Part shown: one piece after another, positions 1 to 64,000 of the stretch | Numbering within the stretch: position 1 is the first letter of the stretch | Layout of the letters: the number at the start of each line of letters is the position of its first letter | NCBI GenBank assembly: GCA_964473325.1 | Contig: CAYYOG010000001.1 | Location: 133,694 to 197,693 of the forward strand | Reading direction: 5' to 3' | DNA length: 64,000 nucleotides | Origin: an uncultured Thermotogae bacterium | Lineage (GTDB): Bacteria > Bipolaricaulota > Bipolaricaulia > RBG-16-55-9 > DRXL01 | The notes under the pieces: model-generated | Seen by the model: only the letters and a program-made list of their open reading frames with translations | Told to the model about the DNA's origin: nothing | The model's database searches: none | Made by a program: the position numbers and the translations under genes

Positions 1-633
1 CTCCGCAGCCCTGAGACTATAAAAGAGCATCAGCCCGCACGCAAAGATCGTGACGTCCGTGCCGGGGCGCACGATCTGAGCTCGCCCGATCTCAAAAGTC
101 ACAGACTCGTCGAAGACGACGGGAAATGCCGCGCGCGCTAAGCGCACATAGACTGGCCCAGAATGCTTATACACAGCATAGATTGCTTTTTTTGTCTCGT
201 AGTAATCTGCTGGGACGATAACAGTCATGTTGGGCAAGGCTCTCATCACAGCGATGTCTTCGACGGTCTGGTGCGACGCCCCGTCTTCGCCAACAGTGAT
301 GCCCCCATGCGTCGCGACGATCTTGACGGGCAAATTGTTATACGCGATCGTTTGACGGATCTGTTCAAAAGCTTTTTCGACGAAGATCGCAAACGTGCTG
401 ACGAAGGGCTTTTTGCCCGACAGCGCCAACCCTGCTGCGGCGCTCATCATATTGGCTTCGGCGACGCCAAAATCAAAAAATCTCTCGGGGAATTTCTCTT
501 TGAACCAATTTAAGCGCGTCGAGCCGGGCAGATCTGCCGTGAGCGCCACGATATCTTTGTCTTGGGCAGCTAGCTCTAAGAGCGCCTCGCCGAAGGCGTT
601 GCGGGTCTCTAAGTATGTGACTGCTGGGGCCAT
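1..633 (-). CDS. Transketolase, C-terminal subunit. The 5' end (start codon) is at 633; the 3' end lies beyond position 1.
   Basis: Reverse-strand translation from the ATG at 633-631 gives [77 protein letters not shown]..., typical of the TktB / transketolase pyrimidine-binding subunit. The frame is open to the window edge. Confidence 0.8.
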   Translation of the reverse strand, partial: MAPAVTYLETRNAFGEALLELAAQDKDIVALTADLPGSTRLNWFKEKFPERFFDFGVAEANMMSAAAGLALSGKKPFVSTFAIFVEKAFEQIRQTIAYNNLPVKIVATHGGITVGEDGASHQTVEDIAVMRALPNMTVIVPADYYETKKAIYAVYKHSGPVYVRLARAAFPVVFDESVTFEIGRAQIVRPGTDVTIFACGLMLFYSLRAAE

Positions 634-1043
634 TAGCTCTCTCCCTTCAGGCGGGCGCGCGCGACTTCGACGACCTCTTGGGCCAGCCGCGCAGCCTCTT
701 CTGCAGCTTCACGCGTATAGACCCTTGCAGGGATGCTCCCTGGGAGACTATTGGGGTAGCGCGTCGGCACATAGTAGCTATCTAAGATGGCCCAGCGCTG
801 GGCATGTGCTGCAAATACGGCATCATACTGGGCAGCGTCATGACAGAGCCGCTCTACTGAGTGTCCCAGCACGATCTCGCGCCCTTGAGCATATAAGAAC
901 CCTTTGAGGGCTTTCTCGGCGACTTGCTGCGCGAGAAAGCACGCAATATGATATGCCCCCTCGCGCACGAGATGGTGCGTCCATTTCAGATCTTCTTCAG
1001 CTTGTTCCAGCCAGCGCCGGCCCTCATTCGTCGGTTCTCTCAT
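633..1043 (-). CDS. hepT: HEPN-domain toxin, HepT-like, of a HepT/MntA module
   Basis: ORF 633..1172 trimmed to the internal Met ([21 protein letters not shown]...). It has a HEPN-like helical domain. It overlaps the mntA stop by about 20 nt. Its TAA stop overlaps the tkt ATG (TAATG). Confidence 0.65.
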
Positions 1044-1392
1044 AGATGATCCGTCCCTGCAAGAGGGCTTGCTTGACAAACCCATGCTCGCGCGCCTGAG
1101 CAAATTCTTCAGGCGTGTACCCGATAAGATCAAGATCGACGTCCAGCTCCACCAGCGTTGCCAGGCGCTCATAGAGCCACGCTGTGCGCGTGATCACGTC
1201 GTGCTCCGAACGCATGACGACGAGCAGATCGAGATCGGTGCAAAGGTCGCGCCGGCCACGCACATACGAGCCGAAGAGCCAAACGCGCTCGACTTCTGGG
1301 ATCTGGGCGAACGCCTTGGGCAGGGCTTCCACAACGCGCGCCAGCGCGTCTGCGTAGCGGGCGCGCTCCCGCTCTAAACCGATCGCACTCAT
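1024..1392 (-). CDS. mntA: Minimal nucleotidyltransferase antitoxin, MntA-like
   Basis: Contains [21 protein letters not shown], the GS...D.D nucleotidyltransferase motif. The MSAIGL start at 1392 forms an ATGA overlap with the tal stop. Confidence 0.7.
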
Positions 1393-2033
1393 CGCTTCAG
1401 CTTCCCCCAATCAGCTAAAAACTGCTGCAATCCCAGATCCGTCAACGGGTGCTCAAAGAGCTTTTCAAAGACCGCATAGGGCATGGTCGCAATGTCCGCG
1501 CCGGCCAATGCTGCCTCGACCACGTGCATGGGATGGCGAACACTCGCGACGATCACCTCGGTTTCAAATCCGTAGTTGTCAAAGATCTGAATGATCTTGG
1601 AGACGAGTTCCATGCCATCCTCGCTGCGGTCGTCCAAGCGCCCCACAAAGGGGCTGACGTAATCCGCTCCGGCTTTCGCAGCGATGAGCGCTTGGCTGGG
1701 CGAGAACACGAGCGTTACATTTGTTGGGATTCCCTCATCGGAGAGCCTTCGGACAGCTTTCATCCCCTCGCGGGTCATAGGGATCTTCACAACGATCTTC
1801 TCGTCGAGCTCCGCCCAGTGGCGAGCTTCTTTGATCATCCCCTCACAGTCAGCGCTGATGACCTCAGCGTTAACGGGGCCGTCCACAATGGCACAGATCT
1901 CTTGGATGACTTGGACGGGGTCGCGGCCCTCCTTCGCTAAGAGAGTCGGGTTGGTCGTGACACCATCGAGCACGCCCATCTCCGAGGCTTGCTGGATCTC
2001 TCTGACGTTGGCAGTATCGAGAAAGAATTTCAT
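1389..2033 (-). CDS. tal: Transaldolase / fructose-6-phosphate aldolase family (short Tal)
   Basis: [31 protein letters not shown]...[19 protein letters not shown] ribosome-binding site lies upstream of the ATG at 2033. Confidence 0.85.
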
Positions 2034-2084
2034 ACGTGACCTCCCCCCTGCACCCTTCCCCAACGCGAGAAGGGCATTCCAAGG

Positions 2085-2945
2085 TTAGGTTGTATCATAC
2101 CGCACGGCACGGATGCGTGCCAAGTTTGTGGGATCGGACTGCTCATCGTCCTTGGGAGTCTCTAAGATAAACGGCTTGTCACGCAGCGCCGGATGATTGA
2201 CGATGAGGCGAAAGCCCTCGGTCCCAATGTGGCCCTGCCCAATGTGCTCATGGCGATCTCGCCGCGATCCCAACGGGAACTTTGAGTCGTTCAAGTGCAC
2301 GAGCACAACGCGATCCAACCCGATCTCGCGATCAAGCTCTGCGAGCATTTGCTCCAGCCTGTAGGGCGTCGTCATGTCGTAGCCGGCACAAAAAGCATGG
2401 CACGTGTCTATACAGACCCCAACCCGGCTCCTATCCTTTATATTATTAAGTACAGTCCCCAGCTCAGCGAACGAAGCCCCCAGCTCCGTGCCCTCACCAG
2501 CAGAGTTCTCTAAGAGAATTTTGACGTCAGGGGCGTCTTGGGCTTGCGGGCTGGCTAAGACCATATCTATCGCCTCGACGATGCGCTCAAGACCCCTCTC
2601 GACGCCCTGGCCCATGTGTGCCCCGATGTGGGTATTGACGTGAGGAATTTGTAGCTCTCCTGCACGCTGGACTTCGTCTTTGAGGGCTTGCACCGAAAGC
2701 TTGAAATTTTTCGGGTCAGGGGAAGCAAGATTAATCAAATAGATAGTATGGATGACGACGTACTCGATGTGAGCGCGCTGGCGCCGCTCGATAAATTTTT
2801 TGGCGTCGTCGGGCTTGAGGGGCCCCATCTTCCAGCTGCGTGCGTTATGCGAGAAGATCTGCAGCGCGTTGATTTTTAACTCCTCCGCACGGGCGACAGC
2901 CTGCTCAAGCCCGCCAGATATAGATACGTGACAACCTAAGAGCAT
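2085..2945 (-). CDS. nfo: Endonuclease IV (AP endonuclease)
   Basis: MLLGCHVSISGGL...HIGAHMGQG...CIDTCHAFCAGYD...LVHLNDSK, the Nfo / TIM-barrel AP endonuclease motifs. Confidence 0.85.
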   Translation of the reverse strand: MLLGCHVSISGGLEQAVARAEELKINALQIFSHNARSWKMGPLKPDDAKKFIERRQRAHIEYVVIHTIYLINLASPDPKNFKLSVQALKDEVQRAGELQIPHVNTHIGAHMGQGVERGLERIVEAIDMVLASPQAQDAPDVKILLENSAGEGTELGASFAELGTVLNNIKDRSRVGVCIDTCHAFCAGYDMTTPYRLEQMLAELDREIGLDRVVLVHLNDSKFPLGSRRDRHEHIGQGHIGTEGFRLIVNHPALRDKPFILETPKDDEQSDPTNLARIRAVRYDTT

Positions 2946-3052
2946 AAGAAAATACCCCCGAAACGACCAGCTGTCTTCTGGGCTTTCCCTGGCCTATTCC
3001 GTGAGCTCCCCAATTCTCACCGACATGAGTATAATCTCACCAGCGCGCTCCG

Positions 3053-3808
3053 TCAAAAGCCAAACAATGCTCGGGCATTCTGCGTCGTCGCCCGTGCGAT
3101 CTCGCCGAGGGGGAGCTTTTTTATCTGAGCAACCGCGTGGGCGACATAGCGCACGAAGCTTGGCTCATTGCGCTTGCCCCGCATCGGCACGGGAGCAAGA
3201 TACGGGCAGTCTGTTTCAACTAATAACCTCTCTAACGGGATCTTCGCGACGGCGTCGCGCAGCGCCTGAGACCTCTCAAACGTCACGATCCCGTTCACTG
3301 ACAGATACATTCCCAAATCGAGCAACTTTTGGGCAAGCTCCCAATCCCCCGTGAAACTGTGAATGACCCCGCGCACGCTGGGGTGCTCGCTCAGCACGTT
3401 AAGAAGATCTTCAGCACTATCACGCAAATGGATCACAACGGGCTTGTTCAGCTCGCAAGCCAGGGCGAGCTGCGCCCGAAAGGCTCTCTGTTGGCTTGCG
3501 CGCGGCGCGTACTCTTTGAAGTAATCTAAGCCGATCTCACCGACGGCCACGACTTCCGGCTCAGCGCACAGCGTGCGCAGCTGTTCTACCGTCGCCTTCC
3601 CAGAGAGCTGCTCAGCGTGGTGAGGATGAATCCCTACGGTGCAGACCAGCTCGTACTTGCGTGCGATCTCTAGGGTCTTCCAGCTAGAAGCGACGCCCGT
3701 GGCAATCGAGATAATACTGACACCGGTATCGCGGGCACGTCGGATGACGTGCTCGCGATCTCTGTCAAACTGGGAGCTGTCCAAATGGGCGTGGCTATCA
3801 ATAAGCAT
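3053..3808 (-). CDS. tatD: TatD-family metal-dependent hydrolase (DNase)
   Basis: MLIDSHAHLD...GEIGLDY...VIHSFTG...ETDCPYLAPVP, the TatD signature. Confidence 0.85.
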   Translation of the reverse strand: MLIDSHAHLDSSQFDRDREHVIRRARDTGVSIISIATGVASSWKTLEIARKYELVCTVGIHPHHAEQLSGKATVEQLRTLCAEPEVVAVGEIGLDYFKEYAPRASQQRAFRAQLALACELNKPVVIHLRDSAEDLLNVLSEHPSVRGVIHSFTGDWELAQKLLDLGMYLSVNGIVTFERSQALRDAVAKIPLERLLVETDCPYLAPVPMRGKRNEPSFVRYVAHAVAQIKKLPLGEIARATTQNARALFGF

Positions 3809-3811
3809 GAT

Positions 3812-5359
3812 TCACTCAAACTCTCGCAGAGCGCCTGGCAAGGCGCGCAGCACGTCAGAAGCGATCATCCCGCGCTCGCCCACGTCGGGCTTTATCAGAT
3901 CTGCCGCCCGCCCATGAAGATAGACTGCACAGACGCTTGCTGTTACGCTGTCAAGCCCCTGTGCCAGTAAGCCACCAAGACAGCCTGTCAGCACATCCCC
4001 ACTGCCCCCGCTTGCCAGGCCGGAGTTGCCCGTCGCATTGATAAAGACTTCTCCGTCAGGTGTCGCCGTCACAGTGGGGACGCCCTTGAGCACCAGCACG
4101 CTGTGAAACTGTCTTGCGGTCTCGCGGGCGATGCCGACTCGGTCGGCCTCGATCTCGTCCACGCTCTTGGCGATTAAACGAGAGAGCTCCCCTGGGTGTG
4201 GCGTGAGCACCGTGGGCGCCATGCGTTTGGTGAGAAGCTTCTTGGCTTCTGTGCCCAGGGCGTTGAGCCCATCGGCATCGATAACTAACGGCTTGTTGGC
4301 TTGTGCGACAAGCTGGTGTACTGTCCTAACAGTCTGCGGGTGTCGTCCCAGCCCTGGTCCCACAACCAGCACGTCTTTATCTTGGAGCATCTCCAAGATT
4401 TTTGGGAGAGCCGAAGATGCGATAGCGCCGTCTATGTCTGGCAGGCCGAGTTTGATGACTTCGGTGAGCTTGGCTTCCATCGCGGGCAGCAGACTTTCGG
4501 GCACAGCCAGATAGACTAAGCCCGCTCCAGCGCGCAGCGCCGCTTCGGCACAGAGCGCTGCTGCGCCCGTGTACCCCCGCGAGCCTGCAATGACCAACAC
4601 TTTGCCATAGTCGCCCTTGTGGCTGTAGGGCTCTCTCTTGGGCAGACGCTCGCGCATCCAGCCAGCATGGACCCATGTCATCGCACCGGCATATTGGTCT
4701 ACCAGCACGCGGGGATACCCGATGGGCTTGATCACCAGCTCGCCGACGTACTGGCGTCCTGGGTAGAGTAACAATCCCAGCTTGGGCAGCTCAAACGTCA
4801 CAGTTAAGTCGGCGCAGACCGCTGGCCCCAGCACATGCCCCGTGTCCGCTTCCACCCCGGAGGGGATATCTATGGCGCAGACAAACGCTGAACTGAGATT
4901 GATAAGTTCAATGGCTGCAGCAGCCAGATCACGTGCTGCGCCGCGAAACCCCGTGCCGAAGAGCCCGTCTACAATAACATCTGCTTCCGCGAGCGCCGCA
5001 GCAAGCGCGTTGACCTCTTTGGGTTTCGTATGGTGCTGGATAGTGAAGCCCAGCTTGTACAGTATGTCAGCTTGCTGGCGTGTCTCCCCAGAAAACTCTT
5101 TGGGGGTGCACAGGGCGTGCACAGCCACAGAAGCCCCCAGATCAAGTAACCTTCGCGCCACGACCAAGCCGTCACCACCGTTGTTGCCCTTCCCAATGAC
5201 GATGGCAATCTTTTTATGGACGAGATCAGGGAAGCGCGCGCACAGCTCTTCTGCGACGGCGCGCCCCGCATTCTCCATCAACACTAAACTCGGGATGCCC
5301 AACCCTGCGATCGCTTGGCGATCCAACTCGGCCATCTGCGCCCCAGTGAGGACCTTCAT
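3812..5359 (-). CDS. nnr: Bifunctional NAD(P)H-hydrate repair enzyme Nnr (epimerase/dehydratase; YjeF N- and C-terminal domains)
   Basis: 515 aa. The N-terminal YjeF_N carries GKGNNGGDGLVVAR. The C-terminal carbohydrate-kinase-like domain carries GPGLG...GGSGDVLTG. Confidence 0.85.
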   Translation of the reverse strand: MKVLTGAQMAELDRQAIAGLGIPSLVLMENAGRAVAEELCARFPDLVHKKIAIVIGKGNNGGDGLVVARRLLDLGASVAVHALCTPKEFSGETRQQADILYKLGFTIQHHTKPKEVNALAAALAEADVIVDGLFGTGFRGAARDLAAAAIELINLSSAFVCAIDIPSGVEADTGHVLGPAVCADLTVTFELPKLGLLLYPGRQYVGELVIKPIGYPRVLVDQYAGAMTWVHAGWMRERLPKREPYSHKGDYGKVLVIAGSRGYTGAAALCAEAALRAGAGLVYLAVPESLLPAMEAKLTEVIKLGLPDIDGAIASSALPKILEMLQDKDVLVVGPGLGRHPQTVRTVHQLVAQANKPLVIDADGLNALGTEAKKLLTKRMAPTVLTPHPGELSRLIAKSVDEIEADRVGIARETARQFHSVLVLKGVPTVTATPDGEVFINATGNSGLASGGSGDVLTGCLGGLLAQGLDSVTASVCAVYLHGRAADLIKPDVGERGMIASDVLRALPGALREFE

Positions 5360-6273
5360 AACAACGCCTCGACGAACTCGTCGGCTTTGAATTCTCTTAA
5401 GTCGTCAGCGCGCTCGCCCACACCAATCAGCTTAATGGGCAGCTTCAGTGCGCTCGCGATCTGAATTACAGCACCGCCCTTAGCTGTGCCGTCGAGCTTT
5501 GTGACGACGATCCCGGTCACAGAGATCGCTTCATGGAAGAGCTTCGCTTGGGAGATCGCGTTCTGCCCCGTCGTGCCGTCTAGAATTAACAACCGCTCGT
5601 CAATGGGGCGCCCTAGACGCTTCTCCGCAACTCTATTGATTTTTTTGAGCTCTTCCATCAGATTGTGCTTCGTGTGCAGGCGCCCGGCCGTGTCGATGAA
5701 GACAGCATCAGCTGCTTCGTTCAGCGCGCGCTCGACGGCATCAAACGCCACGGCTGAGGGATCAGTCCCAGGACGATGCGCGATCACCTGCGCCCCCACG
5801 CGCTCCGCCCAAATCCCCAGCTGTTCTATCGCGGCTGCGCGAAATGTGTCCCCAGCAGCAAAGATGATCTTTCGTTTGCCGAAGTCGTCTTTCAAGCGCT
5901 GCGCGAGCTTGGCGATGGTCGTGGTCTTACCGGATCCGTTGACACCCACAATTAAGAAGACCGTGGGTTGGCCGTCGGTTCGCAGATTCAAAGCTCCTTC
6001 AGCAGGGCGCAGGCGCTCTTTGAGAATCTCTTTCAGAAGCCCCATGACTTCTGAAGAGTCTTGCGTGCCGCGCGTAGCCGCACGGGTTTTCAGTGTCTGC
6101 ACGATCTCCGTCGTTGCGTCCACGCCGACGTCAGCTGTGATCAAGACCTCTTCAAGTTCGCCCAGCAGCGCGTCGTCCAGACGCCGCCCCGGCTGTAAGA
6201 CCTGAGCTAACTGCCCCACAAGCTGCTCTTTGGTCTTTTTGAGTCCGTCCTTGAGTCGTTGAAACCAGCTCAT
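5356..6273 (-). CDS. ftsY: Signal recognition particle receptor FtsY
   Basis: GVNGSGKTTTIAKLA, DTAGR and TKLDGTAKGG, the SRP GTPase motifs. Overlaps nnr by 4 nt. Confidence 0.9.
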   Translation of the reverse strand: MSWFQRLKDGLKKTKEQLVGQLAQVLQPGRRLDDALLGELEEVLITADVGVDATTEIVQTLKTRAATRGTQDSSEVMGLLKEILKERLRPAEGALNLRTDGQPTVFLIVGVNGSGKTTTIAKLAQRLKDDFGKRKIIFAAGDTFRAAAIEQLGIWAERVGAQVIAHRPGTDPSAVAFDAVERALNEAADAVFIDTAGRLHTKHNLMEELKKINRVAEKRLGRPIDERLLILDGTTGQNAISQAKLFHEAISVTGIVVTKLDGTAKGGAVIQIASALKLPIKLIGVGERADDLREFKADEFVEALL

Positions 6274-6274
6274 G

Positions 6275-8017
6275 TTACATCCTCTCTGGGGCCTTCAGCC
6301 CCAGCAGATCAAACGCCCTCTCAAGCACAATTTGTACTCCACGGCAGAGTGCCAGTCTGGCTTGCATCAACTCCGGGCTTGCTTCATCCAGCACACGATG
6401 TCTCTCGTAAAAATCGTGAAAGAGCCCAGCAAGCTCATGCGCGTAGACCGCGATGAAGTGCGGCGCCAGGTGTTCTGTTGCATCGCACACGATCTGAGGG
6501 AACTCGTCGAGCTTCTTTATCAAGCCAAGTTCTTCTGCTGCCCGCAGATTGTGCAAGGCATCGTAGGGCACCGCTGGGGCTTTCTCGAAGATGCTGCGTA
6601 TGCGCGTGTACGCGTACATCACATAATAGACGGGGTTATCTTTGGACTGCTGCTTGGCCAGGTCCAGGTCGAAATTGACGTGGGAGTCAGCGCTGCGCAT
6701 GAGCACAAAGTACCGCACGACGTTGACGGCAAAGTCCTCGCGCCAGGCTTCGCCTGGGCCGTCGGGGAGCTCAACGGTGCTCTTGATCTCGTCAATGAGC
6801 TCGTCTATAGTGACGAAGGTGGCCATGCGCTTGGACATCCTGACGGGCTGGCCCCCACGGAGGAGATTCACCCACTGATGAATGAGCACACGAATTTTGC
6901 CGGGATCGCACTCTGTGGGGAGTTTTCCGCCCTCCCAGAGTGCTCGCACAGCGGCGAGTACATCTGGGTAGGTATCTTGATGGTCTGCGCCGAAGATGTC
7001 GACTATAAGATTGAAGCCACGCAGAAGCTTGTTCACGTGGTATGTTATATCAGGCAGCCGGTATGTCGGCTCGCCAGTGTGACTGCGTACCAGCACCCTG
7101 TCTTGTGGGCGTCCCAGCGCCGTCGCTTTGAACCAGATCGCGCCGTCCTTCTCGTAGGCCAAGCCCAGCTCCTGGAGCAACTGCAAGAGTTTTTCATTGG
7201 TTACAGGCACGAGGTTGCGATCCACATGGTCTTGTTGATAAAGCCAACTTTCATTGTAGTAGACGTCGAAGGCGCGCTCTGGGGGCAATCGGAAGAGCCG
7301 CGCGAGCGTTCGCTTGATCTCTGCGAACAATTCCGCTTCCGCAAACTCGGTGAATGCCTCACCGCTCGCGTTGGCCCAGCTGTCAGCGTACTGCTGGTGG
7401 ATCTTTCGAGCGATTTCATAAATATACTCCCCATAATACCCTTCTTCAGGAAACGGCGAGGGCTTCCCTAACAGCTCTAGATAGCGCGCCCGCACGGACT
7501 CGCCCAAGAGCTTCATCTGTCTTCCGGCATCGTTGTAATAATATTCTCTTGTCACGTCATAGCCGGCGTTCTCTAAGAGCCTAGAGATGACGTCGCCCAG
7601 CACTGCTTGGCGGCAGTGCCCAATGGTTAATGGCCCGGTGGGGTTGGCGCTGACGAACTCCACTTGCGCCTTCTTCCCACGCCCCAGGGAGAGCTTCCCA
7701 TAGTTGTGCCCCTGGGCGAGGATCTCTGCGAGGGCTTGCTGAATCGTCTCTCGCTTGAGGAAGAAGTTGAGAAACCCTGGCCCAACGGCTTCTATCTTCT
7801 CAAAAGGGCTTGTGTCGATGTGAGCCCCAATCTCTTCGGCGATCTGGCGGGGGGCTCTCTTGAGTTTTTCTTTGAGCACAAACGCTACCGTACTGGAAAG
7901 ATCGCCGAATTCGGGCTTCTCCGGCACGGAGACCTCTATCGGTTCTGTGAGCCCGTAGAGCCCCTGGATCGCTTCGTGGAGCTTCTCACGCACGAGTTTG
8001 CGCAGCATCACGGACAC
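6275..8017 (-). CDS. argS: Arginine--tRNA ligase
   Basis: 580 aa. SANPTGPLTIGHCR (HIGH-like) and MSKRMATFV (KMSK) class I motifs. ArgRS anticodon-binding C-terminus. Confidence 0.9.
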   Translation of the reverse strand: MSVMLRKLVREKLHEAIQGLYGLTEPIEVSVPEKPEFGDLSSTVAFVLKEKLKRAPRQIAEEIGAHIDTSPFEKIEAVGPGFLNFFLKRETIQQALAEILAQGHNYGKLSLGRGKKAQVEFVSANPTGPLTIGHCRQAVLGDVISRLLENAGYDVTREYYYNDAGRQMKLLGESVRARYLELLGKPSPFPEEGYYGEYIYEIARKIHQQYADSWANASGEAFTEFAEAELFAEIKRTLARLFRLPPERAFDVYYNESWLYQQDHVDRNLVPVTNEKLLQLLQELGLAYEKDGAIWFKATALGRPQDRVLVRSHTGEPTYRLPDITYHVNKLLRGFNLIVDIFGADHQDTYPDVLAAVRALWEGGKLPTECDPGKIRVLIHQWVNLLRGGQPVRMSKRMATFVTIDELIDEIKSTVELPDGPGEAWREDFAVNVVRYFVLMRSADSHVNFDLDLAKQQSKDNPVYYVMYAYTRIRSIFEKAPAVPYDALHNLRAAEELGLIKKLDEFPQIVCDATEHLAPHFIAVYAHELAGLFHDFYERHRVLDEASPELMQARLALCRGVQIVLERAFDLLGLKAPERM

Positions 8018-8634
8018 CCAGCACGCTCTGGATTATAGGCGTCAATCAGTTTGTCCAAAAAGCGCACAATTCTTTGCTCGATCTGTGGGGTAATCTCTTC
8101 AGCATCGAACGTATCGAGCCGGCCCCACGCCGTCAGCGCGATCTTCTTGGGCAACGACGGGTACGGCGCTACAACCACTTTGCAGTATTTTTCAAAGTTC
8201 TCGGTGCGCAAGCGCCCGATCAATCTTTTTAAGCCTTCGACAACGGGGTCGTCGAGCGCCGGGCTCTCCGCAGGACGATACTGCACGAAGACGCCCCCAA
8301 GCTTCAGCATACGCACTTGAATCTCATTGGGAATAGGTCGGTCATGGATGCCCCAGTCAGTCGTTGCTCCCGCGTGGGGTCCTGACGTCGGGGGAACAGA
8401 ATTGTACTGCACCGTCTCGCCGAGACGCACCTGATAGTCGCTGGATCGCTGGATGGGGATGGCCACCCCTGGCTTGGCAAAATAGAGACTATAGATGCCC
8501 CATCCTCCTAACCCTAACACTATAAAGATTCCTCCCACCATGATCCCACGGCGCAACAGCACCTGGGAGAACGTCGGCCGGCGCGGCATTCGCCTCTTGG
8601 GAACGGCCATTGGTCGTCTCTGGCTTCTAGGCAT
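8008..8634 (-). CDS. DUF3105-like membrane-anchored protein
   Basis: An N-terminal basic region is followed by a TM helix (GIMVGGIFIVLGLGGWGIYSLYF) and a conserved SGPH block. No enzymatic motif recognised. Confidence 0.5.
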   Translation of the reverse strand: MPRSQRRPMAVPKRRMPRRPTFSQVLLRRGIMVGGIFIVLGLGGWGIYSLYFAKPGVAIPIQRSSDYQVRLGETVQYNSVPPTSGPHAGATTDWGIHDRPIPNEIQVRMLKLGGVFVQYRPAESPALDDPVVEGLKRLIGRLRTENFEKYCKVVVAPYPSLPKKIALTAWGRLDTFDAEEITPQIEQRIVRFLDKLIDAYNPERAGCP

Positions 8635-8867
8635 AGTTGCAACCTTTACAAGCAGATTATATCATAGAATAAAACGATAAGTCCACGAAGAGTCAGGCGG
8701 GTCTGGATACCTAATGGCATCGTACGAGCAGATTGAGCATCAGCTCAAGCCTGGCTCGGTGGTGCGGGTGCTAGGCGGCGAAGAGCTGGTCATGATTGCG
8801 CTACAGATCTTCGACATCAAGATCGATCTTGAGAGAATTCTAGAAAAGAAAGGAGCTAGCTGAAATC

Positions 8868-9758
8868 ATGAATCTTAAGGTTTGGTTTCTCGCGACGCGG
8901 CCGTGGTCGTTCACCATGACGGCGATTTCTGTGGGAGTCGGCGGAGCTATCGCTGCCCTTGATGGGGCTTTCGACGTCTGGCTCTTGTTCTTAACGCTGA
9001 TCGGCGCGGTCTGCGTCCACGGCGCGACGAACCTCACCAATGACTACTTCGATTACAAGAGCGGGGTCGATCGCCCCGGCGCACCGACAACGCTCTACCG
9101 CCCTCATCCGCTGGTGCAAGGGCTCATCTCCCCCAAAGAGGTGCTCGCGGCCAGCCTGGGGCTGTATGGACTTGCGGCAATCATCGGACTATATCTGGTC
9201 TGGCTCAAAGGGCTAGCGTTGCTGTGGTTCATCCTCATCGGGGCGATAGCGAGCTTCTTTTACACTGCTGCCCCGCTCAGATACAAATATTTTGCCCTTG
9301 GGGAGCTCTCAGTCTTCTTAATGTGGGGCCCGCTGATGGTCAGCGGGACGTACTTTGTGCAGACGGGCTTGCTCAGCCCTAAAGCCGTGCTCATCTCGCT
9401 TCCGTTTGGGCTGTTAGTGGCGCTCGTTCTGCTTGCCAATAATCTAAGAGACATCGAGTACGACGGCAGCGTAGGGATCAAAACTTTAGGGACGCTGCTG
9501 GGCCAGCACAAGACGCTCTATCTCTACCACGGGCTGATCGTATCCGCCTATCTGGCTGTCGTTGTATTGATTGCACTGAAGATTCTCAGCCCCTGGGGCC
9601 TGTTAGTATTCTTCTCTGCACCTATAGCGCTCAGATTGATCCGGACGATGCAGCAGCAGATCCCCAACGACGCTGATGCCCGCACTTCCCAGCTCGATAT
9701 GCTCTTTGGGGCCTGTCTTATTCTTGGCTTGGTCTTAGAGAAATTCCTCCCCCTATGA
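8868..9758 (+). CDS. menA: UbiA-family prenyltransferase, MenA-like (1,4-dihydroxy-2-naphthoate polyprenyltransferase)
   Basis: NDYFDYKSGVD motif, multiple TM helices and an LANNLRD second Asp-rich motif. An AGGAG ribosome-binding site precedes the ATG. Confidence 0.75.
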   Translation: MNLKVWFLATRPWSFTMTAISVGVGGAIAALDGAFDVWLLFLTLIGAVCVHGATNLTNDYFDYKSGVDRPGAPTTLYRPHPLVQGLISPKEVLAASLGLYGLAAIIGLYLVWLKGLALLWFILIGAIASFFYTAAPLRYKYFALGELSVFLMWGPLMVSGTYFVQTGLLSPKAVLISLPFGLLVALVLLANNLRDIEYDGSVGIKTLGTLLGQHKTLYLYHGLIVSAYLAVVVLIALKILSPWGLLVFFSAPIALRLIRTMQQQIPNDADARTSQLDMLFGACLILGLVLEKFLPL

Positions 9759-10378
9759 GCAACGAGCGAGAGATCAGAGCCATCGCGCTGACGGTCATAG
9801 CAGCGTTCGCTCTCTGGTATTTCGCATTCCAGACAGAAGTCTGGAATTTCTGGACGAGGCTCTCGCTCGCGGCGGCGACCCTGGCCGCCAGTGCCCTCGC
9901 GCTGACACCCGACCGAGTCAAGCTCTTTCAGTTTCGTTGGCGCGATATAGCTATCGGCGTCATTTCGGCTCTCGCGCTCTATGGGATCTTCTGGCTGGGT
10001 AAGCAGATCGCTCCCCTGATCTTGCCCTTTGCAACAGCTCAGATCAGCAGCGTCTATGCCAATCGAGTGCAGCTCGATCTGGTTTGGATCGGGCTGCTCT
10101 TGTTCTTTCTTGTGGGACCCAGCGAAGAGATCTTCTGGCGTGGATTTGTGCAACGCCAGCTCAGCGAGCGATTCAGTGCCCCAGCAGCTCTTCTTGCGAC
10201 GACAGCGATCTATGCGTTGGTACACATCTGGACACTCAATCTCATATTGATACTCGCTGCGACAGGAGCGGGGCTCTTCTGGGGGTGGCTCTATCAGCGC
10301 ACGCAGAGCTTGGTATCGGTTATCGTCTCCCACGCCCTCTGGGACCTGCTTATATTTGTAGCCTTCCCGTTAATGTGA
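9755..10378 (+). CDS. CPBP (CAAX) family intramembrane metalloprotease
   Basis: EEIFWRGFVQ motif 1 and the HALWDL motif. Polytopic membrane protein. ATGA overlap with menA. Confidence 0.7.
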   Translation: MSNEREIRAIALTVIAAFALWYFAFQTEVWNFWTRLSLAAATLAASALALTPDRVKLFQFRWRDIAIGVISALALYGIFWLGKQIAPLILPFATAQISSVYANRVQLDLVWIGLLLFFLVGPSEEIFWRGFVQRQLSERFSAPAALLATTAIYALVHIWTLNLILILAATGAGLFWGWLYQRTQSLVSVIVSHALWDLLIFVAFPLM

Positions 10379-10482
10379 CATAACTCATAAAATGATATGA
10401 CAGAACTTATGGTGCAGCCTCATCAAGAGTCGGTAAAATTTATCAAGAAGAGTTATCAGCGATCAGTAAAAACGGAGGTTTT

Positions 10483-11592
10483 ATGAAGATAGCAGTTCCG
10501 AAGGAGACCGCGCCTTATGAGCGACGCGTCGCGTTAGTCCCAGAGACCGTCGCGAAGCTCGTGAAAGCTGGCATCGGAGTGCAGGTCGAAGCGGGCGCTG
10601 GCGTTGGGGCTTCGTATCCTGATGCCCAGTATCAAGCCATCGGCGCTCAGATCATTCCCGACCGAAAGACGCTCTTTGGCACTGCGGACATGGTGATCAA
10701 GGTGCAGAAGCCGACCCCAGAAGAAGTCGCGCTGCTGCGCGAGGGCAGCGTCCTGATCGGGATCTTGCAGCCGTTGCTCAATCCCGATCTCGTCCAGCAG
10801 CTCGCCCAAAAGAGGATCACAGCCCTCGCCATGGACATGATCCCCAGAATCACCCGGGCTCAGCCCATGGACGTGCTCTCGTCGCAGAGCACCGTGGCAG
10901 GCTATAAAGCCGTGCTGATGGCGACTCAGTATCTGCCCAAGTTCCTCCCCATGCTCTCGACCGCCGCGGGCACGATCACCCCAGCAAAAGTCTTTATCAT
11001 TGGTGCTGGGGTGGCAGGGCTCCAAGCGATTGCGACTGCCAGACGCTTAGGTGCTGTCGTCTCCGCGTTCGACGTCCGGCCCGCCGTCAAGCAAGAGGTC
11101 GAGAGCTTGGGTGCCAAATTCGTCGGCTTAATCATAGAAGAAGCTGCCGACAAGTCCGGCTACGCCAAGGAGCTGAGCGAAGAGCACCAGCAAAAGGAAC
11201 GCGAGCTCATCGCCAAGTATGTGAAGGAGTCCGACGTCGTGATCACGACGGCGCTCGTCCCCGGCAAGAAGGCCCCGCTGCTTATCACCAAAGATATGGT
11301 CGCTGCGATGAAGCCCGGCTCGGTGATTATAGACTTAGCTGCCGAGCAAGGCGGCAACTGTGAGCTCACCCAAGCAGGCAAAGAGGTCACGCTCGACGGC
11401 GTCACGATCGTCGGGCCGATCAATCTGCCCAGCTCGATGAGCTATCACGCCAGTCAAATGTACTCGCGCAACATCGCAAGCTTTCTCAGCTTACTCATCA
11501 CCAAAGAGAAGCAGCTCAATCTCGATTTCAATGACGAGATCATCAAAGGCTGCTGTGTCACTCATCAAGGTCAGATCATGCTGCAAAAATAA
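10483..11592 (+). CDS. pntA: NAD(P) transhydrogenase alpha subunit, part 1 (dI, NAD(H)-binding)
   Basis: MKIAVPKETAPYERRVALVPE..., an alanine-dehydrogenase-like fold. GAGVAG Rossmann motif. Confidence 0.9.
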   Translation: MKIAVPKETAPYERRVALVPETVAKLVKAGIGVQVEAGAGVGASYPDAQYQAIGAQIIPDRKTLFGTADMVIKVQKPTPEEVALLREGSVLIGILQPLLNPDLVQQLAQKRITALAMDMIPRITRAQPMDVLSSQSTVAGYKAVLMATQYLPKFLPMLSTAAGTITPAKVFIIGAGVAGLQAIATARRLGAVVSAFDVRPAVKQEVESLGAKFVGLIIEEAADKSGYAKELSEEHQQKERELIAKYVKESDVVITTALVPGKKAPLLITKDMVAAMKPGSVIIDLAAEQGGNCELTQAGKEVTLDGVTIVGPINLPSSMSYHASQMYSRNIASFLSLLITKEKQLNLDFNDEIIKGCCVTHQGQIMLQK

Positions 11593-11615
11593 CGAGCGAG
11601 CACTAAGGAGGCTTT

Positions 11616-11909
11616 ATGACTGAAGCACTGTTAGCAGCAATTTATATCTTCGTCGTCGCGATGTTCTTAGGGTTCGCGGTGATTACCAAGGTCCCGCCCT
11701 TGCTCCATACCCCCTTGATGTCCGGCTCCAATGCCATCTCTGGAATCACGATCATCGGGGCCCTGATCATCGCCGGACGCCAAGAGGGTTGGCTGCAGAC
11801 GATCCTCGGGCTCATCGCGATCATCTTAGCCATGACCAACGTTGTAGGTGGGTACTTGGTCACGGACCGAATGCTGCAGATGTTCAAGCGAAAGCCGGGT
11901 GAGAAGTAA
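11616..11909 (+). CDS. pntAB: NAD(P) transhydrogenase alpha subunit, part 2 (membrane)
   Basis: 97-aa hydrophobic protein between pntAA and pntB. Confidence 0.85.
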   Translation: MTEALLAAIYIFVVAMFLGFAVITKVPPLLHTPLMSGSNAISGITIIGALIIAGRQEGWLQTILGLIAIILAMTNVVGGYLVTDRMLQMFKRKPGEK

Positions 11910-13303
11910 TGTCTCTACGAGAAGTGCTCATTGCGTTGGCGTACATGATAGCGTCGGCGTGCTTTGTCATCGGGCTGATGTGGCTGCAGTCGCCCAAGCG
12001 CGCACGCGCCGGAAATCTCTTGTCCTCGTTGGGAATGCTTGTAGCGATCGTAGCCACGCTCTTCATCTCAGGGATCAAAGACTACACAATGATCATCATT
12101 GGGGCATTGATCGGCTCAGCCGTGGGAGCGGTGATGGCTCGCACAGTGCAGATGACGGCCATGCCCCAGATGGTCGGGCTCTTTAACGGCTTCGGTGGCG
12201 GGGCCTCAGCGCTCATCGCTGCTGCCGAGTTTTTCAAATACGCTGCTAACCCCAGCATCCTGACGCTCGACGTCTCCATCTCGATCATGCTCGCCATGAT
12301 CGTTGGGGCGATTACGTTCTCCGGAAGCATGATCGCTGCAGGGAAGCTTCAAGGGGTGGTCAACGAGCGTCCTATCACTTACCCCTATCAAAATATCATC
12401 AATCTGATTTTCTTCCTGACGATCGTCGCCGCGGCGGTCTTCTTGGTCGTCAACTTCGGGCATCCGTGGATCTTTCTCTATCTCACAATCGCAGCGTTGA
12501 TCTTCGGTGTGCTCTTTACGATCCCCATCGGCGGGGCAGACATGCCCGTCGTGATCTGCTTCTTGAACGCCTTGTCGGGCGTCGCTGCGGCGATGGCTGG
12601 GTTCGTCATTAAGAACAACGCCCTTATTATCGCAGGTTCGTTGGTGGGAGCATCGGGGGTTATTCTCACGCAAATTATGTGCTGGGCGATGAACCGCCCG
12701 ATCACCAACGTGCTCTTTGGGGCATTTGGCGCGGTCGTGACCGCGGGATCGTCCGCGACCGCCACAACCAAGACCGTCAAGCCCATTCAGGCCGACGAAG
12801 CTGCGATCTTGCTTGGGTATGCGCAGCTCGTGATCATCGTTCCCGGCTACGGCATGGCCGTCTCGCAAGCCCAGCATGCTGTCAGACAATTAGCTGACGA
12901 GCTTGGCAAGCGCGGGGTGACCGTCAAATACGCGATCCATCCTGTCGCGGGTCGTATGCCGGGACACATGAACGTTCTGTTAGCCGAAGCCAATGTCCCC
13001 TATGACCAGCTCTATGACATGGACCAGATCAATGACGAATTTCAGAATGCTGACGTCGCGCTGATCGTCGGGGCCAACGACGTGGTCAACCCCGCAGCCC
13101 GCTATGATAAGAGCAGCCCCATCTACGGGATGCCCATTCTCAATGCTGATCACGCTAAGCAAATTATAGTGCTCAAGCGCAGCATGAACCCAGGGTTTGC
13201 GGGGATCGAGAACGAGCTCTTCTATAACGACAAGACGCGAATGCTCTTTGGCGATGCAAAGGAGTCGCTCACGAAGCTCATCAATGAAGTGAAGAGCATC
13301 TAG
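11909..13303 (+). CDS. pntB: NAD(P) transhydrogenase beta subunit
   Basis: 464 aa. N-terminal TM bundle and C-terminal dIII NADP(H)-binding domain (GYGMAVSQAQH...GANDVVNP). Confidence 0.9.
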   Translation: MSLREVLIALAYMIASACFVIGLMWLQSPKRARAGNLLSSLGMLVAIVATLFISGIKDYTMIIIGALIGSAVGAVMARTVQMTAMPQMVGLFNGFGGGASALIAAAEFFKYAANPSILTLDVSISIMLAMIVGAITFSGSMIAAGKLQGVVNERPITYPYQNIINLIFFLTIVAAAVFLVVNFGHPWIFLYLTIAALIFGVLFTIPIGGADMPVVICFLNALSGVAAAMAGFVIKNNALIIAGSLVGASGVILTQIMCWAMNRPITNVLFGAFGAVVTAGSSATATTKTVKPIQADEAAILLGYAQLVIIVPGYGMAVSQAQHAVRQLADELGKRGVTVKYAIHPVAGRMPGHMNVLLAEANVPYDQLYDMDQINDEFQNADVALIVGANDVVNPAARYDKSSPIYGMPILNADHAKQIIVLKRSMNPGFAGIENELFYNDKTRMLFGDAKESLTKLINEVKSI

Positions 13304-13359
13304 GGAGTGTAGTGTGCTCGTAGGGCGGAGTGAGGGCCTCTATCACGCTTGGGGCGTGT

Positions 13360-13389
13360 TTGTAACGTGTCCCGACCATCAGGTACAAT
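13360..13389 (+). promoter_or_regulatory. Putative sigma70-type promoter for the acyl-CoA dehydrogenase gene
   Basis: TTGTAA (13360-65), an 18-nt spacer, then TACAAT (13384-89). An AGGAGG ribosome-binding site precedes the ATG at 13410. Confidence 0.4.
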
Positions 13390-13409
13390 GTGGCCGCTAG
13401 GAGGCATTC

Positions 13410-14552
13410 ATGGACTACCCGTTCTCCGAAGAGCATCGTATCTTCCGTCGTGCTGTCAGACGCTTCGTCGAAGAAGAGCTGAATCCGCACGTGGATGAGT
13501 GGGAGGCCGCCGGCATCTTCCCTAAAGAGCTTTATAAAAGAATGGGCGAGCTGGGATTCTTAGGGATTCGCTTTGACGAAAAATACGGCGGCGCTGGAGC
13601 AGATATCTGGTCCACCGTTGTCTTCTGCGAGGAGCTGGGACGGTGTCGCTCTCGTGGACTGACCATGAGCGTCCTGGTCCACACAGATATGAGCTCGCCA
13701 TATCTGTATGAGTACGGCTCCGAGGCCCTCAAACAAAAATATCTGCCTGCGCTCATCCGCGGGGAGAAAGTTGCAGCCATCGCCCTCACTGAGCCTCACG
13801 GCGGGTCAGATCTCGCCGCCATGCAGACCACCGCCAAGAAGAAGGGCAATCAGTATATCTTGAACGGGAGCAAGACGTTCATCACCAACGCGATCAATGC
13901 TGATATCTTCTTCGTAGCGGGCAAGACCGAGCCCAGTGCGGGCCATCGCGGGATCTCGCTCTTCTTAGTCGAGCGCGGCACTCCAGGGTTTGAGATCCAA
14001 AAGCTCCCGAAGAAATTAGGGATGCACGCCTCTGATACGGGAGAATTGTCTTTCGATAACTGCCCCGTGCCCGCGGACCATCTCATCGGGGAGGAGAACA
14101 AGGGCTTTTATTATGTTATGCAAGGGCTGCAGAACGAACGCTTCGTCTCGTGCGTGGCATGCACTTCTTCAGCCCAGCAAGCCCTCGAAGACGCGATTCG
14201 CTATGCTCAAGAGCGCGAGCTCTTTGGCAAGAAGCTCTCGGAGTTTCAGATTACGCGCCATAAGTTTGCCAAGCTCCAGACGAAGCTCGAAGCCGCCAGA
14301 CAATTGCTCTACCACGCAGCACGCCTGATGGAGGCCGGCGAGGACGCCACGATGGTCGTCTCAATGTGTAAAGCGTTCTGCGCTGACGTGGCCTGCGAAG
14401 TCGCCGATGAATGTCTCCAAATTCACGGGGGCTATGGCTACATCGAAGAGTATGACATCGCCCGGTTCTACAGAGATATTCGTCTCTGGAAGATCGGCGC
14501 AGGCACCACTGAAGTGATGTACGAAATTATCGCCAAACGAATGGGGATTTAG
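13410..14552 (+). CDS. Acyl-CoA dehydrogenase
   Basis: 380 aa. ACAD N-terminal, middle and C-terminal domains (YGGAGAD...TEPHGGSDLA...IHGGYGY). Confidence 0.85.
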   Translation: MDYPFSEEHRIFRRAVRRFVEEELNPHVDEWEAAGIFPKELYKRMGELGFLGIRFDEKYGGAGADIWSTVVFCEELGRCRSRGLTMSVLVHTDMSSPYLYEYGSEALKQKYLPALIRGEKVAAIALTEPHGGSDLAAMQTTAKKKGNQYILNGSKTFITNAINADIFFVAGKTEPSAGHRGISLFLVERGTPGFEIQKLPKKLGMHASDTGELSFDNCPVPADHLIGEENKGFYYVMQGLQNERFVSCVACTSSAQQALEDAIRYAQERELFGKKLSEFQITRHKFAKLQTKLEAARQLLYHAARLMEAGEDATMVVSMCKAFCADVACEVADECLQIHGGYGYIEEYDIARFYRDIRLWKIGAGTTEVMYEIIAKRMGI

Positions 14553-14590
14553 TAGTGTAGGGGCGAACGGCCGTTCGCCCCTACTTTTTC
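14548..14590. terminator. Bidirectional rho-independent terminator
   Basis: A perfect 14-bp inverted repeat GTAGGGGCGAACGG/CCGTTCGCCCCTAC is followed by TTTTTCT on the plus strand and preceded by an A-run. It sits between convergent genes. Confidence 0.8.
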
Positions 14591-14599
14591 TATAAAAAA

Positions 14600-15316
14600 C
14601 TATGGATCTACGTGCAGTGCCGCGACGATCTCCCCTGAGAACGTCCACGCCGTCTGACCGAGAACTGTCAGAGTCATATTCCGGACGTAGACAGAGCCTT
14701 CGAGCTCCGGGTCGCGTGGGTCGAGCTGCTTGTGCTTGAGCTTTAGCTCTGCTGTTAGCTGCGCTCCGTGCTGCACCAGTCCGGTAATCTTGTCTTTCTC
14801 ATACGTCGCCGTGATCGAGATTGGCGCGGTAATATCGCCGATCATATTGATCGCCGGGGCGACAACCTTGACGAACGTCTGCCCGTCTACTATGTTCTTT
14901 GTCGGATCGAGCATGAGGTGCTGCACCACGGTGCCAAAGCTGCCCAAATCGTAGCGGCCCTCGACCATCACGCGGCCGCTCACGAACGCGAAAGCTGCTC
15001 CCTCAATGAGCACACCAGCAGGGACAAGCCCCCCAAAGACGAACCGTCCGGCAGCGTGTCCCAGATCATAGCCCATCTCCGCGAGCTTGCCCAGATCACC
15101 GGCAAGATACGCTGAGCCCGCGAACTTATAGATGACAGCCCCGCCGGAATTATACCCCGGCGCGATCTCTATGCGATACGAGACAGCATAGGGCAGATCG
15201 CCCAAAAAGACCATCTGAGAGACCGTAAGCGTCCGGCCCTCTAGCGCCACGCTCCCTAGCCCGACAGCGAACACACCCAGAACAAACAGAAGAGATAGCT
15301 TCCCAAGACGAGCCAT
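14600..15316 (-). CDS. Hypothetical secreted protein (N-terminal signal peptide)
   Basis: 238 aa. MARLGKLSLLFVLGVFAVGLGSVA leader. No recognised domain. Confidence 0.5.
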   Translation of the reverse strand: MARLGKLSLLFVLGVFAVGLGSVALEGRTLTVSQMVFLGDLPYAVSYRIEIAPGYNSGGAVIYKFAGSAYLAGDLGKLAEMGYDLGHAAGRFVFGGLVPAGVLIEGAAFAFVSGRVMVEGRYDLGSFGTVVQHLMLDPTKNIVDGQTFVKVVAPAINMIGDITAPISITATYEKDKITGLVQHGAQLTAELKLKHKQLDPRDPELEGSVYVRNMTLTVLGQTAWTFSGEIVAALHVDP

Positions 15317-15406
15317 AGAATCCTCCTTCAGCTACGATCGTTTTGTGACGAAAATATTCTAGCAAACCCAAGCTGACCAGAAAAGTAACGGACGTTACAT
15401 TCACAG

Positions 15407-15940
15407 CTAGAACTTCCAACTCATTATTGTGAAGCTCCACGAGGGCTGTAGCCGAATAGATTTGGATTTCGCACCCCAGTTATACGCTGCCGTTGCGACA
15501 AGAGCCGGCACCAGCGGGGCCTTTAAGAGAAAGATTTGTTGGCTGACAGCAACCCAGACCTGTGTAGCCAGAAACGCTGCCCAAATGTTCCCATCAACCC
15601 GCCGCATGACTCCAACCAGCGCGACCCCAGCTAAGGCTCCTAGCCCCCGTCCCATGTTCACCGTGCGAAACCCTGGGGAATTGAGCCTAATGATTGACAA
15701 CGGATCGCCTTCGATCGGGATACGTTGTTGCAAGACAACTAACTTATAGAGCGGGTCACAACTTCGCTCCACTCGCATACACGCCGTGTGCACCGTGCCC
15801 AACCCGATAGCTCCACCGATGACTGCCCCAATTTCCGCCCCTAAAAAGCCTTCACCCCAAAAGCCACGGGGGACCTGCTGAGCCAGCACACCAGTGCCGA
15901 CCAATACCAAGAGAGCTGCACTCACCCAAAGATATCTCAC
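15407..15940 (-). CDS. Hypothetical exported or membrane protein
   Basis: 177 aa. Hydrophobic N-terminus MRYLWVSAALLVLVGTGVLA. Gly-rich segments. Confidence 0.45.
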   Translation of the reverse strand: MRYLWVSAALLVLVGTGVLAQQVPRGFWGEGFLGAEIGAVIGGAIGLGTVHTACMRVERSCDPLYKLVVLQQRIPIEGDPLSIIRLNSPGFRTVNMGRGLGALAGVALVGVMRRVDGNIWAAFLATQVWVAVSQQIFLLKAPLVPALVATAAYNWGAKSKSIRLQPSWSFTIMSWKF

Positions 15941-16079
15941 GATCTCCTCCTTCGCTTTTCCTATCGTTCAGAGTCTACTCTGTGAAGCGCTTTCGGTCGG
16001 TAATGCCGACTACATTGTTGCGTCGAGCGCCCTAATATCGTAAGCTGACGCTACGAGCTCAGAGCCAAGGAGGCCCTCT

Positions 16080-17663
16080 ATGAAGACATTCTACAAGAAG
16101 AAAGAAGATCTCTACAAAGAACTCCAGCAAGAGCGCGAGAGAATCCTTAAGATGGGTGACCCCGCCGTCTTGAAAAAGCGCAAGGAAACTGGACAACTCA
16201 ACGCCCGCGAACGATTAGAGTATCTCTTTGACCATGGCGAGTATACCGAGATTGGGATGCACATTAAGCATAGAACCGTGCACTTCGGTATGGATAAAGC
16301 GCAAATCCCTGCCGAAGGGGTCATCACGGCATTTGGGAGAGTAAACGGGCGTCCGATCGTAGCGTTCTCTGAAGACTACTCAGCGATGGCCGGGACCTTC
16401 GGGGAGTATCACGGCTTTAAGGAGGCCTATGCGATTCAATTCGCCATGGAGAAGGGCCTGCCCGTCATCGGGCTGAACGACTCTGCCGGGGCACGGCTGC
16501 ACGAGGGCATTGATACGTTAGAAGCCTACGGAAAGCTCTTCAGAACCCAGACACTCGCCTCAGGCGTCATTCCCCAAATCGCCCTGTTACTGGGCCCGTG
16601 TCTGGGCGGGCAGGCGTATCACCCGGTTATGCAAGATTTTCTCATCCAAGCCCGCGACACAGGGTTTTTGGGGATTGCTGGGCCAGCGTTCGTCAAGACC
16701 CAGATTGGTGAAGAAATAACTCTTGAAGAGCTCTGCGGCTGGAAGGCCCACGCTGTTAAAGCCGGCCAGACTCATATCGTTGCTAAAGACGACAAAGACG
16801 CGATAGATAAAGCCAAAGAATTACTTTCGTTCCTGCCATCGAATAATCGCGAGCGCCCGCCCCGCCGCCAGACCCAAGATCCTTCAGATCGCGCTATCCC
16901 TGAGCTCGACGAGATCGTCCCCGATGAGCCGTTCAAGCCCTTCGACATGAAAAGAGTCATCAAAGCGGTCGTAGACGACGGCTACTTCTTCGAGACGATG
17001 GAGCATCACGCCAAGAGCGTGATCACCGGGTTTGCGCGCTTTGGGGGACGTCCCGTGGGGATTTGGGCCAATCAACCCGCGTGGGCTGCAGGCACCATCG
17101 ACATCGACGCTGCAGACAAAGGGGCACGCTTCATCAGATTCTGCGATCTTTTTAACATCCCCATCGTGACGTTTGTGGACTGCGGGGGCTATATGATCGG
17201 CTCCCAACAAGAGTGGGCGGGGATCTTGCGCCATGGCGCGAAATTGCTCTTTGCCTGGGCCAACGCGACCGTGCCACTCATCTCCATTATCATAAGAAAA
17301 TCTTATGCAGGAGCTCACTACGGGATGCTCGATAAATCTATCGGCGCAGATTTTGTCTTCGCCTGGCCGACAGCCCGGATCACGATCGTTGGGGCGGAGA
17401 CCGCCGCAAGCGTGATCTTCGCCCGCGAGATCAAAGAATCCCCAAATCCTGAAGAAACGAGAGCCAAGCGAATCCAAGAGTTCAGCGAACTCTACGAGAA
17501 CCCCTATCGTGCAGCAGAACGTGGCTGCGTCGATGATATCATCATGCCCCACGATACGAGAAAATATATCACCCGTGCTCTGGATCTTCTCGAGAACAAG
17601 TTCGTTCCCCCTGGCAGTTGCCCCTGGAAAATTTGGAAGAAATATCCTAATATTAATCTCTAA
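16080..17663 (+). CDS. Acyl-CoA carboxyltransferase (PccB/MmdA type), the alpha subunit of a Na+-translocating decarboxylase
   Basis: 527 aa. N-terminal RERLEYLFDHGEYTEIG and tandem crotonase-fold CT domains. Confidence 0.85.
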   Translation: MKTFYKKKEDLYKELQQERERILKMGDPAVLKKRKETGQLNARERLEYLFDHGEYTEIGMHIKHRTVHFGMDKAQIPAEGVITAFGRVNGRPIVAFSEDYSAMAGTFGEYHGFKEAYAIQFAMEKGLPVIGLNDSAGARLHEGIDTLEAYGKLFRTQTLASGVIPQIALLLGPCLGGQAYHPVMQDFLIQARDTGFLGIAGPAFVKTQIGEEITLEELCGWKAHAVKAGQTHIVAKDDKDAIDKAKELLSFLPSNNRERPPRRQTQDPSDRAIPELDEIVPDEPFKPFDMKRVIKAVVDDGYFFETMEHHAKSVITGFARFGGRPVGIWANQPAWAAGTIDIDAADKGARFIRFCDLFNIPIVTFVDCGGYMIGSQQEWAGILRHGAKLLFAWANATVPLISIIIRKSYAGAHYGMLDKSIGADFVFAWPTARITIVGAETAASVIFAREIKESPNPEETRAKRIQEFSELYENPYRAAERGCVDDIIMPHDTRKYITRALDLLENKFVPPGSCPWKIWKKYPNINL

Positions 17664-17722
17664 CCAGACTTCGTCTGGACTGTTCACCGTGCCGCTTTGT
17701 GGCACGATATATGGTCCAGGCG
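17656..17722. repeat. GC-rich palindromic repeat element (family member 1)
   Basis: CCAGACTTCGTCTGGACTGTTCACCGTGCCGC-TTTGT-GGCACGATATATGGTCCAGGCGAAGCCTGG. Nested inverted repeats. It starts at the stop codon of the carboxyltransferase gene. Confidence 0.7.
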
Positions 17723-17749
17723 AAGCCTGGCACAAGGGGGATTGCAGCT

Positions 17750-17971
17750 ATGGCTCAAGAAATTATAGAAGCCCCATTGGCGGGGAAAGTCCTACACGTT
17801 CATGTGAAAGCCGGCGATAGGGTCACCGAAGGCCAGACCCTCTGCACCTTGGAAGCTCTGAAGATGGAGAACTCTATCGTCGCACCGGTCTCCGGTACTG
17901 TAAAAGAGATTCGCGTCGCCCCAGGCCAAGCCGTCAAGGCCACCGACGTCCTCGCCGTCATCGAATACTGA
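17750..17971 (+). CDS. Biotin carboxyl carrier subunit of the decarboxylase (biotinyl domain)
   Basis: MAQEIIEAPLAGKV...EALKMEN with a biotinyl-lysine motif. Start chosen after the upstream repeat, with a GGGGGA ribosome-binding site. Confidence 0.75.
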   Translation: MAQEIIEAPLAGKVLHVHVKAGDRVTEGQTLCTLEALKMENSIVAPVSGTVKEIRVAPGQAVKATDVLAVIEY

Positions 17972-17974
17972 CTA

Positions 17975-18109
17975 TGATCGACTGGGGGCTGGTCACGCAG
18001 ATTGCGCTCTCCGGCTTTGGCGTCGTCTTTCTCGTCTTAGGGCTCGTCGCAGTCATCCTCTGGGGAGCAAGTAAGATCATCCTGAAGCTCGAGCAGAGAT
18101 CACCATGAT
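17975..18109 (+). CDS. Small single-TM subunit, OadG/MmdD-like (decarboxylase gamma/delta)
   Basis: A 44-aa [47 protein letters not shown]. Its end overlaps the start of the beta subunit gene. Absent from the ORF track, which only lists ORFs of 60 aa or more. Confidence 0.55.
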
Positions 18110-19229
18110 CATCGGTGAGGGGTTGTTGAGCTTTGTGACGGGCGGGCCATTCCCCGGAAGCTATGTCGTCGCTTTCGTGATTGGAGCTTTCTTTGTCTAC
18201 GTGGGCATAGCGAAGAGATGGGAGCCTTTGCTCTTAGTCCCCATCGGCTTCTGCATGATGATCGTCAATCTCTTCCCACCGCTCTTTGCTGAGTCGACTG
18301 GGCTCTTCTCGCAGATTTATACCGTCGGCATCGCCACGGAAGTCTTGCCGTTGTTGATCTTTATTGGGCTTGGAGCGATGACCGACTTTGGCCCATTGAT
18401 CGCCAATCCCAAGACGTTACTTCTAGGAGCCGCAGCCCAGTTCGGCGTCTACTTTGTCTTCATTATGGCACTCTTAGTGGACTTTACGCTTCCGGAGGCT
18501 GCCAGCATCGGCATTATTGGAGGTGCTGACGGACCAACGACCGTCTACCTCACGGCAAAGTTAGCGCCTCATCTGTTGGCCGCAACGGCTCCTGCAGCAT
18601 ACTCGTATATGGCTCTCGTGCCCCTGATTCAGCCCCCGGTCATCAAAGCTCTCACGACCAAGAGCGAACGGGCTATCTATATGAAGCCCCAGTTGCGCGA
18701 GGTCTCCCAACGGGAAAAGATTCTCTTCCCTATCATCGCTGCAACAGTAATTATTTGGCTTGTGCCGCTGTCGGCTCCGTTAGTCGGGTCTTTTATGTTC
18801 GGGAATCTCCTGCGAGAATGCGGGGTCACGGAGAGACTCTCCAAAACGGCTTCAGAAGCGTTTATGGATATCTTAGTGATTCTCTTGGGGATCTCCATCG
18901 GGGGCTCCATGACCGCAGATAATTTCTTGAAGCCGCAGACGGTCTTGGTCTTTGTTCTGGGTATCGTTGCGTTTGCGACGGCGACGGCCTTTGGGGTTGT
19001 AATGGGCAAGATCATGAATCTCTTCTCCAGAGAGAAGGTCAACCCCATGATCGGCGCAGCTGGGGTTTCAGCCGTGCCGATGTCGGCGCGGGTCGTTCAA
19101 GTCTTAGGGCAAGAAGCTAATCCCAGAAATTTCTTGCTCATGCACGCGATGGGGCCCAACGTCGCCGGGGTGATCGGCACGATGGTCGCCGCCGGGATGT
19201 TCCTGCACTTCCTCCAAGCTCTGCCGTAG
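18105..19229 (+). CDS. Na+-transporting decarboxylase beta subunit (OadB/MmdB/GcdB family)
   Basis: 374 aa. Polytopic membrane protein with the conserved OadB architecture. Confidence 0.85.
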
Positions 19230-19283
19230 GCCTTCGGCGGGCGAAGATGAAGCCCACGCGCAGCGTGTGCCGGCAAAGCCTGG

Positions 19284-20438
19284 TTACTTGAATGCCGAGA
19301 TCCCCGTGATATCTTGACCTAATATCAGCGTCTGAATATGGTGCGTCCCCTCGAGCGTGTAGACACTTTCAAGATTGAGCATGTGCCGGATAGCTTGATA
19401 GTCAAGAGTGATCCCGTTAGCCCCTAAGAGATCGCGGGCCATCCGCGCTATCTGTAAGGCCATCGCGACGTTATTGCGCTTGGCCAGCGATATTTGAGAT
19501 GGCTTGATCGTCCCTGCGTCGCGGAGCTGCCCTAAACGCACACAGAGCAACTGGGCTTTCGTGATCTCAGTCAGCATATCGGCGAGCTTCTCTTGTACCA
19601 ACTGAAACGACGCAATGGGTCTATCGAACTGCACTCGTTGCTTGGTATATTCAACGACCTCTTCGTAGCACGCCATAGCAGCTCCAACCGCGCCCCAGGC
19701 AATCGCATACCGCCCTTGATTGAGACACATCAATGGGGCTCTCATGCCCTCAGCCCCCGGGAGCATATTCTCTTTGGGAATGCGACAGTTATTCAGATAG
19801 AGTTCGCCGGTATCAGAAGCTCGTGCCGACATCTTATGCTCGATCTTGGCTGCTGAAAAACCAGGGGTGCCCTTTTCTACAAGAAAGCCGCGCACGACTC
19901 CGTCGAGCTTGGCCCAGACCACTGCGACATTAGCGAGCGTAGCGTTGGTGATCCATGCTTTCGTCCCATTGAGAACGAAGAAGTCTCCGTCGCGCTCCGC
20001 AACGGTGTCCATAGCGCTGGGATCGCTGCCGTGCTCAGGCTCAGTCAAGCCGAAGCAGCCCACGGCCTCGCCACGGATGAGCTTAGGAAGCCAACGTTCT
20101 TTTTGCTCCTCGCTCCCAAACGTGTAGATGGGGTAGATCACAAGCCCGTTCTGGACGGAACAAAAGCTGCGAATTGCTGTATCGCCACGCTCGAGTTCTT
20201 GCATGGCCAGCCCGTACGAAACAGAGTCAATTCCCGCGCCGCCGTGCTCTTTCAGAGTCGCTCCCAAAAGCCCAAGCTCAGCGATCTTGGGGATAAGATC
20301 AGTGGGGAAGTGCCCAGCTTCGAAGGCGTCCTTGATGATGGGCAGGACTTCTTCGTCCACGAAGCGCCGGACGGTGTTCCGAATGAGCTTCTGCTCTTCT
20401 GTTAAGAGCCCGTCAATGTTGAAGTGATCTACTGCCAT
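19284..20438 (-). CDS. Glutaryl-CoA dehydrogenase-like acyl-CoA dehydrogenase
   Basis: MAVDHFNIDGLLTEEQKLIRNTVRRFVDEEVLP..., a GCDH-like N-terminus. ACAD fold throughout. Confidence 0.8.
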   Translation of the reverse strand: MAVDHFNIDGLLTEEQKLIRNTVRRFVDEEVLPIIKDAFEAGHFPTDLIPKIAELGLLGATLKEHGGAGIDSVSYGLAMQELERGDTAIRSFCSVQNGLVIYPIYTFGSEEQKERWLPKLIRGEAVGCFGLTEPEHGSDPSAMDTVAERDGDFFVLNGTKAWITNATLANVAVVWAKLDGVVRGFLVEKGTPGFSAAKIEHKMSARASDTGELYLNNCRIPKENMLPGAEGMRAPLMCLNQGRYAIAWGAVGAAMACYEEVVEYTKQRVQFDRPIASFQLVQEKLADMLTEITKAQLLCVRLGQLRDAGTIKPSQISLAKRNNVAMALQIARMARDLLGANGITLDYQAIRHMLNLESVYTLEGTHHIQTLILGQDITGISAFK

Positions 20439-21310
20439 ACCACACCTCCAGGGAGTGTTTGAGCGAAGGCACACAGGGCTTGAGCGAGCTCCCGCCCCGC
20501 CGTATACCTAAGAGCAAAGTCGAAGTGCGAGCGACGATCAAAGAAGAGTTCTCGATAGCCTAGGGCTTCACGTGAGAGCCGTTGCTGCTCATAGGTCAGC
20601 ATAGAGTCGTTTCCATAGAAGCCGCAGAGCGAGATCATGAACGCTCTGCCGCCGTAGAGATTCGTAATAGCGATCTGGCTATCCCAAGTTATGTGCTCGA
20701 TGGGCAGATAGAAGAAGTCACTGAGTTGCTCTAAGAGCTGGAGCGAGGCCGTGGCATCGCCACCGAGCCCTAAGAAATCCAAATCAGCGCCGCACGCCCC
20801 ACGCAGCGCCGGATGATAGAGAAAGACCTGCTCGATCTTAGAAGCGACACGCACCCAGCGCTGCGCTCGCTGGGGATCTTCTAAGAGAGCCTGCCAGCCC
20901 AACTTAATCTGCTGACATGCTCTCGCGGCGCGCCCGTGCAGCTGGGCACAGACTAGCTGGGCTCCCATAGAAGTGAGATTCTGAGAGTTCAGTTCGTAAG
21001 CCGTTCTCAGTAGAAAGAGCACGACCGCTCCGCTGAAGCTGTGAGCTACGACGTAAACGCTTCGATCCTCACGCTCAAGTAAGCCACTCTGAGCAAAGAA
21101 TTCAACGACGTTCTCTGCCCACGCAAAGAGCCCCGCATGGTTGGGCAGCGAGGGCCGTAAGACTGTGTGCCCAGAGTGACTCAACTCGTGAGCGACATAG
21201 CGCCAATCGCGCCCTGAGCCTCCAACCCCGTGCAGGAGCACCCAGACCCTTTCCGGAGAATATTCTGTATTCACGAGGAGAAACAGCGCCAGCAGGGTAC
21301 CAATGACCAT
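20429..21310 (-). CDS. Alpha/beta-hydrolase fold protein (serine hydrolase)
   Basis: VLLHGVGGSGRDW and VVAHSFSG (a GxSxG nucleophile elbow). Confidence 0.6.
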   Translation of the reverse strand: MVIGTLLALFLLVNTEYSPERVWVLLHGVGGSGRDWRYVAHELSHSGHTVLRPSLPNHAGLFAWAENVVEFFAQSGLLEREDRSVYVVAHSFSGAVVLFLLRTAYELNSQNLTSMGAQLVCAQLHGRAARACQQIKLGWQALLEDPQRAQRWVRVASKIEQVFLYHPALRGACGADLDFLGLGGDATASLQLLEQLSDFFYLPIEHITWDSQIAITNLYGGRAFMISLCGFYGNDSMLTYEQQRLSREALGYRELFFDRRSHFDFALRYTAGRELAQALCAFAQTLPGGVVWQ

Positions 21311-21314
21311 GCTC

Positions 21315-21704
21315 TCATCGCACGATGATCTTGCTGACCATGGTCTTCCTCTCGCAGGCTCCTCGGATGGGATCGCGACAATTCAGCGAATCATAGAGCA
21401 GAAACTCCCCCTTGGGCAGCTCAATCAAGAACGTGTGTATCTGGCCAGCAGGCACGACTTCTAATTGGCGCACTACCTTGCGGTCCATCCCCATAATCGC
21501 TAAGGCATGAGCCTGAAAGCCCATATTGAAGACGACCAGGCGCGCTGGACCGGCCACAAGCTCGATGGGGTCTGGAGTAATCTTCCACTCGACGAGCGTG
21601 ATCTTAACTTGCTGCTCTATTGGCGCTGAGGGCTGACCGCTCAAGACCAAAATCGCACCGAGCACAACGACAACTGCTATAAGAACGATCCACACATATT
21701 GCAT
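21315..21704 (-). CDS. Hypothetical membrane-anchored protein, possibly cupredoxin-like
   Basis: 129 aa. N-terminal TM helix. Beta-rich C-terminus with conserved H/C/M residues. Confidence 0.4.
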   Translation of the reverse strand: MQYVWIVLIAVVVVLGAILVLSGQPSAPIEQQVKITLVEWKITPDPIELVAGPARLVVFNMGFQAHALAIMGMDRKVVRQLEVVPAGQIHTFLIELPKGEFLLYDSLNCRDPIRGACERKTMVSKIIVR

Positions 21705-21782
21705 AGGCCTCTCTCACCTACTTGATAAAGTTAAGATAACTGACTCGGAAGAATTTGTCAAATATGCTATAATTGGGGAGCT

Positions 21783-21869
21783 GGAGGGATGGCCGAGCGG
21801 ACGAAGGCGACGGTCTTGAAAACCGTAGCGCGCTGAGCGCCGGGGGTTCGAATCCCTCTCCCTCCGCCA
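21783..21869 (+). tRNA. tRNA-Ser (anticodon TGA)
   Basis: Acceptor stem GGAGGGA/TCCCTCC. Anticodon loop CTTGAAA. Long variable arm. 3' CCA encoded. Confidence 0.85.
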
Positions 21870-21938
21870 CCAGACTTCGCCTGGACTGTTCACCGTACCG
21901 CCTCCGGCGGCACGATAGACGGTCCAGGCGAAGCCTGG
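21870..21938. repeat. GC-rich palindromic repeat element (family member 2), immediately 3' of tRNA-Ser
   Basis: CCAGACTTCGCCTGGACTGTTCACCGTACCGCCTCCGGCGGCACGATAGACGGTCCAGGCGAAGCCTGG. Nearly identical to the copy at 17656. Confidence 0.7.
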
Positions 21939-22417
21939 CGAAGATCATCGTCACGCAAAGCGTGCTCAGTAACGTCAATGAGTTTGGCCTGAGCCCAGCG
22001 AAGTCGCGCTGGTTCCAACAGCTCCGGCCGAACTATTACGAGCGCAACGCGATACTGCCCCGAATCTATCGCCCCAAAAGCTGCTGTCCAGCCCCGCCCC
22101 TCGAGCCACTCCAGCGGCCCAAGCTCGTCGACAACAAGCAAATCTGTCGGGACCGCACGAGCAAAGACGCCGTTGCCCCACGCGAGCGTCTCATCGACAA
22201 ATTCCCAGGGCGCCAGAGCGCTCTGGCGCTGCGCGAGAAGACGGCACTCTCCAGTATGAAGATCCTGAGCGTAGAGCGCGAGCTTCTCCCCATCGCGCCA
22301 CTCCCCCACCGTCAAAATCCCCGTCACACGCCACGCGCGAGCAAGCTCTATGAACTGCCGACAGAGCGTCGTCTTGCCCGAGCCCCGCGGACCTGTTATC
22401 AAGAAGATTCTGCCCAT
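21890..22417 (-). CDS. P-loop NTPase (THEP1 / DUF2478-like)
   Basis: MGRIFLITGPRGSGKTTL Walker A and LLVVDELGPLE Walker B. It is the first gene of the ABC uptake operon. The 3' end overlaps the repeat. Confidence 0.6.
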   Translation of the reverse strand: MGRIFLITGPRGSGKTTLCRQFIELARAWRVTGILTVGEWRDGEKLALYAQDLHTGECRLLAQRQSALAPWEFVDETLAWGNGVFARAVPTDLLVVDELGPLEWLEGRGWTAAFGAIDSGQYRVALVIVRPELLEPARLRWAQAKLIDVTEHALRDDDLRQASPGPSIVPPEAVR

Positions 22418-22423
22418 GACTGC

Positions 22424-23179
22424 TCATCGCGTCCGAATAAACGCGTGTCCATCGACAGAGAGCACTGCAACGGGTACGCCATAGACGTGCGAGAGGTTCT
22501 CGGCAGTCAGCAGTGTCGCCGTCGGCCCGGCCCAACACCCACTCCCTCGACGCAACAGCACTGTGTAGTCTGCCGTAGCGAGCGCGAGATTTGGGTCGTG
22601 AGTAGTAAAGAGCACCGACAGTCCCTGCGCAGCTACTGCGCGTACTACCTCGACCACGCGAGCTTGATTGCGCAAATCCAGATGGGCTGTGGGTTCATCC
22701 AGCAAGAGAATCTTAGGCTGCTGAGCTAATGCGCGCGCGATGATCACCAACTGGCGCTCCCCACCGCTCAAAGACAAAATGGCCCGATCTTGCAAGCCGA
22801 GTATCCCTAAGGACTCTAAGACCTCCGAGACGATCTGGAGATCTCCCGAACTAGGCAGCTCAAGGGGATGGAGATACGGGGCGCGCCCCAACAGCACATA
22901 TTCCCTTACCGAAAGATCGAACGTGATATTTTCGTTCTGCGGCACCAAGCCGATCAGTCGGCCGAGCTCGCGCCGCGAGTACGCTGTCTGAGGACGCCCG
23001 GCTATCCACACCGTGCCCGCGTGAGGGCGCACAATTCCCAAAATAATCCGAAGCAGCGTGGTCTTGCCCGCGCCGTTAGGACCTAACAGGGCTGTCACTC
23101 CCATGGGGATCTCGACGGTGACCCCCTCGAGCAGGGGCACGCTCCCATAGCTAAAAGAGACTCCGTCAAGAGCGATCAT
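22424..23179 (-). CDS. ABC transporter ATP-binding protein (FecE/BtuD-like, iron-chelate or cobalamin uptake family)
   Basis: GPNGAGKTTLL, LSGGERQ and LLLDEP motifs. Confidence 0.85.
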   Translation of the reverse strand: MIALDGVSFSYGSVPLLEGVTVEIPMGVTALLGPNGAGKTTLLRIILGIVRPHAGTVWIAGRPQTAYSRRELGRLIGLVPQNENITFDLSVREYVLLGRAPYLHPLELPSSGDLQIVSEVLESLGILGLQDRAILSLSGGERQLVIIARALAQQPKILLLDEPTAHLDLRNQARVVEVVRAVAAQGLSVLFTTHDPNLALATADYTVLLRRGSGCWAGPTATLLTAENLSHVYGVPVAVLSVDGHAFIRTR

Positions 23180-24174
23180 AGCTTGCGGATCATCAACAGG
23201 GCGAAGCCGGTCGCACCAAAAAACGACGTCAAGATTCCTAAGGGGATCTCTCCAGCAAGAAGAGCTCGCGCGAGGGTATCGCAGCCGACGGCAAGGAGCG
23301 CACCGAGCAAGAGCGCCGCAGGCAGAGCCCTGTGGGCCTCAGCACCCACCAGGCGCCGCGCTATATGGGGCGTAATGAGCCCGATCCAGCCCACCAGCCC
23401 CGCCGCCGAGACAACAGCAGCAACAGCGGCGACAGCAGCACTCAGCAAGAGAGCGCGCTCGCGCGCTGGGGAAGCCCCCAGTGAAAACGCTGTCTCATCT
23501 TCTAAAGAGAGCAGATTCAGTCGCCAGCGCATCAGCAGACAGAGCGTGATCCCCGGAATCACAAACGGGAGCACATAGAGTAAGTCTTCCCACGTAATGC
23601 CCCACAGCCCCCCCAGCAACCAGAACGTGATCTCCGGAAGCTCTCGCAACGGATCAGCGAGATATTTAAGCAATCCCACGCCCGCGGCAAAGAGCGCCGA
23701 TATGGCAATGCCCGCTAAGATCAGCCGCAGGTGCCACTCTCCATACCGAAGAGAACGCGCTAATAGAAACGAACAGATCAAGCCGAGCATAGCGAAGACC
23801 GTCGCCATCACCTCGATGACGATGGGGAAGCTCGACAGAAATATAATGCTGAAAGCTGCGCCGAACGCTGCCCCTTGAGAGATCCCCAAAAATCCCGGCT
23901 CGACCAACGGGTTGCGGAAGATCATCTGCAGCACTAGCCCTGCCCCAGCGAGCGACATCCCCAAAGCCGCTCCCAGCAGGACTCGCGGCAGTCGCAATCC
24001 AAAGAGCACCCTTTGCGCGAGCTCATCTTCGTAGAGCACCGTTGGGGAGAGAAAGTATGGCCGAGGATACCGCCCGATGAACAGCGAAAGAGCCATGCCA
24101 GCGAGCACGGCCACCCCCAACAAGACCCAGAACCGACTCCCCCAGCGCAGCGCAGGCGCCATCTTACGGGACAT
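23176..24174 (-). CDS. FecCD-family ABC permease
   Basis: Polytopic membrane protein with BtuC/FecD-like topology. Start trimmed to MSRKMAPALRW. Confidence 0.8.
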   Translation of the reverse strand: MSRKMAPALRWGSRFWVLLGVAVLAGMALSLFIGRYPRPYFLSPTVLYEDELAQRVLFGLRLPRVLLGAALGMSLAGAGLVLQMIFRNPLVEPGFLGISQGAAFGAAFSIIFLSSFPIVIEVMATVFAMLGLICSFLLARSLRYGEWHLRLILAGIAISALFAAGVGLLKYLADPLRELPEITFWLLGGLWGITWEDLLYVLPFVIPGITLCLLMRWRLNLLSLEDETAFSLGASPARERALLLSAAVAAVAAVVSAAGLVGWIGLITPHIARRLVGAEAHRALPAALLLGALLAVGCDTLARALLAGEIPLGILTSFFGATGFALLMIRKL

Positions 24175-25240
24175 CCCCCTTGAGCACGGGAAGGATCTTC
24201 GTCTGGACTGTCTCGGCACTGAGGCCGTAGAGCCCAAAGAACGCGTGCAGTTCATTCAGCATATCTATATCCGGGAAGAGTCTAGGATGAATCTTCACAG
24301 CGAGCCAAGTCAGCCCTAAGATCCAGCGGGGATTGGGCTGGTCCCAGCTATAGAAATCCCCCGGGAATCCGTAGAGTTGATTGCTCTTGACAGCTTTCAG
24401 CGCGGCCCAGAGTGGGTCGTGTCGGAGTCGAGCGGCCGTAGCACGTGAGTCCCCGCTGTAGTCAATGATACAAATAATATCAGGGTTCCATGCTGCGATC
24501 TGCTCGAAGTTGACGGGGGTCCAACCACCTGGCTGCGCTACGGTCTTCCAGATAGGGGTGCCCCCGGCACGCTCGACCATCTCCGTTTGCAACCAGCTGA
24601 CGGGAGCTATCTCCATCACGACTCCTCCGCCCCTCACACTGTACTGAAGCACCAGCACCCGAGGTCTCTCGGGCTCACGGAGCTCTTTCGTGCGCTGCGC
24701 GATGCGCTCCACGCGTGCTGTGTAGAACGCGATCACGTCGTTGGCGCGCCTGAGATTGTTAAAAATTTGTCCGAGGATGCGCAGGTCGTTTTGGTATCGC
24801 CCTATACTTTCGAGCTCGACGTAGAGGACGGGGATGCCGAGGCGCTCGATGCCTGGGCCGAGTCTCGTAGCTTCGACAACTCTGAGAATGACAGCATCGG
24901 GCTTGGTCGCGGCGATTTGCTCCGGTCCCACTTGAGATTCGAGAACGGTCTTCGTCTGGCGGAAGGTCGGATCAAGGAGCATCAGCCATTCTGTATTCAA
25001 CTGTGCAGCTCCAGAAAAAGCCGTGATCTTCTGGCGCGCTTCTGTGGGGAACAGATATGCCGCGTCCACGAGCATGAACGAGCCCTTCCCCGCAAGGGTG
25101 AGTCGCTCAGGAGGTTTCTCGAAGCGCACCACACGCCCAAGGGCATCGACGACTTCAATGCCCTGCGAGAAGCCCACAAAAACAGAAGCCCCAACGACAA
25201 CCACTCCTAGAAGGAGACGAAAGGCAAGAGACGCTGACAT
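24164..25240 (-). CDS. Periplasmic substrate-binding protein (class III/8, iron-siderophore/cobalamin type)
   Basis: Signal peptide MSASLAFRLLLGVVVVGASVFVG. Two-lobed binding-protein fold. Confidence 0.75.
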   Translation of the reverse strand: MSASLAFRLLLGVVVVGASVFVGFSQGIEVVDALGRVVRFEKPPERLTLAGKGSFMLVDAAYLFPTEARQKITAFSGAAQLNTEWLMLLDPTFRQTKTVLESQVGPEQIAATKPDAVILRVVEATRLGPGIERLGIPVLYVELESIGRYQNDLRILGQIFNNLRRANDVIAFYTARVERIAQRTKELREPERPRVLVLQYSVRGGGVVMEIAPVSWLQTEMVERAGGTPIWKTVAQPGGWTPVNFEQIAAWNPDIICIIDYSGDSRATAARLRHDPLWAALKAVKSNQLYGFPGDFYSWDQPNPRWILGLTWLAVKIHPRLFPDIDMLNELHAFFGLYGLSAETVQTKILPVLKGDVP

Positions 25241-25479
25241 AAGCTCCTCCTTTCCAAGCATGAGGAGGCCGAGGCGTTTCCGCTCCCGACCCACAATACC
25301 CAAAAAAATCTCTGGGTATTCCGTGGTCTATCCACGGTACGGCTGCTCTTCCCTAGAGCGAGCCCTCCGTAGGAAGAGCAGCTCGGAGAGCTTTGTGCGC
25401 TCAGTATACAAGTCTGAGCGAGCTGAGTCAAGGGCTTGCCCACGACGGTGTTTTTTGCTATGATAAAGTGTTGAGACCC

Positions 25480-25572
25480 GGAGGGGTACTCAAGTGGTCG
25501 AAGAGGACGGATTGCTAATCCGTTGTAGGGGCAAAACCTCTACCGTGGGTTCGAATCCCACCCCCTCCGCCA
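25480..25572 (+). tRNA. tRNA-Ser (anticodon GCT)
   Basis: Acceptor stem GGAGGGG/CCCCTCC. Anticodon loop TTGCTAA. Long variable arm. Confidence 0.85.
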
Positions 25573-25582
25573 GCAAGCTTAA

Positions 25583-25628
25583 CCAGACTTGTCTGGACTA
25601 TCCGCCGTGCTGCCTCCGGTGGCACGAT
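25583..25628. repeat. Partial palindromic repeat (left arm plus inner hairpin) 3' of tRNA-Ser(GCT)
   Basis: CCAGACTTGTCTGGACTATCCGCCGTGCTGCCTCCGGTGGCACGAT. It shares the left arm and inner hairpin with the copies at 17656 and 21870. Confidence 0.55.
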
Positions 25629-25651
25629 TCATCTCATAGGAGCGTGCAATC

Positions 25652-26104
25652 ATGCAGAGCAATTTTCGAGTGTTCGCGTTTCTAGGACTTATCGGTGTTC
25701 TTGCACTTTCTGGCTGTGAACTGCTCTCTCCACCGGCACCGCAGCCCAAGCCGCGCACCGACACTGTCGAGAACGATCTGATAGAGTTCAGTCGTACCGT
25801 GCTCACGCCTGTTCAGCCTGGGCAAGAGTTCACTGTCTCCGTGAAAGTCACAGCAAAAGTCGATCTCAGAGTCGTCCTGATCAGCGAGAGCCTGCCCGAA
25901 GAGTTTCAACTTGCTGAAGGGTCAAGGCTGAGGGCCGCGCAGTTGGGGCTGGCTGCAGGAGCGACTTTAGAACACAGCTACACCGTGATAGCCAGCACCA
26001 AGGTTGGGTCGTTCCCGATCACGGGCAACGCTATCGTTGCGACGCGTGAGGGCACGCAAGAGCCATTGACGTTAGAGTCAATAGTCCAAGTCCGATCTCG
26101 ATAA
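25652..26104 (+). CDS. Hypothetical lipoprotein
   Basis: LALSGC lipobox after a signal peptide. Beta-rich. Confidence 0.55.
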   Translation: MQSNFRVFAFLGLIGVLALSGCELLSPPAPQPKPRTDTVENDLIEFSRTVLTPVQPGQEFTVSVKVTAKVDLRVVLISESLPEEFQLAEGSRLRAAQLGLAAGATLEHSYTVIASTKVGSFPITGNAIVATREGTQEPLTLESIVQVRSR

Positions 26105-26237
26105 AGCTACTCTGGCTCCCAGTTGCACGCTTGGCTGCAGCACATTAAAATTAGCATGCACAGACTGTCAAGCTTCGCTTACCTTCATCTTTGCCAGCCA
26201 CAGGCTGTCAAAGGCGAGGCTCAAGCTCCTAGCTTGT

Positions 26238-26314
26238 GCGCCCGTAGCTCAGTGGATGAGAGCGTCGGCCTCCGGAGCCGAAGGTCGCTGGTTCAAATCC
26301 AGCCGGGCGTACCA
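26238..26314 (+). tRNA. tRNA-Arg (anticodon CCG)
   Basis: Acceptor stem GCGCCCG/CGGGCGT. Anticodon loop CTCCGGA. Confidence 0.85.
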
Positions 26315-26360
26315 GGCTTCGCCTGAACTGTTCGCCTTCGCCAGACTCTGGCTGGCGAAG
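26312..26360. repeat. Variant palindromic repeat 3' of tRNA-Arg(CCG)
   Basis: CCAGGCTTCGCCTG...CTTCGCCAGACTCTGGCTGGCGAAG. Rearranged arms of the same family. Confidence 0.5.
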
Positions 26361-26381
26361 ATGAAGGTCAAGCGGAGCTTG

Positions 26382-26471
26382 CTGGAGGGATGACCGAATT
26401 GGCTAAGGAGCCGGTCTCGAAAACCGGTACGGCCCACAAGGCCCTGGGGGTTCGAGTCCCCCTCCCTCCGC
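26382..26471 (+). tRNA. tRNA-Ser (anticodon CGA)
   Basis: Acceptor stem GGAGGGA. Anticodon loop CTCGAAA. Long variable arm. Confidence 0.85.
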
Positions 26472-26515
26472 CACCAGGCTTCGTCTGGACTGCTCGTCGT
26501 ACCGCCGTTGGCGGC
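26472..26515. repeat. Partial palindromic repeat 3' of tRNA-Ser(CGA)
   Basis: CCAGGCTTCGTCTGGACTGCTCGTCGTACCGCCGTTGGCGGCAC. Confidence 0.55.
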
Positions 26516-26724
26516 ACAATTTAAATATTTTGCGGGCCGAACGCCACCATGAGACCCCTACCAACACCAAGCCCAAGACAAGCAACCCCACGCTAACGCC
26601 GATGACTATCAAGGGCCACGTGTCCGTGATGGCGAGCAGCTTCTGTAATTCAGGGGTTGATCCATAGAGTTCCTCCTCCGTGAGAAGCATAGCACACAAG
26701 CGATAAGAAAAGCAAGACTAGCTC

Positions 26725-28053
26725 TCACTTGCTCTGCAGCTTACGGCTGCGATACGCGAGCCAGAGCATCTGCGCAAGCCCTCCAGCTGTGAACGCCACT
26801 TGCGCGACATACAAGCCCGTGACTTGCCCCCACAACACTCCCACACCCAAGATCGCGCTGCTCACTGTCAGCGAGAGCGCCATCGCTTCGGTGACCCCGC
26901 GCGTCGTGCGAAAGTAGACCAACGATCCCTGATACCAGCTTTGCCAGACGCTGAACGCCGGCAAGAGCAGTGCACACCATAAGCTCGCTTGAGCCAAGCT
27001 CGCCAACGACGGAGACAGCCCGGACAATCCCCTAAACCAGAAACCCGCTAGAGGCGTCGCGGTCACGAGAAGCAGAATCGCCGTCAGAGAGAGCGAGAGA
27101 ATCTTCGCGAAGCGCCGCAGGCTCTCCTCTGCTTTTGGCTCGCCTAAGAGCGCGACGACGACTTCGTTATACGCGATCCCGGTGCTGCGCAGCAGAAAGA
27201 GCAATCCTGACACGACCGGCCAGACAGCTAAAGACTCTAACGCCCCCGGCATCCGGCTGATCGCCGCACTCCCGATGGGTTGCACCAAGAGAGTTAATAG
27301 AGACGTCATCGCTAACGGAATATAGAAGCGCAAGAACGCTCTCAACGTGAGCGGGTCTCCATCAGGCGCGATCTGGTGCAGTCTCTTTAGAATCGGGCGC
27401 ACACGCAGCCCGACAAAAAACGCTTCGCTCATCACGCCCATCGAGACAGCGCTTGTGGCTACGATGATCCCCGGCACTGTCCCAAGCAGATAGCCAATAC
27501 TCAGCACGACGAGGTTGGCACTGAGTCGCACGACCGTGCCCAAGCCCACAATATTAGAACGCCCAAAGCGAATCAAGACCCCTTGATGAAAACGCCGATA
27601 AGCAATAGACCATGTCCAGGGGGTCATGATCATCAAGCCGATCCGTGCTGGCTCAATGATCTGTTGGGGAGCGCCGATAAGATTCTCCATCACCAAGTAG
27701 TAGAGCGGCGTGAAGGCGATAGTAATATGCAGGGTAGTAAGCAAGGCCCCGGCGTTCATCATGAAGCGGTATCCTTTGAGATACGAGTCCCAGTCTTTAC
27801 TAAGGGCTGTCGAAGCGGCTAGCAGCATGATAATAGGGGCTTCGATGATCATGGAGAGCGCGAAGACCACGCCATAAGCTGCCAAGTTGATGGCCGGCTC
27901 CGGCAGCCGCGCGACGAAGGCGCTCACCGCGGGAAGCTCCAACCCCATGAGCATCCAACTTGCGGCTAGGGGCCACCACGCGCGCACGATGCGCCCTTGT
28001 GAGAGAGGGGCTTGTGCAGGAGACAGAGCTTCTAAGACTTCAGCCTTGGGCAT
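26725..28053 (-). CDS. MOP-superfamily (MATE/Wzx-like) polytopic membrane exporter
   Basis: 442 aa with about 12 TM helices. N-terminus typical of polysaccharide or multidrug flippases. Confidence 0.6.
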   Translation of the reverse strand: MPKAEVLEALSPAQAPLSQGRIVRAWWPLAASWMLMGLELPAVSAFVARLPEPAINLAAYGVVFALSMIIEAPIIMLLAASTALSKDWDSYLKGYRFMMNAGALLTTLHITIAFTPLYYLVMENLIGAPQQIIEPARIGLMIMTPWTWSIAYRRFHQGVLIRFGRSNIVGLGTVVRLSANLVVLSIGYLLGTVPGIIVATSAVSMGVMSEAFFVGLRVRPILKRLHQIAPDGDPLTLRAFLRFYIPLAMTSLLTLLVQPIGSAAISRMPGALESLAVWPVVSGLLFLLRSTGIAYNEVVVALLGEPKAEESLRRFAKILSLSLTAILLLVTATPLAGFWFRGLSGLSPSLASLAQASLWCALLLPAFSVWQSWYQGSLVYFRTTRGVTEAMALSLTVSSAILGVGVLWGQVTGLYVAQVAFTAGGLAQMLWLAYRSRKLQSK

Positions 28054-28145
28054 AGTCTTTATGATAGCGCATAGAGTGAGATGACTCCAAAAAGATAGAG
28101 CATCACTGCGAGTTGCACACTAAGCTATTATGCTCTAGAATTGAC

Positions 28146-28200
28146 CAGCCAGATTTCCATCTGGACTATTTGCCTTCGCTGGCCATAGGCCGGCAAGGTC
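28146..28200. repeat. Variant palindromic repeat 5' of tRNA-Arg(GCG)
   Basis: CCAGATTTCCATCTGGACTATTTGCC... It shares TCTGGACTAT with the copy at 25583. Confidence 0.45.
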
Positions 28201-28213
28201 AAGCGGAGCTTGT

Positions 28214-28289
28214 GCGCCCGTAGCTCAGGGGATAGAGCGCTGGCCTGCGGAGCCAGAGGTCGGAGGTTCAAGTCCTCCCGGGCGTACCA
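28214..28289 (+). tRNA. tRNA-Arg (anticodon GCG as read; an unusual isoacceptor)
   Basis: Acceptor stem GCGCCCG/CGGGCGT. Anticodon stem CTGGC/GCCAG, loop CTGCGGA. Confidence 0.75.
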
Positions 28290-28298
28290 AATACCCTC

Positions 28299-29255
28299 AT
28301 GAGCTTCCATATTCGCGAGTTCGCTGTTAACGATTACGACGCCATCGCCGAGATTGGCAATGCAATCTACCCCGACTACCGTTACAGCGCCGACGAGATC
28401 CGCTACGACGACGAGCACTTCGATAAAAAATATATCTTCAAACGCTACGTCGCTGAAGTCAATAAGCGCGTCGTAGGCTACGCCGAGTACAATCACATGC
28501 CCAATATGTTCCATCCCCAGAAGTTCTGGGTCTACGTTGGCGTCCACCCCGATTTTCAAAGACATGGCATCGGCCGCGCGCTCTACGAGAGAATCTTGAA
28601 CGATCTACTTGTGCACAAAGTCGTGCGCGCTTTCGCCAGCGCCCGCGAAGATTATCCGCGCAGCATCGCATTCTTGAAGAAGAATGGCTTCTCTGAAACC
28701 CGACGCACCTGGGAATCGCGCTTGACCGTCAAAGACTTTGATTTCTCCAAGTTCGCGCACTATCTCGAAAAGTTCTCAGCCCATGGCTTGACGATCACAA
28801 CGCTCGCTGAAGAACGCCAGCGCGATCCGGATTGCCTCAAGAAACTGCACGAACTCTTCGTCATCATCATGGAGGACGTGCCCCATCCCGATCAGTACAC
28901 GCCTGTGGACTTCGAACATTTTATGCGCTACAGCATAGAGCACCCTGACGCCATCGCTGAGGGATACTTCATTGCCAAGGATGGAGAAAAATACATCGGA
29001 CAGAGCAACTTACGACGGAGCAAGGACGAGCCGAAAGACTTATATCAAGGGCTGACGGGAGTGCGCCGCGAGTATCGCGGCAAGGGCGTCGCGATGGCGC
29101 TCAAGCTCAAGACCGTCGAATACGCTCGCGCGCACGGCTACGACGTCATAAAAACCTGGAACGACAGCACTAACGTCGGGATGCTGGCAATCAACGAGAA
29201 GCTGGGCTTTGTGCGTCAGCCGGCATGGATCACGTTCGCGAAAGAGTTTACATGA
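28299..29255 (+). CDS. GNAT-family N-acetyltransferase (tandem GNAT domains)
   Basis: QRHGIGRALYERI and RGKGVAMAL acetyl-CoA-binding motifs. Starts 9 nt after the tRNA. Confidence 0.75.
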   Translation: MSFHIREFAVNDYDAIAEIGNAIYPDYRYSADEIRYDDEHFDKKYIFKRYVAEVNKRVVGYAEYNHMPNMFHPQKFWVYVGVHPDFQRHGIGRALYERILNDLLVHKVVRAFASAREDYPRSIAFLKKNGFSETRRTWESRLTVKDFDFSKFAHYLEKFSAHGLTITTLAEERQRDPDCLKKLHELFVIIMEDVPHPDQYTPVDFEHFMRYSIEHPDAIAEGYFIAKDGEKYIGQSNLRRSKDEPKDLYQGLTGVRREYRGKGVAMALKLKTVEYARAHGYDVIKTWNDSTNVGMLAINEKLGFVRQPAWITFAKEFT

Positions 29256-30412
29256 CGGCACCCAAGCAGACGACGCTGCCGGTTGTAGAACTTGCGGGCG
29301 CGCCCTACGAGCAGGGGTTGACACACGGCGAGCTCGCACACAAGCTGATCGCCCAGAACTTAGATATTTATTTCTATCGCTTCGAACACGAGACCAAACT
29401 CCCTAAAGCTGAAGTCTTACGCCGTGCTGGGCTGTACTTGCGCGTGATCGAGAAGCTTGCGCCCCAGTATGCTGAAGCAATGCACGGCGTCGCCAAGGGA
29501 TCCCAGAGAGAGCTTCTAGAGATCGCAGCGCTGAATGCGCGTTATGAGCTGATCTACAGCGAAGTAACACAACAGGCCCTCACCTCGCCCTGCGGGCACC
29601 CCTCTCCCGTAGGTCACCACGGGAGAGGGGCCGGGGGTGTGGGCCGCGACGGCTGCACGAGCTTCGCCGTGCTACCACAGAGATCCATGAACGGACACTT
29701 GCTGGTAGCTGAGAACTGGGACTGGATTCCCGACGTTCAGGGCGTAATCTTAAAGATCCGCGAGCCAGGAGCGCCTGAAATTCTTTGTTTTACTGAAGCA
29801 GGGATCGTCGGAGGCAAGATCGGGCTGAACTCTGCAGGCTTAGGGTTGGCTATCAATGGGCTGAACTCAGAGCACGACAATTGGGCGCTGCTGGCCAAGC
29901 CTTTCCATGTGCGCTGCTGGGAGATCTTACGGTGCACAGACTTTGACCAAGCTGTGCGCGTCGTCGCCGAGGGTGAGCGCAGCGTCTCCGCGAACTTTCT
30001 CATCGCTCAAGCGCCCGATAGAGTCATTGATCTTGAGACTGCGCCGACGGGTGTCAGCAGAATTGTTCCCAGAGACGGCTGGCTCGCGCACACAAATCAC
30101 TTTCTCGATTTACGTGCTGCTGGTCTGACACGCAATATTTATACATCCAAGCGCCCCAGCACCGAACAGAGATTGGCTCGCGTCCAGCATCTGCTGCGCA
30201 CAAGCTCTCAGATTTCACTGGAGCGAGCTCTCGAGATCCTGCGCGATCACGATGATTTTCCGTACTCGCTCTGCCGCCATCCCGATGAGAATTTCCCGCC
30301 TGAAGAACGCTATGCGAGCGTTGTCTCAGTCGTGATGGGTTTGCGCGAGCGCGTCTTTATGATCGCGAGCGGGCCGCCGTGCCAGCATGAGTATAGGGTG
30401 CTTCAGCTCTAA
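29252..30412 (+). CDS. Peptidase C45 / acyl-CoA:6-aminopenicillanic-acid acyltransferase-like Ntn hydrolase
   Basis: DGCTSF predicted autoproteolytic Gly-Cys site. ATGA overlap with the GNAT gene. Confidence 0.65.
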   Translation: MTAPKQTTLPVVELAGAPYEQGLTHGELAHKLIAQNLDIYFYRFEHETKLPKAEVLRRAGLYLRVIEKLAPQYAEAMHGVAKGSQRELLEIAALNARYELIYSEVTQQALTSPCGHPSPVGHHGRGAGGVGRDGCTSFAVLPQRSMNGHLLVAENWDWIPDVQGVILKIREPGAPEILCFTEAGIVGGKIGLNSAGLGLAINGLNSEHDNWALLAKPFHVRCWEILRCTDFDQAVRVVAEGERSVSANFLIAQAPDRVIDLETAPTGVSRIVPRDGWLAHTNHFLDLRAAGLTRNIYTSKRPSTEQRLARVQHLLRTSSQISLERALEILRDHDDFPYSLCRHPDENFPPEERYASVVSVVMGLRERVFMIASGPPCQHEYRVLQL

Positions 30413-31239
30413 GAGCCGAGCCCGCTCAGCAGCGCATGAATGTTCTTCCCCAAATCTTCGACGTTATAGCCGCCCTCCAGCACTCCAAACGTCGGCAATC
30501 CTAGTTGCTTGATACGTTGTCCGATGCGAAAATACCCCTCCGTCGTCAGCCCCAGCGACGCCAACGGGTCTTTATAGTATGTGTCAAATCCAGCTGAGAT
30601 CGCGACTTGCTCAACCCCGCTGAGATCTATTGCCGTGAGCGCTTCGTCCAGCGTCTGCAGATAGACTTTGTTCCCGCAATTGAAGGGCAAGGGATAATTA
30701 TAGCAATTCCCCTCCGAGCGCAGGCCTGTCCCCGGATAGTTGGGGAAGCTGTGCAGAGAGATATAAATAACTTGAGGATCGCCGAGGAAGATCGCTTGCG
30801 TGCCATCGCCGTGATGGCCGTCGATGTCGACAATAAGAGTCTTCTTGCCCGAGGCTCTCACAGCAATCGCAATGTTATTAAGATAGCAGAACCCGGCAAC
30901 GCGCTCTTTCGCCGCGTGATGCCCCGGCGGACGCATCAGCGAAAAGCCGTCCAGTTTCATGGCTTGGATCGCTGCTCCCGCTGAGAGCAAGGCGTACTCA
31001 AAGATATTCGGGTATCTGGGGGAGTCGGGGTCGTAGAAGCGCAGCTTCTTGACGTCCTCAACGTGCCTTGGCGAGTGCACACGAAGCACATCTTCTTCAC
31101 GAGCTGGCTCAGCGAAGACGAACTCATAACCCAGCTTGGGATCGCTCAAGAACTCATACGCGTGGACAAGCCGTTCGGGGCTTTCCGGATGCCCAGGAGC
31201 ACCATATTCTAAACACTTGGGATGCCAAACGATCTTCAT
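30409..31239 (-). CDS. Histone-deacetylase-family amidohydrolase (AcuC/HDAH-like)
   Basis: RPPGHHA, DIDGHHGDGTQ and SLHSFP zinc-dependent HDAC motifs. Confidence 0.8.
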   Translation of the reverse strand: MKIVWHPKCLEYGAPGHPESPERLVHAYEFLSDPKLGYEFVFAEPAREEDVLRVHSPRHVEDVKKLRFYDPDSPRYPNIFEYALLSAGAAIQAMKLDGFSLMRPPGHHAAKERVAGFCYLNNIAIAVRASGKKTLIVDIDGHHGDGTQAIFLGDPQVIYISLHSFPNYPGTGLRSEGNCYNYPLPFNCGNKVYLQTLDEALTAIDLSGVEQVAISAGFDTYYKDPLASLGLTTEGYFRIGQRIKQLGLPTFGVLEGGYNVEDLGKNIHALLSGLGS

Positions 31240-31265
31240 CGCCCGCCATTATACCCAGTCTTGCT

Positions 31266-31706
31266 TCACGATTGCACTTCGGAGGTACAATAAGGACAAC
31301 GCGTCGCGCGGATAGAGATCACTGAGAAGCAATAGGGGCACTCTCTCGTAGTCGGGGCCGCAGGCGCGGGCTCAGGCGGTCGTCTTAAGCGATTGATCTG
31401 TCGAATCACTAAGAAGACCGCGAACGCCACGATCATAAAGTCGAGCACCGTATTGAGAAAGACCCCATAGTTGATCGTCGGAGCTCCCGCAGCCTTAGCC
31501 TCAGCCAGTGATGCATAGGGCTCTCCAGAGAGATTGATAAACAGATTCGAGAAATCGACTCTCCCCAAGAGCAACCCAATAGGTGGCATGAGAATATCGT
31601 TGACGAACGAGCTGACGATCTTGCCGAAGGCCACACCAATGATGATCCCGACGGCCATGTCCAGCACGTTGCCGCGCATCGCGAACTCTTTGAACTCCTT
31701 GAGCAT
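31266..31706 (-). CDS. mscL: Large-conductance mechanosensitive channel MscL with a C-terminal CPYC...CPYC zinc-ribbon-like tail
   Basis: [31 protein letters not shown], the MscL TM1 signature. A GGAGG ribosome-binding site is present. The C-terminus ends [19 protein letters not shown]. Confidence 0.8.
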
Positions 31707-31777
31707 AGCGACCTCCTCAGATATAAGATAGGGTGAGTGTAGAAAAAGTTCCACAGAGCTGTCAAATAGTGACGCGA

Positions 31778-31806
31778 TTGACAGAGCGCAAAGCTTGGGA
31801 TAAACT
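31778..31806 (+). promoter_or_regulatory. Putative sigma70 promoter for tRNA-Ser(GGA)
   Basis: TTGACA (31778-83), a 17-nt spacer, then TAAACT (31801-06). Lies about 15 nt upstream of the tRNA 5' end. Confidence 0.45.
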
Positions 31807-31820
31807 TTTATTGACAATCT

Positions 31821-31985
<165 letters not shown>

Positions 31986-32118
31986 TCGGCTCGCTGCGGA
32001 GCGGCGGCGCAGGCCGTCAAACCCCGCCAGGCCCGGAAGGGAGCAACGGTAAGATGTCTCCTGCGGGCGCCGTTTCTGGAGCGGGCCGGCCCGAGTTGAT
32101 TTCCTAAAAGGAGGACCT

Positions 32119-33321
32119 ATGCCATCTATCAGTTGGCGAGCGAAAATCGTTCAGGCTTCGCCTATTCGGAAGCTCAAACCCCTCGCTGACCAAGCCAAAC
32201 ATGCCGGGAAGAGAGTCTATCACTTAAATATTGGGCAACCCGATATCCCTACGCCCAAAGAGTACTTTGACGGCATCCGCCAGGCTGCGCAGGGCGTTCT
32301 CGCGTACAGCCCTTCCCAAGGGCTGGAGGAAGCTCTCGACGCACTCATCGAGTACTATCGCACGTTCGACATCGCGCTCACGCGCGACGAGATGATCATC
32401 ACGACTGGTGGCAGCGAAGCGATCACGTTCGCGTTCTTAGCTGTCACGGACGTTGGCGATCAGATCTTGGTTCCTGAGCCGTACTATACGAACTATAACT
32501 CCTATGCGCAGATCACGGGGATCCAGATCGTGCCCATCGAGACAAGGGCTGAAGACGGCTTTCGCCTGCCAGAGAGAAAATCTATAGAGAGCAAGATCAC
32601 CTCTAAGACCAAAGCAATACTCTTCTGCAATCCGGGCAACCCTACGGGTGTCGTCTACACTAAAGCCGAGCTTGAAATGCTGGCGGAGATCGCACGCCAG
32701 CATAGTCTCTATCTGATCGCTGACGAAGTCTATCGCGAGTTCACATATGACGGTGCGCAAGCGATCAGCGTCCTGCAGCTTTCGGGCATAGAAGACCGTG
32801 CGATCTTGGTCGACAGCATCTCGAAGAGATTTTCCGCGTGTGGGGCGCGCATTGGCGTGATCGCCAGTAAGAATCCATCAGTGATGGAGTCGGCGCTGAA
32901 GTTCGCGCAAGCGCGGCTGTCGCCGCCGACTCTGGAACAGTACGGGCTGATCCATCTCTTGAAGTCCTCGCAGTATCGGGATTTTATACGCGAGATGATC
33001 GCGGAGTTCGCGCGGCGCAGAGACTTAGTCTACGCTGAACTGCAAAAGATGTCCGGAGTTATCTCTGTCAAGCCCCAAGGGGCGTTTTATGTGACCGCGA
33101 AGCTCCCCGTCGAGGATGCCGAGCACTTTGCGCGCTGGCTCCTGACAGACTTTGCTTTAGAGAACGAGACGGTGATGCTTGCGCCGGCAGCAGAGTTCTA
33201 CGCGACTCCGGGGAAGGGCCGCGACGAAGTGAGAATCGCGTATGTGCTCAATGTAGACGCGCTCAAGCGCGCGATGAGAGTCTTGCGTGAGGGGCTGATG
33301 AGCTACACAAAGACCCGGTGA
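32119..33321 (+). CDS. PLP-dependent aminotransferase (class I, aspartate/aromatic family)
   Basis: 400 aa. [15 protein letters not shown]-lysine region. Confidence 0.8.
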
Positions 33322-35289
33322 TCACTCGGTTTTGATCTGCCAGAGCGCCACGCCGTCGTCACCGCCGGAGGCTAGGTATTTGCCGTCTGGCGAAATAGCA
33401 AGGGCTCTGTTCTCACTGGTATGCCCTTGAAAAGAGCCAACCCACTCGTCACTTTCAAGATCCCACAGCTTGATCGTGCTCCCTTCCGCAATGGCCAAGA
33501 CCTTCTTGCTAGGGACAAAGGCTACTGCTTTATTCAAATAACGCGACTCTGCTTGATAGCTACGTACCTCCTGACCATCTGAAACTTTCCAAATCTTAAT
33601 ACCATAAGAACCATAATCGTATTCAATAGAGGCCGCAACAAGCTGGCCATCAGATGAAAAAGCCACAGCACAACCTGCTGAGCAATAGCGATTCCTAAGG
33701 AGCGTGCGCACCTCTTTGCCATCACGAGCGTTATAGAGCATCACACCGTCCCCGTTGACAGCAAGAAGCTCACTATCCGGCGAGAAGGCGATCCCTGTTC
33801 CTCGAATCCATTGAATCCATGGGACAAAGAGCTTGCTGCCATCTGAGACCTTCCAGACCTCAAGTCGATCAGCACAAACAGCTGCCAAGAGCGTTCCATC
33901 TGGTGAGAAAGCGAGCGAACGATTTATTATGGAAAAACTACAGGAGAGAGAGCGCACACGCTTTCCATCTTTGACTCGCCAGAGCGTGATGGCTTTCGTT
34001 TCAGCCACGGCCAAGAGCTGGCCGTCAGGAGAGAAGGCCAATGCATATCCCGACGTGGGCAGCATTCCCACAAGACGACCCTCAGGCATCTGCCATAGTT
34101 TCACGCCTTCCGCCGGATACGAAAACGAAGTGGCCAGCAAGGTACCATCAGGGGAGAAAGCAAGCGATTCTATTCCTTCCCAAATTGTTCTGAGAACATG
34201 AACGCCTCCAAGATTCAGCTTCAAAGACTTATCAGAGATCTGCCAGAGCTTGAGCGTTGCACCTCCTGAGGCTAAATATTTCCCGTCGGGGGAGAACACC
34301 AGGGGCATACCCGCTTGCCAATTAAGCCGCCCCAGAAACCGTCCCTCAGGACTCCAGAGCTTGATGGTCCCCCCAGAGCTTGACGCGAGCAGATCACCTT
34401 GTGGCGAAAAGAGCACGTTAGGGGGCAATTGCGCTTTGCGATGAGCAGAGATAGTCCGCACGAGACTCCCCTCAGGCAAACGCCACAACTTGATAACCCC
34501 GTCTGGAGTTGCGGACGCAAGCAGCGATCCTCCTATGGAGAGGTTAACAGGACCAAAAGCTGGTTCTTTTATCGTAAACAGCTCTGCTCCGTCGCTCACC
34601 CTCCAAACCCTAACAGTGCCACTTGTGAAGCTGCTGGAGGCTATCAGTTGCCCATCATCGGAGAACTCCACGAAATTTCTATAGCCGAGATACCCTGTAG
34701 GGATAGCCCTTTCTTGGCCAGTTTCGATCTCCCACATTTTAAGGGTGTTTTCGTATTCAAAAGCGAGCCAGCGCCCATCGGGTGAGAAGGCAGCTCTCCC
34801 ACATAAGGACTTGCACGGAAATCTCTGTACAGTCTCCCCGGTGGCGAGGCTCCAGAGTCGAATCTCTTTGCCATCATCATCTCCAGAAGCCAAAAACCGC
34901 CCATCGGGCGAAAAATCGACCCATTCGATTCGGCGCTTATGTCCTGCCAACATGCGTACCAAGCTGCCGTCTTGCGCGCGGAAGATCCCGATCACCCCAA
35001 AGCCCATTGGTACTGCTATAAACTCTCCATCGGGAGAGAACGCTGCGCTCCACGCCAAAAGCCGAGGCTTGATCCACACCGCACCGCGCAGCCAGTCCTC
35101 ACTCGCTTCTACGGGAACCGATACAGGCTGATCGAACAGATACGTGATCGGCTTGGTCTGCCGGGGCTTTTCGATCCAAACCTGTACCTGAAAGATCATA
35201 TAGATCGTGAAAAATACCAATAAAACGACAAGTCCCCAAGGCCGTCGCTTCCGTTGTTGTTCGAGCTGCATATCAATTCTCCCCTGCAC
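33322..35289 (-). CDS. Membrane-anchored WD40 repeat (beta-propeller) protein
   Basis: 655 aa. N-terminal TM helix (WGLVVLLVFFTIYMIF). More than 12 repeats of FSPDG...LAS...D..IKLW. Confidence 0.75.
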   Translation of the reverse strand: MQGRIDMQLEQQRKRRPWGLVVLLVFFTIYMIFQVQVWIEKPRQTKPITYLFDQPVSVPVEASEDWLRGAVWIKPRLLAWSAAFSPDGEFIAVPMGFGVIGIFRAQDGSLVRMLAGHKRRIEWVDFSPDGRFLASGDDDGKEIRLWSLATGETVQRFPCKSLCGRAAFSPDGRWLAFEYENTLKMWEIETGQERAIPTGYLGYRNFVEFSDDGQLIASSSFTSGTVRVWRVSDGAELFTIKEPAFGPVNLSIGGSLLASATPDGVIKLWRLPEGSLVRTISAHRKAQLPPNVLFSPQGDLLASSSGGTIKLWSPEGRFLGRLNWQAGMPLVFSPDGKYLASGGATLKLWQISDKSLKLNLGGVHVLRTIWEGIESLAFSPDGTLLATSFSYPAEGVKLWQMPEGRLVGMLPTSGYALAFSPDGQLLAVAETKAITLWRVKDGKRVRSLSCSFSIINRSLAFSPDGTLLAAVCADRLEVWKVSDGSKLFVPWIQWIRGTGIAFSPDSELLAVNGDGVMLYNARDGKEVRTLLRNRYCSAGCAVAFSSDGQLVAASIEYDYGSYGIKIWKVSDGQEVRSYQAESRYLNKAVAFVPSKKVLAIAEGSTIKLWDLESDEWVGSFQGHTSENRALAISPDGKYLASGGDDGVALWQIKTE

Positions 35290-35293
35290 AAAG

Positions 35294-35299
35294 TATAAT
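35294..35299 (+). promoter_or_regulatory. Consensus -10 box (TATAAT) upstream of tlyA
   Basis: TATAAT lies 30 nt upstream of the ATG at 35329, in the 39-nt divergent gap. Confidence 0.4.
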
Positions 35300-35328
35300 G
35301 AGCTAGCGCAGGTGATTCAAACAAGACC

Positions 35329-36123
35329 ATGACGAAGCAGCGCCTTGATCTTCTGCTTACAGATCGCGGGCTGTTCAATTCGCGCGCCCAAGCGCAGCGT
35401 GCTATAGCTGCAGGGCTGGTACTCGTCAACGGGCAGATTATAGACAAACCCGGCGCTCAAGTGCCCGTCGATGCCCACATCGAAGTTAAAGAGAAATCGC
35501 GCTATGTCAGCCAGGGTGGCCTCAAGCTCGAACATGCGCTTCGGGTCTTTCACATAGACGTCACGGATAAGATCTGTCTTGATGTCGGTGCTTCGACTGG
35601 AGGGTTCACAGACTGTCTGCTCCAGCACGGCGCAAAAAGAGTCTATGCTGTGGACGTCGGCAAGGGACAACTCGATTGGAAGCTGCGCACCGATCACAGA
35701 GTCATTGTTTTAGAGGAGATCAACGCTCGGTATTTGAAGCCCGAACAGATCGGCGAACTTGTCGACATCGCGACTGTGGACGTCTCGTTCATCTCGCTCA
35801 AGTTAATATTGCCCCCGCTGAAAGAGATCATGAAACCCAAGAGCGATCTGATATGTCTGGTCAAGCCCCAGTTTGAAGCGGGCCGAGAGCACGTCCGGCG
35901 CGGCGGGGTCGTCAAAGATTATTTCACTCATCAGCGCGTCTTGGAAGACCTCGCGCGCTTCGTACAAGATCAGTTGCAGCTCTCGGTCGTGAACGCGACG
36001 CACTCCTCCATCAGAGGCCCCGCAGGGAATATCGAGTTTTTTATGCACATCGTGAGCGAGCCACACCAGAGCGCGCCCATAGACTGGGCACGATTGGTCG
36101 AACACGCCCATAAAGAATTATAA
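35329..36123 (+). CDS. tlyA: TlyA-family rRNA 2'-O-methyltransferase (S4 domain plus FtsJ-like methyltransferase)
   Basis: MTKQRLDLLLTDRGLF... S4 domain. VGASTGGFTD SAM motif. Confidence 0.85.
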   Translation: MTKQRLDLLLTDRGLFNSRAQAQRAIAAGLVLVNGQIIDKPGAQVPVDAHIEVKEKSRYVSQGGLKLEHALRVFHIDVTDKICLDVGASTGGFTDCLLQHGAKRVYAVDVGKGQLDWKLRTDHRVIVLEEINARYLKPEQIGELVDIATVDVSFISLKLILPPLKEIMKPKSDLICLVKPQFEAGREHVRRGGVVKDYFTHQRVLEDLARFVQDQLQLSVVNATHSSIRGPAGNIEFFMHIVSEPHQSAPIDWARLVEHAHKEL

Positions 36124-36130
36124 TAGCTCT

Positions 36131-36820
36131 ATGGCCCAACTCGTCTTCGACATCGAAACCGTAGGACTGCCCCTCGAGTCTTTCGATGAAGCTCAGAGAG
36201 AATATCTTTTGAGATGGGCCGAGCGCGAGGAGACCCCGGAGCGCCAAGAGCGCAAGCGCGAAGAGCTGATCGCTCAGTTCAATCTTTACCCGTTCACGGC
36301 CCAGGTCGTCGCCATCGCGATGCTCAACGTTGAAAGCCATAAAGGGCGTGTCTACTATCAAGCCCCAACCAAAGAGTCCTGGCGCTCCGAAGATACTCTC
36401 ATTGAATACGAGTCGGGCAGCGAAGCAGAGATTCTGAAGAGATTCTGGGAGGATGTGCGCCCTTACAAACAGCTCATCACGTTCAATGGCCGGGGCTTCG
36501 ACTGCCCATTTCTGATGCTGCGCTCGGCAATTTTGGCCATCAAGCCCAGTCGAAATTTGATGCTCTCGCGCTTCGACAGCGAGCACATAGATCTCTTAGA
36601 GCAATTGACGTTCCACGGCGTGACCCGACGGTTCAGCCTTGATTTTTACTGTCGAGCCTTCGGTATCCCCAGTCCCAAGGGGCGCCTCTCCGGGCCGCAG
36701 ATGAACCAGCTCTTCGCTGAGGGCAAATACCGTGAGATCGCCCAGTACTGTTTCGATGACGTGCGCGCCACGGCTGAACTCTACCAACGTTGGCGCGAAT
36801 TCTTAAGCTTTGAAGGCTAA
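36131..36820 (+). CDS. RNase H-like 3'-5' exonuclease (PolB exonuclease-domain-like / YprB family)
   Basis: FDIETVGL Exo I motif and later acidic motifs. Confidence 0.6.
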   Translation: MAQLVFDIETVGLPLESFDEAQREYLLRWAEREETPERQERKREELIAQFNLYPFTAQVVAIAMLNVESHKGRVYYQAPTKESWRSEDTLIEYESGSEAEILKRFWEDVRPYKQLITFNGRGFDCPFLMLRSAILAIKPSRNLMLSRFDSEHIDLLEQLTFHGVTRRFSLDFYCRAFGIPSPKGRLSGPQMNQLFAEGKYREIAQYCFDDVRATAELYQRWREFLSFEG

Positions 36821-36833
36821 GCGAACTCACAGA

Positions 36834-37445
36834 ATGCTGATAGTTTGTCTTGCCGGAGGCATTGCTACGGGCAAGAGCCTCGTCGCCCAAGAAGCCGCGA
36901 AACTGCCCGGCGTCACTGTTATTGATGCCGACAAGGTCGCCTGGGAGACGTACAGAAAAGATACGGAGACATACCGAAAGCTTGTCGCACGCTTCGGCGA
37001 ACAGATTCTCTCAGAGGGCGGCGAGATCGATCGAAAAACGCTGGGCGCGCTCGTCTTCTCCAATTCAGAAGCGCGGGAATTTGTGAATGCAACGGTGCAC
37101 CCGGCTGTCCAAGAAGCGCTGGAGAAGCTCGCCGAGGCGCATCGTGTTCAGGGCACCAAGCTCTTAGTCATAGAAGCAGCTCTTGTGCTCGAATCGCCCT
37201 ATGTCCGGCGCGATTTTTTTGATTATATTATTTTGGTGAGCGCCCCGCGCGAAGCGCAAATTCAAAGACTGATCGAGCGCAGCGGGCTCTCTCCTGACGA
37301 GGCGCGCCGGCGCGTCGAAGCCCAGACGCCCTCAGAACTGCTCGCTCCCAAAGCCGACTTCGTGCTCGACACATCGGGTACTATCGAGGAGACACGCGAG
37401 CGCGCGCGAGCGCTCTTTAGGGAACTGCTTGCCTGCGCTGGGTGA
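36834..37445 (+). CDS. coaE: Dephospho-CoA kinase
   Basis: MLIVCLAGGIATGKSLV P-loop. CoaE fold. Confidence 0.85.
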   Translation: MLIVCLAGGIATGKSLVAQEAAKLPGVTVIDADKVAWETYRKDTETYRKLVARFGEQILSEGGEIDRKTLGALVFSNSEAREFVNATVHPAVQEALEKLAEAHRVQGTKLLVIEAALVLESPYVRRDFFDYIILVSAPREAQIQRLIERSGLSPDEARRRVEAQTPSELLAPKADFVLDTSGTIEETRERARALFRELLACAG

Positions 37446-37740
37446 TCTCCGTTACACGCCCATGTCCCCAGGAAAAGTTCTCGGTTCACGCTCCTGAGGC
37501 AGACATGGCTCCTCTCTTGTGCTGTGAGGGACTCTTATACTGGAGCCATCTTCTAAACATTGGCGGAAACCTCCGATCAGCAGCCCCCTGGCTCACGCAC
37601 GGCCGGGGGGTCGCTCTTTTTAAGTGAGAAGCCGAAGGCCTCACAGTAACCTGTGTCACTATCTTGAGTGCCGGACTTCGTCACGACAGAGGGCCGTTCT
37701 CTTTTGAGTTGAGCCTCGCTTCACATAAGATGACCACGCT

Positions 37741-38355
37741 ATGAAGAAGACCAAGCGGGCACAACGCGGGAGCGTCTTGTTGCTCATCATCGCGATGATG
37801 GTGCTTATGGGGTGGTCCGTCTCCCAGCCCATGCCCCAGCAGCCCTCCGCCTTGCCGCCTGGGACCGCTCCAGCGAAACTCACCGAGCCTGCGCCATCCC
37901 CCCACCATGACAGTGGGAATGGCTCGGACTTCATCGACCCGCAGCGCTTCCCCGCTCGACCCCCGGCCCATAGATCGGCGCAGAGTTCCAAGACGATAGA
38001 GACTCCCGCTATCATTCCTGGGCGCGCCGTCCACCTTGACCCCACAGGCTCACTCACCGTTCCGCTCTCGGGACGGATTGAGTTCGTCGTAACCCTCACA
38101 AATCTTGAGAGAGAGGACTGGCAAGTCATCGGCGAGCTCTACGTCACCAAAGGCGATGGCAGAACCGAAAAGCTCTTCGGCCCACGGGCCATCCGCCTTG
38201 GGCCCACCCAGCGCCTGCGCCTGCCTGTAGGCTTTACTGCCAACCCCAAGCGCTTTCCCCCTGGCCCCACCCAATTCCTCGCCGTTCTCAAAGACCAGAG
38301 CGGCAAAGCCATCGACCAGGCGATCATCACGTTTAACATCAAGCCTGGACAGTGA
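37741..38355 (+). CDS. Hypothetical secreted protein
   Basis: Signal peptide LLLIIAMMVLMGWSVS. Pro-rich linker then a beta-rich domain. Confidence 0.5.
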   Translation: MKKTKRAQRGSVLLLIIAMMVLMGWSVSQPMPQQPSALPPGTAPAKLTEPAPSPHHDSGNGSDFIDPQRFPARPPAHRSAQSSKTIETPAIIPGRAVHLDPTGSLTVPLSGRIEFVVTLTNLEREDWQVIGELYVTKGDGRTEKLFGPRAIRLGPTQRLRLPVGFTANPKRFPPGPTQFLAVLKDQSGKAIDQAIITFNIKPGQ

Positions 38356-38507
38356 CGCCCAGCCCTAACCAAATCCCATCACGTCCAAAAACAATCCAGA
38401 TCAGTTCATTCCCCGAAATTTGATGAAGAGCAGTTTTTCATATGTCATAAATCATTGAGTTTCTCGCTCTAGCGACGCTAGGATGGACTTGACGGGAGCT
38501 GATCCTC

Positions 38508-39077
38508 ATGATCGAAGTGCGGTTTCACGGACGGGGCGGGCAAGGAGCCGTCGTCGCCTCGGAGATCTTAGCGACAGCCCTTTTCAAAGAGGGCAAATTT
38601 GTTCAAGCTTTTCCAGCCTTTGGGGTGGAGCGTCGCGGCGCACCCGTGATGGCCTTCTTACGCTTCGATGACACCCCTATCCGACGACGGTGCCAGATCT
38701 ACGAGCCCGATCACGTCGTCGTCCTCGACCCGACGCTCTTATTAGCCGTAGACGTCACGGCAGGGCTGAAGTCCCACGGAACTATTCTCATCAATAGTGA
38801 CTCTCCTCCAGAAAGCTTTACGGCTCTCCAAAAATTTTTAGTTGCGACCGTGCCCGCGGGGGAGATCGCCGTGGCGCATAAGCTGGGCACGCGAACAAAT
38901 CCCATCGTCAACACTGCGATCTTAGGGGCGTTCGCGCGCCTGACGGGCTTTGTCAGCTTAGAGGCACTGCTCGATGCAATTGCTGAAAAGATTCCGGAGC
39001 GCCAGCGCGAGCGCAACCAAGCCGCCGCCCGCACAGCATACGAAGCCGTGAAGATCATGGAAAGGAGCACCCTATGA
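38508..39077 (+). CDS. porG: Pyruvate/2-oxoacid:ferredoxin oxidoreductase gamma subunit
   Basis: MIEVRFHGRGGQGAVVASEILA... PorG signature. Confidence 0.9.
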   Translation: MIEVRFHGRGGQGAVVASEILATALFKEGKFVQAFPAFGVERRGAPVMAFLRFDDTPIRRRCQIYEPDHVVVLDPTLLLAVDVTAGLKSHGTILINSDSPPESFTALQKFLVATVPAGEIAVAHKLGTRTNPIVNTAILGAFARLTGFVSLEALLDAIAEKIPERQRERNQAAARTAYEAVKIMERSTL

Positions 39078-40729
39078 AAAAGCCCATCGTCTTCACCAGC
39101 GAGCAAGAGATGCCGCCCATGGCCGTCTCGCTCGCCGATATGGGGCACAACCGCACAGGGAGCTGGCGGTATCTGCGCCCGATCTATAGCGAAAAGATTG
39201 CGCCATGCAAGAATGCGTGTCCCGTGGGCAACGATATCCCGAGAATTCTCTCTTTAGTCTCCCAAGGGCGTTATGAAGACGCCTGGCGGCTCTTCCGAGA
39301 GACTTCGCCCTTGCCAGGGGTCTGCGGGAGGGTCTGTTATCACCCGTGCGAGAGCTTTTGCAACCGAAAGAACTTCGACGAAGCGCTCTCGATCGCTGCA
39401 GTAGAGCGCTTCGTCGCCGACGCGTGCTTCGATCTGGAGGACAAGATCCCAGAGCGCCCGAAGCGATCCGAGAAGATCGCGATCGTCGGCTCTGGACCAG
39501 CGGGGCTGACGTGCGCGTACTTCTTGGCCAAAGACGGCTACGCCGTGACGGTCTTCGAAGCAGCCAGCCAGCCGGGTGGGATGTTGCGCCTGGGGATTCC
39601 GGCGTATCGTCTCCCTAGAGAAGTCTTAAATCGCGAGATTGATCTCATCGCCCGCTGGGGGGTCGAGTTCCGCACCAACACGAAGATCGGGCAAGATATA
39701 TCTATCGAGAAGCTCTGGGACTCTCACGACGCCGTCTTCATCGCGACCGGGGCCCACAGCGGACGCGCTCTGAACATCCCAGGCGAAGAGTTTGCTACCC
39801 AAGGGCTTGAGTTTCTCAAAGCCGTCAATGCTGGGAAGACTGTCACTTTAGGCAAGCAGGTGCTCATCATCGGTGGTGGGAACACCGCGATGGACTGCGC
39901 CCGCACCGCGCTGAGACTTGGCGCACAGCCCATCGTCGTCTACCGCCGCACGCGTGAAGAGATGCCCGCTATTGCTGAAGAGATCGAAGAAGCCGAGCAC
40001 GAGGGGACGCGGTTTGAATTCCTCGCCGCGCCCATAGCTATTCGCAAGCTCAACGGGAAGCTTGAAGTGCAGTGTATTCGTATGAAGCTTGGTGAGCCCG
40101 ATGCGAGTGGGCGCCGCCGCCCCGTGCCTATCCCCGGCTCGGATTTCATCATGTACGCCGATACTATGCTGAAAGCCGTGGGCGAGGAGCCCGAGCTGAC
40201 GTTCTTGTCGGAGCACGTGGAGACCAGCGAGGGCATTGTGATCGAGCGTGCTCAGGGGATACTCGAGCGCGCGGGGATCTTCATCGGCGGTGACGCCCAG
40301 ACCGGTCCCAGCACCGTTACACAAGCAATGCGCTCCGGCAAAGAGACTGCTCAAGCTATCACGCGATTCTTACGCGGTGAACGAAAGCCCAAAGCAGTCA
40401 AGCTCGAAGAGGCCCTGCGCGTGAACTTCAATTACTTCACCCACACGCCCAGGGTCCCCACGCCCCAGCTTCCAGTCTCGGAGAGAACCTCGAACTTCTC
40501 GGAGACCAAGGGCGCGATCTCGGCCGAGCAAGCGCGTGCCGAAGCGAACCGTTGCTTCTCCTGTGGGGTCTGCAATAACTGCGATAACTGCTGGGTCTTC
40601 TGCCCCGATGCGGCTATCGTACGCATGAATGGCACCTATGAAGTAAACTACGATTTCTGCAAAGGCTGCGGGGTCTGCGTTGAAGAATGCCCCCGCAACG
40701 TGATCTCGCTCGTCGAGGAGGAGCTATGA
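39074..40729 (+). CDS. Fusion protein of a GltD-like NAD(P)H-binding FeS flavoprotein (N-terminal) and a PorD-type 2x[4Fe-4S] delta subunit (C-terminal)
   Basis: 551 aa. N-terminus has SPLPGVCGRVCYHPCESFC, GSGPAGL (FAD) and GGGNTAMDCAR (NAD(P)). C-terminus has CFSCGVCNNCDNCWVFCP...CKGCGVCVEECP. ATGA overlap with porG, and its stop overlaps the porA start. Confidence 0.8.
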   Translation: MKKPIVFTSEQEMPPMAVSLADMGHNRTGSWRYLRPIYSEKIAPCKNACPVGNDIPRILSLVSQGRYEDAWRLFRETSPLPGVCGRVCYHPCESFCNRKNFDEALSIAAVERFVADACFDLEDKIPERPKRSEKIAIVGSGPAGLTCAYFLAKDGYAVTVFEAASQPGGMLRLGIPAYRLPREVLNREIDLIARWGVEFRTNTKIGQDISIEKLWDSHDAVFIATGAHSGRALNIPGEEFATQGLEFLKAVNAGKTVTLGKQVLIIGGGNTAMDCARTALRLGAQPIVVYRRTREEMPAIAEEIEEAEHEGTRFEFLAAPIAIRKLNGKLEVQCIRMKLGEPDASGRRRPVPIPGSDFIMYADTMLKAVGEEPELTFLSEHVETSEGIVIERAQGILERAGIFIGGDAQTGPSTVTQAMRSGKETAQAITRFLRGERKPKAVKLEEALRVNFNYFTHTPRVPTPQLPVSERTSNFSETKGAISAEQARAEANRCFSCGVCNNCDNCWVFCPDAAIVRMNGTYEVNYDFCKGCGVCVEECPRNVISLVEEEL

Positions 40730-41898
40730 CGCCCACGCTCACGGGAACCAAGAAAGTCGTCACAGGGAATCACGCCGTCTCGTACGGAGCGATGCTCGCG
40801 CGCGTCCAAGTGATCTCAGCATATCCCATTACGCCGCAGACGCAGGTCGTTGAGCTCTTGAGCGAATTCTGCGCCAATGGGACGCTGCGCGCCAAATTCA
40901 TCAAAGTCGAGTCAGAACACTCAGCGATGGCCGCGCTCATCGGCGCAGCGAGCGCTGGAGCAAGAACGTTTACAGCGACGAGTGCCCACGGCTTGGCGCT
41001 CATGCACGAGATGCTCCACTGGGCCGCCGGAGCGAGACTGCCCATCGTGATGGCCGATATCAACCGAGCGATGGGCCCGCCGTGGTCCGTCTGGACCGAT
41101 CAGAATGACAGTCTCTCTCAGCGCGATGTCGGCTGGATGCAGATCTACTGCGAAAGCAACCAAGAAGTCTTGGACACCGTCATTCAAGCATACAAAGTCG
41201 CTGAGAGAGTCTTGATGCCCGCAATGTTGATATTAGACGCGTTCGTGCTCTCACACACCGCTGAACAGATCGAGATTCCCGATCAAGCACTCGTCGATCA
41301 GTATCTGCCGCCGTATCAGCCCATATATAAGCTGGACGTGAACGACCCGCGCTCGTTTGGGGCGCTTGCCCCACCTGATGTTTATATGGAGCTGCGCTAC
41401 AAGATGCACCAAGCGATGGAAGAAGCACTCACGGAGTGGGCCCGCGCAGACGAAGAATACTATGAGCTTTTCGGGCGACGCTATGGGCTGATCGAACCCT
41501 ATGGCGCTGACGACGCTGATCTGATCTTAGTGACGTCAGGAACAGTCACGAGCACGGCGCGGGAAGTGATCGACGCACTGCGCGCAGAGGGCCGCCGGGT
41601 CGGCTTGCTCAAGATGCGAGTCTTTAGACCATTCCCGGCTCAGCTTGTACGCGAGGCGTTAGCGAACGCTCAGAAAGTCGCGGTCCTAGACAGAAATATT
41701 AGCTTTGGGATGGGCGGAATTTTTGCTCAGGAGATCAAGTCGGCGCTCTATAACACACACGATCGCCCGCCGATCTTCGGGTTTGTCGCCGGCTTGGGTG
41801 GACGAGACATCACCCCGAAAGTTATCAGAGAGATCATCGAGTACGCTGAGAGCCATGACGAGCCAGAAGATCTGATCTGGGTGGGGGTGAAACGATGA
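40725..41898 (+). CDS. porA: Pyruvate/2-oxoacid:ferredoxin oxidoreductase alpha subunit
   Basis: MTPTLTGTKKVVTGNHAVSYGAM...YPITPQT. Confidence 0.9.
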
Positions 41899-42785
41899 GA
41901 AATTTTATGCTGCCAGATGAGGAACTGATGGGCTCTGGGCACTTGGGGTGTCAAGGGTGCGGCGGCGCTCTGGCGATGCGCTACGCTCTCAAGGCCGCAG
42001 GCAGCAACACGATCGTCGTCATTCCCGCGTGCTGCTGGACGATCATCGCTGGGCCGTTCCCGTACACGTCTTTGAAAGTCCCAGTGCTGCACACGGCGTT
42101 CGAGACGGCGGCCGTGGCAGCGTCGGGCGTACGCGCCGCGCTCGATATCCAGGGCGACACTGAGACAACCGTGCTCGCTTGGGCTGGCGACGGCGGCACG
42201 TTTGATATCGGGATACAGTCGCTCTCCGGGGCTGCTGAGCGAAACGAAAATATTATCTATATTTGTTACGACAACGAAGCGTATATGAACACGGGGATCC
42301 AGCGCAGCGGCGCCACGCCCTTCCTCGCCTGGACGACGACAACCCCAGAGAAAACCCCAAAGACCGAGCCGAAAAAAGACATCATGGCGATCATGGTCGC
42401 TCACCGTATTCCATATGCTGCCACGGCGACGATTGCCTATCCGGATGACTTCATCCGAAAAGTTCAGAAAGCCAAGAGCATCTACGGCACAAAATTTTTG
42501 CACGTGCTGGCACCGTGCCCGCCGGGTTGGAAAGCCCCCTCAGAATGGGCGATCAAGCTCTCACGATTGGCTGTCCAGACTAGGGTCTTCCCACTCTACG
42601 AAGTCGAAGATGGAAAGAGATATATATTGAACGAGCCTAAGGACAGTACAGCGCTCCCCGTGAGCGAGTATCTCAAGCTCCAAGGGCGGTTTAGCCATCT
42701 GACGGAGAAGGATATCCAAGAGATCCAGCATAGCATAGATGCGAGATGGCAGCAGCTGATGTGCCAAGTTCGTGAGTCGTCATGA
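41895..42785 (+). CDS. porB: Pyruvate/2-oxoacid:ferredoxin oxidoreductase beta subunit (TPP-binding)
   Basis: GCQGCG...GDGG...YDNEAYMNTG TPP/FeS motifs. Confidence 0.9.
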   Translation: MRNFMLPDEELMGSGHLGCQGCGGALAMRYALKAAGSNTIVVIPACCWTIIAGPFPYTSLKVPVLHTAFETAAVAASGVRAALDIQGDTETTVLAWAGDGGTFDIGIQSLSGAAERNENIIYICYDNEAYMNTGIQRSGATPFLAWTTTTPEKTPKTEPKKDIMAIMVAHRIPYAATATIAYPDDFIRKVQKAKSIYGTKFLHVLAPCPPGWKAPSEWAIKLSRLAVQTRVFPLYEVEDGKRYILNEPKDSTALPVSEYLKLQGRFSHLTEKDIQEIQHSIDARWQQLMCQVRESS

Positions 42786-45766
42786 GCGCTCAAGCGATCT
42801 TAATGTCGGGCAACGAAGCGATTGCCCGCGGGGCATGGGAGGCGGGCGCGCGTGTCGGCTGCGGCTATCCTGGTACCCCCAGCACTGAGATCTTAGAGGC
42901 CCTGGCACAATATCCCGAAGTAGATTGCGAATGGTCCACGAACGAAAAAGTCGCGCTCGAAGTCGCGGTCGGTGCAGCCCTCGCTGGCGGAAGAGCCATC
43001 GCCACGATGAAGCACGTGGGGCTGAACGTCGCCGCTGATCCGTTCTTCTCTGTCGCATATATGGGGGTCAACGCGGGCTTGGTCGTCGTCTCCGCCGACG
43101 ACCCCGGGATGCATTCGTCCCAGAACGAGCAAGATAACAGATTCTTAGCTCGTGCAGCTCGTGTTCCACTCTTAGAACCATCGACGGCACAAGAGTGCAA
43201 AGATTTCGCTCTCGCAGCGTTCGAGATCTCTGAGCGCTACGACACCCCAGTCTTGCTGAGAACTACGACGCGCATCTCTCACGGCAAGGGCTTAGTGACG
43301 CTGGGGGAGCGTCGGGAAATTCCGAGAAAACCCTATCGCAAGGACGTCCAAAAGAACGTCGTGCTCCCTGCGCACGGGCGCGCCCGACACGTCCTCATAG
43401 AGACCCAGCGCATCCCTGCTTTAGAAAAAGAAGCTGAGCGCTGGGCCCAGATCTTTGCAGGCTCCGACGACTTAGCGATCATCACGTCTGGGGCAGCGTT
43501 TCTCTACACCCGCGAAGCCTTCCCCAAGGCGACTATTTTAAAGCTGGGCATGACGCATCCCCTGCCCAGAGAACTAATCAAAAGATTCTGTGAGGGCAAG
43601 AAGCGCATAGTCGTTCTGGAAGAGCTTGAGCCCTATCTCACTGAGCAAGTGCGTGCGTTAGGGATCGCTGCGGAAGAGATTCCCCTCCCGCGTTTTGGCG
43701 AACTGTCGGTCGGGCTGGTGCGGCAGGCGGTGGAACGCGCCCGCGACGGGGCCACCCCTCCCCCCGTCACCCTCCCGCTCCTGCCGCCACGCCCACCGAT
43801 CCTGTGCGCCGGCTGCATGCACCGCGGGATCTTCTACGTGCTCAAACAATTAGAAGCTATCGTTTCAGGAGACATCGGCTGCTACACGCTCGGTGCGCTC
43901 GCCCCCCTCGACGCCATGGACACGTGCATGAACATGGGCGCGTCGCTCTCGATGGCCCACGGCATGGCCAAGATCTTCTCCGAAGAAGAACGAAAAAGAC
44001 TTGTCGCGGTCATCGGTGACTCGACGTTCTATCACTCCGGCGTCCCAGCTTTGATAGATATTCTGTATAACCGAGGTCAGACTGTTACTATTATCTTGGA
44101 CAACCACACCACGGCCATGACCGGCCATCAAGAGCACCCCGGCACCGGGCACACTATTAAGGGCGAACCCGCCCCCGTGATCGAACTTGAGTCGCTCGCC
44201 AGAGGTCTAGGGATCAAGCACGTGCAGCGCGTCGATCCTTACGATCTCTTGACAGCCTGGCGCACTATAGATACAGCTCTTCATCGCCGAGAGCCGTCGG
44301 TGATTATCGCCGACGCGCCCTGTGTGCTCAAGGAGAAGCGTCGCTTCGGCGAGATCGTCTCTGTAGATCACAAGAAGTGCACAGAGTGCTTTGCCTGCAC
44401 GGAGCTGGGCTGTCCTGCTATCGAAATTCGAGACGGGCATATTGAAATCAATAAATTGCTCTGTATCGCGTGCACGCATTGCCAACAAGTTTGCGCCGAC
44501 TGCAACGCAGGGATTGACATCCCCCAAGTCCTGGAACTTGTCCATCAGAAGCGCTACGCGGACGCATTCAGAGTCGTAATGCGCGCTAACCCCTTCCCCG
44601 CAGTGGCTGGGCGGGTCTGCCCGCACCCGTGCGATCATGAAGTGAACGCACTCGGCTGGCCTCAAGAGAGACTCTACGCCGAGCGATACCCGGATTTGGT
44701 CAAAGAATTTGCGACGCCGGGCCATCCCGCGAAGCTCTCCGTGCGCGACGTCGAGCGATTTTTGGGTGACTATGGGATCGAGAATTTTTCTGGCGCGGAG
44801 TTTGCACCCATTACAGAACGCCCAGAGAAGGTCGCTATTATCGGCTCTGGACCAGCAGGGCTGTCAGCAGCGTTCTATCTGCGGAGACGCGGCTTTCGCG
44901 TAACAGTCTTGGAAGCATTTGAAAAGCCCGGCGGTATGATGCGCTATGGCATCCCAGCATTTCGTTTAAACAAAGAGATCTTAGATCGCGAGATCGATAG
45001 ACTGTATATGATGGGCGTCGAAATTCGCTGCAATGTGACAGTAGGACGCGACGTGAGCTTCGCAGAACTCCAGAAAGAGTACGATGCAGTCGTCATCGCT
45101 GTGGGGGACTCAGCCCCACAGGAACTCGAACTTGAGGGCACCAGCGAAGTACAAGAAGGGCTGCTCTACGGTGTAGAATTTCTCCGGCGCGTCAACCGCG
45201 GACAGCTCGTGAAAGTTGGGCGCAAAGTTGCTGTCATCGGCGGAGGCAATACAGCTATAGACTGCGCGCGCTCGGCCCAGCGCCTGGGAGCGGACGTGAC
45301 AGTATACTATCGCCGCACCGCCCAAGAGATGCCCGCGATCCGCGATGAAATCGATGAAGCGATCTTAGAAGGGGTGCGCTTTGAGTTCCAGACAAACCCC
45401 ATTAGAGTCAAAGCGAAGGGCGGTCGTGTCTGCGGACTGGAGCTCATCCGGATGCAGCCAGGCCCGCTTGATAAAGACGGACGCCGTCGGCCCGTACCCA
45501 TCCCCGAGAGTGAATTTCACACCGACGTCGACACGGTGATCTTAGCCATCGGCGAGCGAGCCGATCTAGAGTTTCTTAAGGAGACAAAAGTACTATTCGC
45601 TGAGAAGATTCAGGCGACGTTCACAGGAGTAGCGTCGCAACCAGGGATCTTCGCCTGCGGGGATGTCGCATTTGGGTATGGCACCGTAACGCAGAGCATC
45701 GCAACGGGGCGGCGCGTCGCCAGCACGGTCACCGCGTATCTCCAGCGCAAAAGCACAAAAAAATGA
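42782..45766 (+). CDS. Fusion protein of an indolepyruvate:ferredoxin oxidoreductase alpha subunit (TPP and 2x[4Fe-4S] domains) and a C-terminal GltD-like NAD(P)H-binding FeS flavoprotein
   Basis: 994 aa. Residues 1 to about 600 are IorA (GYPGTPSTEILE, IGDSTFYHSG, CTECFACTELGCP, CIACTHCQQVC). Residues from about 600 to 994 are GltD-like (NPFPAVAGRVCPHPCDHE, GSGPAGL, GGGNTAIDCAR, FACGD). ATGA overlaps at both ends. Confidence 0.85.
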   Translation: MSAQAILMSGNEAIARGAWEAGARVGCGYPGTPSTEILEALAQYPEVDCEWSTNEKVALEVAVGAALAGGRAIATMKHVGLNVAADPFFSVAYMGVNAGLVVVSADDPGMHSSQNEQDNRFLARAARVPLLEPSTAQECKDFALAAFEISERYDTPVLLRTTTRISHGKGLVTLGERREIPRKPYRKDVQKNVVLPAHGRARHVLIETQRIPALEKEAERWAQIFAGSDDLAIITSGAAFLYTREAFPKATILKLGMTHPLPRELIKRFCEGKKRIVVLEELEPYLTEQVRALGIAAEEIPLPRFGELSVGLVRQAVERARDGATPPPVTLPLLPPRPPILCAGCMHRGIFYVLKQLEAIVSGDIGCYTLGALAPLDAMDTCMNMGASLSMAHGMAKIFSEEERKRLVAVIGDSTFYHSGVPALIDILYNRGQTVTIILDNHTTAMTGHQEHPGTGHTIKGEPAPVIELESLARGLGIKHVQRVDPYDLLTAWRTIDTALHRREPSVIIADAPCVLKEKRRFGEIVSVDHKKCTECFACTELGCPAIEIRDGHIEINKLLCIACTHCQQVCADCNAGIDIPQVLELVHQKRYADAFRVVMRANPFPAVAGRVCPHPCDHEVNALGWPQERLYAERYPDLVKEFATPGHPAKLSVRDVERFLGDYGIENFSGAEFAPITERPEKVAIIGSGPAGLSAAFYLRRRGFRVTVLEAFEKPGGMMRYGIPAFRLNKEILDREIDRLYMMGVEIRCNVTVGRDVSFAELQKEYDAVVIAVGDSAPQELELEGTSEVQEGLLYGVEFLRRVNRGQLVKVGRKVAVIGGGNTAIDCARSAQRLGADVTVYYRRTAQEMPAIRDEIDEAILEGVRFEFQTNPIRVKAKGGRVCGLELIRMQPGPLDKDGRRRPVPIPESEFHTDVDTVILAIGERADLEFLKETKVLFAEKIQATFTGVASQPGIFACGDVAFGYGTVTQSIATGRRVASTVTAYLQRKSTKK

Positions 45767-46374
45767 ACACATCCAGCGTTACAAATATTATCGTAGTTGG
45801 GGTAGGTGGACAGGGGTCTGTGCTCGCAGGGCAGATCATTGCGCGCGCAGCTGTACTCGCCGGGCTGTCTGTAGCGGCTTCAGAGGTGCACGGCATGGCC
45901 CAGCGCGGCGGTTCGGTCTTCTCCACCGTGCGCTACGGCAAAGACGTGCTCTCATCTGCCGTGCCCGAAGGCGCTGCCGATGTCCTGCTCGCCTTTGAAA
46001 AACTCGAAGCCCTACGCTACCTGAACCATCTCAGAGTCGACGGCTTGGCGTTAGTGAACGATCAGCGCATTGTGCCCAGTGTCGAATCGCTCAAGCTCGC
46101 GCCATATCCCGATGACAAAACTATAGAAGGGACGCTGCGCCGTCGCACAAAGTCCGTCATGATCGTGCCCGCCTTAGAAATCGCGCAAAGGCTGGGCAAT
46201 CCTGCGCTCACCAACACCGTCATGCTCGGCGCGCTCTCCCAGTTTCTCAATCTCCCTCAGGACGCATGGCGCCGCGCCGTCACTGAACTTGTCCCGCCCA
46301 AGACCGTCGAGCTCAATCTCGTAGCGTTTGACGAGGGGCTCAGCTGGGCCCAGCGCGCCTGTATCGCTCTGTAA
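45763..46374 (+). CDS. iorB: Indolepyruvate:ferredoxin oxidoreductase beta subunit
   Basis: IIVVGVGGQGSVLAGQIIA...HGMAQRGG. Confidence 0.85.
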   Translation: MNTSSVTNIIVVGVGGQGSVLAGQIIARAAVLAGLSVAASEVHGMAQRGGSVFSTVRYGKDVLSSAVPEGAADVLLAFEKLEALRYLNHLRVDGLALVNDQRIVPSVESLKLAPYPDDKTIEGTLRRRTKSVMIVPALEIAQRLGNPALTNTVMLGALSQFLNLPQDAWRRAVTELVPPKTVELNLVAFDEGLSWAQRACIAL

Positions 46375-46434
46375 CTGGACGCGAGCCCCCTAATGTGTTA
46401 TATTGAGGGACACCGTGTGAAAGGAGGCCATAGT

Positions 46435-47046
46435 ATGGCGTTTTCTTTACCGCCGTTGCCGTATCCATACGACGCTCTAGAGCCGCACATTGACCAGCTG
46501 ACGATGGAGATCCATCACACCAAGCACCACGCAGGATATGTGAACAATCTCAACAAAGCGTTGGAGTCTGCGCCAGAGTTGGCCAGCAGGTCTCTAGAGG
46601 AGCTGCTAGCCAACAATTGCGCGATTGTTCCAGAGAAGATCAAAACAGCGGTGCGCAATCACGGCGGCGGACATATCAATCATTCGTTCTTCTGGGAGAT
46701 CATGGGGCCCAATGCCGGTGGTCAGCCCTCTGGAAAGCTCGCCGAGGCGATCACACAGACTTTCGGGAGCTTCGAGAAATTCAAGGAGAGATTTACAGAA
46801 GCAGCGTTAGGGCGCTTTGGCTCCGGCTGGGCCTGGCTCGTGCTCACCCCAGAGAGAAAGCTCGAAGTCTACTCGACGGCTAACCAAGATAGCCCTCTAA
46901 TGGAAGGCAAGATCCCCATCTTAGGGATCGACGTTTGGGAGCACGCGTATTATCTCAAATATCAGAACCGCCGCGCCGACTATGTCCAGGCGTGGTGGAA
47001 CGTCGTGAACTGGGCTGCCGTCGAAAAACGCTTCACTTCCATTTGA
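46435..47046 (+). CDS. Fe/Mn superoxide dismutase
   Basis: [32 protein letters not shown]...DVWEHAYY metal ligands. AGGAGG ribosome-binding site. An extended -10 (TGTTATATT) lies upstream. Confidence 0.9.
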
Positions 47047-47572
47047 TGGTACAGCCCATGGGCTGCGTCTCTTTTAAGTCAGGCTCCCTGCCGGCGAGCA
47101 CGGCGTCCAGGGCATCTTTGAGATAGTGTTTGGTCACTTTATTGGGATCTTGATAGTTGTCATCAATCGTGCCGTGATAGCGCAGCTTCATCGCTGAGTC
47201 GAAGAGAAAGATCTCTGGGGTGCGCTGGGCGCCGTAGGCTCTCGCGATCTGTTGGGTCTCGTCGTACAGATACGGGAAGGGATAGCCCTTCTCTTTCGCT
47301 CTTTTAATCATGTTGTCGAAGCTGTCTTCAGGGTATTTCACAGGGTCATTGGAGTTGATGACGAGAAATTGCACGCCCTTGGGTTCGTACTCTTTGGCGA
47401 GCGCGATCATGCGAGCTTCATACGCCTTCACATATGGGCAATGATTGCAGCTGAAGATCACAGCGACGGCCTTTTTGTTCTTATAATCTGAGAGCTTATA
47501 GGTCTTGCCGTCGACACCTTTAAGCTGGAAGTCTGGGGCTTGGCTACCGTACTTGAGCATAGAGAAAATCAC
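47033..47572 (-). CDS. Thioredoxin-fold redoxin (AhpC/TSA/TlpA-like thiol-disulfide oxidoreductase)
   Basis: FSCNHCPY CxxC motif. Convergent with sod, with a 14-nt overlap. Confidence 0.7.
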
Positions 47573-47740
47573 CTCAATGGGGCAATTATACTCAATAGAA
47601 TCACGGAGAGCACTGAAAGGCTCACGGGTTACACGAAAACCGCTCTATTTCAGTGATTTCTGCGACTCTCTTGCGTGTGTTCCGCGATTCACAAGCTCTC
47701 CTGGACGAATGTGCTCATCATCGCTACAATTATGGCAATG

Positions 47741-47983
47741 ATGAAGCCCATAATTACGATTGAATATTGTGACGAATGTATGTATCTGAAGCCGGCCCTG
47801 GAGGCCGCGCACAAAATCCTCGAGAGCTATGCAGACAGGGTCGAAGCCGTGATGCTCAAGCCTGGACACGACGGGGTCTTCCGCGTCACCGCTCATGATG
47901 TTCTTATTATTCAGATGGGCGACGAGGGCCTGCCCAACGCCGAAAGAGTCGCTCACGCTGTCGGAGAGTTCTTAGAAACTTAA
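47741..47983 (+). CDS. Rdx/SelW-family thioredoxin-fold protein (Cys form)
   Basis: MKPIITIEYCDEC...LKPG..GVF.V.....LI architecture. Confidence 0.55.
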   Translation: MKPIITIEYCDECMYLKPALEAAHKILESYADRVEAVMLKPGHDGVFRVTAHDVLIIQMGDEGLPNAERVAHAVGEFLET

Positions 47984-47989
47984 ATCACC

Positions 47990-48523
47990 ATGAAGACCAA
48001 ACGCGGCTTGTTTCTAGGACGCTTCCAGCCCTATCACAACGGCCATCACGCCGTCATCAAACAGATCTTTGAAAGCCGTGAGATCAATGAGCTGATCATT
48101 GCTATTGGCTCAGCTCAAGAGAGCCATACGCTCAAAGACCCCTTCACCGCCGGCGAACGAATGATGATGATCACCAAAGCACTCGAAGACTTAAAGCCCC
48201 CCATCACGACGTATGTCTTGCCCATCGAAGACATTGAGCGCAATTCGCTCTATGTCGCCCATATTCGCAGCTTGACGCCGCCATTTGAGATCGTCTACTC
48301 TAATAACTCTTTAGTGCAACGGCTCTTTGAGGAGCGTGGCATCACCGTGCGCCCGCTGCCCTATGTCGAACGCGCCCACTGGGACGGCACGAAGATCCGC
48401 GAACTGATGCTCCACAGCGACGAATGGAAATCCTACGTGCCCTCCGCGGTTGCCCGCGTGATCGAAGAGATTGGTGGCGTGGAGCGCCTCCGACACATCC
48501 ACCAGACCGATAAGCACTCTTAA
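47990..48523 (+). CDS. nadM: Nicotinamide-nucleotide adenylyltransferase, archaeal NadM type
   Basis: GLFLGRFQPYHNGH (H/T)xGH nucleotidyltransferase motif. About 170 aa. Confidence 0.8.
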   Translation: MKTKRGLFLGRFQPYHNGHHAVIKQIFESREINELIIAIGSAQESHTLKDPFTAGERMMMITKALEDLKPPITTYVLPIEDIERNSLYVAHIRSLTPPFEIVYSNNSLVQRLFEERGITVRPLPYVERAHWDGTKIRELMLHSDEWKSYVPSAVARVIEEIGGVERLRHIHQTDKHS

Positions 48524-48526
48524 GTT

Positions 48527-49297
48527 ATGACGCTCAACATTCCCGTTCGAGAGAACAAGAAACTCGAAGCCATCGTCGCCCGCGTCAACGAACACGTCAC
48601 GCTCAATACATACTGGTACTGCTCGAACATCAACGCCATTGACAGACTAGGAATCAATGATCACGGTCCGGTGCACATCAGAATCGTCGCCAATCTTGCC
48701 CTCAAGATTTTACGAATGCTTGTCGAAGCAGGTGTGCAGCCCAGTGTCGAGAAAGACCATAAGCTGACCAAAGACGATGCCGAGGTCATTGTCGTCTTAG
48801 CGGCGTGCTTGCACGATATTGGGCACATCGTCCATCGCACGCATCATGAGCCGTTCTCAGTGGCGTTAGCTGCAGACTTGCTGCCCGATCTTTTGAGAGA
48901 TATCTATCCCGAGCGCGAGCGCGCTGTTATTACGTCAGAGATCTTACACGCGGTCTACGCGCACGAGACGGAAGTCGAGCCGCTCACTGTCGAGGCCGGG
49001 GTTTTGAAGATCGCTGATGCTTTAGATATGGAAGAAGGGCGCGCGCGCATTCCATTTCAGTCCGGCTCGATGACGATCCATGCCGTCTCGGCGCTGGCTA
49101 TAGAAGACGTGCAGCTGCGCAAGGGCGAGAAGCGTCCCATCTGCATTGCGATAAAAATGTCCAACTCGGCAGGCATTTTTCAGATAGACAATCTGCTGAA
49201 AGAGAAACTGAAACACTCTGGGCTGGCGGAGTACTTTGAGATTCGCGCCGAGATCACGGGGGAAGAGAAGAAGCTCATCGAGCGCTACGAGCTCTGA
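48527..49297 (+). CDS. HD-domain metal-dependent phosphohydrolase
   Basis: H...HD...D ligands (LHDIGH). Confidence 0.7.
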   Translation: MTLNIPVRENKKLEAIVARVNEHVTLNTYWYCSNINAIDRLGINDHGPVHIRIVANLALKILRMLVEAGVQPSVEKDHKLTKDDAEVIVVLAACLHDIGHIVHRTHHEPFSVALAADLLPDLLRDIYPERERAVITSEILHAVYAHETEVEPLTVEAGVLKIADALDMEEGRARIPFQSGSMTIHAVSALAIEDVQLRKGEKRPICIAIKMSNSAGIFQIDNLLKEKLKHSGLAEYFEIRAEITGEEKKLIERYEL

Positions 49298-49938
49298 TCG
49301 ATCTTGGATAGCCCCATATCTAAAAGCTCTGGCGCTAAGATTCCCCCAGAGACGACCATCTTCAGCGCCTCGTCCACAGGGATCGAGGTGAACTGCACGT
49401 TCTCTTTGGGAAGAAACTGTAAATACCCCGACGTTGGGTTGGGCGTCGTCGGCACATAGACCCGCACCCATTCGCGCCCGTCGCTCGTCTGGATCGTGCC
49501 CACTTGGAAGGCTATCGTCCAAAGGCCCTTAGAGGGGAATTCAATCAAAACGACGCGCTGAAATGATTTCTCTTGCGACTGGGAAAGCGTGCGCACCACT
49601 TGCCGGGCAGCGTTGTAGATGCTGTTGACGATAGGCATCTTCTGGAGCACGGATTCCCAGAACTCTAAAAATCTTCGTCCCAACATATTCGTTGCCAAGA
49701 TGCCCGTCACATAAAGCGCCAGCAACGTCAGCACCAAGCCGACGCCAGAGGGTAATTCCCATCTCAGGGTATAGCGGAGCATGGCGTTGAGCAAGGAGCG
49801 CAGCGGGCCGTCTAGAAGATTATAGAGCAACTGCAAGACCCAAATAGTGAGTATGAGGGGAACGACGAAGACGACGCCCGCCAGCATTCGTGAGTAGATA
49901 TGATGCCAAATCCGCCGTCCAAGCGATGGGGTGTTCAT
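49285..49938 (-). CDS. DUF502-family membrane protein
   Basis: Two N-terminal TM helices and a conserved DUF502 core. Confidence 0.6.
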   Translation of the reverse strand: MNTPSLGRRIWHHIYSRMLAGVVFVVPLILTIWVLQLLYNLLDGPLRSLLNAMLRYTLRWELPSGVGLVLTLLALYVTGILATNMLGRRFLEFWESVLQKMPIVNSIYNAARQVVRTLSQSQEKSFQRVVLIEFPSKGLWTIAFQVGTIQTSDGREWVRVYVPTTPNPTSGYLQFLPKENVQFTSIPVDEALKMVVSGGILAPELLDMGLSKIDQSS

Positions 49939-49965
49939 AGCTCTGTTATTTTACCGAGAAGTGAC

Positions 49966-51339
49966 CTAGAAGATCACCCAGAGCAGATACAGGAAGACCG
50001 CGGCAGGGATCGTCGCGGCGAGCGTGAACGGCAGCCCGATTATCCCAAATTCCCGAAAGCCCACAATATGCCCGCGCTGGCGCAACTGCCCCGCTCCGAC
50101 AATATTCGCCGACGCCCCAATGGGCGTGATATTCCCTCCTAAGCTCGCGGCTATGAGTAGCCCAAAGAGCAACGCTTCTTGCCCTGCCCCCGGAGCAGCG
50201 AGCTTCATCACCAGGGGGACCATCGCCATCAAGTACGGGATATTGTCGACAAACGCCGACACGAGCATAGACAGAAAGATAATGACAATGTACGAGACGA
50301 GCAGGTTCGCGCCAAGCACCGACTTGAGCCACTCCGCAAAAAGATCGATCCAACCCTTCTTGACAAGTGTTCCGACAAGCGTGAAGACCCCTATGAGGAA
50401 GAGTGCCGAGTCCCAGTCGAGTCTCTTCAAGATCTGCCAAGGCGTATCGGGGAAGCGCTCGCGGTCGTTGCGCCCCAAAAACTCGTACCAGATCAGTCCT
50501 CCCAGCCCCCAGATCATGCAAATCGCACCCAAAAGATCATGTGCTTGAAGCGATGATGCCATCGCGAGCGCGAGCATCATCGTCGCCAAAAAGACCGTCG
50601 GCCCCCAACTGATCACTTTCTCTTCAGCGACCAATTCGACTTTTCGATGGAGATGCCGAAACGCCCAATAGAGCACGGGCAACGATGTCAGAAACCCAAA
50701 CTGAATCGCGAAAAAGACCCCAAGCCCTTGGCTTTTGTACCAGAAGAAGTCATTGAATGAAGCGTTCGCGTACTCAGCAAAGATCATGCTCGCGGGATCG
50801 CCGATCAACGTCGCCGTCCCTTGAAGATTCGATGAGACGGTGACCCCAATAATTAACGGGACGGGGCTGGTCTTGAGTTTTTCAGCGAGCGCGAACGCAA
50901 TCGGCGCGAAGATCAGAACAACAGCGACGTTCTCAGCGAAGATTGAGAGAAATCCCGAGAACGCGCAGACCTTGACCATCGCCCAGCAGACACTGCGCGA
51001 TCTGTTCACTAAAAGTTCGGCGACGTAATGCGGCACGCGCGACCAGGTAAATAAGTCAGCTAAGATGAGCGTGCCCACGAAGATCCCCATCACGTTCCAA
51101 CTGATAAGCGATTCTTTGCCTCCTTCACCGAGGAAGACCAACGTCGGCGAGACGACGCCTGTGAGCATCAACACCAAGGCCCCCGCGCCAGCAACCCAGG
51201 CGCGATGCCTCGGGAACATCACAAAGAGCGCGTAAGCAAGGGCAAAGACCGCTAACGCTAGGAAGCTTTGCACAGTTGACCCCTCAGCGGTGCACGAAGA
51301 CCAGATAAGCCCCAAGGAAATAAACCATGAGAATAACAA
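49966..51339 (-). CDS. ArsB/NhaD/CitMHS-superfamily anion permease. The start is uncertain, since 56 nt overlap the upstream gene.
   Basis: 457 aa with about 12 TM helices. Confidence 0.65.
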   Translation of the reverse strand: MLFSWFISLGLIWSSCTAEGSTVQSFLALAVFALAYALFVMFPRHRAWVAGAGALVLMLTGVVSPTLVFLGEGGKESLISWNVMGIFVGTLILADLFTWSRVPHYVAELLVNRSRSVCWAMVKVCAFSGFLSIFAENVAVVLIFAPIAFALAEKLKTSPVPLIIGVTVSSNLQGTATLIGDPASMIFAEYANASFNDFFWYKSQGLGVFFAIQFGFLTSLPVLYWAFRHLHRKVELVAEEKVISWGPTVFLATMMLALAMASSLQAHDLLGAICMIWGLGGLIWYEFLGRNDRERFPDTPWQILKRLDWDSALFLIGVFTLVGTLVKKGWIDLFAEWLKSVLGANLLVSYIVIIFLSMLVSAFVDNIPYLMAMVPLVMKLAAPGAGQEALLFGLLIAASLGGNITPIGASANIVGAGQLRQRGHIVGFREFGIIGLPFTLAATIPAAVFLYLLWVIF

Positions 51340-52267
51340 TTGCTTCGATGCTTACTCTCCCGATGCGGCCAGGGATAGGAGCAAGCAGTCCCAAGGCTAT
51401 GAGTCCGCTCAGTAGAAGCCCCACTAGCGCCGTGACCGCATGGGTGGGGCTGCCCACGGAGATAATATAGCCCCCACGATAGAATAAGTCCGAGATCACC
51501 AAGATATTCATATTGAAGATGTTGCTGCCTAGGACATTCCCCACGGCAAGATCAATAGATCCCATTCGGATAGCCGTTATGCTTGTGACGAGTTCCGGGG
51601 CTGAGGTTGTGAAGGCTACCAATGTTGTCCCGATAAAGGTGCCGCCCAGGCCCGTCGCCGTGGCGATCACATCGGCAGCCTTGCTCAGAAAGATCGCTGC
51701 TCCGATGACGAAGCCTGCGGAGATAAGAAAGCGCATCCATACCAAGGCTAAGCTCCGCTGGGGAAGGACCTCGGCGTACTCTACTGAGGGAGGATCAGCC
51801 TTGGCACGTAGCGCCATTACCCCTGCAAGATAAACCCCTAAGATAATATAAATCTCTATACCAATACCAAGAAACCCAATATTGGGTTTGATCAGGAGTG
51901 CCAAGGCCGCAATGGTCGCCAAGATCATCCCAAGCAAAGCTGTTACCAGATGCGACTGTGAGGCGACAGCCAGCAAGGCCCCACGCCCCCACATGATCCC
52001 TCCCACAGCGAGAATGGTCATATTATAGATATTGCTGCCAAACAGATCCCCCAGCGCGATGTCGACCAAGCCCAGCGTGGCTGCAGCGGCTTCGGTAGCC
52101 ACTTCTGGCAGCGACGTCGTCGCAGCTAGTAAGACACTGCCGATGAAGACCCGCCCAAACCCTGTTTGCACAGCGATGATGTCTGCAGCATGGGTCAGGT
52201 TGCGACCGGCAAACCAGATTACCCCTAAGCAGACAAATAAGACGACCCACGCGAGTTCATGGCTCAT
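51284..52267 (-). CDS. CaCA-family Na+/Ca2+ exchanger (YrbG-like)
   Basis: Duplicated alpha-repeats GDLFGSNIYN and GNVLGSNIFN. Confidence 0.8.
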   Translation of the reverse strand: MSHELAWVVLFVCLGVIWFAGRNLTHAADIIAVQTGFGRVFIGSVLLAATTSLPEVATEAAAATLGLVDIALGDLFGSNIYNMTILAVGGIMWGRGALLAVASQSHLVTALLGMILATIAALALLIKPNIGFLGIGIEIYIILGVYLAGVMALRAKADPPSVEYAEVLPQRSLALVWMRFLISAGFVIGAAIFLSKAADVIATATGLGGTFIGTTLVAFTTSAPELVTSITAIRMGSIDLAVGNVLGSNIFNMNILVISDLFYRGGYIISVGSPTHAVTALVGLLLSGLIALGLLAPIPGRIGRVSIEAIVILMVYFLGAYLVFVHR

Positions 52268-52337
52268 GATGATTTACCAAAGATTTTAGCGAGAACTCTC
52301 TCCGTTAGCAAAAAAGGCAAGCAGGCAATAACTTCTT

Positions 52338-53696
52338 TTGCCCTCAGCGGTCGCTAGGCATATAATTAATTTTGTCATGAATAGCTGGCTACTCATAGGG
52401 GCTCTAGGGGTCTTGCTCATTGGGGGGATCTCTACCCAAGAACCTCCTCCTCAGAGTGGCTTGATACTCGTCCTGACTGTCAGCGGTGTGATCGAGCCGG
52501 TGACCGCTCGCTATGTTGTGAACAGTCTAGAAGAAGCTGAAGCCCTCAACGCGGAAGCCGTTATCATCGAGCTGAATACCCCCGGCGGCTTAGATACCGC
52601 CATGCGCGAGATCGTCCAAGGGATGCTCAATGCTTCTGTGCCCGTCGTCGTCTATGTGACTCCCAAAGGGGCACGAGCGGGCTCGGCTGGGGTCTTCATC
52701 ACTCTAGCCGCGCATAAGGCTGCCATGGCCCCGATGACCAACATCGGCGCGGCTCATCCCGTAGCTATCGGCGGCGAGATGGACCCAACTATGGCCGAAA
52801 AAGCTGTCAACGATGCCGCTGCGTACATTCGCGCGATTGCGTCCCAGCGAGGCCGCAACGTCCAGTGGGCTGAAGACGCGGTGCGCAAGAGCGCTTCTAT
52901 CACCGCTGAAGAAGCCCTCCAGCAAGGCGTCATCGACTTCGTTGCTGCTGATCTTGACGATCTGCTCCGGCAGCTCAACGGGCAGACAGTGCAACTTGGA
53001 GAAGAGACTCATACATTGTCCACGCACCAAGCACGACTCATGCGCCGAGGTATGAGCCTGCCGGAGCAGCTTCTCCATAAACTCACGGATCCGACGATTG
53101 CGTATATCTTGCTGACGCTGGGGATCTATGCGCTGATCGCGGCGTTCTACGCTGGGGAGCCCATTGTCGGAATCCTCGGGGCTATTTTATTATTATTAGC
53201 TCTTGTCGCGCTGGGAAGCTTGCCCTTGAACTGGGGCGGCTTGGCACTCTTAGCGCTGGGCTTAACTCTCGTCGTCATTGATTTGAAAGTCCAAGGCTAT
53301 GCGCTCTCAATTATAGGCGCGATCGCGTTCGTGCTGGGGTCGCTCCTGCTCTTCCGGCCGTTCCGGCTGCCTGAGGCTGCGGCGCCGACTTTCGCGGTGA
53401 GCCCGTGGGCTATCGGTACGATGACGGCTGTGCTTGTGGGGTTCTTCTTAGTTGCTGTGCGTGGGGGATGGCGGGCTCATCGTGTGCCCCCAGCGCAGCT
53501 TGGGCACCTAGTCGGTGAGCTCGGGATCGCCAAGAGCGCGCTCAATCCCTACGGCACGGTCTATGTCCAGGGGGAAGATTGGACTGCTGAAGCTGTCGAG
53601 GGCCCAATCCCTGAGGGAACGCGGGTGCGCATCGTCGAAGCGCATGGGTTGCGACTGCGCGTCGTCGCTGAACCACCACCGAAAAAAGGAGAGTGA
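52338..53696 (+). CDS. NfeD-family membrane-bound ClpP-class serine protease
   Basis: ClpP-like N-terminal domain, TM segments and a C-terminal OB domain. Upstream of an SPFH gene. Confidence 0.75.
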   Translation: MPSAVARHIINFVMNSWLLIGALGVLLIGGISTQEPPPQSGLILVLTVSGVIEPVTARYVVNSLEEAEALNAEAVIIELNTPGGLDTAMREIVQGMLNASVPVVVYVTPKGARAGSAGVFITLAAHKAAMAPMTNIGAAHPVAIGGEMDPTMAEKAVNDAAAYIRAIASQRGRNVQWAEDAVRKSASITAEEALQQGVIDFVAADLDDLLRQLNGQTVQLGEETHTLSTHQARLMRRGMSLPEQLLHKLTDPTIAYILLTLGIYALIAAFYAGEPIVGILGAILLLLALVALGSLPLNWGGLALLALGLTLVVIDLKVQGYALSIIGAIAFVLGSLLLFRPFRLPEAAAPTFAVSPWAIGTMTAVLVGFFLVAVRGGWRAHRVPPAQLGHLVGELGIAKSALNPYGTVYVQGEDWTAEAVEGPIPEGTRVRIVEAHGLRLRVVAEPPPKKGE

Positions 53697-53700
53697 ATCC

Positions 53701-54579
53701 ATGGAGTGGATCATCTGGTTGATCATCATCGGCGTTGTGTTGCTTTTGGCAGCCATGGCCATCAAGATCGTGCCGGAGTACCAACGATTAGTTGTCTTTC
53801 GGCTAGGACGGGCGCTACAACAGCCGCGCGGGCCAGGCTTCGTCTTGCTCATCCCGTTCATTGATCGACCTTTCTGGGTCGATCTCCGTGAGCGCTTTCT
53901 CGACGTCCCGCCCCAGACGTGTATCACCCGCGATAATGCGCCGATCTCTGTAGACTTTCTGGTCTACTGGAAGATCTTTGACCCTCTAGCGAGCGTCATC
54001 CAAGTAGCGGACTTTGCCGGGGCGGCGACGGGCATCGCCATGACGACTCTGCGCGCGGTGATCGGCGACATCCCCTTGGATGACGTCCTGGCGCGCCGCG
54101 AACAGATCAATCAGATCTTACGAGCCAAGCTCGACGAAGTAACGGACCGGTGGGGCGTGAAGGTGACCACTGTAGAAATCAAGGAAATCCTGCCGCCCAA
54201 GGACGTCCAAGAAGCCATGATCCGCCAGATGTCTGCAGAGCGCACGCGTCGCGCTGTGGTCACTGAAGCTGATGGAAAGCGCGAAGCAGCGGTTAAGGTC
54301 GCTGAGGGCGAAAAGCAAGCGGCGATCTTAAAAGCCGAGGGAGATCGCCAAGCAGCTATCCTGCGGGCGGAGGGCTTCGCGCTCGCGCTGCAGAAGATCC
54401 ACGATGTCGCCAAGGGTGTAGACGTCAAAACCCTCAGTTTGCAGTATCTCGAAGCGCTGAAGGCACTCGGCGCCAGCCCCGCGACAAAGTTCGTCTTCCC
54501 TATGGAGTTTGAGCGTTTTCTCGAACCCTTGAGAGATTACGCAGCACAAGCGTTCAAGCAAGAAAAGAAGGAGGCATGA
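53701..54579 (+). CDS. SPFH/band-7 (stomatin/prohibitin-like) protein
   Basis: MEWIIWLIIIGVVLL TM helix, then VPEYQRLVVFRLGR, the SPFH signature. Ribosome-binding site AAGGAGAG. Confidence 0.85.
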   Translation: MEWIIWLIIIGVVLLLAAMAIKIVPEYQRLVVFRLGRALQQPRGPGFVLLIPFIDRPFWVDLRERFLDVPPQTCITRDNAPISVDFLVYWKIFDPLASVIQVADFAGAATGIAMTTLRAVIGDIPLDDVLARREQINQILRAKLDEVTDRWGVKVTTVEIKEILPPKDVQEAMIRQMSAERTRRAVVTEADGKREAAVKVAEGEKQAAILKAEGDRQAAILRAEGFALALQKIHDVAKGVDVKTLSLQYLEALKALGASPATKFVFPMEFERFLEPLRDYAAQAFKQEKKEA

Positions 54580-55106
54580 TGAATAATCCCATTGTTTGGG
54601 TGCTCGTGGCTTTGGCAGCGGTGGTCGCCGTAGGGCTGTTCTTTGTGATAGGAACAAGCCCGCCGGCAAGCGGGCCAGCTCCTGAGACGCTCATCCCTGA
54701 CGCGATTGAGGGCTTTATCTTAGTCGCGAAAGAAGCTCGGATTGACCCGGCCTTCCCCGGCGAGGAGTACTCGTCTCACGCGTTCTACACTCCTGCGCCC
54801 GGCGGCTCTTGGAGCGGCAAGGTAGAGCGCTTGGGGCTAACGATCTTCAAATTTAAAGACCCAAAGAAGATCGCCGAAGCCCGTGATCTGTTGCTCCAGG
54901 GCGCTCACACGGAAGCTCTCAATTTCGATGGGCGTACAGCGGAGCTTGCCCCGGAGCCAGATGGCGTCGGGCTCTTCTGGCAGAGCGGAGCGCTTTTTGT
55001 CGCGATCTTCGTCAGTGCCCCTTCAGGAAGTGAAGCCGACGCTGAGACACTCAAGGGCGCTGCCGTCGCTGCGGCACGCGCAGTGCTCGCGAAGCTCCCG
55101 CGCTGA
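54576..55106 (+). CDS. Hypothetical membrane-anchored protein
   Basis: Single N-terminal TM helix. No known domain. Confidence 0.45.
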   Translation: MMNNPIVWVLVALAAVVAVGLFFVIGTSPPASGPAPETLIPDAIEGFILVAKEARIDPAFPGEEYSSHAFYTPAPGGSWSGKVERLGLTIFKFKDPKKIAEARDLLLQGAHTEALNFDGRTAELAPEPDGVGLFWQSGALFVAIFVSAPSGSEADAETLKGAAVAAARAVLAKLPR

Positions 55107-55177
55107 GCTTTGCAAGGGCAGCCGGCTTCGTTTATCCTAAAGACGCTCAAAGCACAAGCGAAAGGTGATCTTACATT

Positions 55178-56266
55178 ATGGCTATAACAACCGTGCAAAC
55201 GCGAGAAGACGCTGTCAAGCTCTTTCGTGACATGGGGCTGATCGGCGCTGGCGGCGCCGGCTTCCCCACGTACTTTAAGTATCTCACCCCGACTAAGATT
55301 CTGATCGTCAACGCTGAAGAGGGCGAACCCGGCTACGAAGCCGATAAGATTCTCTTAATGAGCCAAGCTGATGCGTTCGTCGAGGTCTTCGCAGCGCTGA
55401 AGCAGATCTTCGGCTTCGAGCAGATCATCATCGGGGCCAAAGATAAAGATAAAACACTCTTAGAGCCGTTGCGAGGAAAATACGGCTTTGATATTCGCTA
55501 CACGCCCAGTATCTATGGCATGGGTGAGGAGAAATGGCTCACCAAATCTGTAACGGGCCTGGAAGTGCCACCGGGGAAGATCCCCCTGCACGTCGGGGTG
55601 ACGGTCAACAACGTTGAGACGGTCTACAATATGTACCGTGCGCTCTTTCAAAGCAAGCCCGTCACTGAAAAATATTTTAACGTTTATGGAGAAGTCGCAA
55701 AACAGACCGTGGTGCTCGCCCCCGTCGGTGCGTATTTAATAGATGTTCTCGCGATGATCGGCGTGGACACGACGCGCTATAATAAATTAGCCGTGCTCGA
55801 CGGTGGCCCGCTGATGGGTGATAGAGTCAACGTGGGCGAGCATGCCGTCACCAAGAAGACCAACGGCTTTTTAGTGATTGAAGCGGAAAAGTACGTGGCC
55901 GATCAAGTGAGCTTGCGCCCGCTGCCGGGCCAACCCGCACCCACGTGGGATGATACTCTCCCTGAAGCCATGAAGAAATTGGGTCTGGAACGATACTTGG
56001 ACTGGCATCCCACACCTGCAGACGTCTTAGACATCCGTGACAAAGTGACGCGAGTGAAGATCTTCATGCATCAAGACGGCCCCAAGGGCAAGCCCAGCAT
56101 CCCCACAGTCAAAGTCGGTGACCGAGTCAAGATCGGTGATCCTGTTGCGAAGCCGTTAGAAGGCCCGATCAATGACTTCAATCTCTTGAGTGTGGCGCAC
56201 CACGCGAGCATTGACGGGATCGTCACTGAGGTCACTGATACGTTTGTACGCATCGAGAAGAAGTAG
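55178..56266 (+). CDS. RnfC/NqrA/PduS-like SLBB-domain protein lacking Fe-S cysteine motifs
   Basis: GLIGAGGAGFPTYFK...NAEEGEPG, the Complex1_51K/SLBB signature. The C-terminus resembles a barrel-sandwich hybrid. Confidence 0.55.
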   Translation: MAITTVQTREDAVKLFRDMGLIGAGGAGFPTYFKYLTPTKILIVNAEEGEPGYEADKILLMSQADAFVEVFAALKQIFGFEQIIIGAKDKDKTLLEPLRGKYGFDIRYTPSIYGMGEEKWLTKSVTGLEVPPGKIPLHVGVTVNNVETVYNMYRALFQSKPVTEKYFNVYGEVAKQTVVLAPVGAYLIDVLAMIGVDTTRYNKLAVLDGGPLMGDRVNVGEHAVTKKTNGFLVIEAEKYVADQVSLRPLPGQPAPTWDDTLPEAMKKLGLERYLDWHPTPADVLDIRDKVTRVKIFMHQDGPKGKPSIPTVKVGDRVKIGDPVAKPLEGPINDFNLLSVAHHASIDGIVTEVTDTFVRIEKK

Positions 56267-56269
56267 CTC

Positions 56270-56827
56270 ATGGAGAGACCGCGTCGCACAGGCCTCACCT
56301 ACGGACGTTTGCTTGTTGTGCTTGGGGCAGCGATCGCTCTAGCGCTTGTGATCGCATTGGTGCAATCGTTGCTGCTTGCTGATCATGTGAGCTTTAGCGA
56401 AATTGCGGCTACGGCGCTCCAGCGCGCTGCTTACGAGAAGACAGAGCTGACGCGCGCAGAGCTGGATCAGCGCAACGGCGATACTGGCAAGATCTCAGGG
56501 ACGGTCATCTACGTCAAGACGAGCGAGGGCAATTACGCAAAATTAGCCGTCGAGTTTGGATATCGCTTCTGGAGCCCAAAGTTACAGTTCGTCATCTATC
56601 AGGGTGCAGTCTACGACGCGCGCGGGCGCGCGCTGCGCCAGCTCTTCAATGTCTATATTCCCTTGAACGTCAAGTACGACGTTGACGCTGGGCTGATGGA
56701 CGCCGAAGGTGCGAGCGAGCGTGGGGTGGATCTGGCTTTTGACGAACGCGGGCCAGCAGAGCAGACCTTGCGCGCTCTCAACGGCGCGGCGTTCTATCTA
56801 CCCAAAGCAGAAGAGCTCCGCCGGTAG
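56270..56827 (+). CDS. Hypothetical membrane-anchored protein
   Basis: N-terminal TM helix. No known domain. Confidence 0.45.
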   Translation: MERPRRTGLTYGRLLVVLGAAIALALVIALVQSLLLADHVSFSEIAATALQRAAYEKTELTRAELDQRNGDTGKISGTVIYVKTSEGNYAKLAVEFGYRFWSPKLQFVIYQGAVYDARGRALRQLFNVYIPLNVKYDVDAGLMDAEGASERGVDLAFDERGPAEQTLRALNGAAFYLPKAEELRR

Positions 56828-57468
56828 AACTGACAATCTCGCCAGAGCACGCACTGCGCGCAGCGGGGTTTTGGGCGACAGACTTCTTTGCTGTGGCGCA
56901 CGATCAGCGCGTGATACTCATTGAAGAGCTTTACGCTCTTGGGGAGCTGAGTTATAAAAAATCGCTGAAACTCATCATAAGAGCTCTTTGAGCTGACAAG
57001 CCCCAGCCGTGAGAAGATTCGTTTTGTATACGCGTCCACGACGAAGACCGGCTTGTGTGCAGCGTAAAGTAGTATAGAATCTGCCGTCTCCGGGCCAATG
57101 CCCCAGATCGAGAGCAGCTCTGCACGGAGCTTCTTGGTGGGCTGGGAGAGCATCTTGTGCAGATTGCCGTCGTGCTGCGTGTATAGATGCTCAACGAATG
57201 CTTTGAGTTTCTTCGCTTTCTGGCGGAAGTACCCAGCCGGACGGATCAGCTTCGCGAGCTTTTCTGCGGGGAGCTTATAGAGTTTATAGGGCGTCAGGAC
57301 TTTATGCTTTATGAGGTTCTCGATAGCGCGCTCGACGTTCTGCCAATTCGTGGATTGGGTTAATATTGCGCCGACGATCACTTCAAAGGGCGAGCCCGCA
57401 GGCCACCAATGCTGGAGGCCGTAGCGAGCATGAAGCTGGCGATAGATACGCAAAATATCATGATACAT
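56794..57468 (-). CDS. HhH-GPD DNA glycosylase, endonuclease III-like, with a C-terminal [4Fe-4S] motif
   Basis: Helix-hairpin-helix LSIWGIGPETAD. C-terminal CRPKPRCAQCVLWRDC. Confidence 0.75.
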   Translation of the reverse strand: MYHDILRIYRQLHARYGLQHWWPAGSPFEVIVGAILTQSTNWQNVERAIENLIKHKVLTPYKLYKLPAEKLAKLIRPAGYFRQKAKKLKAFVEHLYTQHDGNLHKMLSQPTKKLRAELLSIWGIGPETADSILLYAAHKPVFVVDAYTKRIFSRLGLVSSKSSYDEFQRFFITQLPKSVKLFNEYHALIVRHSKEVCRPKPRCAQCVLWRDCQFYRRSSSALGR

Positions 57469-57815
57469 TAATGTCGGATGCGCAAGCGATCTCGCTGATA
57501 AACGGAGAAATTCCCTACAAGTTGCTGGGCATAGCGTGTAAAGATTTTCTTAACGATGTTGACTTTCTTACGGCTATCAGCCTCCTCTAGCCGCAGCAAG
57601 AGCACTCCAGCATGAGGTTGTCCTGACTGGTAGACTAGCTCCCCAAAATCTTTGTCCATCGTGATCACAAGTCGCTGTTCTATGACTGCTCGGTGCAATA
57701 TAGCAGAATCTGGCAAGCGCGGGTCCAGGTCTCGTACAGCTAGAACGTCATAGCCCTGCTTTCTTAACCACTCTTCAACGGCTTTGCCCACACCTACATC
57801 GACAAGGATTTTCAC
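57468..57815 (-). CDS. DUF5615 PIN-like protein (putative toxin)
   Basis: MKILVDVGVG..., DUF5615/Mut7-C-like. TAATG overlap with the downstream glycosylase gene. Confidence 0.55.
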   Translation of the reverse strand: MKILVDVGVGKAVEEWLRKQGYDVLAVRDLDPRLPDSAILHRAVIEQRLVITMDKDFGELVYQSGQPHAGVLLLRLEEADSRKKVNIVKKIFTRYAQQLVGNFSVYQRDRLRIRH

Positions 57816-57818
57816 CGC

Positions 57819-58067
57819 TCACCTAACAGGAAAGACTTGTTCTTCAGCTATACGTTCGGCAGCATAAGCCAAGACAGCACGGATATCTTCAGGCTCTAGC
57901 TCTGGGTAATCTTTGAGTAAATCTTCTTCAGGCACGCCTGCAGCTAAAGCGCGTAAGATCTGCTCCACACTAATGCGCAGACCACGAATCGTCGGCTTGC
58001 CTAGCAAAACTTTTGGGTTGACGGTAACACGCTCTAATAGCTTGTTCTTGTGCCGTAAGGTCTTCAT
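57819..58067 (-). CDS. DUF433 protein (putative antitoxin partner)
   Basis: GKPTIRGLRISVEQIL, the DUF433 signature. Confidence 0.6.
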   Translation of the reverse strand: MKTLRHKNKLLERVTVNPKVLLGKPTIRGLRISVEQILRALAAGVPEEDLLKDYPELEPEDIRAVLAYAAERIAEEQVFPVR

Positions 58068-58150
58068 AAGGAGTCACCATTGTTATTCTAACTCACGGTC
58101 GAAGGGAAAGCTACTAGAACATTAGGCAATTTGAGTGTATACTCAACTAT

Positions 58151-58558
58151 ATGACCGATAAGAAACTGCCAGCTTTCGCAGAGCAAATTCGAGAACTTGT
58201 GTACGTCAAGCATAAGTTGGGCAAGGTAGAGATAGCAGTTCCATCAAGAAGCAGCCCAGACCCAATATTTGAAGAAATCTTGACTATTCCTGATTTAGTC
58301 TGCGGTGCCGTGACCAAATACTGGAGTATGGAACCAGATCAAAAATGGGGGAAATACTGGGAGGCAAGAGCACCTATATACAAATTTTTGAACGAAGAGC
58401 GATCCGACCTTCAAAAGCATTGTTTCTATCTTCAAAAGCATTGTTTCTATATTCATCATGCCAAGGTGCAAGGGAGAAGCGCTATTGAAGCATCGCGATA
58501 TAAGTTTGAACTCTCTGAGGAGTTACAAGAACTCCTAAAGAGAAGATCTACTTACTGA
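58151..58558 (+). CDS. Hypothetical protein encoded in a low-GC islet
   Basis: 135 aa. Local GC about 43% against a 60% background. Contains a 21-bp tandem duplication (LQKHCFY x2). An extended -10 (TGTATACT) lies upstream. Confidence 0.45.
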   Translation: MTDKKLPAFAEQIRELVYVKHKLGKVEIAVPSRSSPDPIFEEILTIPDLVCGAVTKYWSMEPDQKWGKYWEARAPIYKFLNEERSDLQKHCFYLQKHCFYIHHAKVQGRSAIEASRYKFELSEELQELLKRRSTY

Positions 58559-58563
58559 AAGAT

Positions 58564-59019
58564 TTATAACTCCCCAACAAACTTCACGCGCCTCCAGTGC
58601 GCCTTCATCGCGTTATATAGATGCTTATCCCCTGTCAAGAAATCCACGCCTAACTGCTCCGCCACCACCAGATAGGTCGCATCGTAGGCGCTCCGATGAT
58701 GCTCCTCACTAAGTTTCAAAATCTGCTCCTCCAAGCCCTTGATATCATGCTCTTCCAGAGCGAGCTTGCTCATAGCTCTCATGATCCCCAGAGCATCGTC
58801 GACGGAGAGCTTTTGTTGCCCCTTGACGCCACGCACCGCGCTGGAGAGCGCGCTCAAAATCTCGTAACGCGTGAGGGTCGGCACGACGAACCTCACCAAG
58901 CCAGCAGTCGCATCGCCTAACAGCGCCAAGGCTTGCGCCTTGTAAGGCTCCGCAGGCAGATAGAACGCCAGAAGCACACTTGCATCCACGACAACGCGAG
59001 TCGGAGCTTTGCCCTTCAT
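58564..59019 (-). CDS. vapC: PIN-domain toxin VapC
   Basis: VVDASVLLAF...D...YDATYL acidic PIN residues. Confidence 0.75.
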   Translation of the reverse strand: MKGKAPTRVVVDASVLLAFYLPAEPYKAQALALLGDATAGLVRFVVPTLTRYEILSALSSAVRGVKGQQKLSVDDALGIMRAMSKLALEEHDIKGLEEQILKLSEEHHRSAYDATYLVVAEQLGVDFLTGDKHLYNAMKAHWRRVKFVGEL

Positions 59020-59291
59020 GCAGCGCGCTCCTCTAGCTCCCGCCGTGACCGACGCACTAGACTGGGGACGTCAAGGTCAAGATGCTCAAACCTCTTGGAA
59101 AGCCTCAGAGCTTCAAAGTAGGCGTTGAGCTGCTCATAACGTTCGTACTCCCTAGGGGATAAGATCGCCCCGGCAAGCTCGTCCTCGCGTTCGTTGAAAA
59201 TCAAGATGGGAATATGTTTCTCTCGAGCTTCCTTGAGCAGTTGGGTAAAGCTCCTCTTGCCCTCAGCGACAGAGACTCGTTTCGCAGCCAC
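59016..59291 (-). CDS. Phd/YefM-family antitoxin
   Basis: 91 aa. IPILIFNEREDELAGAILSPREYE, typical of Phd/YefM. 4-nt overlap with vapC. Confidence 0.7.
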   Translation of the reverse strand: MAAKRVSVAEGKRSFTQLLKEAREKHIPILIFNEREDELAGAILSPREYERYEQLNAYFEALRLSKRFEHLDLDVPSLVRRSRRELEERAA

Positions 59292-59443
59292 GGCTTCCTC
59301 CTAAAGACCACTTTGATAGTCATATTTTAAGACTATCAAAGAGATGTGTCAAGACGGCTGGCAACGCGCATCTGCCCAAGTGTTTGCACCTTCCTCTCCC
59401 ATTCCCTATAATGCTTGCAGATTCGAACGTCCAAAGGGAGTGA

Positions 59444-60349
59444 GGTACTATCGCGGTCACAACACGTGCTAAACCAGAGTGGCTCAAGATACGGCCACCG
59501 GCGGGCCAGAATTACATTGCTATTAAAGAGACGCTGCGCAAGCACAACTTACACACCGTCTGCGAAGAAGCCCACTGCCCCAACGTGCACGAATGCTGGG
59601 GCGGCGGCACGGCTACGTTAATGCTCATGGGGGACATCTGTACGCGCGGGTGTCGGTTCTGCGCTGTTACTAAGGGGTATCCCAATGGCTATCTCGATCC
59701 GCTGGAGCCATGGAAGGTCGCTCAAGTCGTGAGCGAGTGGGGCTTAGATTATGTAGTCTTAACGAGCGTCGCTCGCGACGACTTGCCCGACGGCGGCGCT
59801 GAGCACTTCGCTAAAACCATCCGAGCGATCAAGCACAAGACGCCCACCACGCTCGTCGAAGTGCTCATCCCCGACTTTCGTGGGGATATCGAAGCTCTGA
59901 AAAAAGTTGTAGAAGCGCAGCCCGATGTCATTGATCACAACATCGAGACTGTCGAGCGGCTCACCCCTAGAGTCCGCGACCGCCGCGCGACGTATCGTCA
60001 GTCTCTGGCGGTTTTAGAGAACGTGAAAAAGCTCGATCCCGCACGCTATACGAAATCCTCGCTCATGGTGGGGCTGGGCGAAACAGATGAAGAGATTCTT
60101 CAAACGATGCGCGACCTGCGCGTCGTCGGTGTTGATATCTTAACGATTGGGCAGTATCTGCGCCCTAGCCCACGCCATATCGAAGTCGTGGAGTACGTGC
60201 ACCCAGAAAGATTTGCCCGCTGGAAGGAGATCGGCGAAGCCATGGGCTTTAGTTACGTTGCGTCCGGCCCACTGGTGCGCAGCAGCTACCGTGCCGGAGA
60301 ATTTTTCGTCAAGAGCTTGCTCAGGAGGGACTCTCAGCATGGCAGTTAA
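59444..60349 (+). CDS. lipA: Lipoyl synthase. The start is unresolved: an in-frame TGA at 59441-43 separates it from an ATG at 59411.
   Basis: KPEWLKIRPPAGQNYIAIKETLRKHNLHTVCEEAHCPNVHECW (auxiliary cluster CX4CX5C) then CTRGCRFCAV (radical SAM). No canonical start codon exists between the TGA and the cysteine motif. Confidence 0.7.
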   Translation, partial: GTIAVTTRAKPEWLKIRPPAGQNYIAIKETLRKHNLHTVCEEAHCPNVHECWGGGTATLMLMGDICTRGCRFCAVTKGYPNGYLDPLEPWKVAQVVSEWGLDYVVLTSVARDDLPDGGAEHFAKTIRAIKHKTPTTLVEVLIPDFRGDIEALKKVVEAQPDVIDHNIETVERLTPRVRDRRATYRQSLAVLENVKKLDPARYTKSSLMVGLGETDEEILQTMRDLRVVGVDILTIGQYLRPSPRHIEVVEYVHPERFARWKEIGEAMGFSYVASGPLVRSSYRAGEFFVKSLLRRDSQHGS

Positions 60350-61448
60350 ACCCCCTGTACAACGTGAATCACTTGTGCCGTTTGTACAAATTTTAGGGCC
60401 CGACGGCATGGCTAACCCCAACGACGTCGTCGAGCTGGGATTGAAACCCCATGATTTTAAAGCCTTCTATCGCTGGATGGTGCTGGCGCGGACTTTTGAT
60501 GAGCGCGCTTTGGCGCTCCAAAGACAAGGGCGCCTGGGCACCTATGCGCCCCTGCTAGGGCAAGAAGCTGCGCAAGTCGGTAGCGCCTATGCCCTGAAAC
60601 CCGAAGACTGGGTCTTCCCTAGCTATCGGGAGCACGCTGTGTTGGCCATGCGCGGCCAAAGCTGGACACAGCTCTTCTCCTATTGGGGAGGCAGTGAAGA
60701 GGGCAATCGTATCCCCGAGGGCATTAGAAACTTTATGATCTCTGTCCCTATTGCGACACAAATTCTCCATGCCACCGGGGCCGCGTGGGCAGCCAAGATC
60801 AAGGGTGAAAAATCCTGCACTATTGTATATTTTGGCGATGGAGCTACATCTGAGGGTGACTTTCACGAGGGGCTCAATTTTGCTGGGGTCTTCAAAGCCC
60901 CTGTGGTCTTTTTCTGCCAGAATAATCAGTATGCGATCTCCGTGCCGCGCACCAGACAGACAGCTTCTGAGACCATCGCGCAGAAAGCTATCGCTTACGG
61001 ATTTGAGGGCGTCCAAGTCGACGGCAACGATGTCTTCGCTGTCTATAAAGTAACGCGCGATGCGCTTGAGAAGGCGCGTAACGGCGGGGGCCCAACACTG
61101 ATTGAAGCCGTAACGTATCGCTTGACGCACCACACGACGGCGGACGATTGGACGCGCTATCGCCCTGCCGAAGAAGTCGAGATGTGGAAGCAAAAAGACC
61201 CAATCAAGCGCTTGAGACTTTATTTAGAAAAGCAGGGGCTGTGGAGTGAGCAAGAAGAAGCGAAGCTCGTAGAAGAAGCCAAGGCCGAGATCGCGCAAGC
61301 TGTCGCTCAATACGAAGCCCTGCCCAAGCGCGACGTCGAAGATATCTTTCAGTATATGTACGCCGAGATGCCGTGGAATCTCAAAGAGCAGCTTCAAGAA
61401 CTCCAAGAATATCTTGCGGAGCACGGCGGCGACCTCCCGAAAGAGTGA
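60339..61448 (+). CDS. pdhA: Pyruvate (2-oxoacid) dehydrogenase E1 alpha subunit
   Basis: MAVKPPVQRES... TPP motif GDGATSEG...N. AGGAGGG ribosome-binding site. Overlaps the lipA end. Confidence 0.85.
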   Translation: MAVKPPVQRESLVPFVQILGPDGMANPNDVVELGLKPHDFKAFYRWMVLARTFDERALALQRQGRLGTYAPLLGQEAAQVGSAYALKPEDWVFPSYREHAVLAMRGQSWTQLFSYWGGSEEGNRIPEGIRNFMISVPIATQILHATGAAWAAKIKGEKSCTIVYFGDGATSEGDFHEGLNFAGVFKAPVVFFCQNNQYAISVPRTRQTASETIAQKAIAYGFEGVQVDGNDVFAVYKVTRDALEKARNGGGPTLIEAVTYRLTHHTTADDWTRYRPAEEVEMWKQKDPIKRLRLYLEKQGLWSEQEEAKLVEEAKAEIAQAVAQYEALPKRDVEDIFQYMYAEMPWNLKEQLQELQEYLAEHGGDLPKE

Positions 61449-61450
61449 CC

Positions 61451-62428
61451 ATGCCCCAACTCAATATCGTCCAAGCAATCAACGACGCCCTCAAAACTGA
61501 GATGCGCCGAGATCCCTCAGTCATCGTGCTGGGCGAGGACGTTGGGGTCAACGGCGGAGTCTTCCGCGCGACGGAGAATCTATATCAAGAATTTGGGCCA
61601 GATCGCTCGATTGATACCCCATTATCTGAAGCTGGGATCGTCGGCACGGCGATTGGCATGGCGCTCAACGGGCTCAGGCCCGTTGCGGAGATCCAGTTTG
61701 ATGGGTTTATGCCCCCGGCGTTTGATCAGATCATCTCGCACGCGGCGCGCATCCGCTGGAGATCTCGTGGACGCTTCCATGTGCCCATTGTCATCCGTGC
61801 CCCCTATGGCGGCGGCATCCGCGCCCCAGAGCACCACGCTGAAAGCCCCGAAGCATATTATGCGCACACGCCAGGCTTGAAAGTCGTCATTCCGTCAACC
61901 CCCTACGATGCCAAAGGGCTGCTCATCGCCGCGATTCGAGATCCTGACCCGGTTATCTATCTAGAGCCCAAGAGGCTCTATCGCGCGTTCCGCGCCGAGG
62001 TCCCTGAAGAAGACTATATTGTGCCGATTGGCAAAGCTCGCATCGCTCGCGAGGGATCCCACGTCACGCTGATCGCCTGGGGAGCAATGATACCCATCGC
62101 TCTCAGTGCTGCCGAGAAGATGGCGGCCCAGAACGTCAGCGTCGAAGTGATCGATCTGCGCACCCTTGTTCCACTTGATGTTGAGACCGTGATCAACTCG
62201 GTGAAAAAGACTGGGCGGGTCGTAATCCTCCATGAGGCGCCGCGGGCGTGTGGGTTTGGTTCTGAATTAGCAGCGTTAGTCAACGATAAAGCGTTTGAGT
62301 ACTTGCAAGCACCCATTAAGCGCGTGACTAGCCCCGATGCTATCATTCCCCAGGCGCGCTTAGAAGACTACTATCTGCCTGATGTGGGACGGTGTCTGCG
62401 AGGTATTCAGACAGTTTTGCAGTATTGA
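61451..62428 (+). CDS. pdhB: 2-oxoacid dehydrogenase E1 beta subunit (copy 1)
   Basis: MPQLNIVQAINDALKTEMRRDPSVIVLGEDVG... Confidence 0.85.
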   Translation: MPQLNIVQAINDALKTEMRRDPSVIVLGEDVGVNGGVFRATENLYQEFGPDRSIDTPLSEAGIVGTAIGMALNGLRPVAEIQFDGFMPPAFDQIISHAARIRWRSRGRFHVPIVIRAPYGGGIRAPEHHAESPEAYYAHTPGLKVVIPSTPYDAKGLLIAAIRDPDPVIYLEPKRLYRAFRAEVPEEDYIVPIGKARIAREGSHVTLIAWGAMIPIALSAAEKMAAQNVSVEVIDLRTLVPLDVETVINSVKKTGRVVILHEAPRACGFGSELAALVNDKAFEYLQAPIKRVTSPDAIIPQARLEDYYLPDVGRCLRGIQTVLQY

Positions 62429-62442
62429 GAGGGTGACGGCAT

Positions 62443-63414
62443 ATGCCACAGATGACGCTTGTGCAAGCGATCAATGATGCGCTGAAGACAGAGATGCGTC
62501 GTGACCCAACTGTTATCGTCATGGGAGAAGACGTTGGAGTCAATGGCGGGGTCTTTCGCGCTACGGAAGGCCTCTACCAAGAGTTCGGGCCTGATCGCGC
62601 TATTGACACCCCCTTAGCAGAATCAGGGATTGTGGGCACGGCAATCGGGATGGCCATTAATGGGCTGAAGCCCGTTGCTGAGATTCAATTTGATGGCTTT
62701 CTGCCCCCAGCGTTCGATCAGATCGTCTCACATGCGGCGCGCATTCGCTGGCGCTCCCGTGGGCGCTATCACGTCCCTCTAGTCATTCGTGTGCCCTATG
62801 GCGGCGGCATCCGCGCTCTCGAACACCATTCTGAAGCCCCTGAAGCGTACTACGTTCATACGCCAGGCTTAAAAGTCGTCATCCCATCCAATCCCTACGA
62901 CGCTAAGGGCTTACTGATCTCAGCAATCAGAGACCCTGATCCCGTCATCTTCTTCGAGCCAAAGAGACTCTATCGCGCATTCCGTCAAGAGGTCCCCGAA
63001 GGCGACTACACCGTGCCCCTGGGCAAAGCTCATATTGTCCGTGAGGGCACCGACGTCACCGTGATCTCCTGGGGCGCGATGGTGAGAGTCTGCCTGCAAG
63101 CCCTTGATCAACTAGAGGGCGTTAGCGTCGAGCTGATCGATCTACGCTCGCTCGTGCCGTTGGATATCGAGACGGTTCTCGGCTCTGTAGTCAAGACAGG
63201 TCGAGTTGTTATTGCCCAAGAAGCTCCGCGCACGTGCAGCTTGGCTTCGGAGCTGACGGCGCTCCTCACGGAGAGAGCGCTTTTGCATTTACAAGCCCCC
63301 GTGGTGCGCGTCACGGGATATGATACCCATATTCCCTATCTCTTGATGGAGCAGTACTATCTGCCCGATGCCGGGCGGGTGAAGAAGGGCATTGAGAGAG
63401 TGTTGAGCTTTTGA
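62443..63414 (+). CDS. pdhB: 2-oxoacid dehydrogenase E1 beta subunit (copy 2, tandem paralogue)
   Basis: MPQMTLVQAINDALKTEMRRDPTVIVMGEDVG... About 85% identical to copy 1. Confidence 0.85.
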   Translation: MPQMTLVQAINDALKTEMRRDPTVIVMGEDVGVNGGVFRATEGLYQEFGPDRAIDTPLAESGIVGTAIGMAINGLKPVAEIQFDGFLPPAFDQIVSHAARIRWRSRGRYHVPLVIRVPYGGGIRALEHHSEAPEAYYVHTPGLKVVIPSNPYDAKGLLISAIRDPDPVIFFEPKRLYRAFRQEVPEGDYTVPLGKAHIVREGTDVTVISWGAMVRVCLQALDQLEGVSVELIDLRSLVPLDIETVLGSVVKTGRVVIAQEAPRTCSLASELTALLTERALLHLQAPVVRVTGYDTHIPYLLMEQYYLPDAGRVKKGIERVLSF

Positions 63415-63484
63415 ATCACGGAGGGCACGGAAGTACCACAGAAAGCACTGCTGTATCCGTGTAACCTGTGATTCAAACAAAGGG

Positions 63485-64000
63485 GTTGATTTTCTATGGT
63501 CGTCGGCGAGATCGCTACGGGTACGGAAGTCTTAGTTGTGGGCGGCGGGCCAGGAGGCTACGTCGCGGCCATCAGAGCCGCGCAGTTGGGCAAGGACGTC
63601 ACGCTCGTCGAGAAAGGCGAATTGGGCGGAGTCTGCCTCAACGTCGGCTGCATCCCCTCCAAAGCACTGATCTACGCGGCATATCTCTACGAGAAGATCA
63701 AGCACGCAGAGGCGTTCGGCATCTCCGCGAAAGAGGTGCAAATAAATTTAGAACGTCTGCAGGCCTGGAAGGAAAGCGTCGTTAAAAAGCTGACCGGGGG
63801 TGTTGAGCAACTGTGTAAGGGCAACGGCGTCACCGTGATCAAGGGCAAGGCGACGTTCGTCTCGCCGAAGAAGTGCTTGGTCGAGAGCGAGCACGGCACT
63901 CAAGCAATCGAGTTCAAGGACTGCATCATTGCGACGGGGTCCGTGCCCATGACGATCCCCGGCTTCGAGATCGACGGCGAGACTGTCATTGACTCGACGG
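63485..64000 (+). CDS. lpdA: Dihydrolipoyl dehydrogenase (E3). The 5' part only; it runs off the window end.
   Basis: MVVGEIATGTEVLVVGGGPGGYVAAIRAAQLG...GGVCLNVGCIPSK redox-active disulfide. Confidence 0.85.

What the first reader, a model, noticed from the sequence alone, without database searches (positions are those of the whole stretch)
38508..46374. Six-gene translationally coupled PFOR+IOR operon in which both enzymes carry built-in GltD-like NAD(P)H modules
The operon order is porG, GltD::PorD, porA, porB, IorA::GltD, iorB. Every junction is an ATGA start/stop overlap (39074, 40725, 41895, 42782, 45763). The ferredoxin-type delta subunit of PFOR is replaced by a GltD-like::PorD fusion, and IorA carries a C-terminal GltD-like domain. 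Both GltD-like domains keep the FeS motif (GRVCxHPCE), FAD (GSGPAGL) and NAD(P) (GGGNTAxDCAR) motifs. The architecture therefore predicts direct electron wiring from TPP/[4Fe-4S] to FeS/FAD and on to NAD(P)+. That would be a ferredoxin-independent, pyridine-nucleotide-linked 2-oxoacid oxidoreductase pair, or possibly a confurcating or bifurcating module by analogy with the GltD-like NfnB. It is a different solution from the eukaryotic PNO (PFOR fused to a CPR domain). I do not recall this combined arrangement as a characterised system.
Basis: partly seen in the sequence, partly recalled or inferred. Interest (0 to 1): 0.85.

Follow-up and report, generated by a model that had tools for sequence, protein, structure and literature searches.

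The report
NADP-linked 2-oxoacid oxidoreductase operon
A Bipolaricaulota operon encodes two amino-acid-degrading 2-oxoacid oxidoreductases that each carry a built-in NADPH-binding flavoprotein cassette, an untested variant of a design already shown in one other bacterium to pass electrons to NADP+ as well as to ferredoxin.

Summary
Six + strand genes (38508-46374) are joined by five ATGA overlaps: porG, a 551-aa delta subunit with a GltD/NfnB-like cassette, porA, porB, a 994-aa IorA-GltD fusion, and iorB.

- The cassette is inserted inside PorD, not fused to its end. It is circularly permuted, as in StnC and Bfu-type NfnA.
- The IorA-fused module lacks the ligands of its distal [4Fe-4S] cluster in all 98 homologues. 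It appears to share a cluster with IorA's own ferredoxin domain.
- The POR-type enzyme cannot be assigned to pyruvate rather than branched-chain substrates.

The most likely function is oxidative decarboxylation of amino-acid-derived 2-oxoacids, with electrons running TPP, FeS chain, FAD, NADP+, without bifurcation. Both modules lack the Arg typical of bifurcating NfnB, no nfnA is present, and the closest solved cassettes are non-bifurcating.

The design is not unprecedented. The NADP+-specific 2-oxoglutarate oxidoreductase of Azoarcus evansii has a GltD-like subunit, and an Aromatoleum homologue shows the same cassette-plus-ferredoxin layout. The delta-type family is widespread and has a curated NCBIfam model.

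Verdict: a new variant of a known kind. No activity has been measured.

The parts
38508..39077 (+). porG: gamma subunit of a four-subunit POR/VOR-type 2-oxoacid oxidoreductase (189 aa)
   Evidence: PF01558 at 5.3e-42. NF006321 scores 226.4 bits against a cutoff of 225.
39074..40729 (+). Delta subunit carrying an inserted GltD/NfnB-like NADP(H)-FAD-2x[4Fe-4S] cassette (551 aa)
   Evidence: NF009410/PRK12771 scores 569 bits against 516 over the full length. Pfam finds Fer4_20, Pyr_redox_2 and Fer4. All ligand and motif positions are invariant in 120 homologues.
39074..39205 (+). PorD N-terminal arm (residues 1-44, TGSWRYLRP motif)
   Evidence: T28, W31 and R32 are invariant in 120/120 homologues and G29 in 119/120; position 30 is variable (S 96, G 11, T 11, N 2). 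Splicing residues 1-44 onto 500-551 gives one contiguous TIGR02179 match: 90.4 bits over model positions 9-78/78. The C-terminal part alone gives 69 bits over positions 27-78.
39206..40570 (+). Inserted, circularly permuted GltD-like cassette (residues 45-499)
   Evidence: Contents: C45, C49, C88, C92, C96 and E111; FAD motif GSGPAGL; NADP motif GGGNTAMDCAR and YRR; then a segment homologous to the N-terminus of NfnB that ends in RC494xxC497. It aligns contiguously to Csac NfnA 102-576 and StnC 102-574. Residues 459-499 align to residues 7-47 of P. furiosus NfnI-L.
40571..40729 (+). PorD di-cluster ferredoxin domain (residues 500-551: C500/503/506/510-P and C529/532/535/539-P)
   Evidence: TIGR02179 and PorD_Arch match residues 498-550. 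All 8 Cys are invariant.
40726..41898 (+). porA: alpha subunit (390 aa)
   Evidence: POR_N at 6.1e-75 and PFOR_II at 5.1e-32. PorA_Arch scores 513 bits, below the equivalog cutoff of 550. The start at 40726 matches the gene call in relative L007.
41895..42785 (+). porB: TPP/[4Fe-4S] beta subunit (296 aa)
   Evidence: TPP_enzyme_C. NF008818 (VorB-type subfamily) scores 420 bits against 405. NF008819 (PorB) scores 390.5 against 405.
42782..44356 (+). IorA catalytic core (residues 1-525), with TPP-proximal cluster ligands C342, C345, C367 and C514
   Evidence: TIGR03336 scores 676.9 bits against 650.9 over residues 7-572. The four Cys are invariant in 98 homologues.
44357..44500 (+). IorA di-cluster ferredoxin domain (C533/536/539/544-P and C561/564/567/571). 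Its second motif also serves as the first Cys motif of the GltD module.
   Evidence: HMMER aligns C561, C564, C571 and C574 to P. furiosus NfnI-L C42, C45, C52 and C56. Plain IorA ends a few residues after the equivalent of C571.
44501..45766 (+). C-terminal GltD-like FAD/NADP(H) module of IorA (residues 574-994)
   Evidence: It keeps only the FAD-proximal cluster ligands (C574, C613, C617, E658). Pyr_redox_2 scores 1.3e-36 and Fer4_20 matches only in part, at 37 bits. The position of the distal ligand (P. furiosus C111) is V/T/I/F in 98 homologues and never Cys. It is 43% identical to the cassette of the 551-aa protein.
45763..46374 (+). iorB: IOR beta subunit (203 aa)
   Evidence: PF01558 at 8.7e-43. 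The best NCBIfam hits are IorB models, all below equivalog cutoffs (216.8 bits against 237).

Best explanation
The operon encodes two catabolic 2-oxoacid oxidoreductases of an amino-acid-degrading Bipolaricaulota bacterium. One is a four-subunit POR/VOR-type enzyme. The other is an indolepyruvate/arylpyruvate-type IOR.

**Proposed mechanism.** In both enzymes the ferredoxin-like domain that normally ends the internal electron wire is joined covalently to a GltD/NfnB-like cassette.
1. The 2-oxoacid is decarboxylated on TPP and the acyl group goes to CoA.
2. The two electrons leave one at a time through the [4Fe-4S] chain.
   - POR-type: one cluster in PorB, two in the PorD domain, two in the cassette.
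   - IOR: one TPP-proximal cluster, two in the IorA ferredoxin domain of which one doubles as the cassette's missing distal cluster, and one FAD-proximal cluster.
3. The electrons are collected on FAD and leave as a hydride to NADP+.

The cassette therefore acts as a built-in, non-bifurcating ferredoxin:NADP+ oxidoreductase. Ferredoxin may remain a second acceptor.

**Shown here:** gene order, domain composition, ligand and motif conservation, insertion topology, homology to NADPH-binding cassettes, and genomic context.

**Inferred:** cofactor occupancy, direction of electron flow, NADP rather than NAD specificity, substrates, and whether the cluster is really shared in IorA.
For: **Architecture and conservation.**
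- Searches give the domain architecture.
- In the delta type, 7 Cys + Glu for two cassette clusters, 8 PorD Cys, both GxGxxG motifs and YRR are invariant or nearly so in 120 homologues.
- In the IorA type, 4 + 8 + 3 Cys + Glu are conserved in 98 homologues.

**Insertion topology.**
- A contiguous alignment to StnC and Csac NfnA includes the displaced NfnB N-terminal segment.
- The splice test reconstitutes a full PorD match.

**Merged motif in IorA.**

**Closest solved homologues.** These are 9bov_A (408 bits), 9n5u_A and 8oh5_C. In them the FAD takes a hydride from NADPH and feeds FeS clusters one electron at a time, without bifurcating.

**Markers of bifurcating NfnB are absent.**
- Ile sits at the Arg333 position. 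No Arg appears among the residues tallied for that position, which cover 112 of the 120 delta-type and 94 of the 98 IorA-type homologues. Arg occurs in 2 of the 127 cluster representatives where the motif could be read.
- No nfnA is in the window.
- The criteria come from Huang et al. 2025.
- Stand-alone NfnB-like proteins work as simple Fd:NADP+ oxidoreductases.

**Precedent.**
- KGOR-alpha of A. evansii is listed as a GltD-like lineage.
- The Aromatoleum EbN1 homologue (32% identical, with the same EA.RCxxC + di-cluster tail) is translationally coupled to korA/korB-like genes.

**Independent recurrence of cassette-to-OFOR fusions.**
- PorG-fused forms, and an insertion-type IorA in Dehalococcoidaceae and Myxococcota.

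**Catabolic context.**
- An aminotransferase lies upstream.
- Relatives carry gdh, ADP-forming acyl-CoA synthetase and ack/pta next to the modules.
- pntAB is in the window.
Against: - No activity, cofactor content or structure is known for either fusion type.
- The proximal-cluster ligand is Glu, as in bifurcating NfnB (and in non-bifurcating GltS). It is not Lys as in StnC and Csac NfnA.
- NADP rather than NAD specificity rests only on the YRR motif. The Aromatoleum KGOR-like protein lacks YRR, although I recall the A. evansii enzyme as NADP-specific.
- The cluster-sharing model for IorA is inferred from Cys patterns alone.
- True PRK12771 members in Alphaproteobacteria sit next to nifJ and a DHODH-like gene. 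Family membership alone therefore does not prove an OFOR partner.
- The details of the A. evansii enzyme come from my memory of Ebenau-Jehle et al. 2003. That paper is not in the held library.
Confidence: 0.7

Rival explanations
1. Flavin-based electron bifurcation or confurcation. The cassette FAD would behave like the b-FAD of NfnB and couple NADP(H) to the low-potential OFOR chain and to a further, high-potential partner.
For: - The cassettes are clearly NfnB-like: TmNfnB scores 322 and 250 bits, and P. furiosus NfnI-L 306 and 241 bits.
- They keep the Glu ligand of the proximal cluster and the Arg201 equivalent (GIPAYRLP and GIPAFRLN).
Against: - The Arg333 equivalent is Ile in both modules, and no Arg appears among the residues tallied for that position in either family.
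- No nfnA or other [2Fe-2S]/flavin partner lies in the operon or the window.
- The closest solved cassettes are non-bifurcating.
- The canonical N-terminus of NfnB is displaced or replaced.
- Oxidising a 2-oxoacid with NADP+ is exergonic and needs no coupling.
Confidence: 0.07
2. Anabolic 2-oxoacid synthases driven by NADPH. The enzymes would reductively carboxylate acyl-CoA for amino-acid or pyruvate synthesis in an organism that uses the Wood-Ljungdahl pathway.
For: - Some relatives encode CODH/ACS a few kb away (L094).
- OFORs are reversible in principle.
- GltS and DPD cassettes normally pass electrons from NADPH into FeS chains.
Against: - By established redox potentials, NADPH (about -320 mV) is roughly 180 mV too positive for acyl-CoA + CO2 reduction (about -500 mV) without energy coupling.
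- The context is catabolic: aminotransferase, gdh, ADP-forming acyl-CoA synthetase, ack/pta and acyl-CoA dehydrogenases.
Confidence: 0.08
3. The cassette has a protective or regulatory role. It would use NADPH to keep oxygen-sensitive OFOR clusters reduced, or to dispose of stray electrons, in a microaerotolerant organism. NADP+ would not be the main catabolic acceptor.
For: - SOD, an AhpC/TSA-type peroxiredoxin and an Rdx protein follow the operon directly.
- In WOR-3 the four-gene module is followed by thioredoxin, a peroxiredoxin and OsmC.
- A microaerophilic WOR-3 isolate carries a 750-aa 'SudA-like' protein of matching size.
- The window also encodes 2-oxoacid dehydrogenase E1 genes.
Against: - Gene neighbourhood is weak evidence.
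- I recall the characterised A. evansii KGOR as using NADP+ as a bulk acceptor.
- Strict conservation of the complete wire in anaerobe-type lineages (Syntrophobacterales, Dehalococcoidia) fits a core metabolic role.
Confidence: 0.08
4. The 551-aa protein is not an OFOR subunit. It would be an independent NAD(P)H:FeS oxidoreductase that merely lies in the operon, like PRK12771 proteins next to nifJ and DHODH-like genes.
For: - True PRK12771 members (742 bits) on Phenylobacterium and Methylovirgula plasmids flank nifJ and a DHODH-like gene.
- The cassette is found fused to many partners.
Against: - It occupies the porD slot between porG and porA, with ATGA overlaps on both sides, and no other porD is in the operon.
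- It carries the PorD arm, which the alphaproteobacterial proteins lack.
- The splice test gives a full PorD match.
- The porG-X-porA-porB order is conserved across phyla, and PorG-fused versions exist.
Confidence: 0.03

Closest known systems
NADP+-specific 2-oxoglutarate oxidoreductase (KGOR) of Azoarcus evansii (Ebenau-Jehle, Boll & Fuchs 2003) and its Aromatoleum aromaticum EbN1 plasmid homologue
   Same: - An OFOR core is combined with a GltD-like FAD/FeS/NADPH component.
- The EbN1 homologue has the same permuted cassette, ending in EA.RCxxC and followed by two ferredoxin motifs. It is 32% identical over residues 36-540, and PRK12771 is its best NCBIfam hit.
- It is translationally coupled to the OFOR genes.
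- I recall that biochemistry showed FAD and NADP+-specific reduction.
   Different: - The core is KorAB-type, with a fused alpha-gamma subunit and a beta subunit, and is specific for 2-oxoglutarate.
- The flavoprotein is a separate subunit without the PorD arm.
- Here the cassette lies inside the delta subunit of a POR/VOR-type enzyme and is fused onto IorA.
GltD/NfnL-like domain of StnC (S. ovata, 8OH5) and of NfnA in Bfu-type NfnABC (C. saccharolyticus 9BOV; 9N5U)
   Same: - These are the best solved matches (408, 395 and 358 bits).
- They have the same circular permutation, and the cassette is inserted into an FeS protein.
- The FAD accepts a hydride from NADPH and passes single electrons to [4Fe-4S] clusters without bifurcating.
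   Different: - The host protein is NuoG/Fdh-like and feeds a separate bifurcating module.
- The proximal cluster has a Lys ligand there and a Glu ligand here.
- Net electron flow here is predicted to run in the opposite direction, from FeS to NADP+.
NfnB of the bifurcating NfnAB transhydrogenase (4YLF, 5JCA)
   Same: - Fer4_20 + FAD/NADPH fold.
- 7 Cys + Glu ligand set (in the 551-aa protein).
- The Arg201 equivalent and the YRR motif.
   Different: - There is no NfnA partner.
- The Arg333 equivalent is Ile.
- The N-terminal segment is displaced (delta type) or replaced by IorA's ferredoxin motif.
Cac_0764-type monofunctional ferredoxin:NADP+ oxidoreductases (Huang et al. 2025)
   Same: These are NfnB-like proteins with two [4Fe-4S] clusters + FAD that simply link low-potential one-electron carriers to NADP+. 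They have no nfnA and no conserved Arg333.
   Different: They are stand-alone proteins that use free ferredoxin. Here the 'ferredoxin' is the covalently attached PorD or IorA domain.
Pyruvate:NADP+ oxidoreductase (PNO) of Euglena and Cryptosporidium
   Same: The predicted net reaction is the same: 2-oxoacid + CoA + NADP+ gives acyl-CoA + CO2 + NADPH.
   Different: PNO fuses a single-chain PFOR to a cytochrome-P450-reductase-type FMN/FAD module. No flavodoxin or FNR-type domain is found here.
NADH-dependent phenylglyoxylate dehydrogenase PadEFGHI
   Same: It has a four-subunit archaeal-type OFOR core plus an extra flavoprotein for pyridine-nucleotide reduction. The window's G, D, A and B proteins hit the PadE, PadF, PadG and PadI models below their cutoffs.
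   Different: - The flavoprotein PadH is a separate subunit.
- No PadH model appears among the 25 best NCBIfam hits, whereas 14 GltD-type models do. PadH is therefore at best a distant relative.
- The acceptor is NAD+.

Membership tests
Four-subunit POR/VOR-type 2-oxoacid:acceptor oxidoreductase (PorGDAB) | Gamma (PF01558), alpha (POR_N + PFOR_II) and beta (TPP_enzyme_C with Cys for one [4Fe-4S]) subunits encoded together | tested here: met
- NF006321 scores 226.4 bits against 225, and NF008818 scores 420 against 405.
- PorB carries C19, C22, C47 and C207 (sequence).
Four-subunit POR/VOR-type 2-oxoacid:acceptor oxidoreductase (PorGDAB) | Delta subunit: PorD arm plus two CxxCxxCxxxCP motifs | tested here: met
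   - TIGR02179 scores 64.1 bits against 60.05 on the whole protein.
- It scores 90.4 bits over model positions 9-78/78 once the insert is spliced out.
- All 8 Cys, and T, W and R of the TGxWR arm, are invariant.
Pyruvate-specific PFOR (PorA/PorB equivalogs) | Scores above the PorA and PorB equivalog cutoffs; pyruvate as substrate | tested here: not met
   - PorA_Arch scores 513 bits against 550, and PorB (NF008819) 390.5 against 405.
- A VorB-type subfamily model scores higher.
- Substrate cannot be tested with these tools.
Indolepyruvate:ferredoxin oxidoreductase (IorAB) | IorA equivalog match that includes its di-cluster domain; adjacent IorB | tested here: met
   - TIGR03336 scores 676.9 bits against 650.9 over residues 7-572.
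- IorB has PF01558, but its IorB equivalog scores fall below cutoff (216.8 against 237; 184.7 against 205.8).
GltD-like FeS flavoprotein module (Fer4_20 + Pyr_redox_2) | Two [4Fe-4S] clusters (7 Cys + Glu/Gln), FAD GxGxxG, and an NAD(P)H Rossmann fold | tested here: met
   This applies to the 551-aa protein. C494, C497, C45, C49, C88, C92, C96 and E111 are all invariant, as are GSGPAGL, GGGNTAMDCAR and YRR.
GltD-like FeS flavoprotein module (Fer4_20 + Pyr_redox_2) | The same features in the IorA-fused module | tested here: inconclusive
   - The FAD and NADP motifs and the proximal cluster ligands are present (C574, C613, C617, E658).
- The distal-cluster fourth ligand is absent in all 98 homologues, and the first Cys motif is IorA's own.
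- Whether a cluster is shared cannot be shown without a structure.
NCBIfam NF009410 (PRK12771, 'NAD(P)-binding protein') | Full-length score above the curated cutoff of 516 bits | tested here: met
   It scores 569 bits, with residues 25-549 aligned to model positions 30-565/566.
Bifurcating NfnB (NfnAB/NfnSL) | nfnA gene immediately upstream | tested here: not met
   porG or porB lies upstream. No PyrK/NfnA-type protein was found among the window ORFs scanned.
Bifurcating NfnB (NfnAB/NfnSL) | Conserved Arg333 (P. furiosus NfnI-L numbering) near the FAD, and an extended native N-terminus | tested here: not met
   - Ile occupies that position in both modules (I300 and I853).
- No Arg appears among the tallied residues at this position in either family.
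- The N-terminal segment is displaced or replaced.
A. evansii-type NADP+-specific KGOR | A GltD-like cassette + di-cluster protein encoded with, and coupled to, OFOR core genes | tested here: met
   The EbN1 homologue has the same layout and is 32% identical over residues 36-540.
A. evansii-type NADP+-specific KGOR | KorAB-type two-subunit core and 2-oxoglutarate specificity | tested here: not met
   The cores here are POR/VOR-type four-subunit and IOR-type.
A. evansii-type NADP+-specific KGOR | Measured NADP+ reduction and bound FAD | not testable with these tools
   This requires enzyme purification and assay.
Eukaryote-type PNO (PFOR-CPR fusion) | C-terminal flavodoxin + FNR-like NADPH-cytochrome P450 reductase module | tested here: not met
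   No such Pfam domains occur in any of the six proteins.

The most novel reading that the evidence does not exclude
The cassette FAD, which keeps the NfnB-type Glu-ligated low-potential cluster, might still bifurcate or confurcate. The enzymes would then be three-way hubs linking 2-oxoacid/acyl-CoA, NADP(H) and free ferredoxin or another acceptor. One example would be NADPH-driven 2-oxoacid synthesis paid for by a second, exergonic electron path. That would be a new class of bifurcating OFOR.
Probability: 0.07. Interest if true: 0.8.

Novelty: new variant of a known kind. Interest (0 to 1): 0.45.

Why it matters
- **Metabolic models.** If the prediction holds, many 'pyruvate/indolepyruvate ferredoxin oxidoreductases' annotated in uncultured phyla actually deliver electrons to NADP+. 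The lineages include Bipolaricaulota, WOR-3, Longimicrobiales, Dehalococcoidia and Syntrophobacterales. That would change reconstructed energy and redox budgets: less reduced ferredoxin for hydrogenases, Rnf or the Wood-Ljungdahl pathway, and more NADPH.
- **Protein evolution.** The same insertable NADPH cassette has been grafted at least three different ways onto the ferredoxin domains of OFORs.
- **Applications.** The two enzymes are candidates for ferredoxin-free acyl-CoA/NADPH-generating biocatalysts.
- **Limits.** This is not a new principle. A. evansii KGOR and the GltD-like adaptor concept are established.

Tried and rejected
- **Literature.** Ten full-text searches found no paper describing a GltD-inserted PorD or an IorA-GltD fusion. 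One search was wasted because 'PadH' matched unrelated words. Andersson & Roger 2002 and Ebenau-Jehle 2003 are not in the held library, so details of the A. evansii enzyme rest on memory plus the mention.
- **Genome scan.** It returned mostly plain IorA and no Bipolaricaulota. It still revealed full-length fusions in Longimicrobiales, Dehalococcoidaceae and Myxococcota, but it is not a census.
- **Taxonomy.** The listing of cluster members gave no taxonomic information.
- **PadH.** I could not test whether PadH is GltD-like. No sequence was available, and the NCBIfam output lists only the best 25 families.
- **Structure prediction.** I did not run AlphaFold or fold searches. Model coordinates are not returned, so inter-cluster distances, the one decisive structural quantity, could not be measured. 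Sequence alignments to solved structures already fix the topology.
- **Operon boundaries.** The promoter/terminator scan gave nothing above background for the operon. Promoter-like sites numbered 4 against 3.9 expected. A promoter-like site and an RBS precede sod.
- **Horizontal transfer.** I considered a horizontally acquired island and dropped the idea. GC is 0.57-0.585 across the operon against 0.51-0.60 in the window, and synteny with relatives extends to both flanks.

Full report
**1. The observation**

The region 38508-46374 holds six + strand ORFs.
- 38508-39077: 189 aa.
- 39074-40729: 551 aa.
- 40726-41898: 390 aa.
- 41895-42785: 296 aa.
- 42782-45766: 994 aa.
- 45763-46374: 203 aa.

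Each junction reads ATGA, so every start codon overlaps the preceding stop by four bases. The ORF lister's earlier in-frame ATG at 40687 is not used by gene calls in relatives. The same five overlaps occur in a relative that is 86-91% identical (L007).

Four-base overlaps are the commonest form of translational coupling in multi-subunit enzyme operons. This feature is real but ordinary.

Base composition across the operon (0.57-0.585 GC) does not stand out from the window.

**2. Domain content** (Pfam; NCBIfam)

- Genes 1, 3 and 4 are the gamma, alpha and beta subunits of a four-subunit archaeal-type OFOR.
- Gene 6 is an IorB.
- Gene 5 is a complete IorA (TIGR03336, 676.9 bits against a cutoff of 650.9, residues 7-572). 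A partial Fer4_20 and a full Pyr_redox_2 domain follow it.
- Gene 2 has Fer4_20 + Pyr_redox_2 and ends in a PorD-type di-cluster domain (TIGR02179, 64.1 bits against 60.05). Over its full length it belongs to the curated family NF009410/PRK12771 (569 bits against 516), whose only name is 'NAD(P)-binding protein'.

The POR-type enzyme cannot be assigned to pyruvate. The beta subunit passes a VorB-type subfamily model (420 bits against 405), while the PorA and PorB equivalogs are missed (513 against 550; 390.5 against 405).

Best named homologues place the organism in Candidatus Bipolaricaulota/Acetothermia.

**3. Anatomy of the 551-aa protein: an insertion, not an end-to-end fusion**

- Residues 1-44 carry the PorD N-terminal arm (TGSWRYLRP).
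- Residues 45-499 are the GltD/NfnB-like cassette.
- Residues 500-551 are the PorD di-cluster domain.

The cassette is circularly permuted relative to NfnB.
- It opens at the equivalents of P. furiosus NfnI-L Cys52 and Cys56 (C45, C49).
- It runs through the second Cys motif (C88, C92, C96), the Glu ligand (E111) and the FAD and NADP folds.
- It then has a segment (residues 459-499) that aligns to the N-terminal residues 7-47 of NfnI-L. That segment ends in RC494xxC497, equivalent to Cys42 and Cys45.
- The PorD motif C500xxC503xxC506xxxC510P starts three residues later.

The same contiguous, permuted arrangement aligns to residues 102-576 of C. saccharolyticus NfnA (9BOV) and 102-574 of S. ovata StnC (8OH5).

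A direct test supports the insertion model. Splicing residues 1-44 onto 500-551 gives one uninterrupted TIGR02179 match of 90.4 bits over model positions 9-78/78. The C-terminal part alone gives 69 bits over positions 27-78.

In an alignment of 120 homologues (47-100% identity), the following are invariant or nearly so:
- T, W and R of the TGxWR arm;
- all seven cassette Cys and the Glu;
- all eight PorD Cys;
- both glycine motifs and YRR.

**4. Anatomy of the 994-aa protein: an append with a merged FeS motif**

Plain IorA ends a few residues after its second ferredoxin motif, CxxCxxCxxxC. Here that motif, C561IAC564THC567QQVC571, continues directly as ADC574NAGIDIP.

HMMER aligns C561, C564, C571 and C574 to NfnI-L C42, C45, C52 and C56. 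The second Fer4_20 motif is AVAGRVC613PHPC617DHEV. The residue at the position of the distal-cluster ligand Cys111 is V/T/I/F in all 98 homologues and never Cys. C574, C613, C617 and E658 (the proximal cluster) and the twelve IorA Cys are essentially invariant.

From this I infer that the module keeps only its FAD-proximal cluster. It would use a cluster of IorA's own ferredoxin domain in place of its distal one.

That gives four [4Fe-4S] clusters in IorA-GltD and five in PorB + delta. It is a reading of Cys patterns, not a structural result.

The two cassettes are 43% identical over 430 residues. PRK12771 is also the best GltD-type NCBIfam match for the IorA-fused module, so the two are related versions of one cassette.

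**5. What the cassette does elsewhere**

The best solved matches for both proteins are as follows.
- First: Csac NfnA (9bov_A, 408 and 272 bits), 9n5u_A 'NfnA' (395 and 309 bits) and StnC (358 and 231 bits).
- Then: NfnB of T. maritima and P. furiosus.
- Then: GltD.

In StnC the GltD-like domain (aa 102-565) is described as an NADPH-binding module inserted in a NuoG-like protein, and its FAD 'lost the ability to bifurcate'. In Csac NfnABC the NfnL-like domain FAD takes a hydride from NADPH and relays single electrons through clusters A7-A6-... to a separate bifurcation site.

Huang et al. 2025 characterised stand-alone NfnB-like proteins as simple ferredoxin:NADP+ oxidoreductases. They give three discriminators for true bifurcating NfnB: a long native N-terminus, conserved Arg333, and an upstream nfnA. 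The window proteins fail all three.
- Both modules have Ile at the Arg333 position. No Arg appears among the tallied residues at that position in either family. Arg occurs in 2 of the 127 diverse cluster representatives where the motif could be read.
- The N-terminal segment is displaced or replaced.
- No nfnA is present.

The one NfnB-like trait retained is the Glu ligand, where StnC and Csac NfnA have Lys. Non-bifurcating GltS also has Glu.

**6. Distribution and synteny**

The delta-type protein is common.
- The word-indexed search saturated, and all of the best 120 90%-identity clusters are homologues down to 47% identity. Of these, 119 fall between 520 and 800 aa. Named sources include Bipolaricaulota, Syntrophobacterales, Deltaproteobacteria and WOR-3.
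- Of the best 150 representatives of 50%-identity clusters, 49 carry both the strict PorD arm and the di-cluster tail. A further 58 carry the tail without that strict arm motif. One 712-aa representative scanned with Pfam carries an N-terminal PorG domain.

The four-gene unit porG - delta(cassette) - porA - porB stands alone in more distant Bipolaricaulota, in WOR-3 and, without an adjacent porG, in a Syntrophobacterales genome.

IorA-GltD + IorB stands alone in Longimicrobiales. A different solution occurs in Dehalococcoidaceae and Myxococcota. There the permuted cassette is inserted upstream of IorA's ferredoxin domain, giving proteins of about 1130-1160 aa.

The cassette is also found fused to NuoF-like, DHODH-like and polyferredoxin partners.

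The six-gene juxtaposition appears in the window and in close relatives (L007, L008). In a 64%-identical relative the two units are separated by a glutamate dehydrogenase gene (L094). A 71% relative pairs IorA-GltD with a plain porDABG (L093).

The 'combined arrangement' is therefore a lineage-specific juxtaposition of two independent modules.

**7. Precedent**

[quoted passage not shown] 2003.

That paper is not in the held library. From memory, it describes a three-subunit, FAD-containing, NADP+-specific enzyme. One subunit of about 62 kDa was proposed to hold FAD, [4Fe-4S] clusters and the NADPH site. The enzyme could also reduce ferredoxin.

A tblastn search of plasmids gave a testable stand-in on Aromatoleum aromaticum EbN1 plasmid 2.
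- A 595-aa 'FAD-dependent oxidoreductase' overlaps the start of a 622-aa KorA-type gene, and a 351-aa KorB-type gene follows.
- It is 32% identical to the window protein over residues 36-540.
- It ends with the same EA.RCxxC + two ferredoxin motifs, and PRK12771 is its best NCBIfam hit (389 bits, below cutoff).
- It lacks the PorD arm.

The design principle has therefore been characterised once, on a different OFOR subfamily and as a separate subunit.

I found no description of the delta-inserted or IorA-fused forms. A 2025 paper on a WOR-3 isolate reads a 750-aa protein as 'SudA-like' for sulfur reduction. Its size matches the PorG-cassette-PorD fusions.

**8. Context and likely physiology**

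Genes in the window:
- an aminotransferase upstream (32119-33321);
- pntA/pntB transhydrogenase (10483-13303);
- two acyl-CoA dehydrogenases;
- a carboxyltransferase with a Na+-decarboxylase beta subunit;
- 2-oxoacid dehydrogenase E1 genes.

Relatives place gdh, ADP-forming acyl-CoA synthetase, ack/pta or an aminotransferase beside the modules.

This matches the classical peptide-fermentation scheme: transamination, 2-oxoacid oxidation by POR/VOR/IOR, then ATP from the acyl-CoA. The difference is that NADP+ is the acceptor.

Thermodynamics (about -500 mV against about -320 mV) favours the oxidative direction. It argues against NADPH-driven 2-oxoacid synthesis.

SOD, a peroxiredoxin and an Rdx protein follow the operon. 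Thioredoxin, peroxiredoxin and OsmC follow the WOR-3 unit. A link to oxygen exposure or NADPH-dependent antioxidant supply is possible but untested.

**9. Verdict**

- NADP(H) wiring is the best reading (about 0.7).
- Bifurcation is unlikely (about 0.07).
- 'Uncharacterised arrangement' overstates the novelty.

This is a new variant of a known kind. It is a widespread, generically annotated and biochemically untested way of building an NADP-linked OFOR. Two features may interest enzymologists: the domain insertion in PorD and the apparent cluster sharing in IorA.

Noticed in passing
window 10483-13303 (+): The window carries pntA (AlaDh_PNT_N/C, 369 aa) and pntB (PNTB, 464 aa), a membrane proton-translocating NAD(P) transhydrogenase. 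A small gap between them could hold the PntA membrane part. This is relevant to how NADPH made by the OFORs might be re-oxidised.
   Followed up: partly
window 46393-47983: Fe/Mn superoxide dismutase (+), an AhpC/TSA-type peroxiredoxin (47033-47572, -) and an Rdx-family protein (47675-47983, +) lie directly downstream of iorB. sod has its own RBS and a promoter-like site. In WOR-3 locus L005 the four-gene module is followed by thioredoxin, a peroxiredoxin and OsmC.
   Followed up: partly
window 25231-25400 (-) and 21890-25303 (-): A Moco/tungsten riboswitch (RF01055, 65.6 bits) sits upstream of a Peripla_BP_2 binding protein, a FecCD-like permease, an ABC ATPase and a small NTPase. This is probably a molybdate- or tungstate-related uptake operon.
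   Followed up: partly
window 13410-20474: This stretch is an acyl-CoA catabolism cluster: two acyl-CoA dehydrogenases, a carboxyltransferase (16080-17663) and a Na+-translocating decarboxylase beta subunit (18105-19229). It suggests a sodium-pumping methylmalonyl- or glutaconyl-CoA decarboxylase.
   Followed up: no
window 60147-63414 (+): There is a 2-oxoacid dehydrogenase E1 alpha gene followed by two tandem E1 beta-like genes (Transket_pyr + Transketolase_C). The organism therefore also has an NAD-linked, oxygen-compatible 2-oxoacid dehydrogenase system.
   Followed up: no
window 21783-31910 and 31990-32088: Six tRNA genes (four Ser, two Arg) are scattered over 10 kb, and an SRP RNA is present. 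The mechanical ORFs 21773-22729 and the N-terminal part of the MscL ORF (31266-31961) overlap tRNA genes and are probably spurious or over-extended.
   Followed up: no
L012 643-4038 and L025 9932-13414: Dehalococcoidaceae and Myxococcota MAGs encode a longer IorA (1131 and 1160 aa). In it the permuted GltD cassette, ending in EA.RCLSC, is inserted upstream of IorA's ferredoxin domain. This is a third, independent way of joining the cassette to an OFOR.
   Followed up: partly
L089 5956-12245 and L091 5926-12252: Plasmids of the aerobic Alphaproteobacteria Phenylobacterium zucineum HLK1 and Methylovirgula sp. HY1 share a triad: a PRK12771 'NAD(P)-binding protein', nifJ (single-chain PFOR) and a 'dihydroorotate dehydrogenase-like protein'. 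The cassette protein there lacks the TGSWR arm. Its partner, PFOR or the DHODH-like protein, is unclear.
   Followed up: partly
PMC12285271 (WOR-3 isolate sy37, protein SYKM_11010): The paper interprets a 750-aa protein as a SudA-like sulfide dehydrogenase. Its length matches the PorG-cassette-PorD triple fusions seen here (P0072, P0111, P0268 and others), so it may be a misread OFOR delta/gamma subunit.
   Followed up: no
window 33322-35289 (-) and 633-1172 (-): A 655-aa WD40/beta-propeller repeat protein is conserved in position in relatives (L007, L008). A HEPN-domain protein lies at the window start.
   Followed up: no

Follow-up and report, generated by a model that had tools for sequence, protein, structure and literature searches.

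A circularly permuted NfnB/NfnL-like cassette within the PorD subunit of a putative 2-oxoacid:NADP+ oxidoreductase

OFORs can be made pyridine-nucleotide-dependent by an added flavoprotein, as in PNO of Euglena and Cryptosporidium, a single-chain PFOR with a C-terminal cytochrome-P450-reductase-type FMN/FAD domain, and in the phenylglyoxylate:NAD+ oxidoreductase PadEFGHI, which has a separate flavoprotein subunit (PadH). The locus described here would resemble them in this respect, but neither carries an inserted NfnL-like cassette. POR genes clustered with BfuABC (Por-Bfu) have likewise been hypothesised to encode a pyridine-nucleotide-coupled POR, although their HydBC-like FMN bifurcating module resides on separate subunits, for which no genes occur here (PMC9304861).

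The closest biochemical precedent is probably the 2-oxoglutarate:NADP+ oxidoreductase (KGOR) of Azoarcus evansii, with which an exactly shared architecture is putative. In the 2003 study of Ebenau-Jehle, Boll and Fuchs, its alpha subunit reportedly had a size of ~62 kDa, FAD, [4Fe-4S] clusters and an NADPH site, and its partner is said to be a two-subunit 2-oxoglutarate-type OFOR (63 + 37 kDa). The reported alpha size fits the 540–580 aa of the porD::nfnL-like family, whereas the reported two-subunit partner differs from the POR/VOR-type gamma/alpha/beta set found here. PMC10134865 groups KGOR-alpha with the GltD/NfnB family and puts it beside NsoC; KGOR is, as we propose for our locus, an OFOR that reduces NADP+ via a FAD/Fe-S subunit of that family.

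With NfnB/NfnL (4ylf_B and 5jca_L; 40–42% identity), our protein shares the FAD and NADPH Rossmann domains, the motifs for two [4Fe-4S] clusters, a Glu ligand (E111), the N5 Arg (R179) and a YRR motif. NfnB differs in having a contiguous N-terminal RCx2Cx4Cx3CP and in needing NfnA; here the motif is split, NfnA is missing and the module lies inside PorD. Ferredoxin is predicted to bind NfnB at the distal cluster, and the Glu ligand of NfnB goes together with a proximal cluster of very low potential; according to a review, NfnB holds the 2'-phosphate with two conserved Arg.

In both sequence and fold, the closest matches are the NfnL-like domains of Bfu-type NfnA and StnC (9bov_A, 9n5u_A and 8oh5_C; E 5e-121; TM 0.77–0.80). 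These are also embedded between other Fe-S domains and align colinearly, in the same permuted order, over aa 43–508 of our protein (residues 102–576 of 9bov_A and 102–574 of 8oh5_C). However, a strictly conserved Lys stands at their proximal cluster in place of the Glu seen here. They also carry NuoG/Fdh-like domains and work with BfuBC/StnAB; such domains and BfuBC partners are absent both from our protein and from the window, i.e., the whole 64-kb stretch of DNA analysed. NsoC and E. coli YgfK are further sequence relatives. A colinear match to the YgfK model spans aa 36–541 and takes in a C-terminal dicluster; its score and that of PRK12814 are below cutoff.

The canonical PorD/VorD delta subunit (TIGR02179; 9bt4_G) has the same arm motif, two CxxCxxCxxxCP motifs and the same place between porC and porA, but measures 80–105 aa compared to 551 aa here. 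The invariant T-G-x-W-R...R-P arm motif (aa 28–36) aligns with residues 15–31 of 9bt4_G and is followed by a 457-residue insert; two to three residues further on comes the first Cys of the cluster motif.

Insertion and permutation of the flavoprotein module

The ORF proposed in a preliminary description made from the sequence was found exactly as given (Table 1); it starts with ATG, is preceded by the RBS-like GGAAAGGAG and encodes 551 aa. The protein matches the family model NF009410 (PRK12771, 'NAD(P)-binding protein') from end to end, with 569 bits (cutoff 516) and with aa 25–549 covering profile positions 30–565 of 566. Three Pfam domains were matched: Fer4_20 (aa 43–118, E 2.6e-20, profile positions 30–108 only), Pyr_redox_2 (aa 134–422, E 1.3e-29) and a 4Fe-4S dicluster (aa 499–545). 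Moreover, the native protein reaches 64.1 bits on TIGR02179 (PorD_KorD; cutoff 60.05). These matches confirm that a GltD/NfnB-like NAD(P)H:Fe-S flavoprotein and a PorD ferredoxin share one polypeptide, and the two Cys motifs on which the proposal was based are both present (C494–C510 and C529–C539).

The arrangement of the parts is nevertheless not the one first described, namely a complete GltD-like protein fused N-terminally to a PorD of roughly 90 aa. The ferredoxin part comprises only the last ~52–54 aa (498/500–551); the PorD_Arch, TIGR02179 and VorD profiles match aa 498–550, as do residues 33–84 of 9bt4_G. [quoted passage not shown] T28, W31 and R32 of the arm are invariant in 27 homologues, and it is the most conserved segment relative to locus L002 (95% aa identity). 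When aa 43–497 were deleted in silico, the resulting de-inserted construct matched PorD contiguously: the TIGR02179 score rose to 90.3 bits, with profile coverage extending from 26–78 to 9–78, the PorD_Arch score rose from 71.8 to 89.2 bits in one contiguous match, and that of 9bt4_G rose from 49.4 to 71.5 bits, contiguous over residues 15–84.

Nor is the flavoprotein module complete at its N-terminus. Its first 'RCxxC' segment ('ERxxNFxE...EAxRC494xxC497') sits after the flavoprotein core, at aa 467–499, and the module is therefore circularly permuted. Instead of a contiguous RCx2Cx4Cx3CPV, the native protein has RC494x2C497 at aa 493–497 and C45x3C49PV at aa 45–51, and only a permuted construct restores the canonical spacing. 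This construct also raised Fer4_20 from 72.7 to 99.6 bits (profile coverage 2–108) and TIGR01316 from 341.8 to 355.3 bits (positions 1–449). In phmmer comparisons with Pf NfnL (5jca_L), query 459–499 corresponds to residues 7–47 and query 42–436 to residues 49–473; the match to 4ylf_B is likewise split in permuted order. Native scores on the gltA/gltD models stay below cutoff (TIGR01316, 341.8 vs 471.75; TIGR01318, 321 vs 482.95). Taken together, the de-inserted and permuted constructs rule out a simple end-to-end fusion; by these comparisons, PorD contains, as an insertion between its arm and its ferredoxin domain, a circularly permuted NfnB/NfnL-like cassette.

This topology changes the reading of CFSCGVCNNCDNCWVFCP, which had been quoted as a PorD cluster motif. 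It contains six Cys; C500, C503, C506 and C510 do form the PorD CxxCxxCxxxCP motif, whereas the 'RCxxC' with C494 and C497 (in 'CFSCGVC...') belongs to the flavoprotein module, and both of these Cys are assigned to its distal cluster. Because the permutation puts both cassette termini in the distal-cluster loop, C497 and C500 lie only two residues apart; homology suggests this nearness and clustering of the Cys. Having both termini at one cluster-binding loop allows the redox module to be built into various Fe-S proteins, as the present protein clearly exemplifies: PorD here, the NuoG-like proteins of StnC/NfnA and YgfK all share this cassette order.

In the AF2 model, pLDDT is mostly >90 in the Rossmann region and 89–94 in the displaced segment, but falls to <50 in the linker at aa 440–448. 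It is low for the arm (33–51) and the PorD ferredoxin domain (39–54), on which the model carries no usable information.

Table 1. Positions in the window of the operon genes and of the parts of the porD::nfnL-like gene.
Feature	Position	Strand	Evidence
porC (gamma, 189 aa)	38508..39077	+	PF01558 E 5e-42; PRK08534 226.4 bits (cutoff 225)
porD::nfnL-like gene	39074..40729	+	NF009410 (PRK12771) match
PorD N-terminal arm, aa 1-42, motif 'NRTGSWRYLRP'	39074..39199	+	homologue alignment, PorD profiles, 9bt4_G
Helical Fe-S domain of NfnL/GltD-like module, aa 43-118	39200..39427	+	Fer4_20
FAD and NADP(H) Rossmann domains, aa 119-439	39428..40390	+	Pyr_redox_2
Linker, aa 440-466	40391..40471	+	low AF2 pLDDT
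Displaced N-terminal segment of NfnL/GltD Fe-S domain, aa 467-499	40472..40570	+	phmmer, Fer4_20
PorD 2x[4Fe-4S] ferredoxin domain, aa 500-551 and stop	40571..40729	+	PorD_Arch, TIGR02179, VorD
porA (alpha)	40726..41898	+	POR_N, PFOR_II; PorA_Arch 513 bits from residue 22
porB (beta, TPP subunit, 296 aa)	41895..42785	+	TPP_enzyme_C; PRK11864 420 bits (cutoff 405)
iorA with C-terminal NfnL/GltD-like module (994 aa)	42782..45766	+	TIGR03336, Pyr_redox_2
iorB (203 aa)	45763..46374	+	PF01558, IOR beta models; ATGA overlap with iorA

The six-gene operon and its neighbours

The porD::nfnL-like gene belongs to an operon of six genes, porC, porD::nfnL-like, porA, porB, iorA::nfnL-like and iorB, which are joined by five ATGA overlaps. 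It occupies the delta slot between porC and porA with such an overlap on each side: the porC stop overlaps its start, and its own stop overlaps the likely porA start, M14, in an ORF that opens at 40687 (the porA orthologue at locus L082 has 390 aa). porB also shows an ATGA overlap at both ends. The neighbours of the gene are Por, Ior and SOD genes. A promoter scan remained at background level, and a terminator scan gave only weak boundary hints.

The window contains no separate porD, no ferredoxin gene, no NfnA-type [2Fe-2S] motif and no other GltD-like gene. Neither the operon nor the rest of the window holds genes for an NfnA/NfnS-like [2Fe-2S] flavoprotein or for Bfu, and no GltB partner gene was found alongside.

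The operon carries a second NfnL-like fusion, in IorA, which is built differently from the PorD insertion. Here, TIGR03336 (IOR_alpha) matches aa 7–572 with 676.9 bits (cutoff 650.9) and Pyr_redox_2 matches aa 683–976; the junction is C571-AD-C574, and the distal-cluster Cys are absent. About 100 full-length cluster representatives of this protein were found (48–91% identity). One operon displays two independent wirings: in the PorD insertion both NfnL clusters are retained, while the IorA fusion swaps the distal cluster for IorA's own.

Predicted electron transfer and its alternatives

We examined ligand conservation in 45 sequences. C45, C49, C88, C92, C96 and E111 are invariant, as are R493, C494 and C497 and the eight PorD Cys (C500/503/506/510 and C529/532/535/539). 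In contrast, C84 varies (C/M/H/T) and was ruled out as a cluster ligand. The GRVC88-x3-C92-x3-C96...E111-R112 motif, for which ligation is predicted, is also invariant. In the solved Csac NfnA, the proximal cluster is held by Cys108/Cys147/Cys151/Lys170 (PMC11829005), with which C49/C88/C92/E111 align; all 45 sequences have Glu at position 111. The region of aa 119–439 is 40–44% identical to NfnB/NfnL and NfnA chains. Alignment with the NfnB/NfnL chains, the check put forward in the preliminary description, showed that the FAD- and NADPH-contact residues are kept, namely the GxGxxG motif (GSGPAG, aa 139–144, for FAD), R179, which aligns with the N5-binding R187 of Tm NfnB, and the Arg pair of Y290-R291-R292 (41/45 sequences). 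A GGGNTAMD motif is present at aa 267–274. By this conservation, the protein is expected to bind these cofactors and to be specific for NADP+.

We propose, with a probability of roughly 0.6, that the protein is the delta subunit of a four-subunit POR/VOR-type enzyme which, owing to the inserted permuted cassette, would act as a ferredoxin-independent 2-oxoacid:NADP+ oxidoreductase. PorC, PorD*, PorA and PorB would form one complex, whose formation, substrate and reaction direction are predicted, and the cassette would contribute a single FAD, a site for NADP(H) and two [4Fe-4S] clusters. Since the cassette termini lie in the distal-cluster loop, the PorD clusters would sit at the proposed docking place of external ferredoxin on NfnB. 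Electrons would pass from the 2-oxoacid at TPP (PorB) to the [4Fe-4S] cluster of PorB and the two PorD clusters, then to the distal cluster (C494, C497, C45 and C96), the proximal cluster (C49, C88, C92 and E111), FAD and finally NADP+. The net reaction would be pyruvate or branched-chain 2-oxoacid + CoA + NADP+ → acyl-CoA + CO2 + NADPH, without free ferredoxin, and the adjacent IorA::NfnL-like/IorB would do likewise for arylpyruvates. If so, the oxidation of pyruvate or branched-chain 2-oxoacids, and that of arylpyruvates, would yield NADPH directly in this organism, with no passage through the ferredoxin pool. The same would hold for very many uncultured and cultured bacteria of anaerobic and aerobic lineages, and redox-balance assumptions in metabolic reconstructions would change.

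It is possible, albeit rather unlikely, that the enzyme has two acceptors and still trades electrons with free ferredoxin, either at its PorD clusters or at the distal cluster. As a built-in ferredoxin:NADP+ oxidoreductase, the inserted module would then partition electrons or equilibrate both pools. The A. evansii KGOR reportedly serves both ferredoxin and NADP+ according to the 2003 abstract, and its NADP+ reduction is supported by papers citing that study; the predicted ferredoxin site of NfnB, the distal cluster, points the same way. Against this, the operon and the window lack a ferredoxin gene, and an external ferredoxin site may be blocked by the insertion, which brings the PorD clusters to the loop of the distal cluster.

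Retention of E111, which aligns with the NfnB Glu ligand and not with the Lys of the non-bifurcating StnC/NfnA, and of R179 at the position of the N5-binding Arg could also be taken as a sign that the FAD behaves like the bifurcating FAD of NfnL, wired here directly to the TPP site. NADPH could in that case drive reductive carboxylation (pyruvate synthase), with the other electron going to a high-potential acceptor; in a confurcating variant, 2-oxoacid oxidation would be combined with another donor. For Por-Bfu complexes, pyruvate synthesis from NADH and ferredoxin has been hypothesised (PMC9304861). We consider bifurcation or confurcation very unlikely, however: the NfnA/NfnS-like [2Fe-2S] flavoprotein and the Bfu genes are missing from the operon and the window, and the Arg is present in non-bifurcating StnC as well. 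The Glu ligand is likewise carried by GltD, which does not bifurcate. It should be noted that, with E111 and the N5 Arg kept, strongly crossed flavin potentials would make the proposed NADP+ reduction kinetically awkward, as two sequential one-electron deliveries would arrive by the same low-potential branch.

An enzyme of the same architecture that is specific for NAD(H) instead of NADP(H) is highly improbable. Phenylglyoxylate:NAD+ oxidoreductase exemplifies an NAD+-linked OFOR, and the Por subunits do score on the PadE/F/G/I models, though below cutoff; yet Y-R-R is a conserved motif that lines up with the NADP-binding NfnB/NfnL chains, and the replacement of Arg in only 4/45 relatives suggests varied specificity in a minority alone.

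Distribution of the family and integrity of the gene

Full-length relatives (38–100% identity) occur in dozens of phyla, and 956 representatives of 50%-identity clusters match the junction segment at E ≤ 1e-10. The same in-frame architecture was found at 44 genome loci. PorA/PorB-like genes lie on the same strand within ≤6 kb at 36 of them, in three gene orders; in these, as in our operon, OFOR genes adjoin the gene of a ~60-kDa GltD-family FAD/Fe-S subunit, which is the arrangement expected of a KGOR-type system. The other eight have no OFOR neighbour. An adjacent OFOR accompanies 33/35 loci with the arm motif vs 3/9 without it (Fisher p 3e-4).

At one locus (L081), the PorD::NfnL-like gene is paired with a 1261-aa single-chain OFOR-like ORF. 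The proteobacterial loci L028 and L037 have separate PorC, PorA (424–459 aa) and PorB (333–342 aa) genes, which do not bear out a 63/62/37-kDa KGOR composition for such loci. A link to Azoarcus/Aromatoleum was sought via a Rhodocyclaceae homologue, and only Betaproteobacteria, with at least 81% identity, were returned.

The porD::nfnL-like family is thus widespread and, as PRK12771, already catalogued, but it is little-studied; the literature searched, reviews and genome papers included, gave no specific description of a PorD::GltD fusion. Current annotations of its members are inconsistent ('PorD', 'glutamate synthase', 'YgfK' and 'NAD(P)-binding protein').

The preliminary description had named one event that would undo its proposal, a frameshift or misassembly around 40350–40450 that merged two genes, one of them GltD-like and the other porD; for this we found no supporting point, and it can be dismissed, given the end-to-end alignment of 27 full-length homologues (48–86% identity), the identical architecture at the 44 loci and in hundreds of cluster representatives, a PorD arm at the N-terminus that a simple gene join could not produce, and a linker that is under in-frame purifying selection (comparison with L002). 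By these comparisons, the 551-aa gene is real. Compared to a 78%-identical Fraserbacteria gene, the linker shows 12 differences at codon position 3 and 6 at positions 1 and 2 together, and both other frames across it contain stops.

Insertion topology of the PorD::NfnL-like protein

The 551-aa ORF of the preliminary description is present exactly, with an ATG start, and Pfam annotation revealed Fer4_20 (aa 43-118), Pyr_redox_2 (aa 134-422) and a 4Fe-4S dicluster (aa 499-545). In an NCBIfam profile search, PorD models matched aa 498-550, TIGR02179 passing its cutoff (64.1 against 60.05 bits). Moreover, NF009410 (PRK12771, 'NAD(P)-binding protein') scored 569 bits (cutoff 516) over aa 25-549, indicating that the entire architecture already has a curated model. 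Database labels returned by the protein search disagree ('PorD', 'YgfK subunit', 'glutamate synthase', 'NAD(P)-binding protein').

The flavoprotein had been described as fused N-terminally to PorD; we found instead that it is inserted into it. The first 42 residues, which contain 'NRTGSWRYLRPIY' and in which T28, W31 and R32 are invariant (27-sequence alignment), form a PorD arm. When this arm was joined in silico to aa 498-551 (de-inserted construct), the TIGR02179 match rose from its native score (profile 26-78) to 90.3 bits (9-78), PorD_Arch from 71.8 to 89.2 bits and the VorD model PRK09623 from 65.4 to 82.1 bits, each in one stretch. The solved PorD chain 9bt4_G was matched contiguously over residues 15-84 (71.5 bits), against 49.4 bits over residues 33-84 for the native protein, and the construct also aligned to oxalate oxidoreductase 5c4i_B, in its delta domain. 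Canonical PorD has a spacer of just two or three residues between 'RPxYxxE' and the first Cys; in the fusion protein, 457 residues (aa 43-499) are inserted there. The arm is also the best-conserved segment relative to the L002 orthologue (Fraserbacteria, 78% identical overall), with 95% aa identity against 75-83% for other segments.

By the order of its segments, the insert is a circularly permuted version of the NfnB/GltD module. The Fer4_20 match begins at profile position 30 only, the N-terminal Fe-S motif is shortened to C45-x3-C49-P, and the absent 'ERxxNFxE...EAxRCxxC' was found behind the flavoprotein core (aa 467-497). Using phmmer, P. furiosus NfnL (5jca_L) aligned in permuted order (aa 459-499 to chain 7-47, aa 42-436 to chain 49-473), and T. 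maritima NfnB (4ylf_B) gave the same two-piece pattern. Placing aa 445-499 before aa 43-444 in silico restored the canonical C-x2-C-x4-C-x3-CP spacing and raised the scores of Fer4_20 (72.7 to 99.6 bits, profile 2-108), TIGR01316 (341.8 to 355.3 bits, 1-449) and TIGR01318 (321 to 339 bits). AF2 modelled the displaced segment confidently (pLDDT 89-94, aa 460-489), and the linker (440-448), arm and PorD domain with poor confidence.

The top sequence and fold matches are NfnL-like domains of Bfu-type NfnA/StnC (9bov_A, 9n5u_A, 8oh5_C; E down to 5e-121, TM 0.77-0.80), where the module likewise sits between other Fe-S domains. These are colinear with aa 43-508, and the permuted order is therefore common to both; the YgfK model also matches colinearly (aa 36-541, NCBIfam). 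No published description of the PorD insertion/permutation topology was found in our literature search.

Cluster ligands and the IorA fusion

All eight PorD Cys, together with C45, C49, C88, C92, C96, E111, R112, R493, C494 and C497, are invariant in 45 sequences, in which C84 is variable (C, M, H, T). Alignment with C. saccharolyticus NfnA gave a constant offset of +59 around the ligand region, so that C49/C88/C92/E111 correspond to Cys108, Cys147, Cys151 and Lys170, the ligands of the FAD-proximal cluster A7 by cryo-EM (PMC11829005). This Lys position is K170 in StnC and Glu in NfnB (PMC10482914), whose motifs are RCx2Cx4Cx3CPV and GRVC...C...C...ER (PMC6405883). By elimination, and by analogy with these NfnB motifs, C494, C497, C45 and C96 are the predicted distal-cluster ligands. 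The distal cluster would have a PorD cluster as its close neighbour, given that only two residues separate C497 from C500.

The alignment to NfnB-type proteins also matched R179 to the flavin N5 residue (Tm NfnB R187, Pf R201, StnC R239) and Y290-R291-R292, kept in 41/45 sequences, to the NADP-binding strand of NfnB. There, two conserved Arg bind the 2'-phosphate (PMC6405883); the assignment of the exact Arg that would do so in the fusion protein is putative.

IorA, encoded in the same operon, scored 676.9 bits against the IOR_alpha equivalog cutoff of 650.9, and its C-terminus is an NfnL/GltD-like module (Pfam/NCBIfam), whereas an ordinary IorA (~580 aa) stops just past the second ferredoxin motif. 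This fusion is common to about 100 cluster representatives (985-1040 aa, 48-91% identity), including Bipolaricaulota and Longimicrobiales. Its junction is C561-x2-C564-x2-C567-x3-C571-x2-C574, with C571-AD-C574. Only the proximal-cluster ligands are retained (C574, C613, C617 and the 'VER' Glu). The IorA fusion has no counterparts of C494, C497 and C96, suggesting that IorA's own second ferredoxin cluster substitutes for the distal cluster. A spacing of two residues between an OFOR-cluster Cys and a flavoprotein-cluster Cys is common to both fusions. Noteworthy features are the PorD insertion topology and the presence within a single operon of two fusions that are wired differently.

A candidate 2-oxoacid:NADP+ oxidoreductase

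The five genes following porC each overlap the preceding one by ATGA, at 5/5 junctions, implying tight translational coupling. PorC (PRK08534, 226.4 against 225) and PorB (PRK11864, 420 against 405) pass their cutoffs, and PorA remains below (PorA_Arch, 513 against 550). These scores place the three subunits in the POR/VOR families, with pyruvate or 2-oxoisovalerate as candidate substrates.

The sequence data establish the domain content, topology, ligand conservation and operon structure. The best-supported reading is that the fusion enzyme would be a self-contained 2-oxoacid:NADP+ oxidoreductase. Its subunits would form a complex and load their cofactors, and electrons would pass from TPP to the PorB cluster, then to the two PorD clusters, the two NfnL-type clusters, FAD and finally NADP+, for which the enzyme would be specific. 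NADP+ has an E0' of -320 mV. With the pyruvate couple near -500 mV (PMC9304861), standard thermodynamics would strongly favour the oxidative direction.

The closest functional precedent is found in Azoarcus evansii, whose 2-oxoglutarate oxidoreductase is NADP+-specific and contains FAD; a 2003 abstract reportedly gave its subunits as 63, 62 and 37 kDa, along with its cofactor content. PNO and phenylglyoxylate:NAD+ oxidoreductase are other analogues. PMC10134865 assigns the A. evansii alpha subunit to the GltD/NfnB family, with NsoC as its neighbour, and Por-Bfu is a further analogue, hypothesised only (PMC9304861). The fusion protein belongs to an already modelled family with a probable biochemical precedent.

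No separate porD, other ferredoxin motif or NfnA-type [2Fe-2S] motif was found in the 64-kb window. A dual ferredoxin/NADP+ enzyme is a rival reading. An NAD+-specific enzyme is another, against which the conserved Y290-R291-R292 speaks. The Nfn-type residues of the inserted module give a bifurcating or confurcating OFOR a small chance.

Conservation and gene neighbourhood

The fusion is real and widely conserved. Full-length relatives (540-590 aa, 47-100% identity, ~100% coverage) were found by protein search in Bipolaricaulota/Acetothermia, Syntrophobacterales, WOR-3 and others, and 27 aligned end to end. Scanning species-representative genomes revealed 44 loci encoding a 540-630-aa protein with a C-terminal PorD-like dicluster in frame, in taxa including Fraserbacteria, Deltaproteobacteria, Gemmatimonadota, Planctomycetota, Acidobacteriota, Actinomycetota, Alpha-/Betaproteobacteria and Verrucomicrobia. 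Isolates account for two of these (Sulfurisoma sediminicola BSN1 and Verrucomicrobia bacterium LP2A). A search with only the junction segment, aa 440-551, matched 956 cluster representatives (50% identity) with E<=1e-10; of these, the top 150 each aligned in a single stretch, which in nearly all cases spanned about aa 449-549. Relative to L002, the linker and permuted segment differ mostly at codon position 3, and both other frames contain stops there. A frameshift or assembly artefact at the junction is excluded by this conserved in-frame architecture and codon-position bias.

At 36/44 loci, PorA- or PorB-like genes lie no more than 6 kb away and in the same orientation. The fusion is 5' of porA-porB in 23 of these 36 OFOR-linked loci (porC ahead in 13/23), and the order is porC-porA-porB-fusion in 11. 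An adjacent OFOR gene was observed at 33/35 loci with an arm-type motif against 3/9 without (Fisher p = 3e-4). Six loci (L015, L016, L017, L057, L059, L065) have the permuted module and C-terminal dicluster, but neither arm motif nor OFOR neighbour; this subgroup presumably serves another partner.

The complete six-gene cluster was found again in L002 and L082. In L082, a single ORF of 769 aa (7001-9310) comprises both porC and the fusion gene, the rest of the neighbourhood being syntenic with the window; such gamma-delta-flavoprotein triple fusions, with PorC before PorD::NfnL (745-769 aa), also occur in the homologues P0020, P0072 and P0111. In L001 (Syntrophobacterales, 13330-15358), fusion-porA-porB lacks an adjacent porC, and an aminotransferase gene and rnf genes come next. 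At further loci the fusion gene stands beside distant OFORs: in L076-L081, from Verrucomicrobia LP2A and, judging by a like tblastn pattern, from Gemmatimonadota, Acidobacteriota and Chitinophagaceae, one (PorA-like, 27-30% identity) comes after it. In L081 (6872-12279), the OFOR partner is encoded by one ORF of 1261 aa that may represent the single-chain 'IOR family' type.

Genes and sites of the operon region (window positions)
Feature	Position	Strand	Length	Remark
ORF	33322-35289	-	655 aa	WD40-like repeats; N-terminal hydrophobic segment
ORF	37741-38355	+	204 aa	directly 5' of porC; signal-peptide-like N-terminus; no Pfam match
Fusion gene	39074-40729	+	551 aa	
porA	opens at 40687			start most likely M14 (40726)
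iorA	42782-45766	+	994 aa	
ATGA overlaps	39074, 40726, 41895, 42782, 45763			porC/fusion/porA/porB/iorA/iorB
Promoter-like site	46376-46404			superoxide dismutase gene
Fe/Mn superoxide dismutase	46393-47046	+		19 nt 3' of iorB
Terminator-like hairpin	47052-47065			superoxide dismutase gene

The flanking genes encode CoaE, an exonuclease, a TlyA-like methyltransferase, a hypothetical protein and the superoxide dismutase, which may protect the oxygen-sensitive OFORs. In L082, a 208-aa gene without Pfam matches occupies the position directly before porC.

Follow-up and report, generated by a model that had tools for sequence, protein, structure and literature searches.

A gene fusion of an indolepyruvate oxidoreductase alpha subunit with a GltD/NfnB-like FAD/NAD(P)H module

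One of the closest described systems is the indolepyruvate:ferredoxin oxidoreductase IorAB of the Pyrococcus furiosus type (TIGR03336/TIGR03334), the canonical IorA of which gives its electrons to free ferredoxin. GltD-like modules are known plug-in NAD(P)H ports that are joined to many partners; they include GltD, NfnB/NfnL, the N-terminal domain of DPD, the N-terminal domains of the StnC and Nfn-ABC large subunits, and AegA/YgfT/YgfK. In DPD, electrons flow from FAD to nFeS2, the cluster with a Gln/Glu ligand, and then to nFeS1. NAD(P)+-linked 2-oxoacid oxidoreductases, in which TPP/Fe-S chemistry is coupled within one enzyme to an NAD(P)+-reducing flavin, are represented by the pyruvate:NADP+ oxidoreductase (PNO) of Euglena and Cryptosporidium, whose domain is of the cytochrome-P450-reductase type with FMN/FAD, and by the five-subunit phenylglyoxylate:NAD+ oxidoreductase PadEFGHI of Azoarcus (Hirsch 1998, a reference listed in PMC5109826). 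Finally, ferredoxin:NADP+ oxidoreductases of the Cac_0764 type (PMC12221290) are free proteins of ~410-460 aa that carry both clusters of the GltD/NfnB pair and use diffusible ferredoxin. Here we describe a gene in which an IorA and a GltD-like module are joined, found in a window of 64,000 nucleotides (the whole stretch of DNA analysed).

The fusion gene and its family

The iorA::gltD gene (42782..45766, forward strand) was delineated by ORF scan, Pfam/NCBIfam profiles, homologue search and an AF2 model. It encodes 994 aa with no internal stops: a whole IorA occupies residues 7-572, and an FAD/NAD(P)H module of the GltD/NfnB type takes up residues ~561-993. The IorA part (42800..44497, forward strand) comprises the TPP-binding domains, the Cys342/345/367/514 set and the ferredoxin domain, and scores 676.9 bits against TIGR03336 IOR_alpha (cutoff 650.9) over model positions 4-591 of 595. 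The four cysteines of the former set do not vary among the 65 fused proteins in alignment A2, nor do the eight of the ferredoxin domain (Cys533/536/539/544/561/564/567/571) across 99 fused and 16 unfused IorA. A full-length equivalog match, two ferredoxin Cys motifs holding these eight residues and an adjacent iorB place the protein within IorA by sequence. [quoted passage not shown] An earlier note on this DNA had put the extension at about 390 aa; the extension is real and, measured from the ends of the 16 unfused IorA, ~420 aa long. As that note had stated, a normal IorA stops after its two ferredoxin motifs, the unfused homologues ending 4-6 residues past the C571-equivalent Cys. All the motifs that it quoted were found (CTECFACTELGCP at aa 533-545, CIACTHCQQVC at 561-571, NPFPAVAGRVCPHPCDHE at 603-620, GSGPAGL at 688-694 and GGGNTAIDCAR at 820-830), and matches to TIGR03336, Pyr_redox_2 and Fer4_20 bear out its reading of the protein as a genuine IorA that continues at its C-terminus into a GltD-like module for FAD and NAD(P)H.

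About 98 full-length fused homologues (48-91% identity) were retrieved from Bipolaricaulota/Acetothermia, Longimicrobiales and other metagenome lineages, the fusion being found in ~98 clusters of at least 900 aa; a search for IorA longer than 900 aa had been proposed earlier. A Bipolaricaulota MAG and a separate read-set assembly from Logan both carry the fusion in identical gene order. Scanning of GTDB representative genomes by junction alignment added at least two further true fusions (L006 and L026) among the matches listed; one pattern used in the scan, SGPAGLxAAW, is generic to GltD-like proteins. Two apparent junction-spanning matches, L028 and L059, were checked, and L059 is a different NuoG-like/Fd-GltD architecture. 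Four proteins that by length were candidates for free-standing tails (P0121-P0124) all start inside the IorA ferredoxin domain and are fragments. Split or truncated database members (these four, P0276/P0277 and P0105) begin or break within conserved fused sequence. Database names for the fusion are "IorA", "FAD-dependent oxidoreductase" or "hypothetical".

In principle, iorA could have been joined to a separate gltD-like gene by faulty assembly, by contig chimerism or by an overlooked frameshift or stop, and the earlier note had named a misassembly at about 44500-44650 or a missed stop as what would overturn its claim. We give such an artefact virtually no credence: the ORF is uninterrupted, GC content is unbroken over the iorA-gltD junction, the fusion recurs across independent assemblies and phyla, the junction residues are invariant, and an unfused version of the tail subfamily, sought among 1.84 billion representatives, was not found. 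The conservation data refute the artefactual reading of the long ORF, and the gene fusion is genuine and conserved. The fused state is under selection, given the ~98 full-length homologues, the invariant junction and its order in the AF2 model (pLDDT 89, pTM 0.83 for the fusion protein). Within the full-text literature searched, no description was found of IorA as a partner of a GltD module or of a PorD subunit with a GltD insertion. The IorA-GltD fusion varies a known design in a way that has not been described before, and does not amount to a new type of system.

Operon and the second GltD-like module

The fusion gene belongs to an operon on the forward strand that opens with a porC-like gene for the gamma subunit of a POR/VOR-type 2-oxoacid oxidoreductase (38508..39077; Pfam POR, 5.3e-42; PRK08534, 226.4 bits, cutoff 225). 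This is followed by the gene for a 551-aa delta subunit in which a GltD-like module is inserted in PorD (39074..40729; NF009410, 569 bits, cutoff 516; Fer4_20; Pyr_redox_2; PorD at aa 498-550), by a porA/vorA-like alpha subunit gene (40726..41898; POR_N, 6.6e-75; PFOR_II, 5.2e-32), whose start was placed from a 390-aa orthologue, the mechanical ORF start being 40687, and by a porB/vorB-like gene for the beta subunit with TPP and [4Fe-4S] (41895..42785; TPP_enzyme_C, 5.4e-20; NF008818, 420 bits, cutoff 405). Downstream of the fusion lies iorB, encoding the IOR beta subunit (45763..46374; Pfam POR, 8.7e-43); its best NCBIfam models are all IorB, with scores slightly under the cutoffs (216.8 vs 237). 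ATGA overlaps are found between the porC-like and 551-aa genes, at the porA/vorA-like gene and between iorA::gltD and iorB. The latter gene is translationally coupled to the fusion gene and comes next in 7/7 loci examined. The POR-type subunits of the operon score well below the Pad equivalog cutoffs (PadE 179/300, PadG 318/700, PadI 245/700 and PadF 48.6/150, score/cutoff). Scanning the surroundings of the operon for promoters and terminators gave nothing informative.

In the delta subunit, the FAD/NAD(P)H module separates the PorD N-terminal arm (GSWRYLRP) from the PorD 2x[4Fe-4S] core, and 15 Cys plus Glu111, sufficient for four clusters, are invariant across 117 members of the family. Such GltD-in-PorD proteins (NF009410/PRK12771, 'NAD(P)-binding protein') resemble the fusion in being an OFOR subunit that bears a GltD-like module, here in the same operon; they differ in the PorD host, the inserted module, the permuted CxxC segment and the four clusters, and form a large and taxonomically broad family, whereas the IorA fusion is rarer. 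The 551-aa protein thus provides the second, distinct GltD-like module that had been noticed in this operon. The two modules had been judged paralogous and about 55% similar by eye: the paralogy holds, with 43% identity over ~420 aa, and the similarity measured is 60%. Since the tail and the PorD-inserted module are only 43% identical, they diverged long ago; identity stays at 40-43% in every genome checked, and they are old paralogues, not an assembly repeat, as had been argued. In a neighbour-joining (NJ) phylogeny of the modules, an analysis that had also been suggested, the tails form their own clade, with a bootstrap for the strict bipartition of only 29 of 47, and their sister is a PorC-GltD fusion. 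In view of the identity of 40-43% and the separate clade, we reject a recent origin of the tail by duplication of the 551-aa gene next to it. The nearest relatives of the tail outside IorA include GltD-in-PorD proteins (45-46% identity).

Cluster ligands at the junction

The junction (aa 561-658; 44462..44755, forward strand) was analyzed by conservation in the 99 fused proteins, alignment to PfNfnL and AF2 (pLDDT 88-96 over the stretch). It runs from CIACTHCQQVC through C574-NAGIDIP and C613-x3-C617 to a tail-specific insertion past the CxxxC pair (22 residues by BLASTP, about aa 622-650) and ends at Glu658 in VERF. C574, C613 and C617 are present in 99/99 fused proteins and E658 in 97/99. 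Position 621, which is the next Cys in canonical GltD-like proteins, in the neighbouring 551-aa protein and in StnC-type proteins, is V/T/I in 91/99 fused proteins and Cys in 0, and the tail is devoid of the C-terminal CxxC segment that completes the ligand set in the 551-aa protein. Fer4_20 matches aa 564-618, covering profile positions 24-82 of 113 only.

The Fe-S domain of GltD/NfnB type has two [4Fe-4S], of which one is ligated by Cys alone and the other by three Cys and a Glu/Gln. After the last IorA Cys, only C574, C613, C617 and E658 are conserved, which amounts to one ligand set, and the earlier description of the tail as a full second electron-transfer module does not hold. The IorA ferredoxin domain and the GltD Fe-S domain are therefore merged, not concatenated, and together with the eight ferredoxin-domain Cys the tally reaches three clusters, not four. 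Judged by published ligand descriptions (PMC9503767, PMC12221290 and PMC8097209), C574, C613, C617 and Glu658 would suffice for one [4Fe-4S], the FAD-proximal cluster. In the alignment to PfNfnL, C561/C564 correspond to the first two cluster-ligating Cys, C42/C45, and E658 to the proximal-cluster ligand E126. Since in the alignment the final ferredoxin motif of IorA falls on the first motif of GltD, an IorA ferredoxin cluster seems to replace the distal GltD cluster. The splice would then be seamless, with the last IorA CxxCxxCxxxC in place of the first GltD Fe-S Cys motif and one cluster of the canonical pair dropped.

Flavoprotein part and proposed function

The flavoprotein part of the tail (aa 683-994; 44828..45763, forward strand) was examined through Pyr_redox_2, conservation counts, alignment to 5jca_L and Foldseek. 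Pyr_redox_2 matches aa 683-976 (E 1.3e-36) and reveals an adrenodoxin-reductase-like double Rossmann fold, with the FAD motif GSGPAG at aa 688-693 and the NAD(P)H motif GGGNTA at aa 820-825. Both motifs are conserved; GGGNTA and Y843-R844-R845 hardly vary (99, 99 and 98 of 99 fused proteins), and R845 aligns with PfNfnL Arg325, a residue reported to contact NADP(H). The tail is like GltD/NfnB-like modules in structure and sequence (Foldseek TM 0.76-0.78; phmmer E 5e-91 to 2e-48), in its FAD and NADPH motifs and in its Glu-ligated proximal cluster; it is unlike them in keeping one of two [4Fe-4S] ligand sets and in the added insertion. Among solved structures, its nearest homologues are GltD-like domains in large subunits of the Nfn-ABC/Stn type (9n5u_A, 9bov_A, 8oh5_C).

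On the architecture, conservation and ligand counts observed, we propose that the fusion and IorB form a 2-oxoacid oxidoreductase with a built-in NADP(H) port, probably a ferredoxin-independent arylpyruvate:NADP+ oxidoreductase; substrate range, NADP+ as acceptor, direction and non-bifurcation are predictions from sequence comparison. More specifically, the large subunit IorA::GltD would pair with IorB as a two-subunit enzyme, and arylpyruvate would be decarboxylated on TPP. Two electrons would exit singly via the IorA [4Fe-4S] near TPP and then the two ferredoxin-domain clusters, reach the single remaining GltD-type cluster (Cys574, Cys613, Cys617, Glu658), gather on FAD and be transferred as a hydride ion to NADP+. 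Overall, the enzyme would catalyse arylpyruvate + CoA + NADP+ -> arylacetyl-CoA + CO2 + NADPH, with neither free ferredoxin nor bifurcation involved. An arylacetyl-CoA product fits the gene neighbours of a Longimicrobiales-type relative, which adjoins PaaX, enoyl-CoA hydratases, BcrAD/HGD-D and ack+pta genes. Against this proposal, passing electrons of ~-500 mV to NADP+ at -320 mV wastes energy, which is unexpected for energy-limited, acetogen-like Bipolaricaulota, and the ferredoxin-domain clusters may still be reachable by external ferredoxin.

An unlikely alternative is that the enzyme remains a ferredoxin-reducing IOR and the tail is a tethered ferredoxin:NADP+ oxidoreductase (Fnor) like those of the Cac_0764 type, splitting electrons between ferredoxin and NADPH by redox state. 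Free NfnB-like proteins without Arg333 and nfnA have been found experimentally to be monofunctional ferredoxin:NADP+ oxidoreductases working with PFOR and ferredoxin, and retention of 8/8 IorA ferredoxin-domain Cys means that the usual ferredoxin docking region may persist. The fusion tail and the Cac_0764-type proteins both lack Arg333, an nfnA neighbour and the long NfnB N-terminus, and for both a link to NADP(H) without bifurcation is predicted, but only these negative markers are common to them: the tail is covalently wired and without the distal, surface-exposed cluster thought to be the ferredoxin contact of NfnB, and the rigid, confidently packed AF2 junction favours intramolecular transfer.

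A bifurcating or confurcating FAD as in NfnB, by which NADPH oxidation with a high-potential acceptor would feed low-potential electrons into IOR, or the reverse, is improbable, and equally so are the roles that it would serve, namely reductive carboxylation of arylacetyl-CoA (aromatic amino-acid synthesis) or arylpyruvate oxidation coupled to simultaneous reduction of NADP+ and ferredoxin. The NfnB-like fold and FAD environment (TM 0.77 to 5jca_L) speak for it, as do the proximal-cluster Glu ligand, which in NfnL holds the two branches coupled, and R728, the conserved equivalent of the N5-contacting Arg R201 of PfNfnL, which counts against formally dismissing bifurcation chemistry. The published discriminators of bifurcation are Arg333, an nfnA neighbour and an extended free N-terminus (PMC12221290), and none of the three was found. 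Ile853 occupies the Arg333 position (Ile in 92/99 fused proteins), and the IorA ferredoxin domain takes the place of a free N-terminus. No nfnA/PyrK-like gene was present among the Pfam-annotated genes at 33322-51339 or in the related loci L001-L005, the gene upstream of the fusion being porB. No second electron exit is evident, and the FAD of the corresponding domain in StnC (8oh5_C), the nearest solved homologue with direct evidence, is experimentally non-bifurcating. With Ile at the Arg333 position, no nfnA among the genes and loci covered and the free N-terminus replaced by IorA, the tail is predicted to be non-bifurcating, in line with the arylpyruvate:NADP+ oxidoreductase proposed above. 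Were the bifurcating reading true, the fused flavin would be a novel type of bifurcation or confurcation site built into a 2-oxoacid oxidoreductase, and both GltD-bearing OFORs of the operon would be redox-balancing machines and not simple dehydrogenases.

The fusion illustrates how two Fe-S domains can be spliced through a common cluster position. OFORs are normally assumed to be ferredoxin-dependent, and a built-in NADP(H) port would alter the reconstruction of electron flow for Bipolaricaulota, Longimicrobiales and other uncultured lineages; if the proposal is true, 2-oxoacids derived from amino acids would yield NADPH directly rather than reduced ferredoxin. Provided that it is active, such a compact decarboxylase, acylating CoA and generating NADPH, would have some interest for biotechnology. 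The GltD-in-PorD family, far larger and equally uncharacterised, suggests that OFORs linked to NAD(P) are common but have been overlooked.

The iorA::gltD gene and its relatives

At 42782-45766 (+) the window holds one open reading frame of 994 codons with no internal stop, iorA::gltD, in which all the motifs quoted in the earlier note are present. The NCBIfam IorA equivalog model TIGR03336 covers residues 7-572 (676.9 bits against a cutoff of 650.9; model positions 4-591 of 595), and Pfam profiles place Fer4_20 at 564-618 and Pyr_redox_2 at 683-976 (E = 1.3e-36). Because 16 unfused IorA proteins stop 4-6 residues beyond the cysteine equivalent to C571, the extension is real and measures about 420 residues, somewhat longer than the 390 or so first proposed. 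GC content is even over the fusion junction. An AlphaFold2 model built from 65 fused sequences reached a mean pLDDT of 89 and a pTM of 0.83; block-averaged pLDDT over residues 561-650 was 88-96, and the model therefore predicts an ordered junction and an ordered tail-specific insertion.

IorA proteins longer than 900 aa, for which a database search had been suggested, do exist: among 5.8 billion proteins searched, about 98 clusters of at least 900 aa share 48-91% identity with the query at 98-100% query coverage. Named carriers belong to Candidatus Bipolaricaulota/Acetothermia and to Longimicrobiales. The operon recurs with unchanged gene order in a Bipolaricaulota MAG and in an independent Logan read-set assembly, contigs of 0.5-1.7 Mb carry remoter fusions (50-63% identity), and GTDB genomes contain at least two further fusion loci, one in a Longimicrobiales MAG and one in a MAG labelled Candidatus Fraserbacteria. 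We regard the IorA::GltD architecture as practically certain and the chance that the frame is an artefact as negligible.

Within the family, P0098 and P0101 (912-918 aa) stand apart as a subgroup: their tail insertion is much shorter, and their junction reads CLAGTD in place of CNAGID. Beyond the CxxxC pair the 1147-aa P0105 departs from the other sequences and becomes low-complexity text; it is probably a frameshifted database entry. When 1.84 billion cluster representatives were scanned exhaustively by HMMER with the tail only, close matches came from the fusion family alone, and no free-standing version of this tail was found among them. Four apparent short, unfused tails (P0121-P0124) were rejected: all start within the IorA ferredoxin domain and are therefore fragments.

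Iron-sulfur ligands and the flavoprotein part

All eight cysteines of the IorA ferredoxin domain (533, 536, 539, 544, 561, 564, 567, 571) are invariant in 99 fused proteins and in unfused IorA. Past C571, the only invariant cysteines of the fused proteins are C574, C613 and C617, while E658 is kept in 97 of the 99. In the HMMER alignment C561 and C564 fall on C42 and C45 of NfnL, the NfnB-type subunit of P. furiosus, C574 on the last cysteine of the first NfnL motif and E658 on E126; C42 and C45 are the first two ligating cysteines of NfnL and E126 is a ligand of its proximal cluster (PMC9503767, PMC12221290, PMC8097209). In DPD, electrons run from FAD to nFeS2, the cluster with a Gln/Glu ligand, and on to nFeS1. 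Residues 533-658 thus offer 11 cysteines and one glutamate, ligands for three clusters, where plain concatenation would give four. As we read the alignment, the GltD distal-cluster position would be taken by the last IorA ferredoxin cluster, one cluster having been dropped on fusion; from the same alignment we infer which cysteine belongs to which cluster. The tail had been described as a full second electron-transfer module, a description that holds only in part, since beyond the IorA cysteines it supplies only C574, C613, C617 and E658.

Position 621 is V, T or I in 91 of the 99 fused proteins and cysteine in none, whereas the operon's 551-aa delta subunit and StnC-type proteins have a cysteine there, the next after the CxxxC pair. 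The tail-specific insertion (22 residues by BLASTP) comes after this position. The tail also ends directly after the flavoprotein domain, where the 551-aa protein carries an additional EANRCFSCG segment.

The flavoprotein part is intact. GSGPAG and GGGNTA are conserved, Y843, R844 and R845 occur in 99, 99 and 98 of 99 fused proteins, R845 aligns with NfnL Arg325, a listed NADP(H) contact, and R728 aligns with NfnL R201. Foldseek matched the tail to the Nfn-ABC large subunits 9n5u_A and 9bov_A, to NfnL (5jca_L, TM 0.77), StnC (8oh5_C), GltD and DPD; the PDB, when searched, contained no IOR structure. Among solved structures, the tail's nearest relatives are the GltD-like domains in StnC and in the Nfn-ABC large subunits; in StnC the FAD of this domain is non-bifurcating by experiment.

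GltD-like modules in other 2-oxoacid oxidoreductases

Between the two GltD modules of the window, identity is 43% and similarity 60%, and tail and PorD-type module stand at 40-43% identity in every genome examined. When 174 GltD-like modules were placed in a neighbour-joining tree, the 29 fused tails came out as a single clade free of unfused members, the strict bipartition having a bootstrap of only 29/47; the common junction, the lost cysteine and the insertion are further shared derived characters. The identities and the separate tail clade bear out the view of the earlier note that the modules are old paralogues and not an assembly repeat.

The sister of the fused tails in this tree is a PorC-GltD fusion, and the top-scoring non-IorA matches to the tail are delta subunits with an inserted GltD-like module (GltD-in-PorD), which points to an association of GltD with 2-oxoacid oxidoreductases (OFORs) older than the present fusion. 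PorC-GltD is a third manner of joining the two: in P0154, P0310, P0362 and P0401 (745-769 aa) a GltD-like module is joined to PorC (gamma, PF01558), and three of these proteins add a ferredoxin-type domain (PF00037). In the 551-aa delta subunit (39074-40729, +) the module lies between the PorD N-terminal arm (GSWRYLRP), whose W31 and R32 are invariant in the family, and the PorD ferredoxin core. This protein and 116 relatives share 15 invariant cysteines and Glu111, enough for four clusters. Its extra CxxC, in EANRC494FSC497G, follows the flavoprotein domain, whereas the aligned counterpart in T. maritima NfnB, RCLQC, is N-terminal; compared with NfnB the Fe-S ligands thus stand in circularly permuted order, as they do in StnC-type proteins. 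The GltD-in-PorD family is large and spans several phyla under generic database names. GltD-like modules, known modular NAD(P)H ports, are also fused to OYE, xanthine-dehydrogenase FAD domains, NuoG/Fdh-like domains and polyferredoxins.

Operon, gene context and proposed reaction

The fusion gene belongs to a six-gene operon whose neighbouring genes are coupled by ATGA start/stop overlaps: porC-like gamma (38508-39077), the GltD-containing delta subunit, porA-like alpha (40726-41898), porB-like beta (41895-42785), iorA::gltD and iorB (45763-46374), all on the plus strand. In all seven loci examined iorB directly follows the fusion gene; a POR/VOR-type cluster with a GltD-bearing delta subunit beside it was seen in the Bipolaricaulota-like loci only. 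An Fe/Mn superoxide dismutase gene (46393-47046, +) starts 18 nt past iorB and converges on an AhpC/TSA peroxiredoxin gene (47033-47572, -), their 3' ends overlapping by 14 nt, and thus oxidative-stress genes adjoin oxygen-sensitive OFORs. A related Bipolaricaulota MAG keeps this pairing, with an added Rdx-family gene, and keeps in the same position a 655-aa protein made almost wholly of WD40 repeats (33322-35289, -; E = 1.5e-54). Directly upstream of the operon is a 204-aa ORF without Pfam match (37741-38355, +), in whose place two related loci (L001, L002) have a 210-aa gene likewise without Pfam matches. Farther away are a Moco (molybdenum/tungsten cofactor) riboswitch (25231-25400, -; 65.6 bits against a gathering score of 36) upstream of a minus-strand ORF (24164-25303), and a loose cluster of six tRNA genes (21783-31910, +; tRNA-Ser TGA, GCT, CGA and GGA, tRNA-Arg CCG and GCG) followed by a small SRP RNA (31990-32088, +).

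At the Longimicrobiales-type locus of the relative P0040 (L003, 1-13845), the fusion and iorB are flanked by a PaaX regulator, two enoyl-CoA hydratases, two HGD-D and two BcrAD/BadFG genes (benzoyl-CoA reductase or 2-hydroxyacyl-CoA dehydratase type), MaoC, acetate kinase (ack) and phosphotransacetylase (pta). The surroundings look like an aromatic-acid catabolic island, and this context fits arylacetyl-CoA as the product.

We lean towards IorA::GltD-IorB being an arylpyruvate:NADP+ oxidoreductase (CoA-acylating). Electrons would pass from TPP to the [4Fe-4S] cluster of Cys342/345/367/514, residues invariant among the fused proteins aligned, then through the two ferredoxin-domain clusters to the proximal GltD cluster, and from there via FAD to NADP+. 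Textbook potentials are about -500 mV against -320 mV, so the reverse reaction, NADPH-driven carboxylation, is thermodynamically unfavourable.

The kinship of the tail with NfnB raises the question of a true bifurcating or confurcating FAD site. Bifurcating NfnB is told from monofunctional ferredoxin:NADP+ oxidoreductases by its long free N-terminus, by Arg333 and by an nfnA gene upstream (PMC12221290), and iorA::gltD lacks all three: the module's N-terminus is IorA itself, Ile853 takes the place of Arg333 (92 of the 99 fused proteins have Ile there, the 551-aa family I, V, T or H), and no PyrK/NfnA-like gene was found among the annotated genes at 33322-51339 or in five related loci. We consider such a site very improbable. 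The same marks are those that monofunctional enzymes lack, and a tail acting as a tethered ferredoxin:NADP+ oxidoreductase, still trading electrons with ferredoxin, is the less remote of the two alternatives; it too seems unlikely.

The components of the fusion are already known, and NAD(P)+-linked OFORs are no new idea either, with Euglena PNO and the phenylglyoxylate:NAD+ oxidoreductase of Azoarcus as precedents. We found no paper describing an IorA-GltD fusion or a GltD-in-PorD subunit in the open-access full-text literature. The fusion protein is already public under uninformative names, such as "hypothetical conserved protein" (BAL56833.1, UniRef100_H5SKZ7, uncultured Acetothermia bacterium), "IorA" and "FAD-dependent oxidoreductase".

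Two points should interest specialists without astonishing them: the splice, in which the two Fe-S domains appear to share a cluster position, and an operon that encodes two OFORs with predicted NADPH ports. One may speculate that the arrangement frees OFOR chemistry from the ferredoxin pool and could suit oxygen-exposed organisms, since superoxide dismutase and peroxiredoxin genes adjoin the operon and the Longimicrobiales belong to the largely aerobic Gemmatimonadota.
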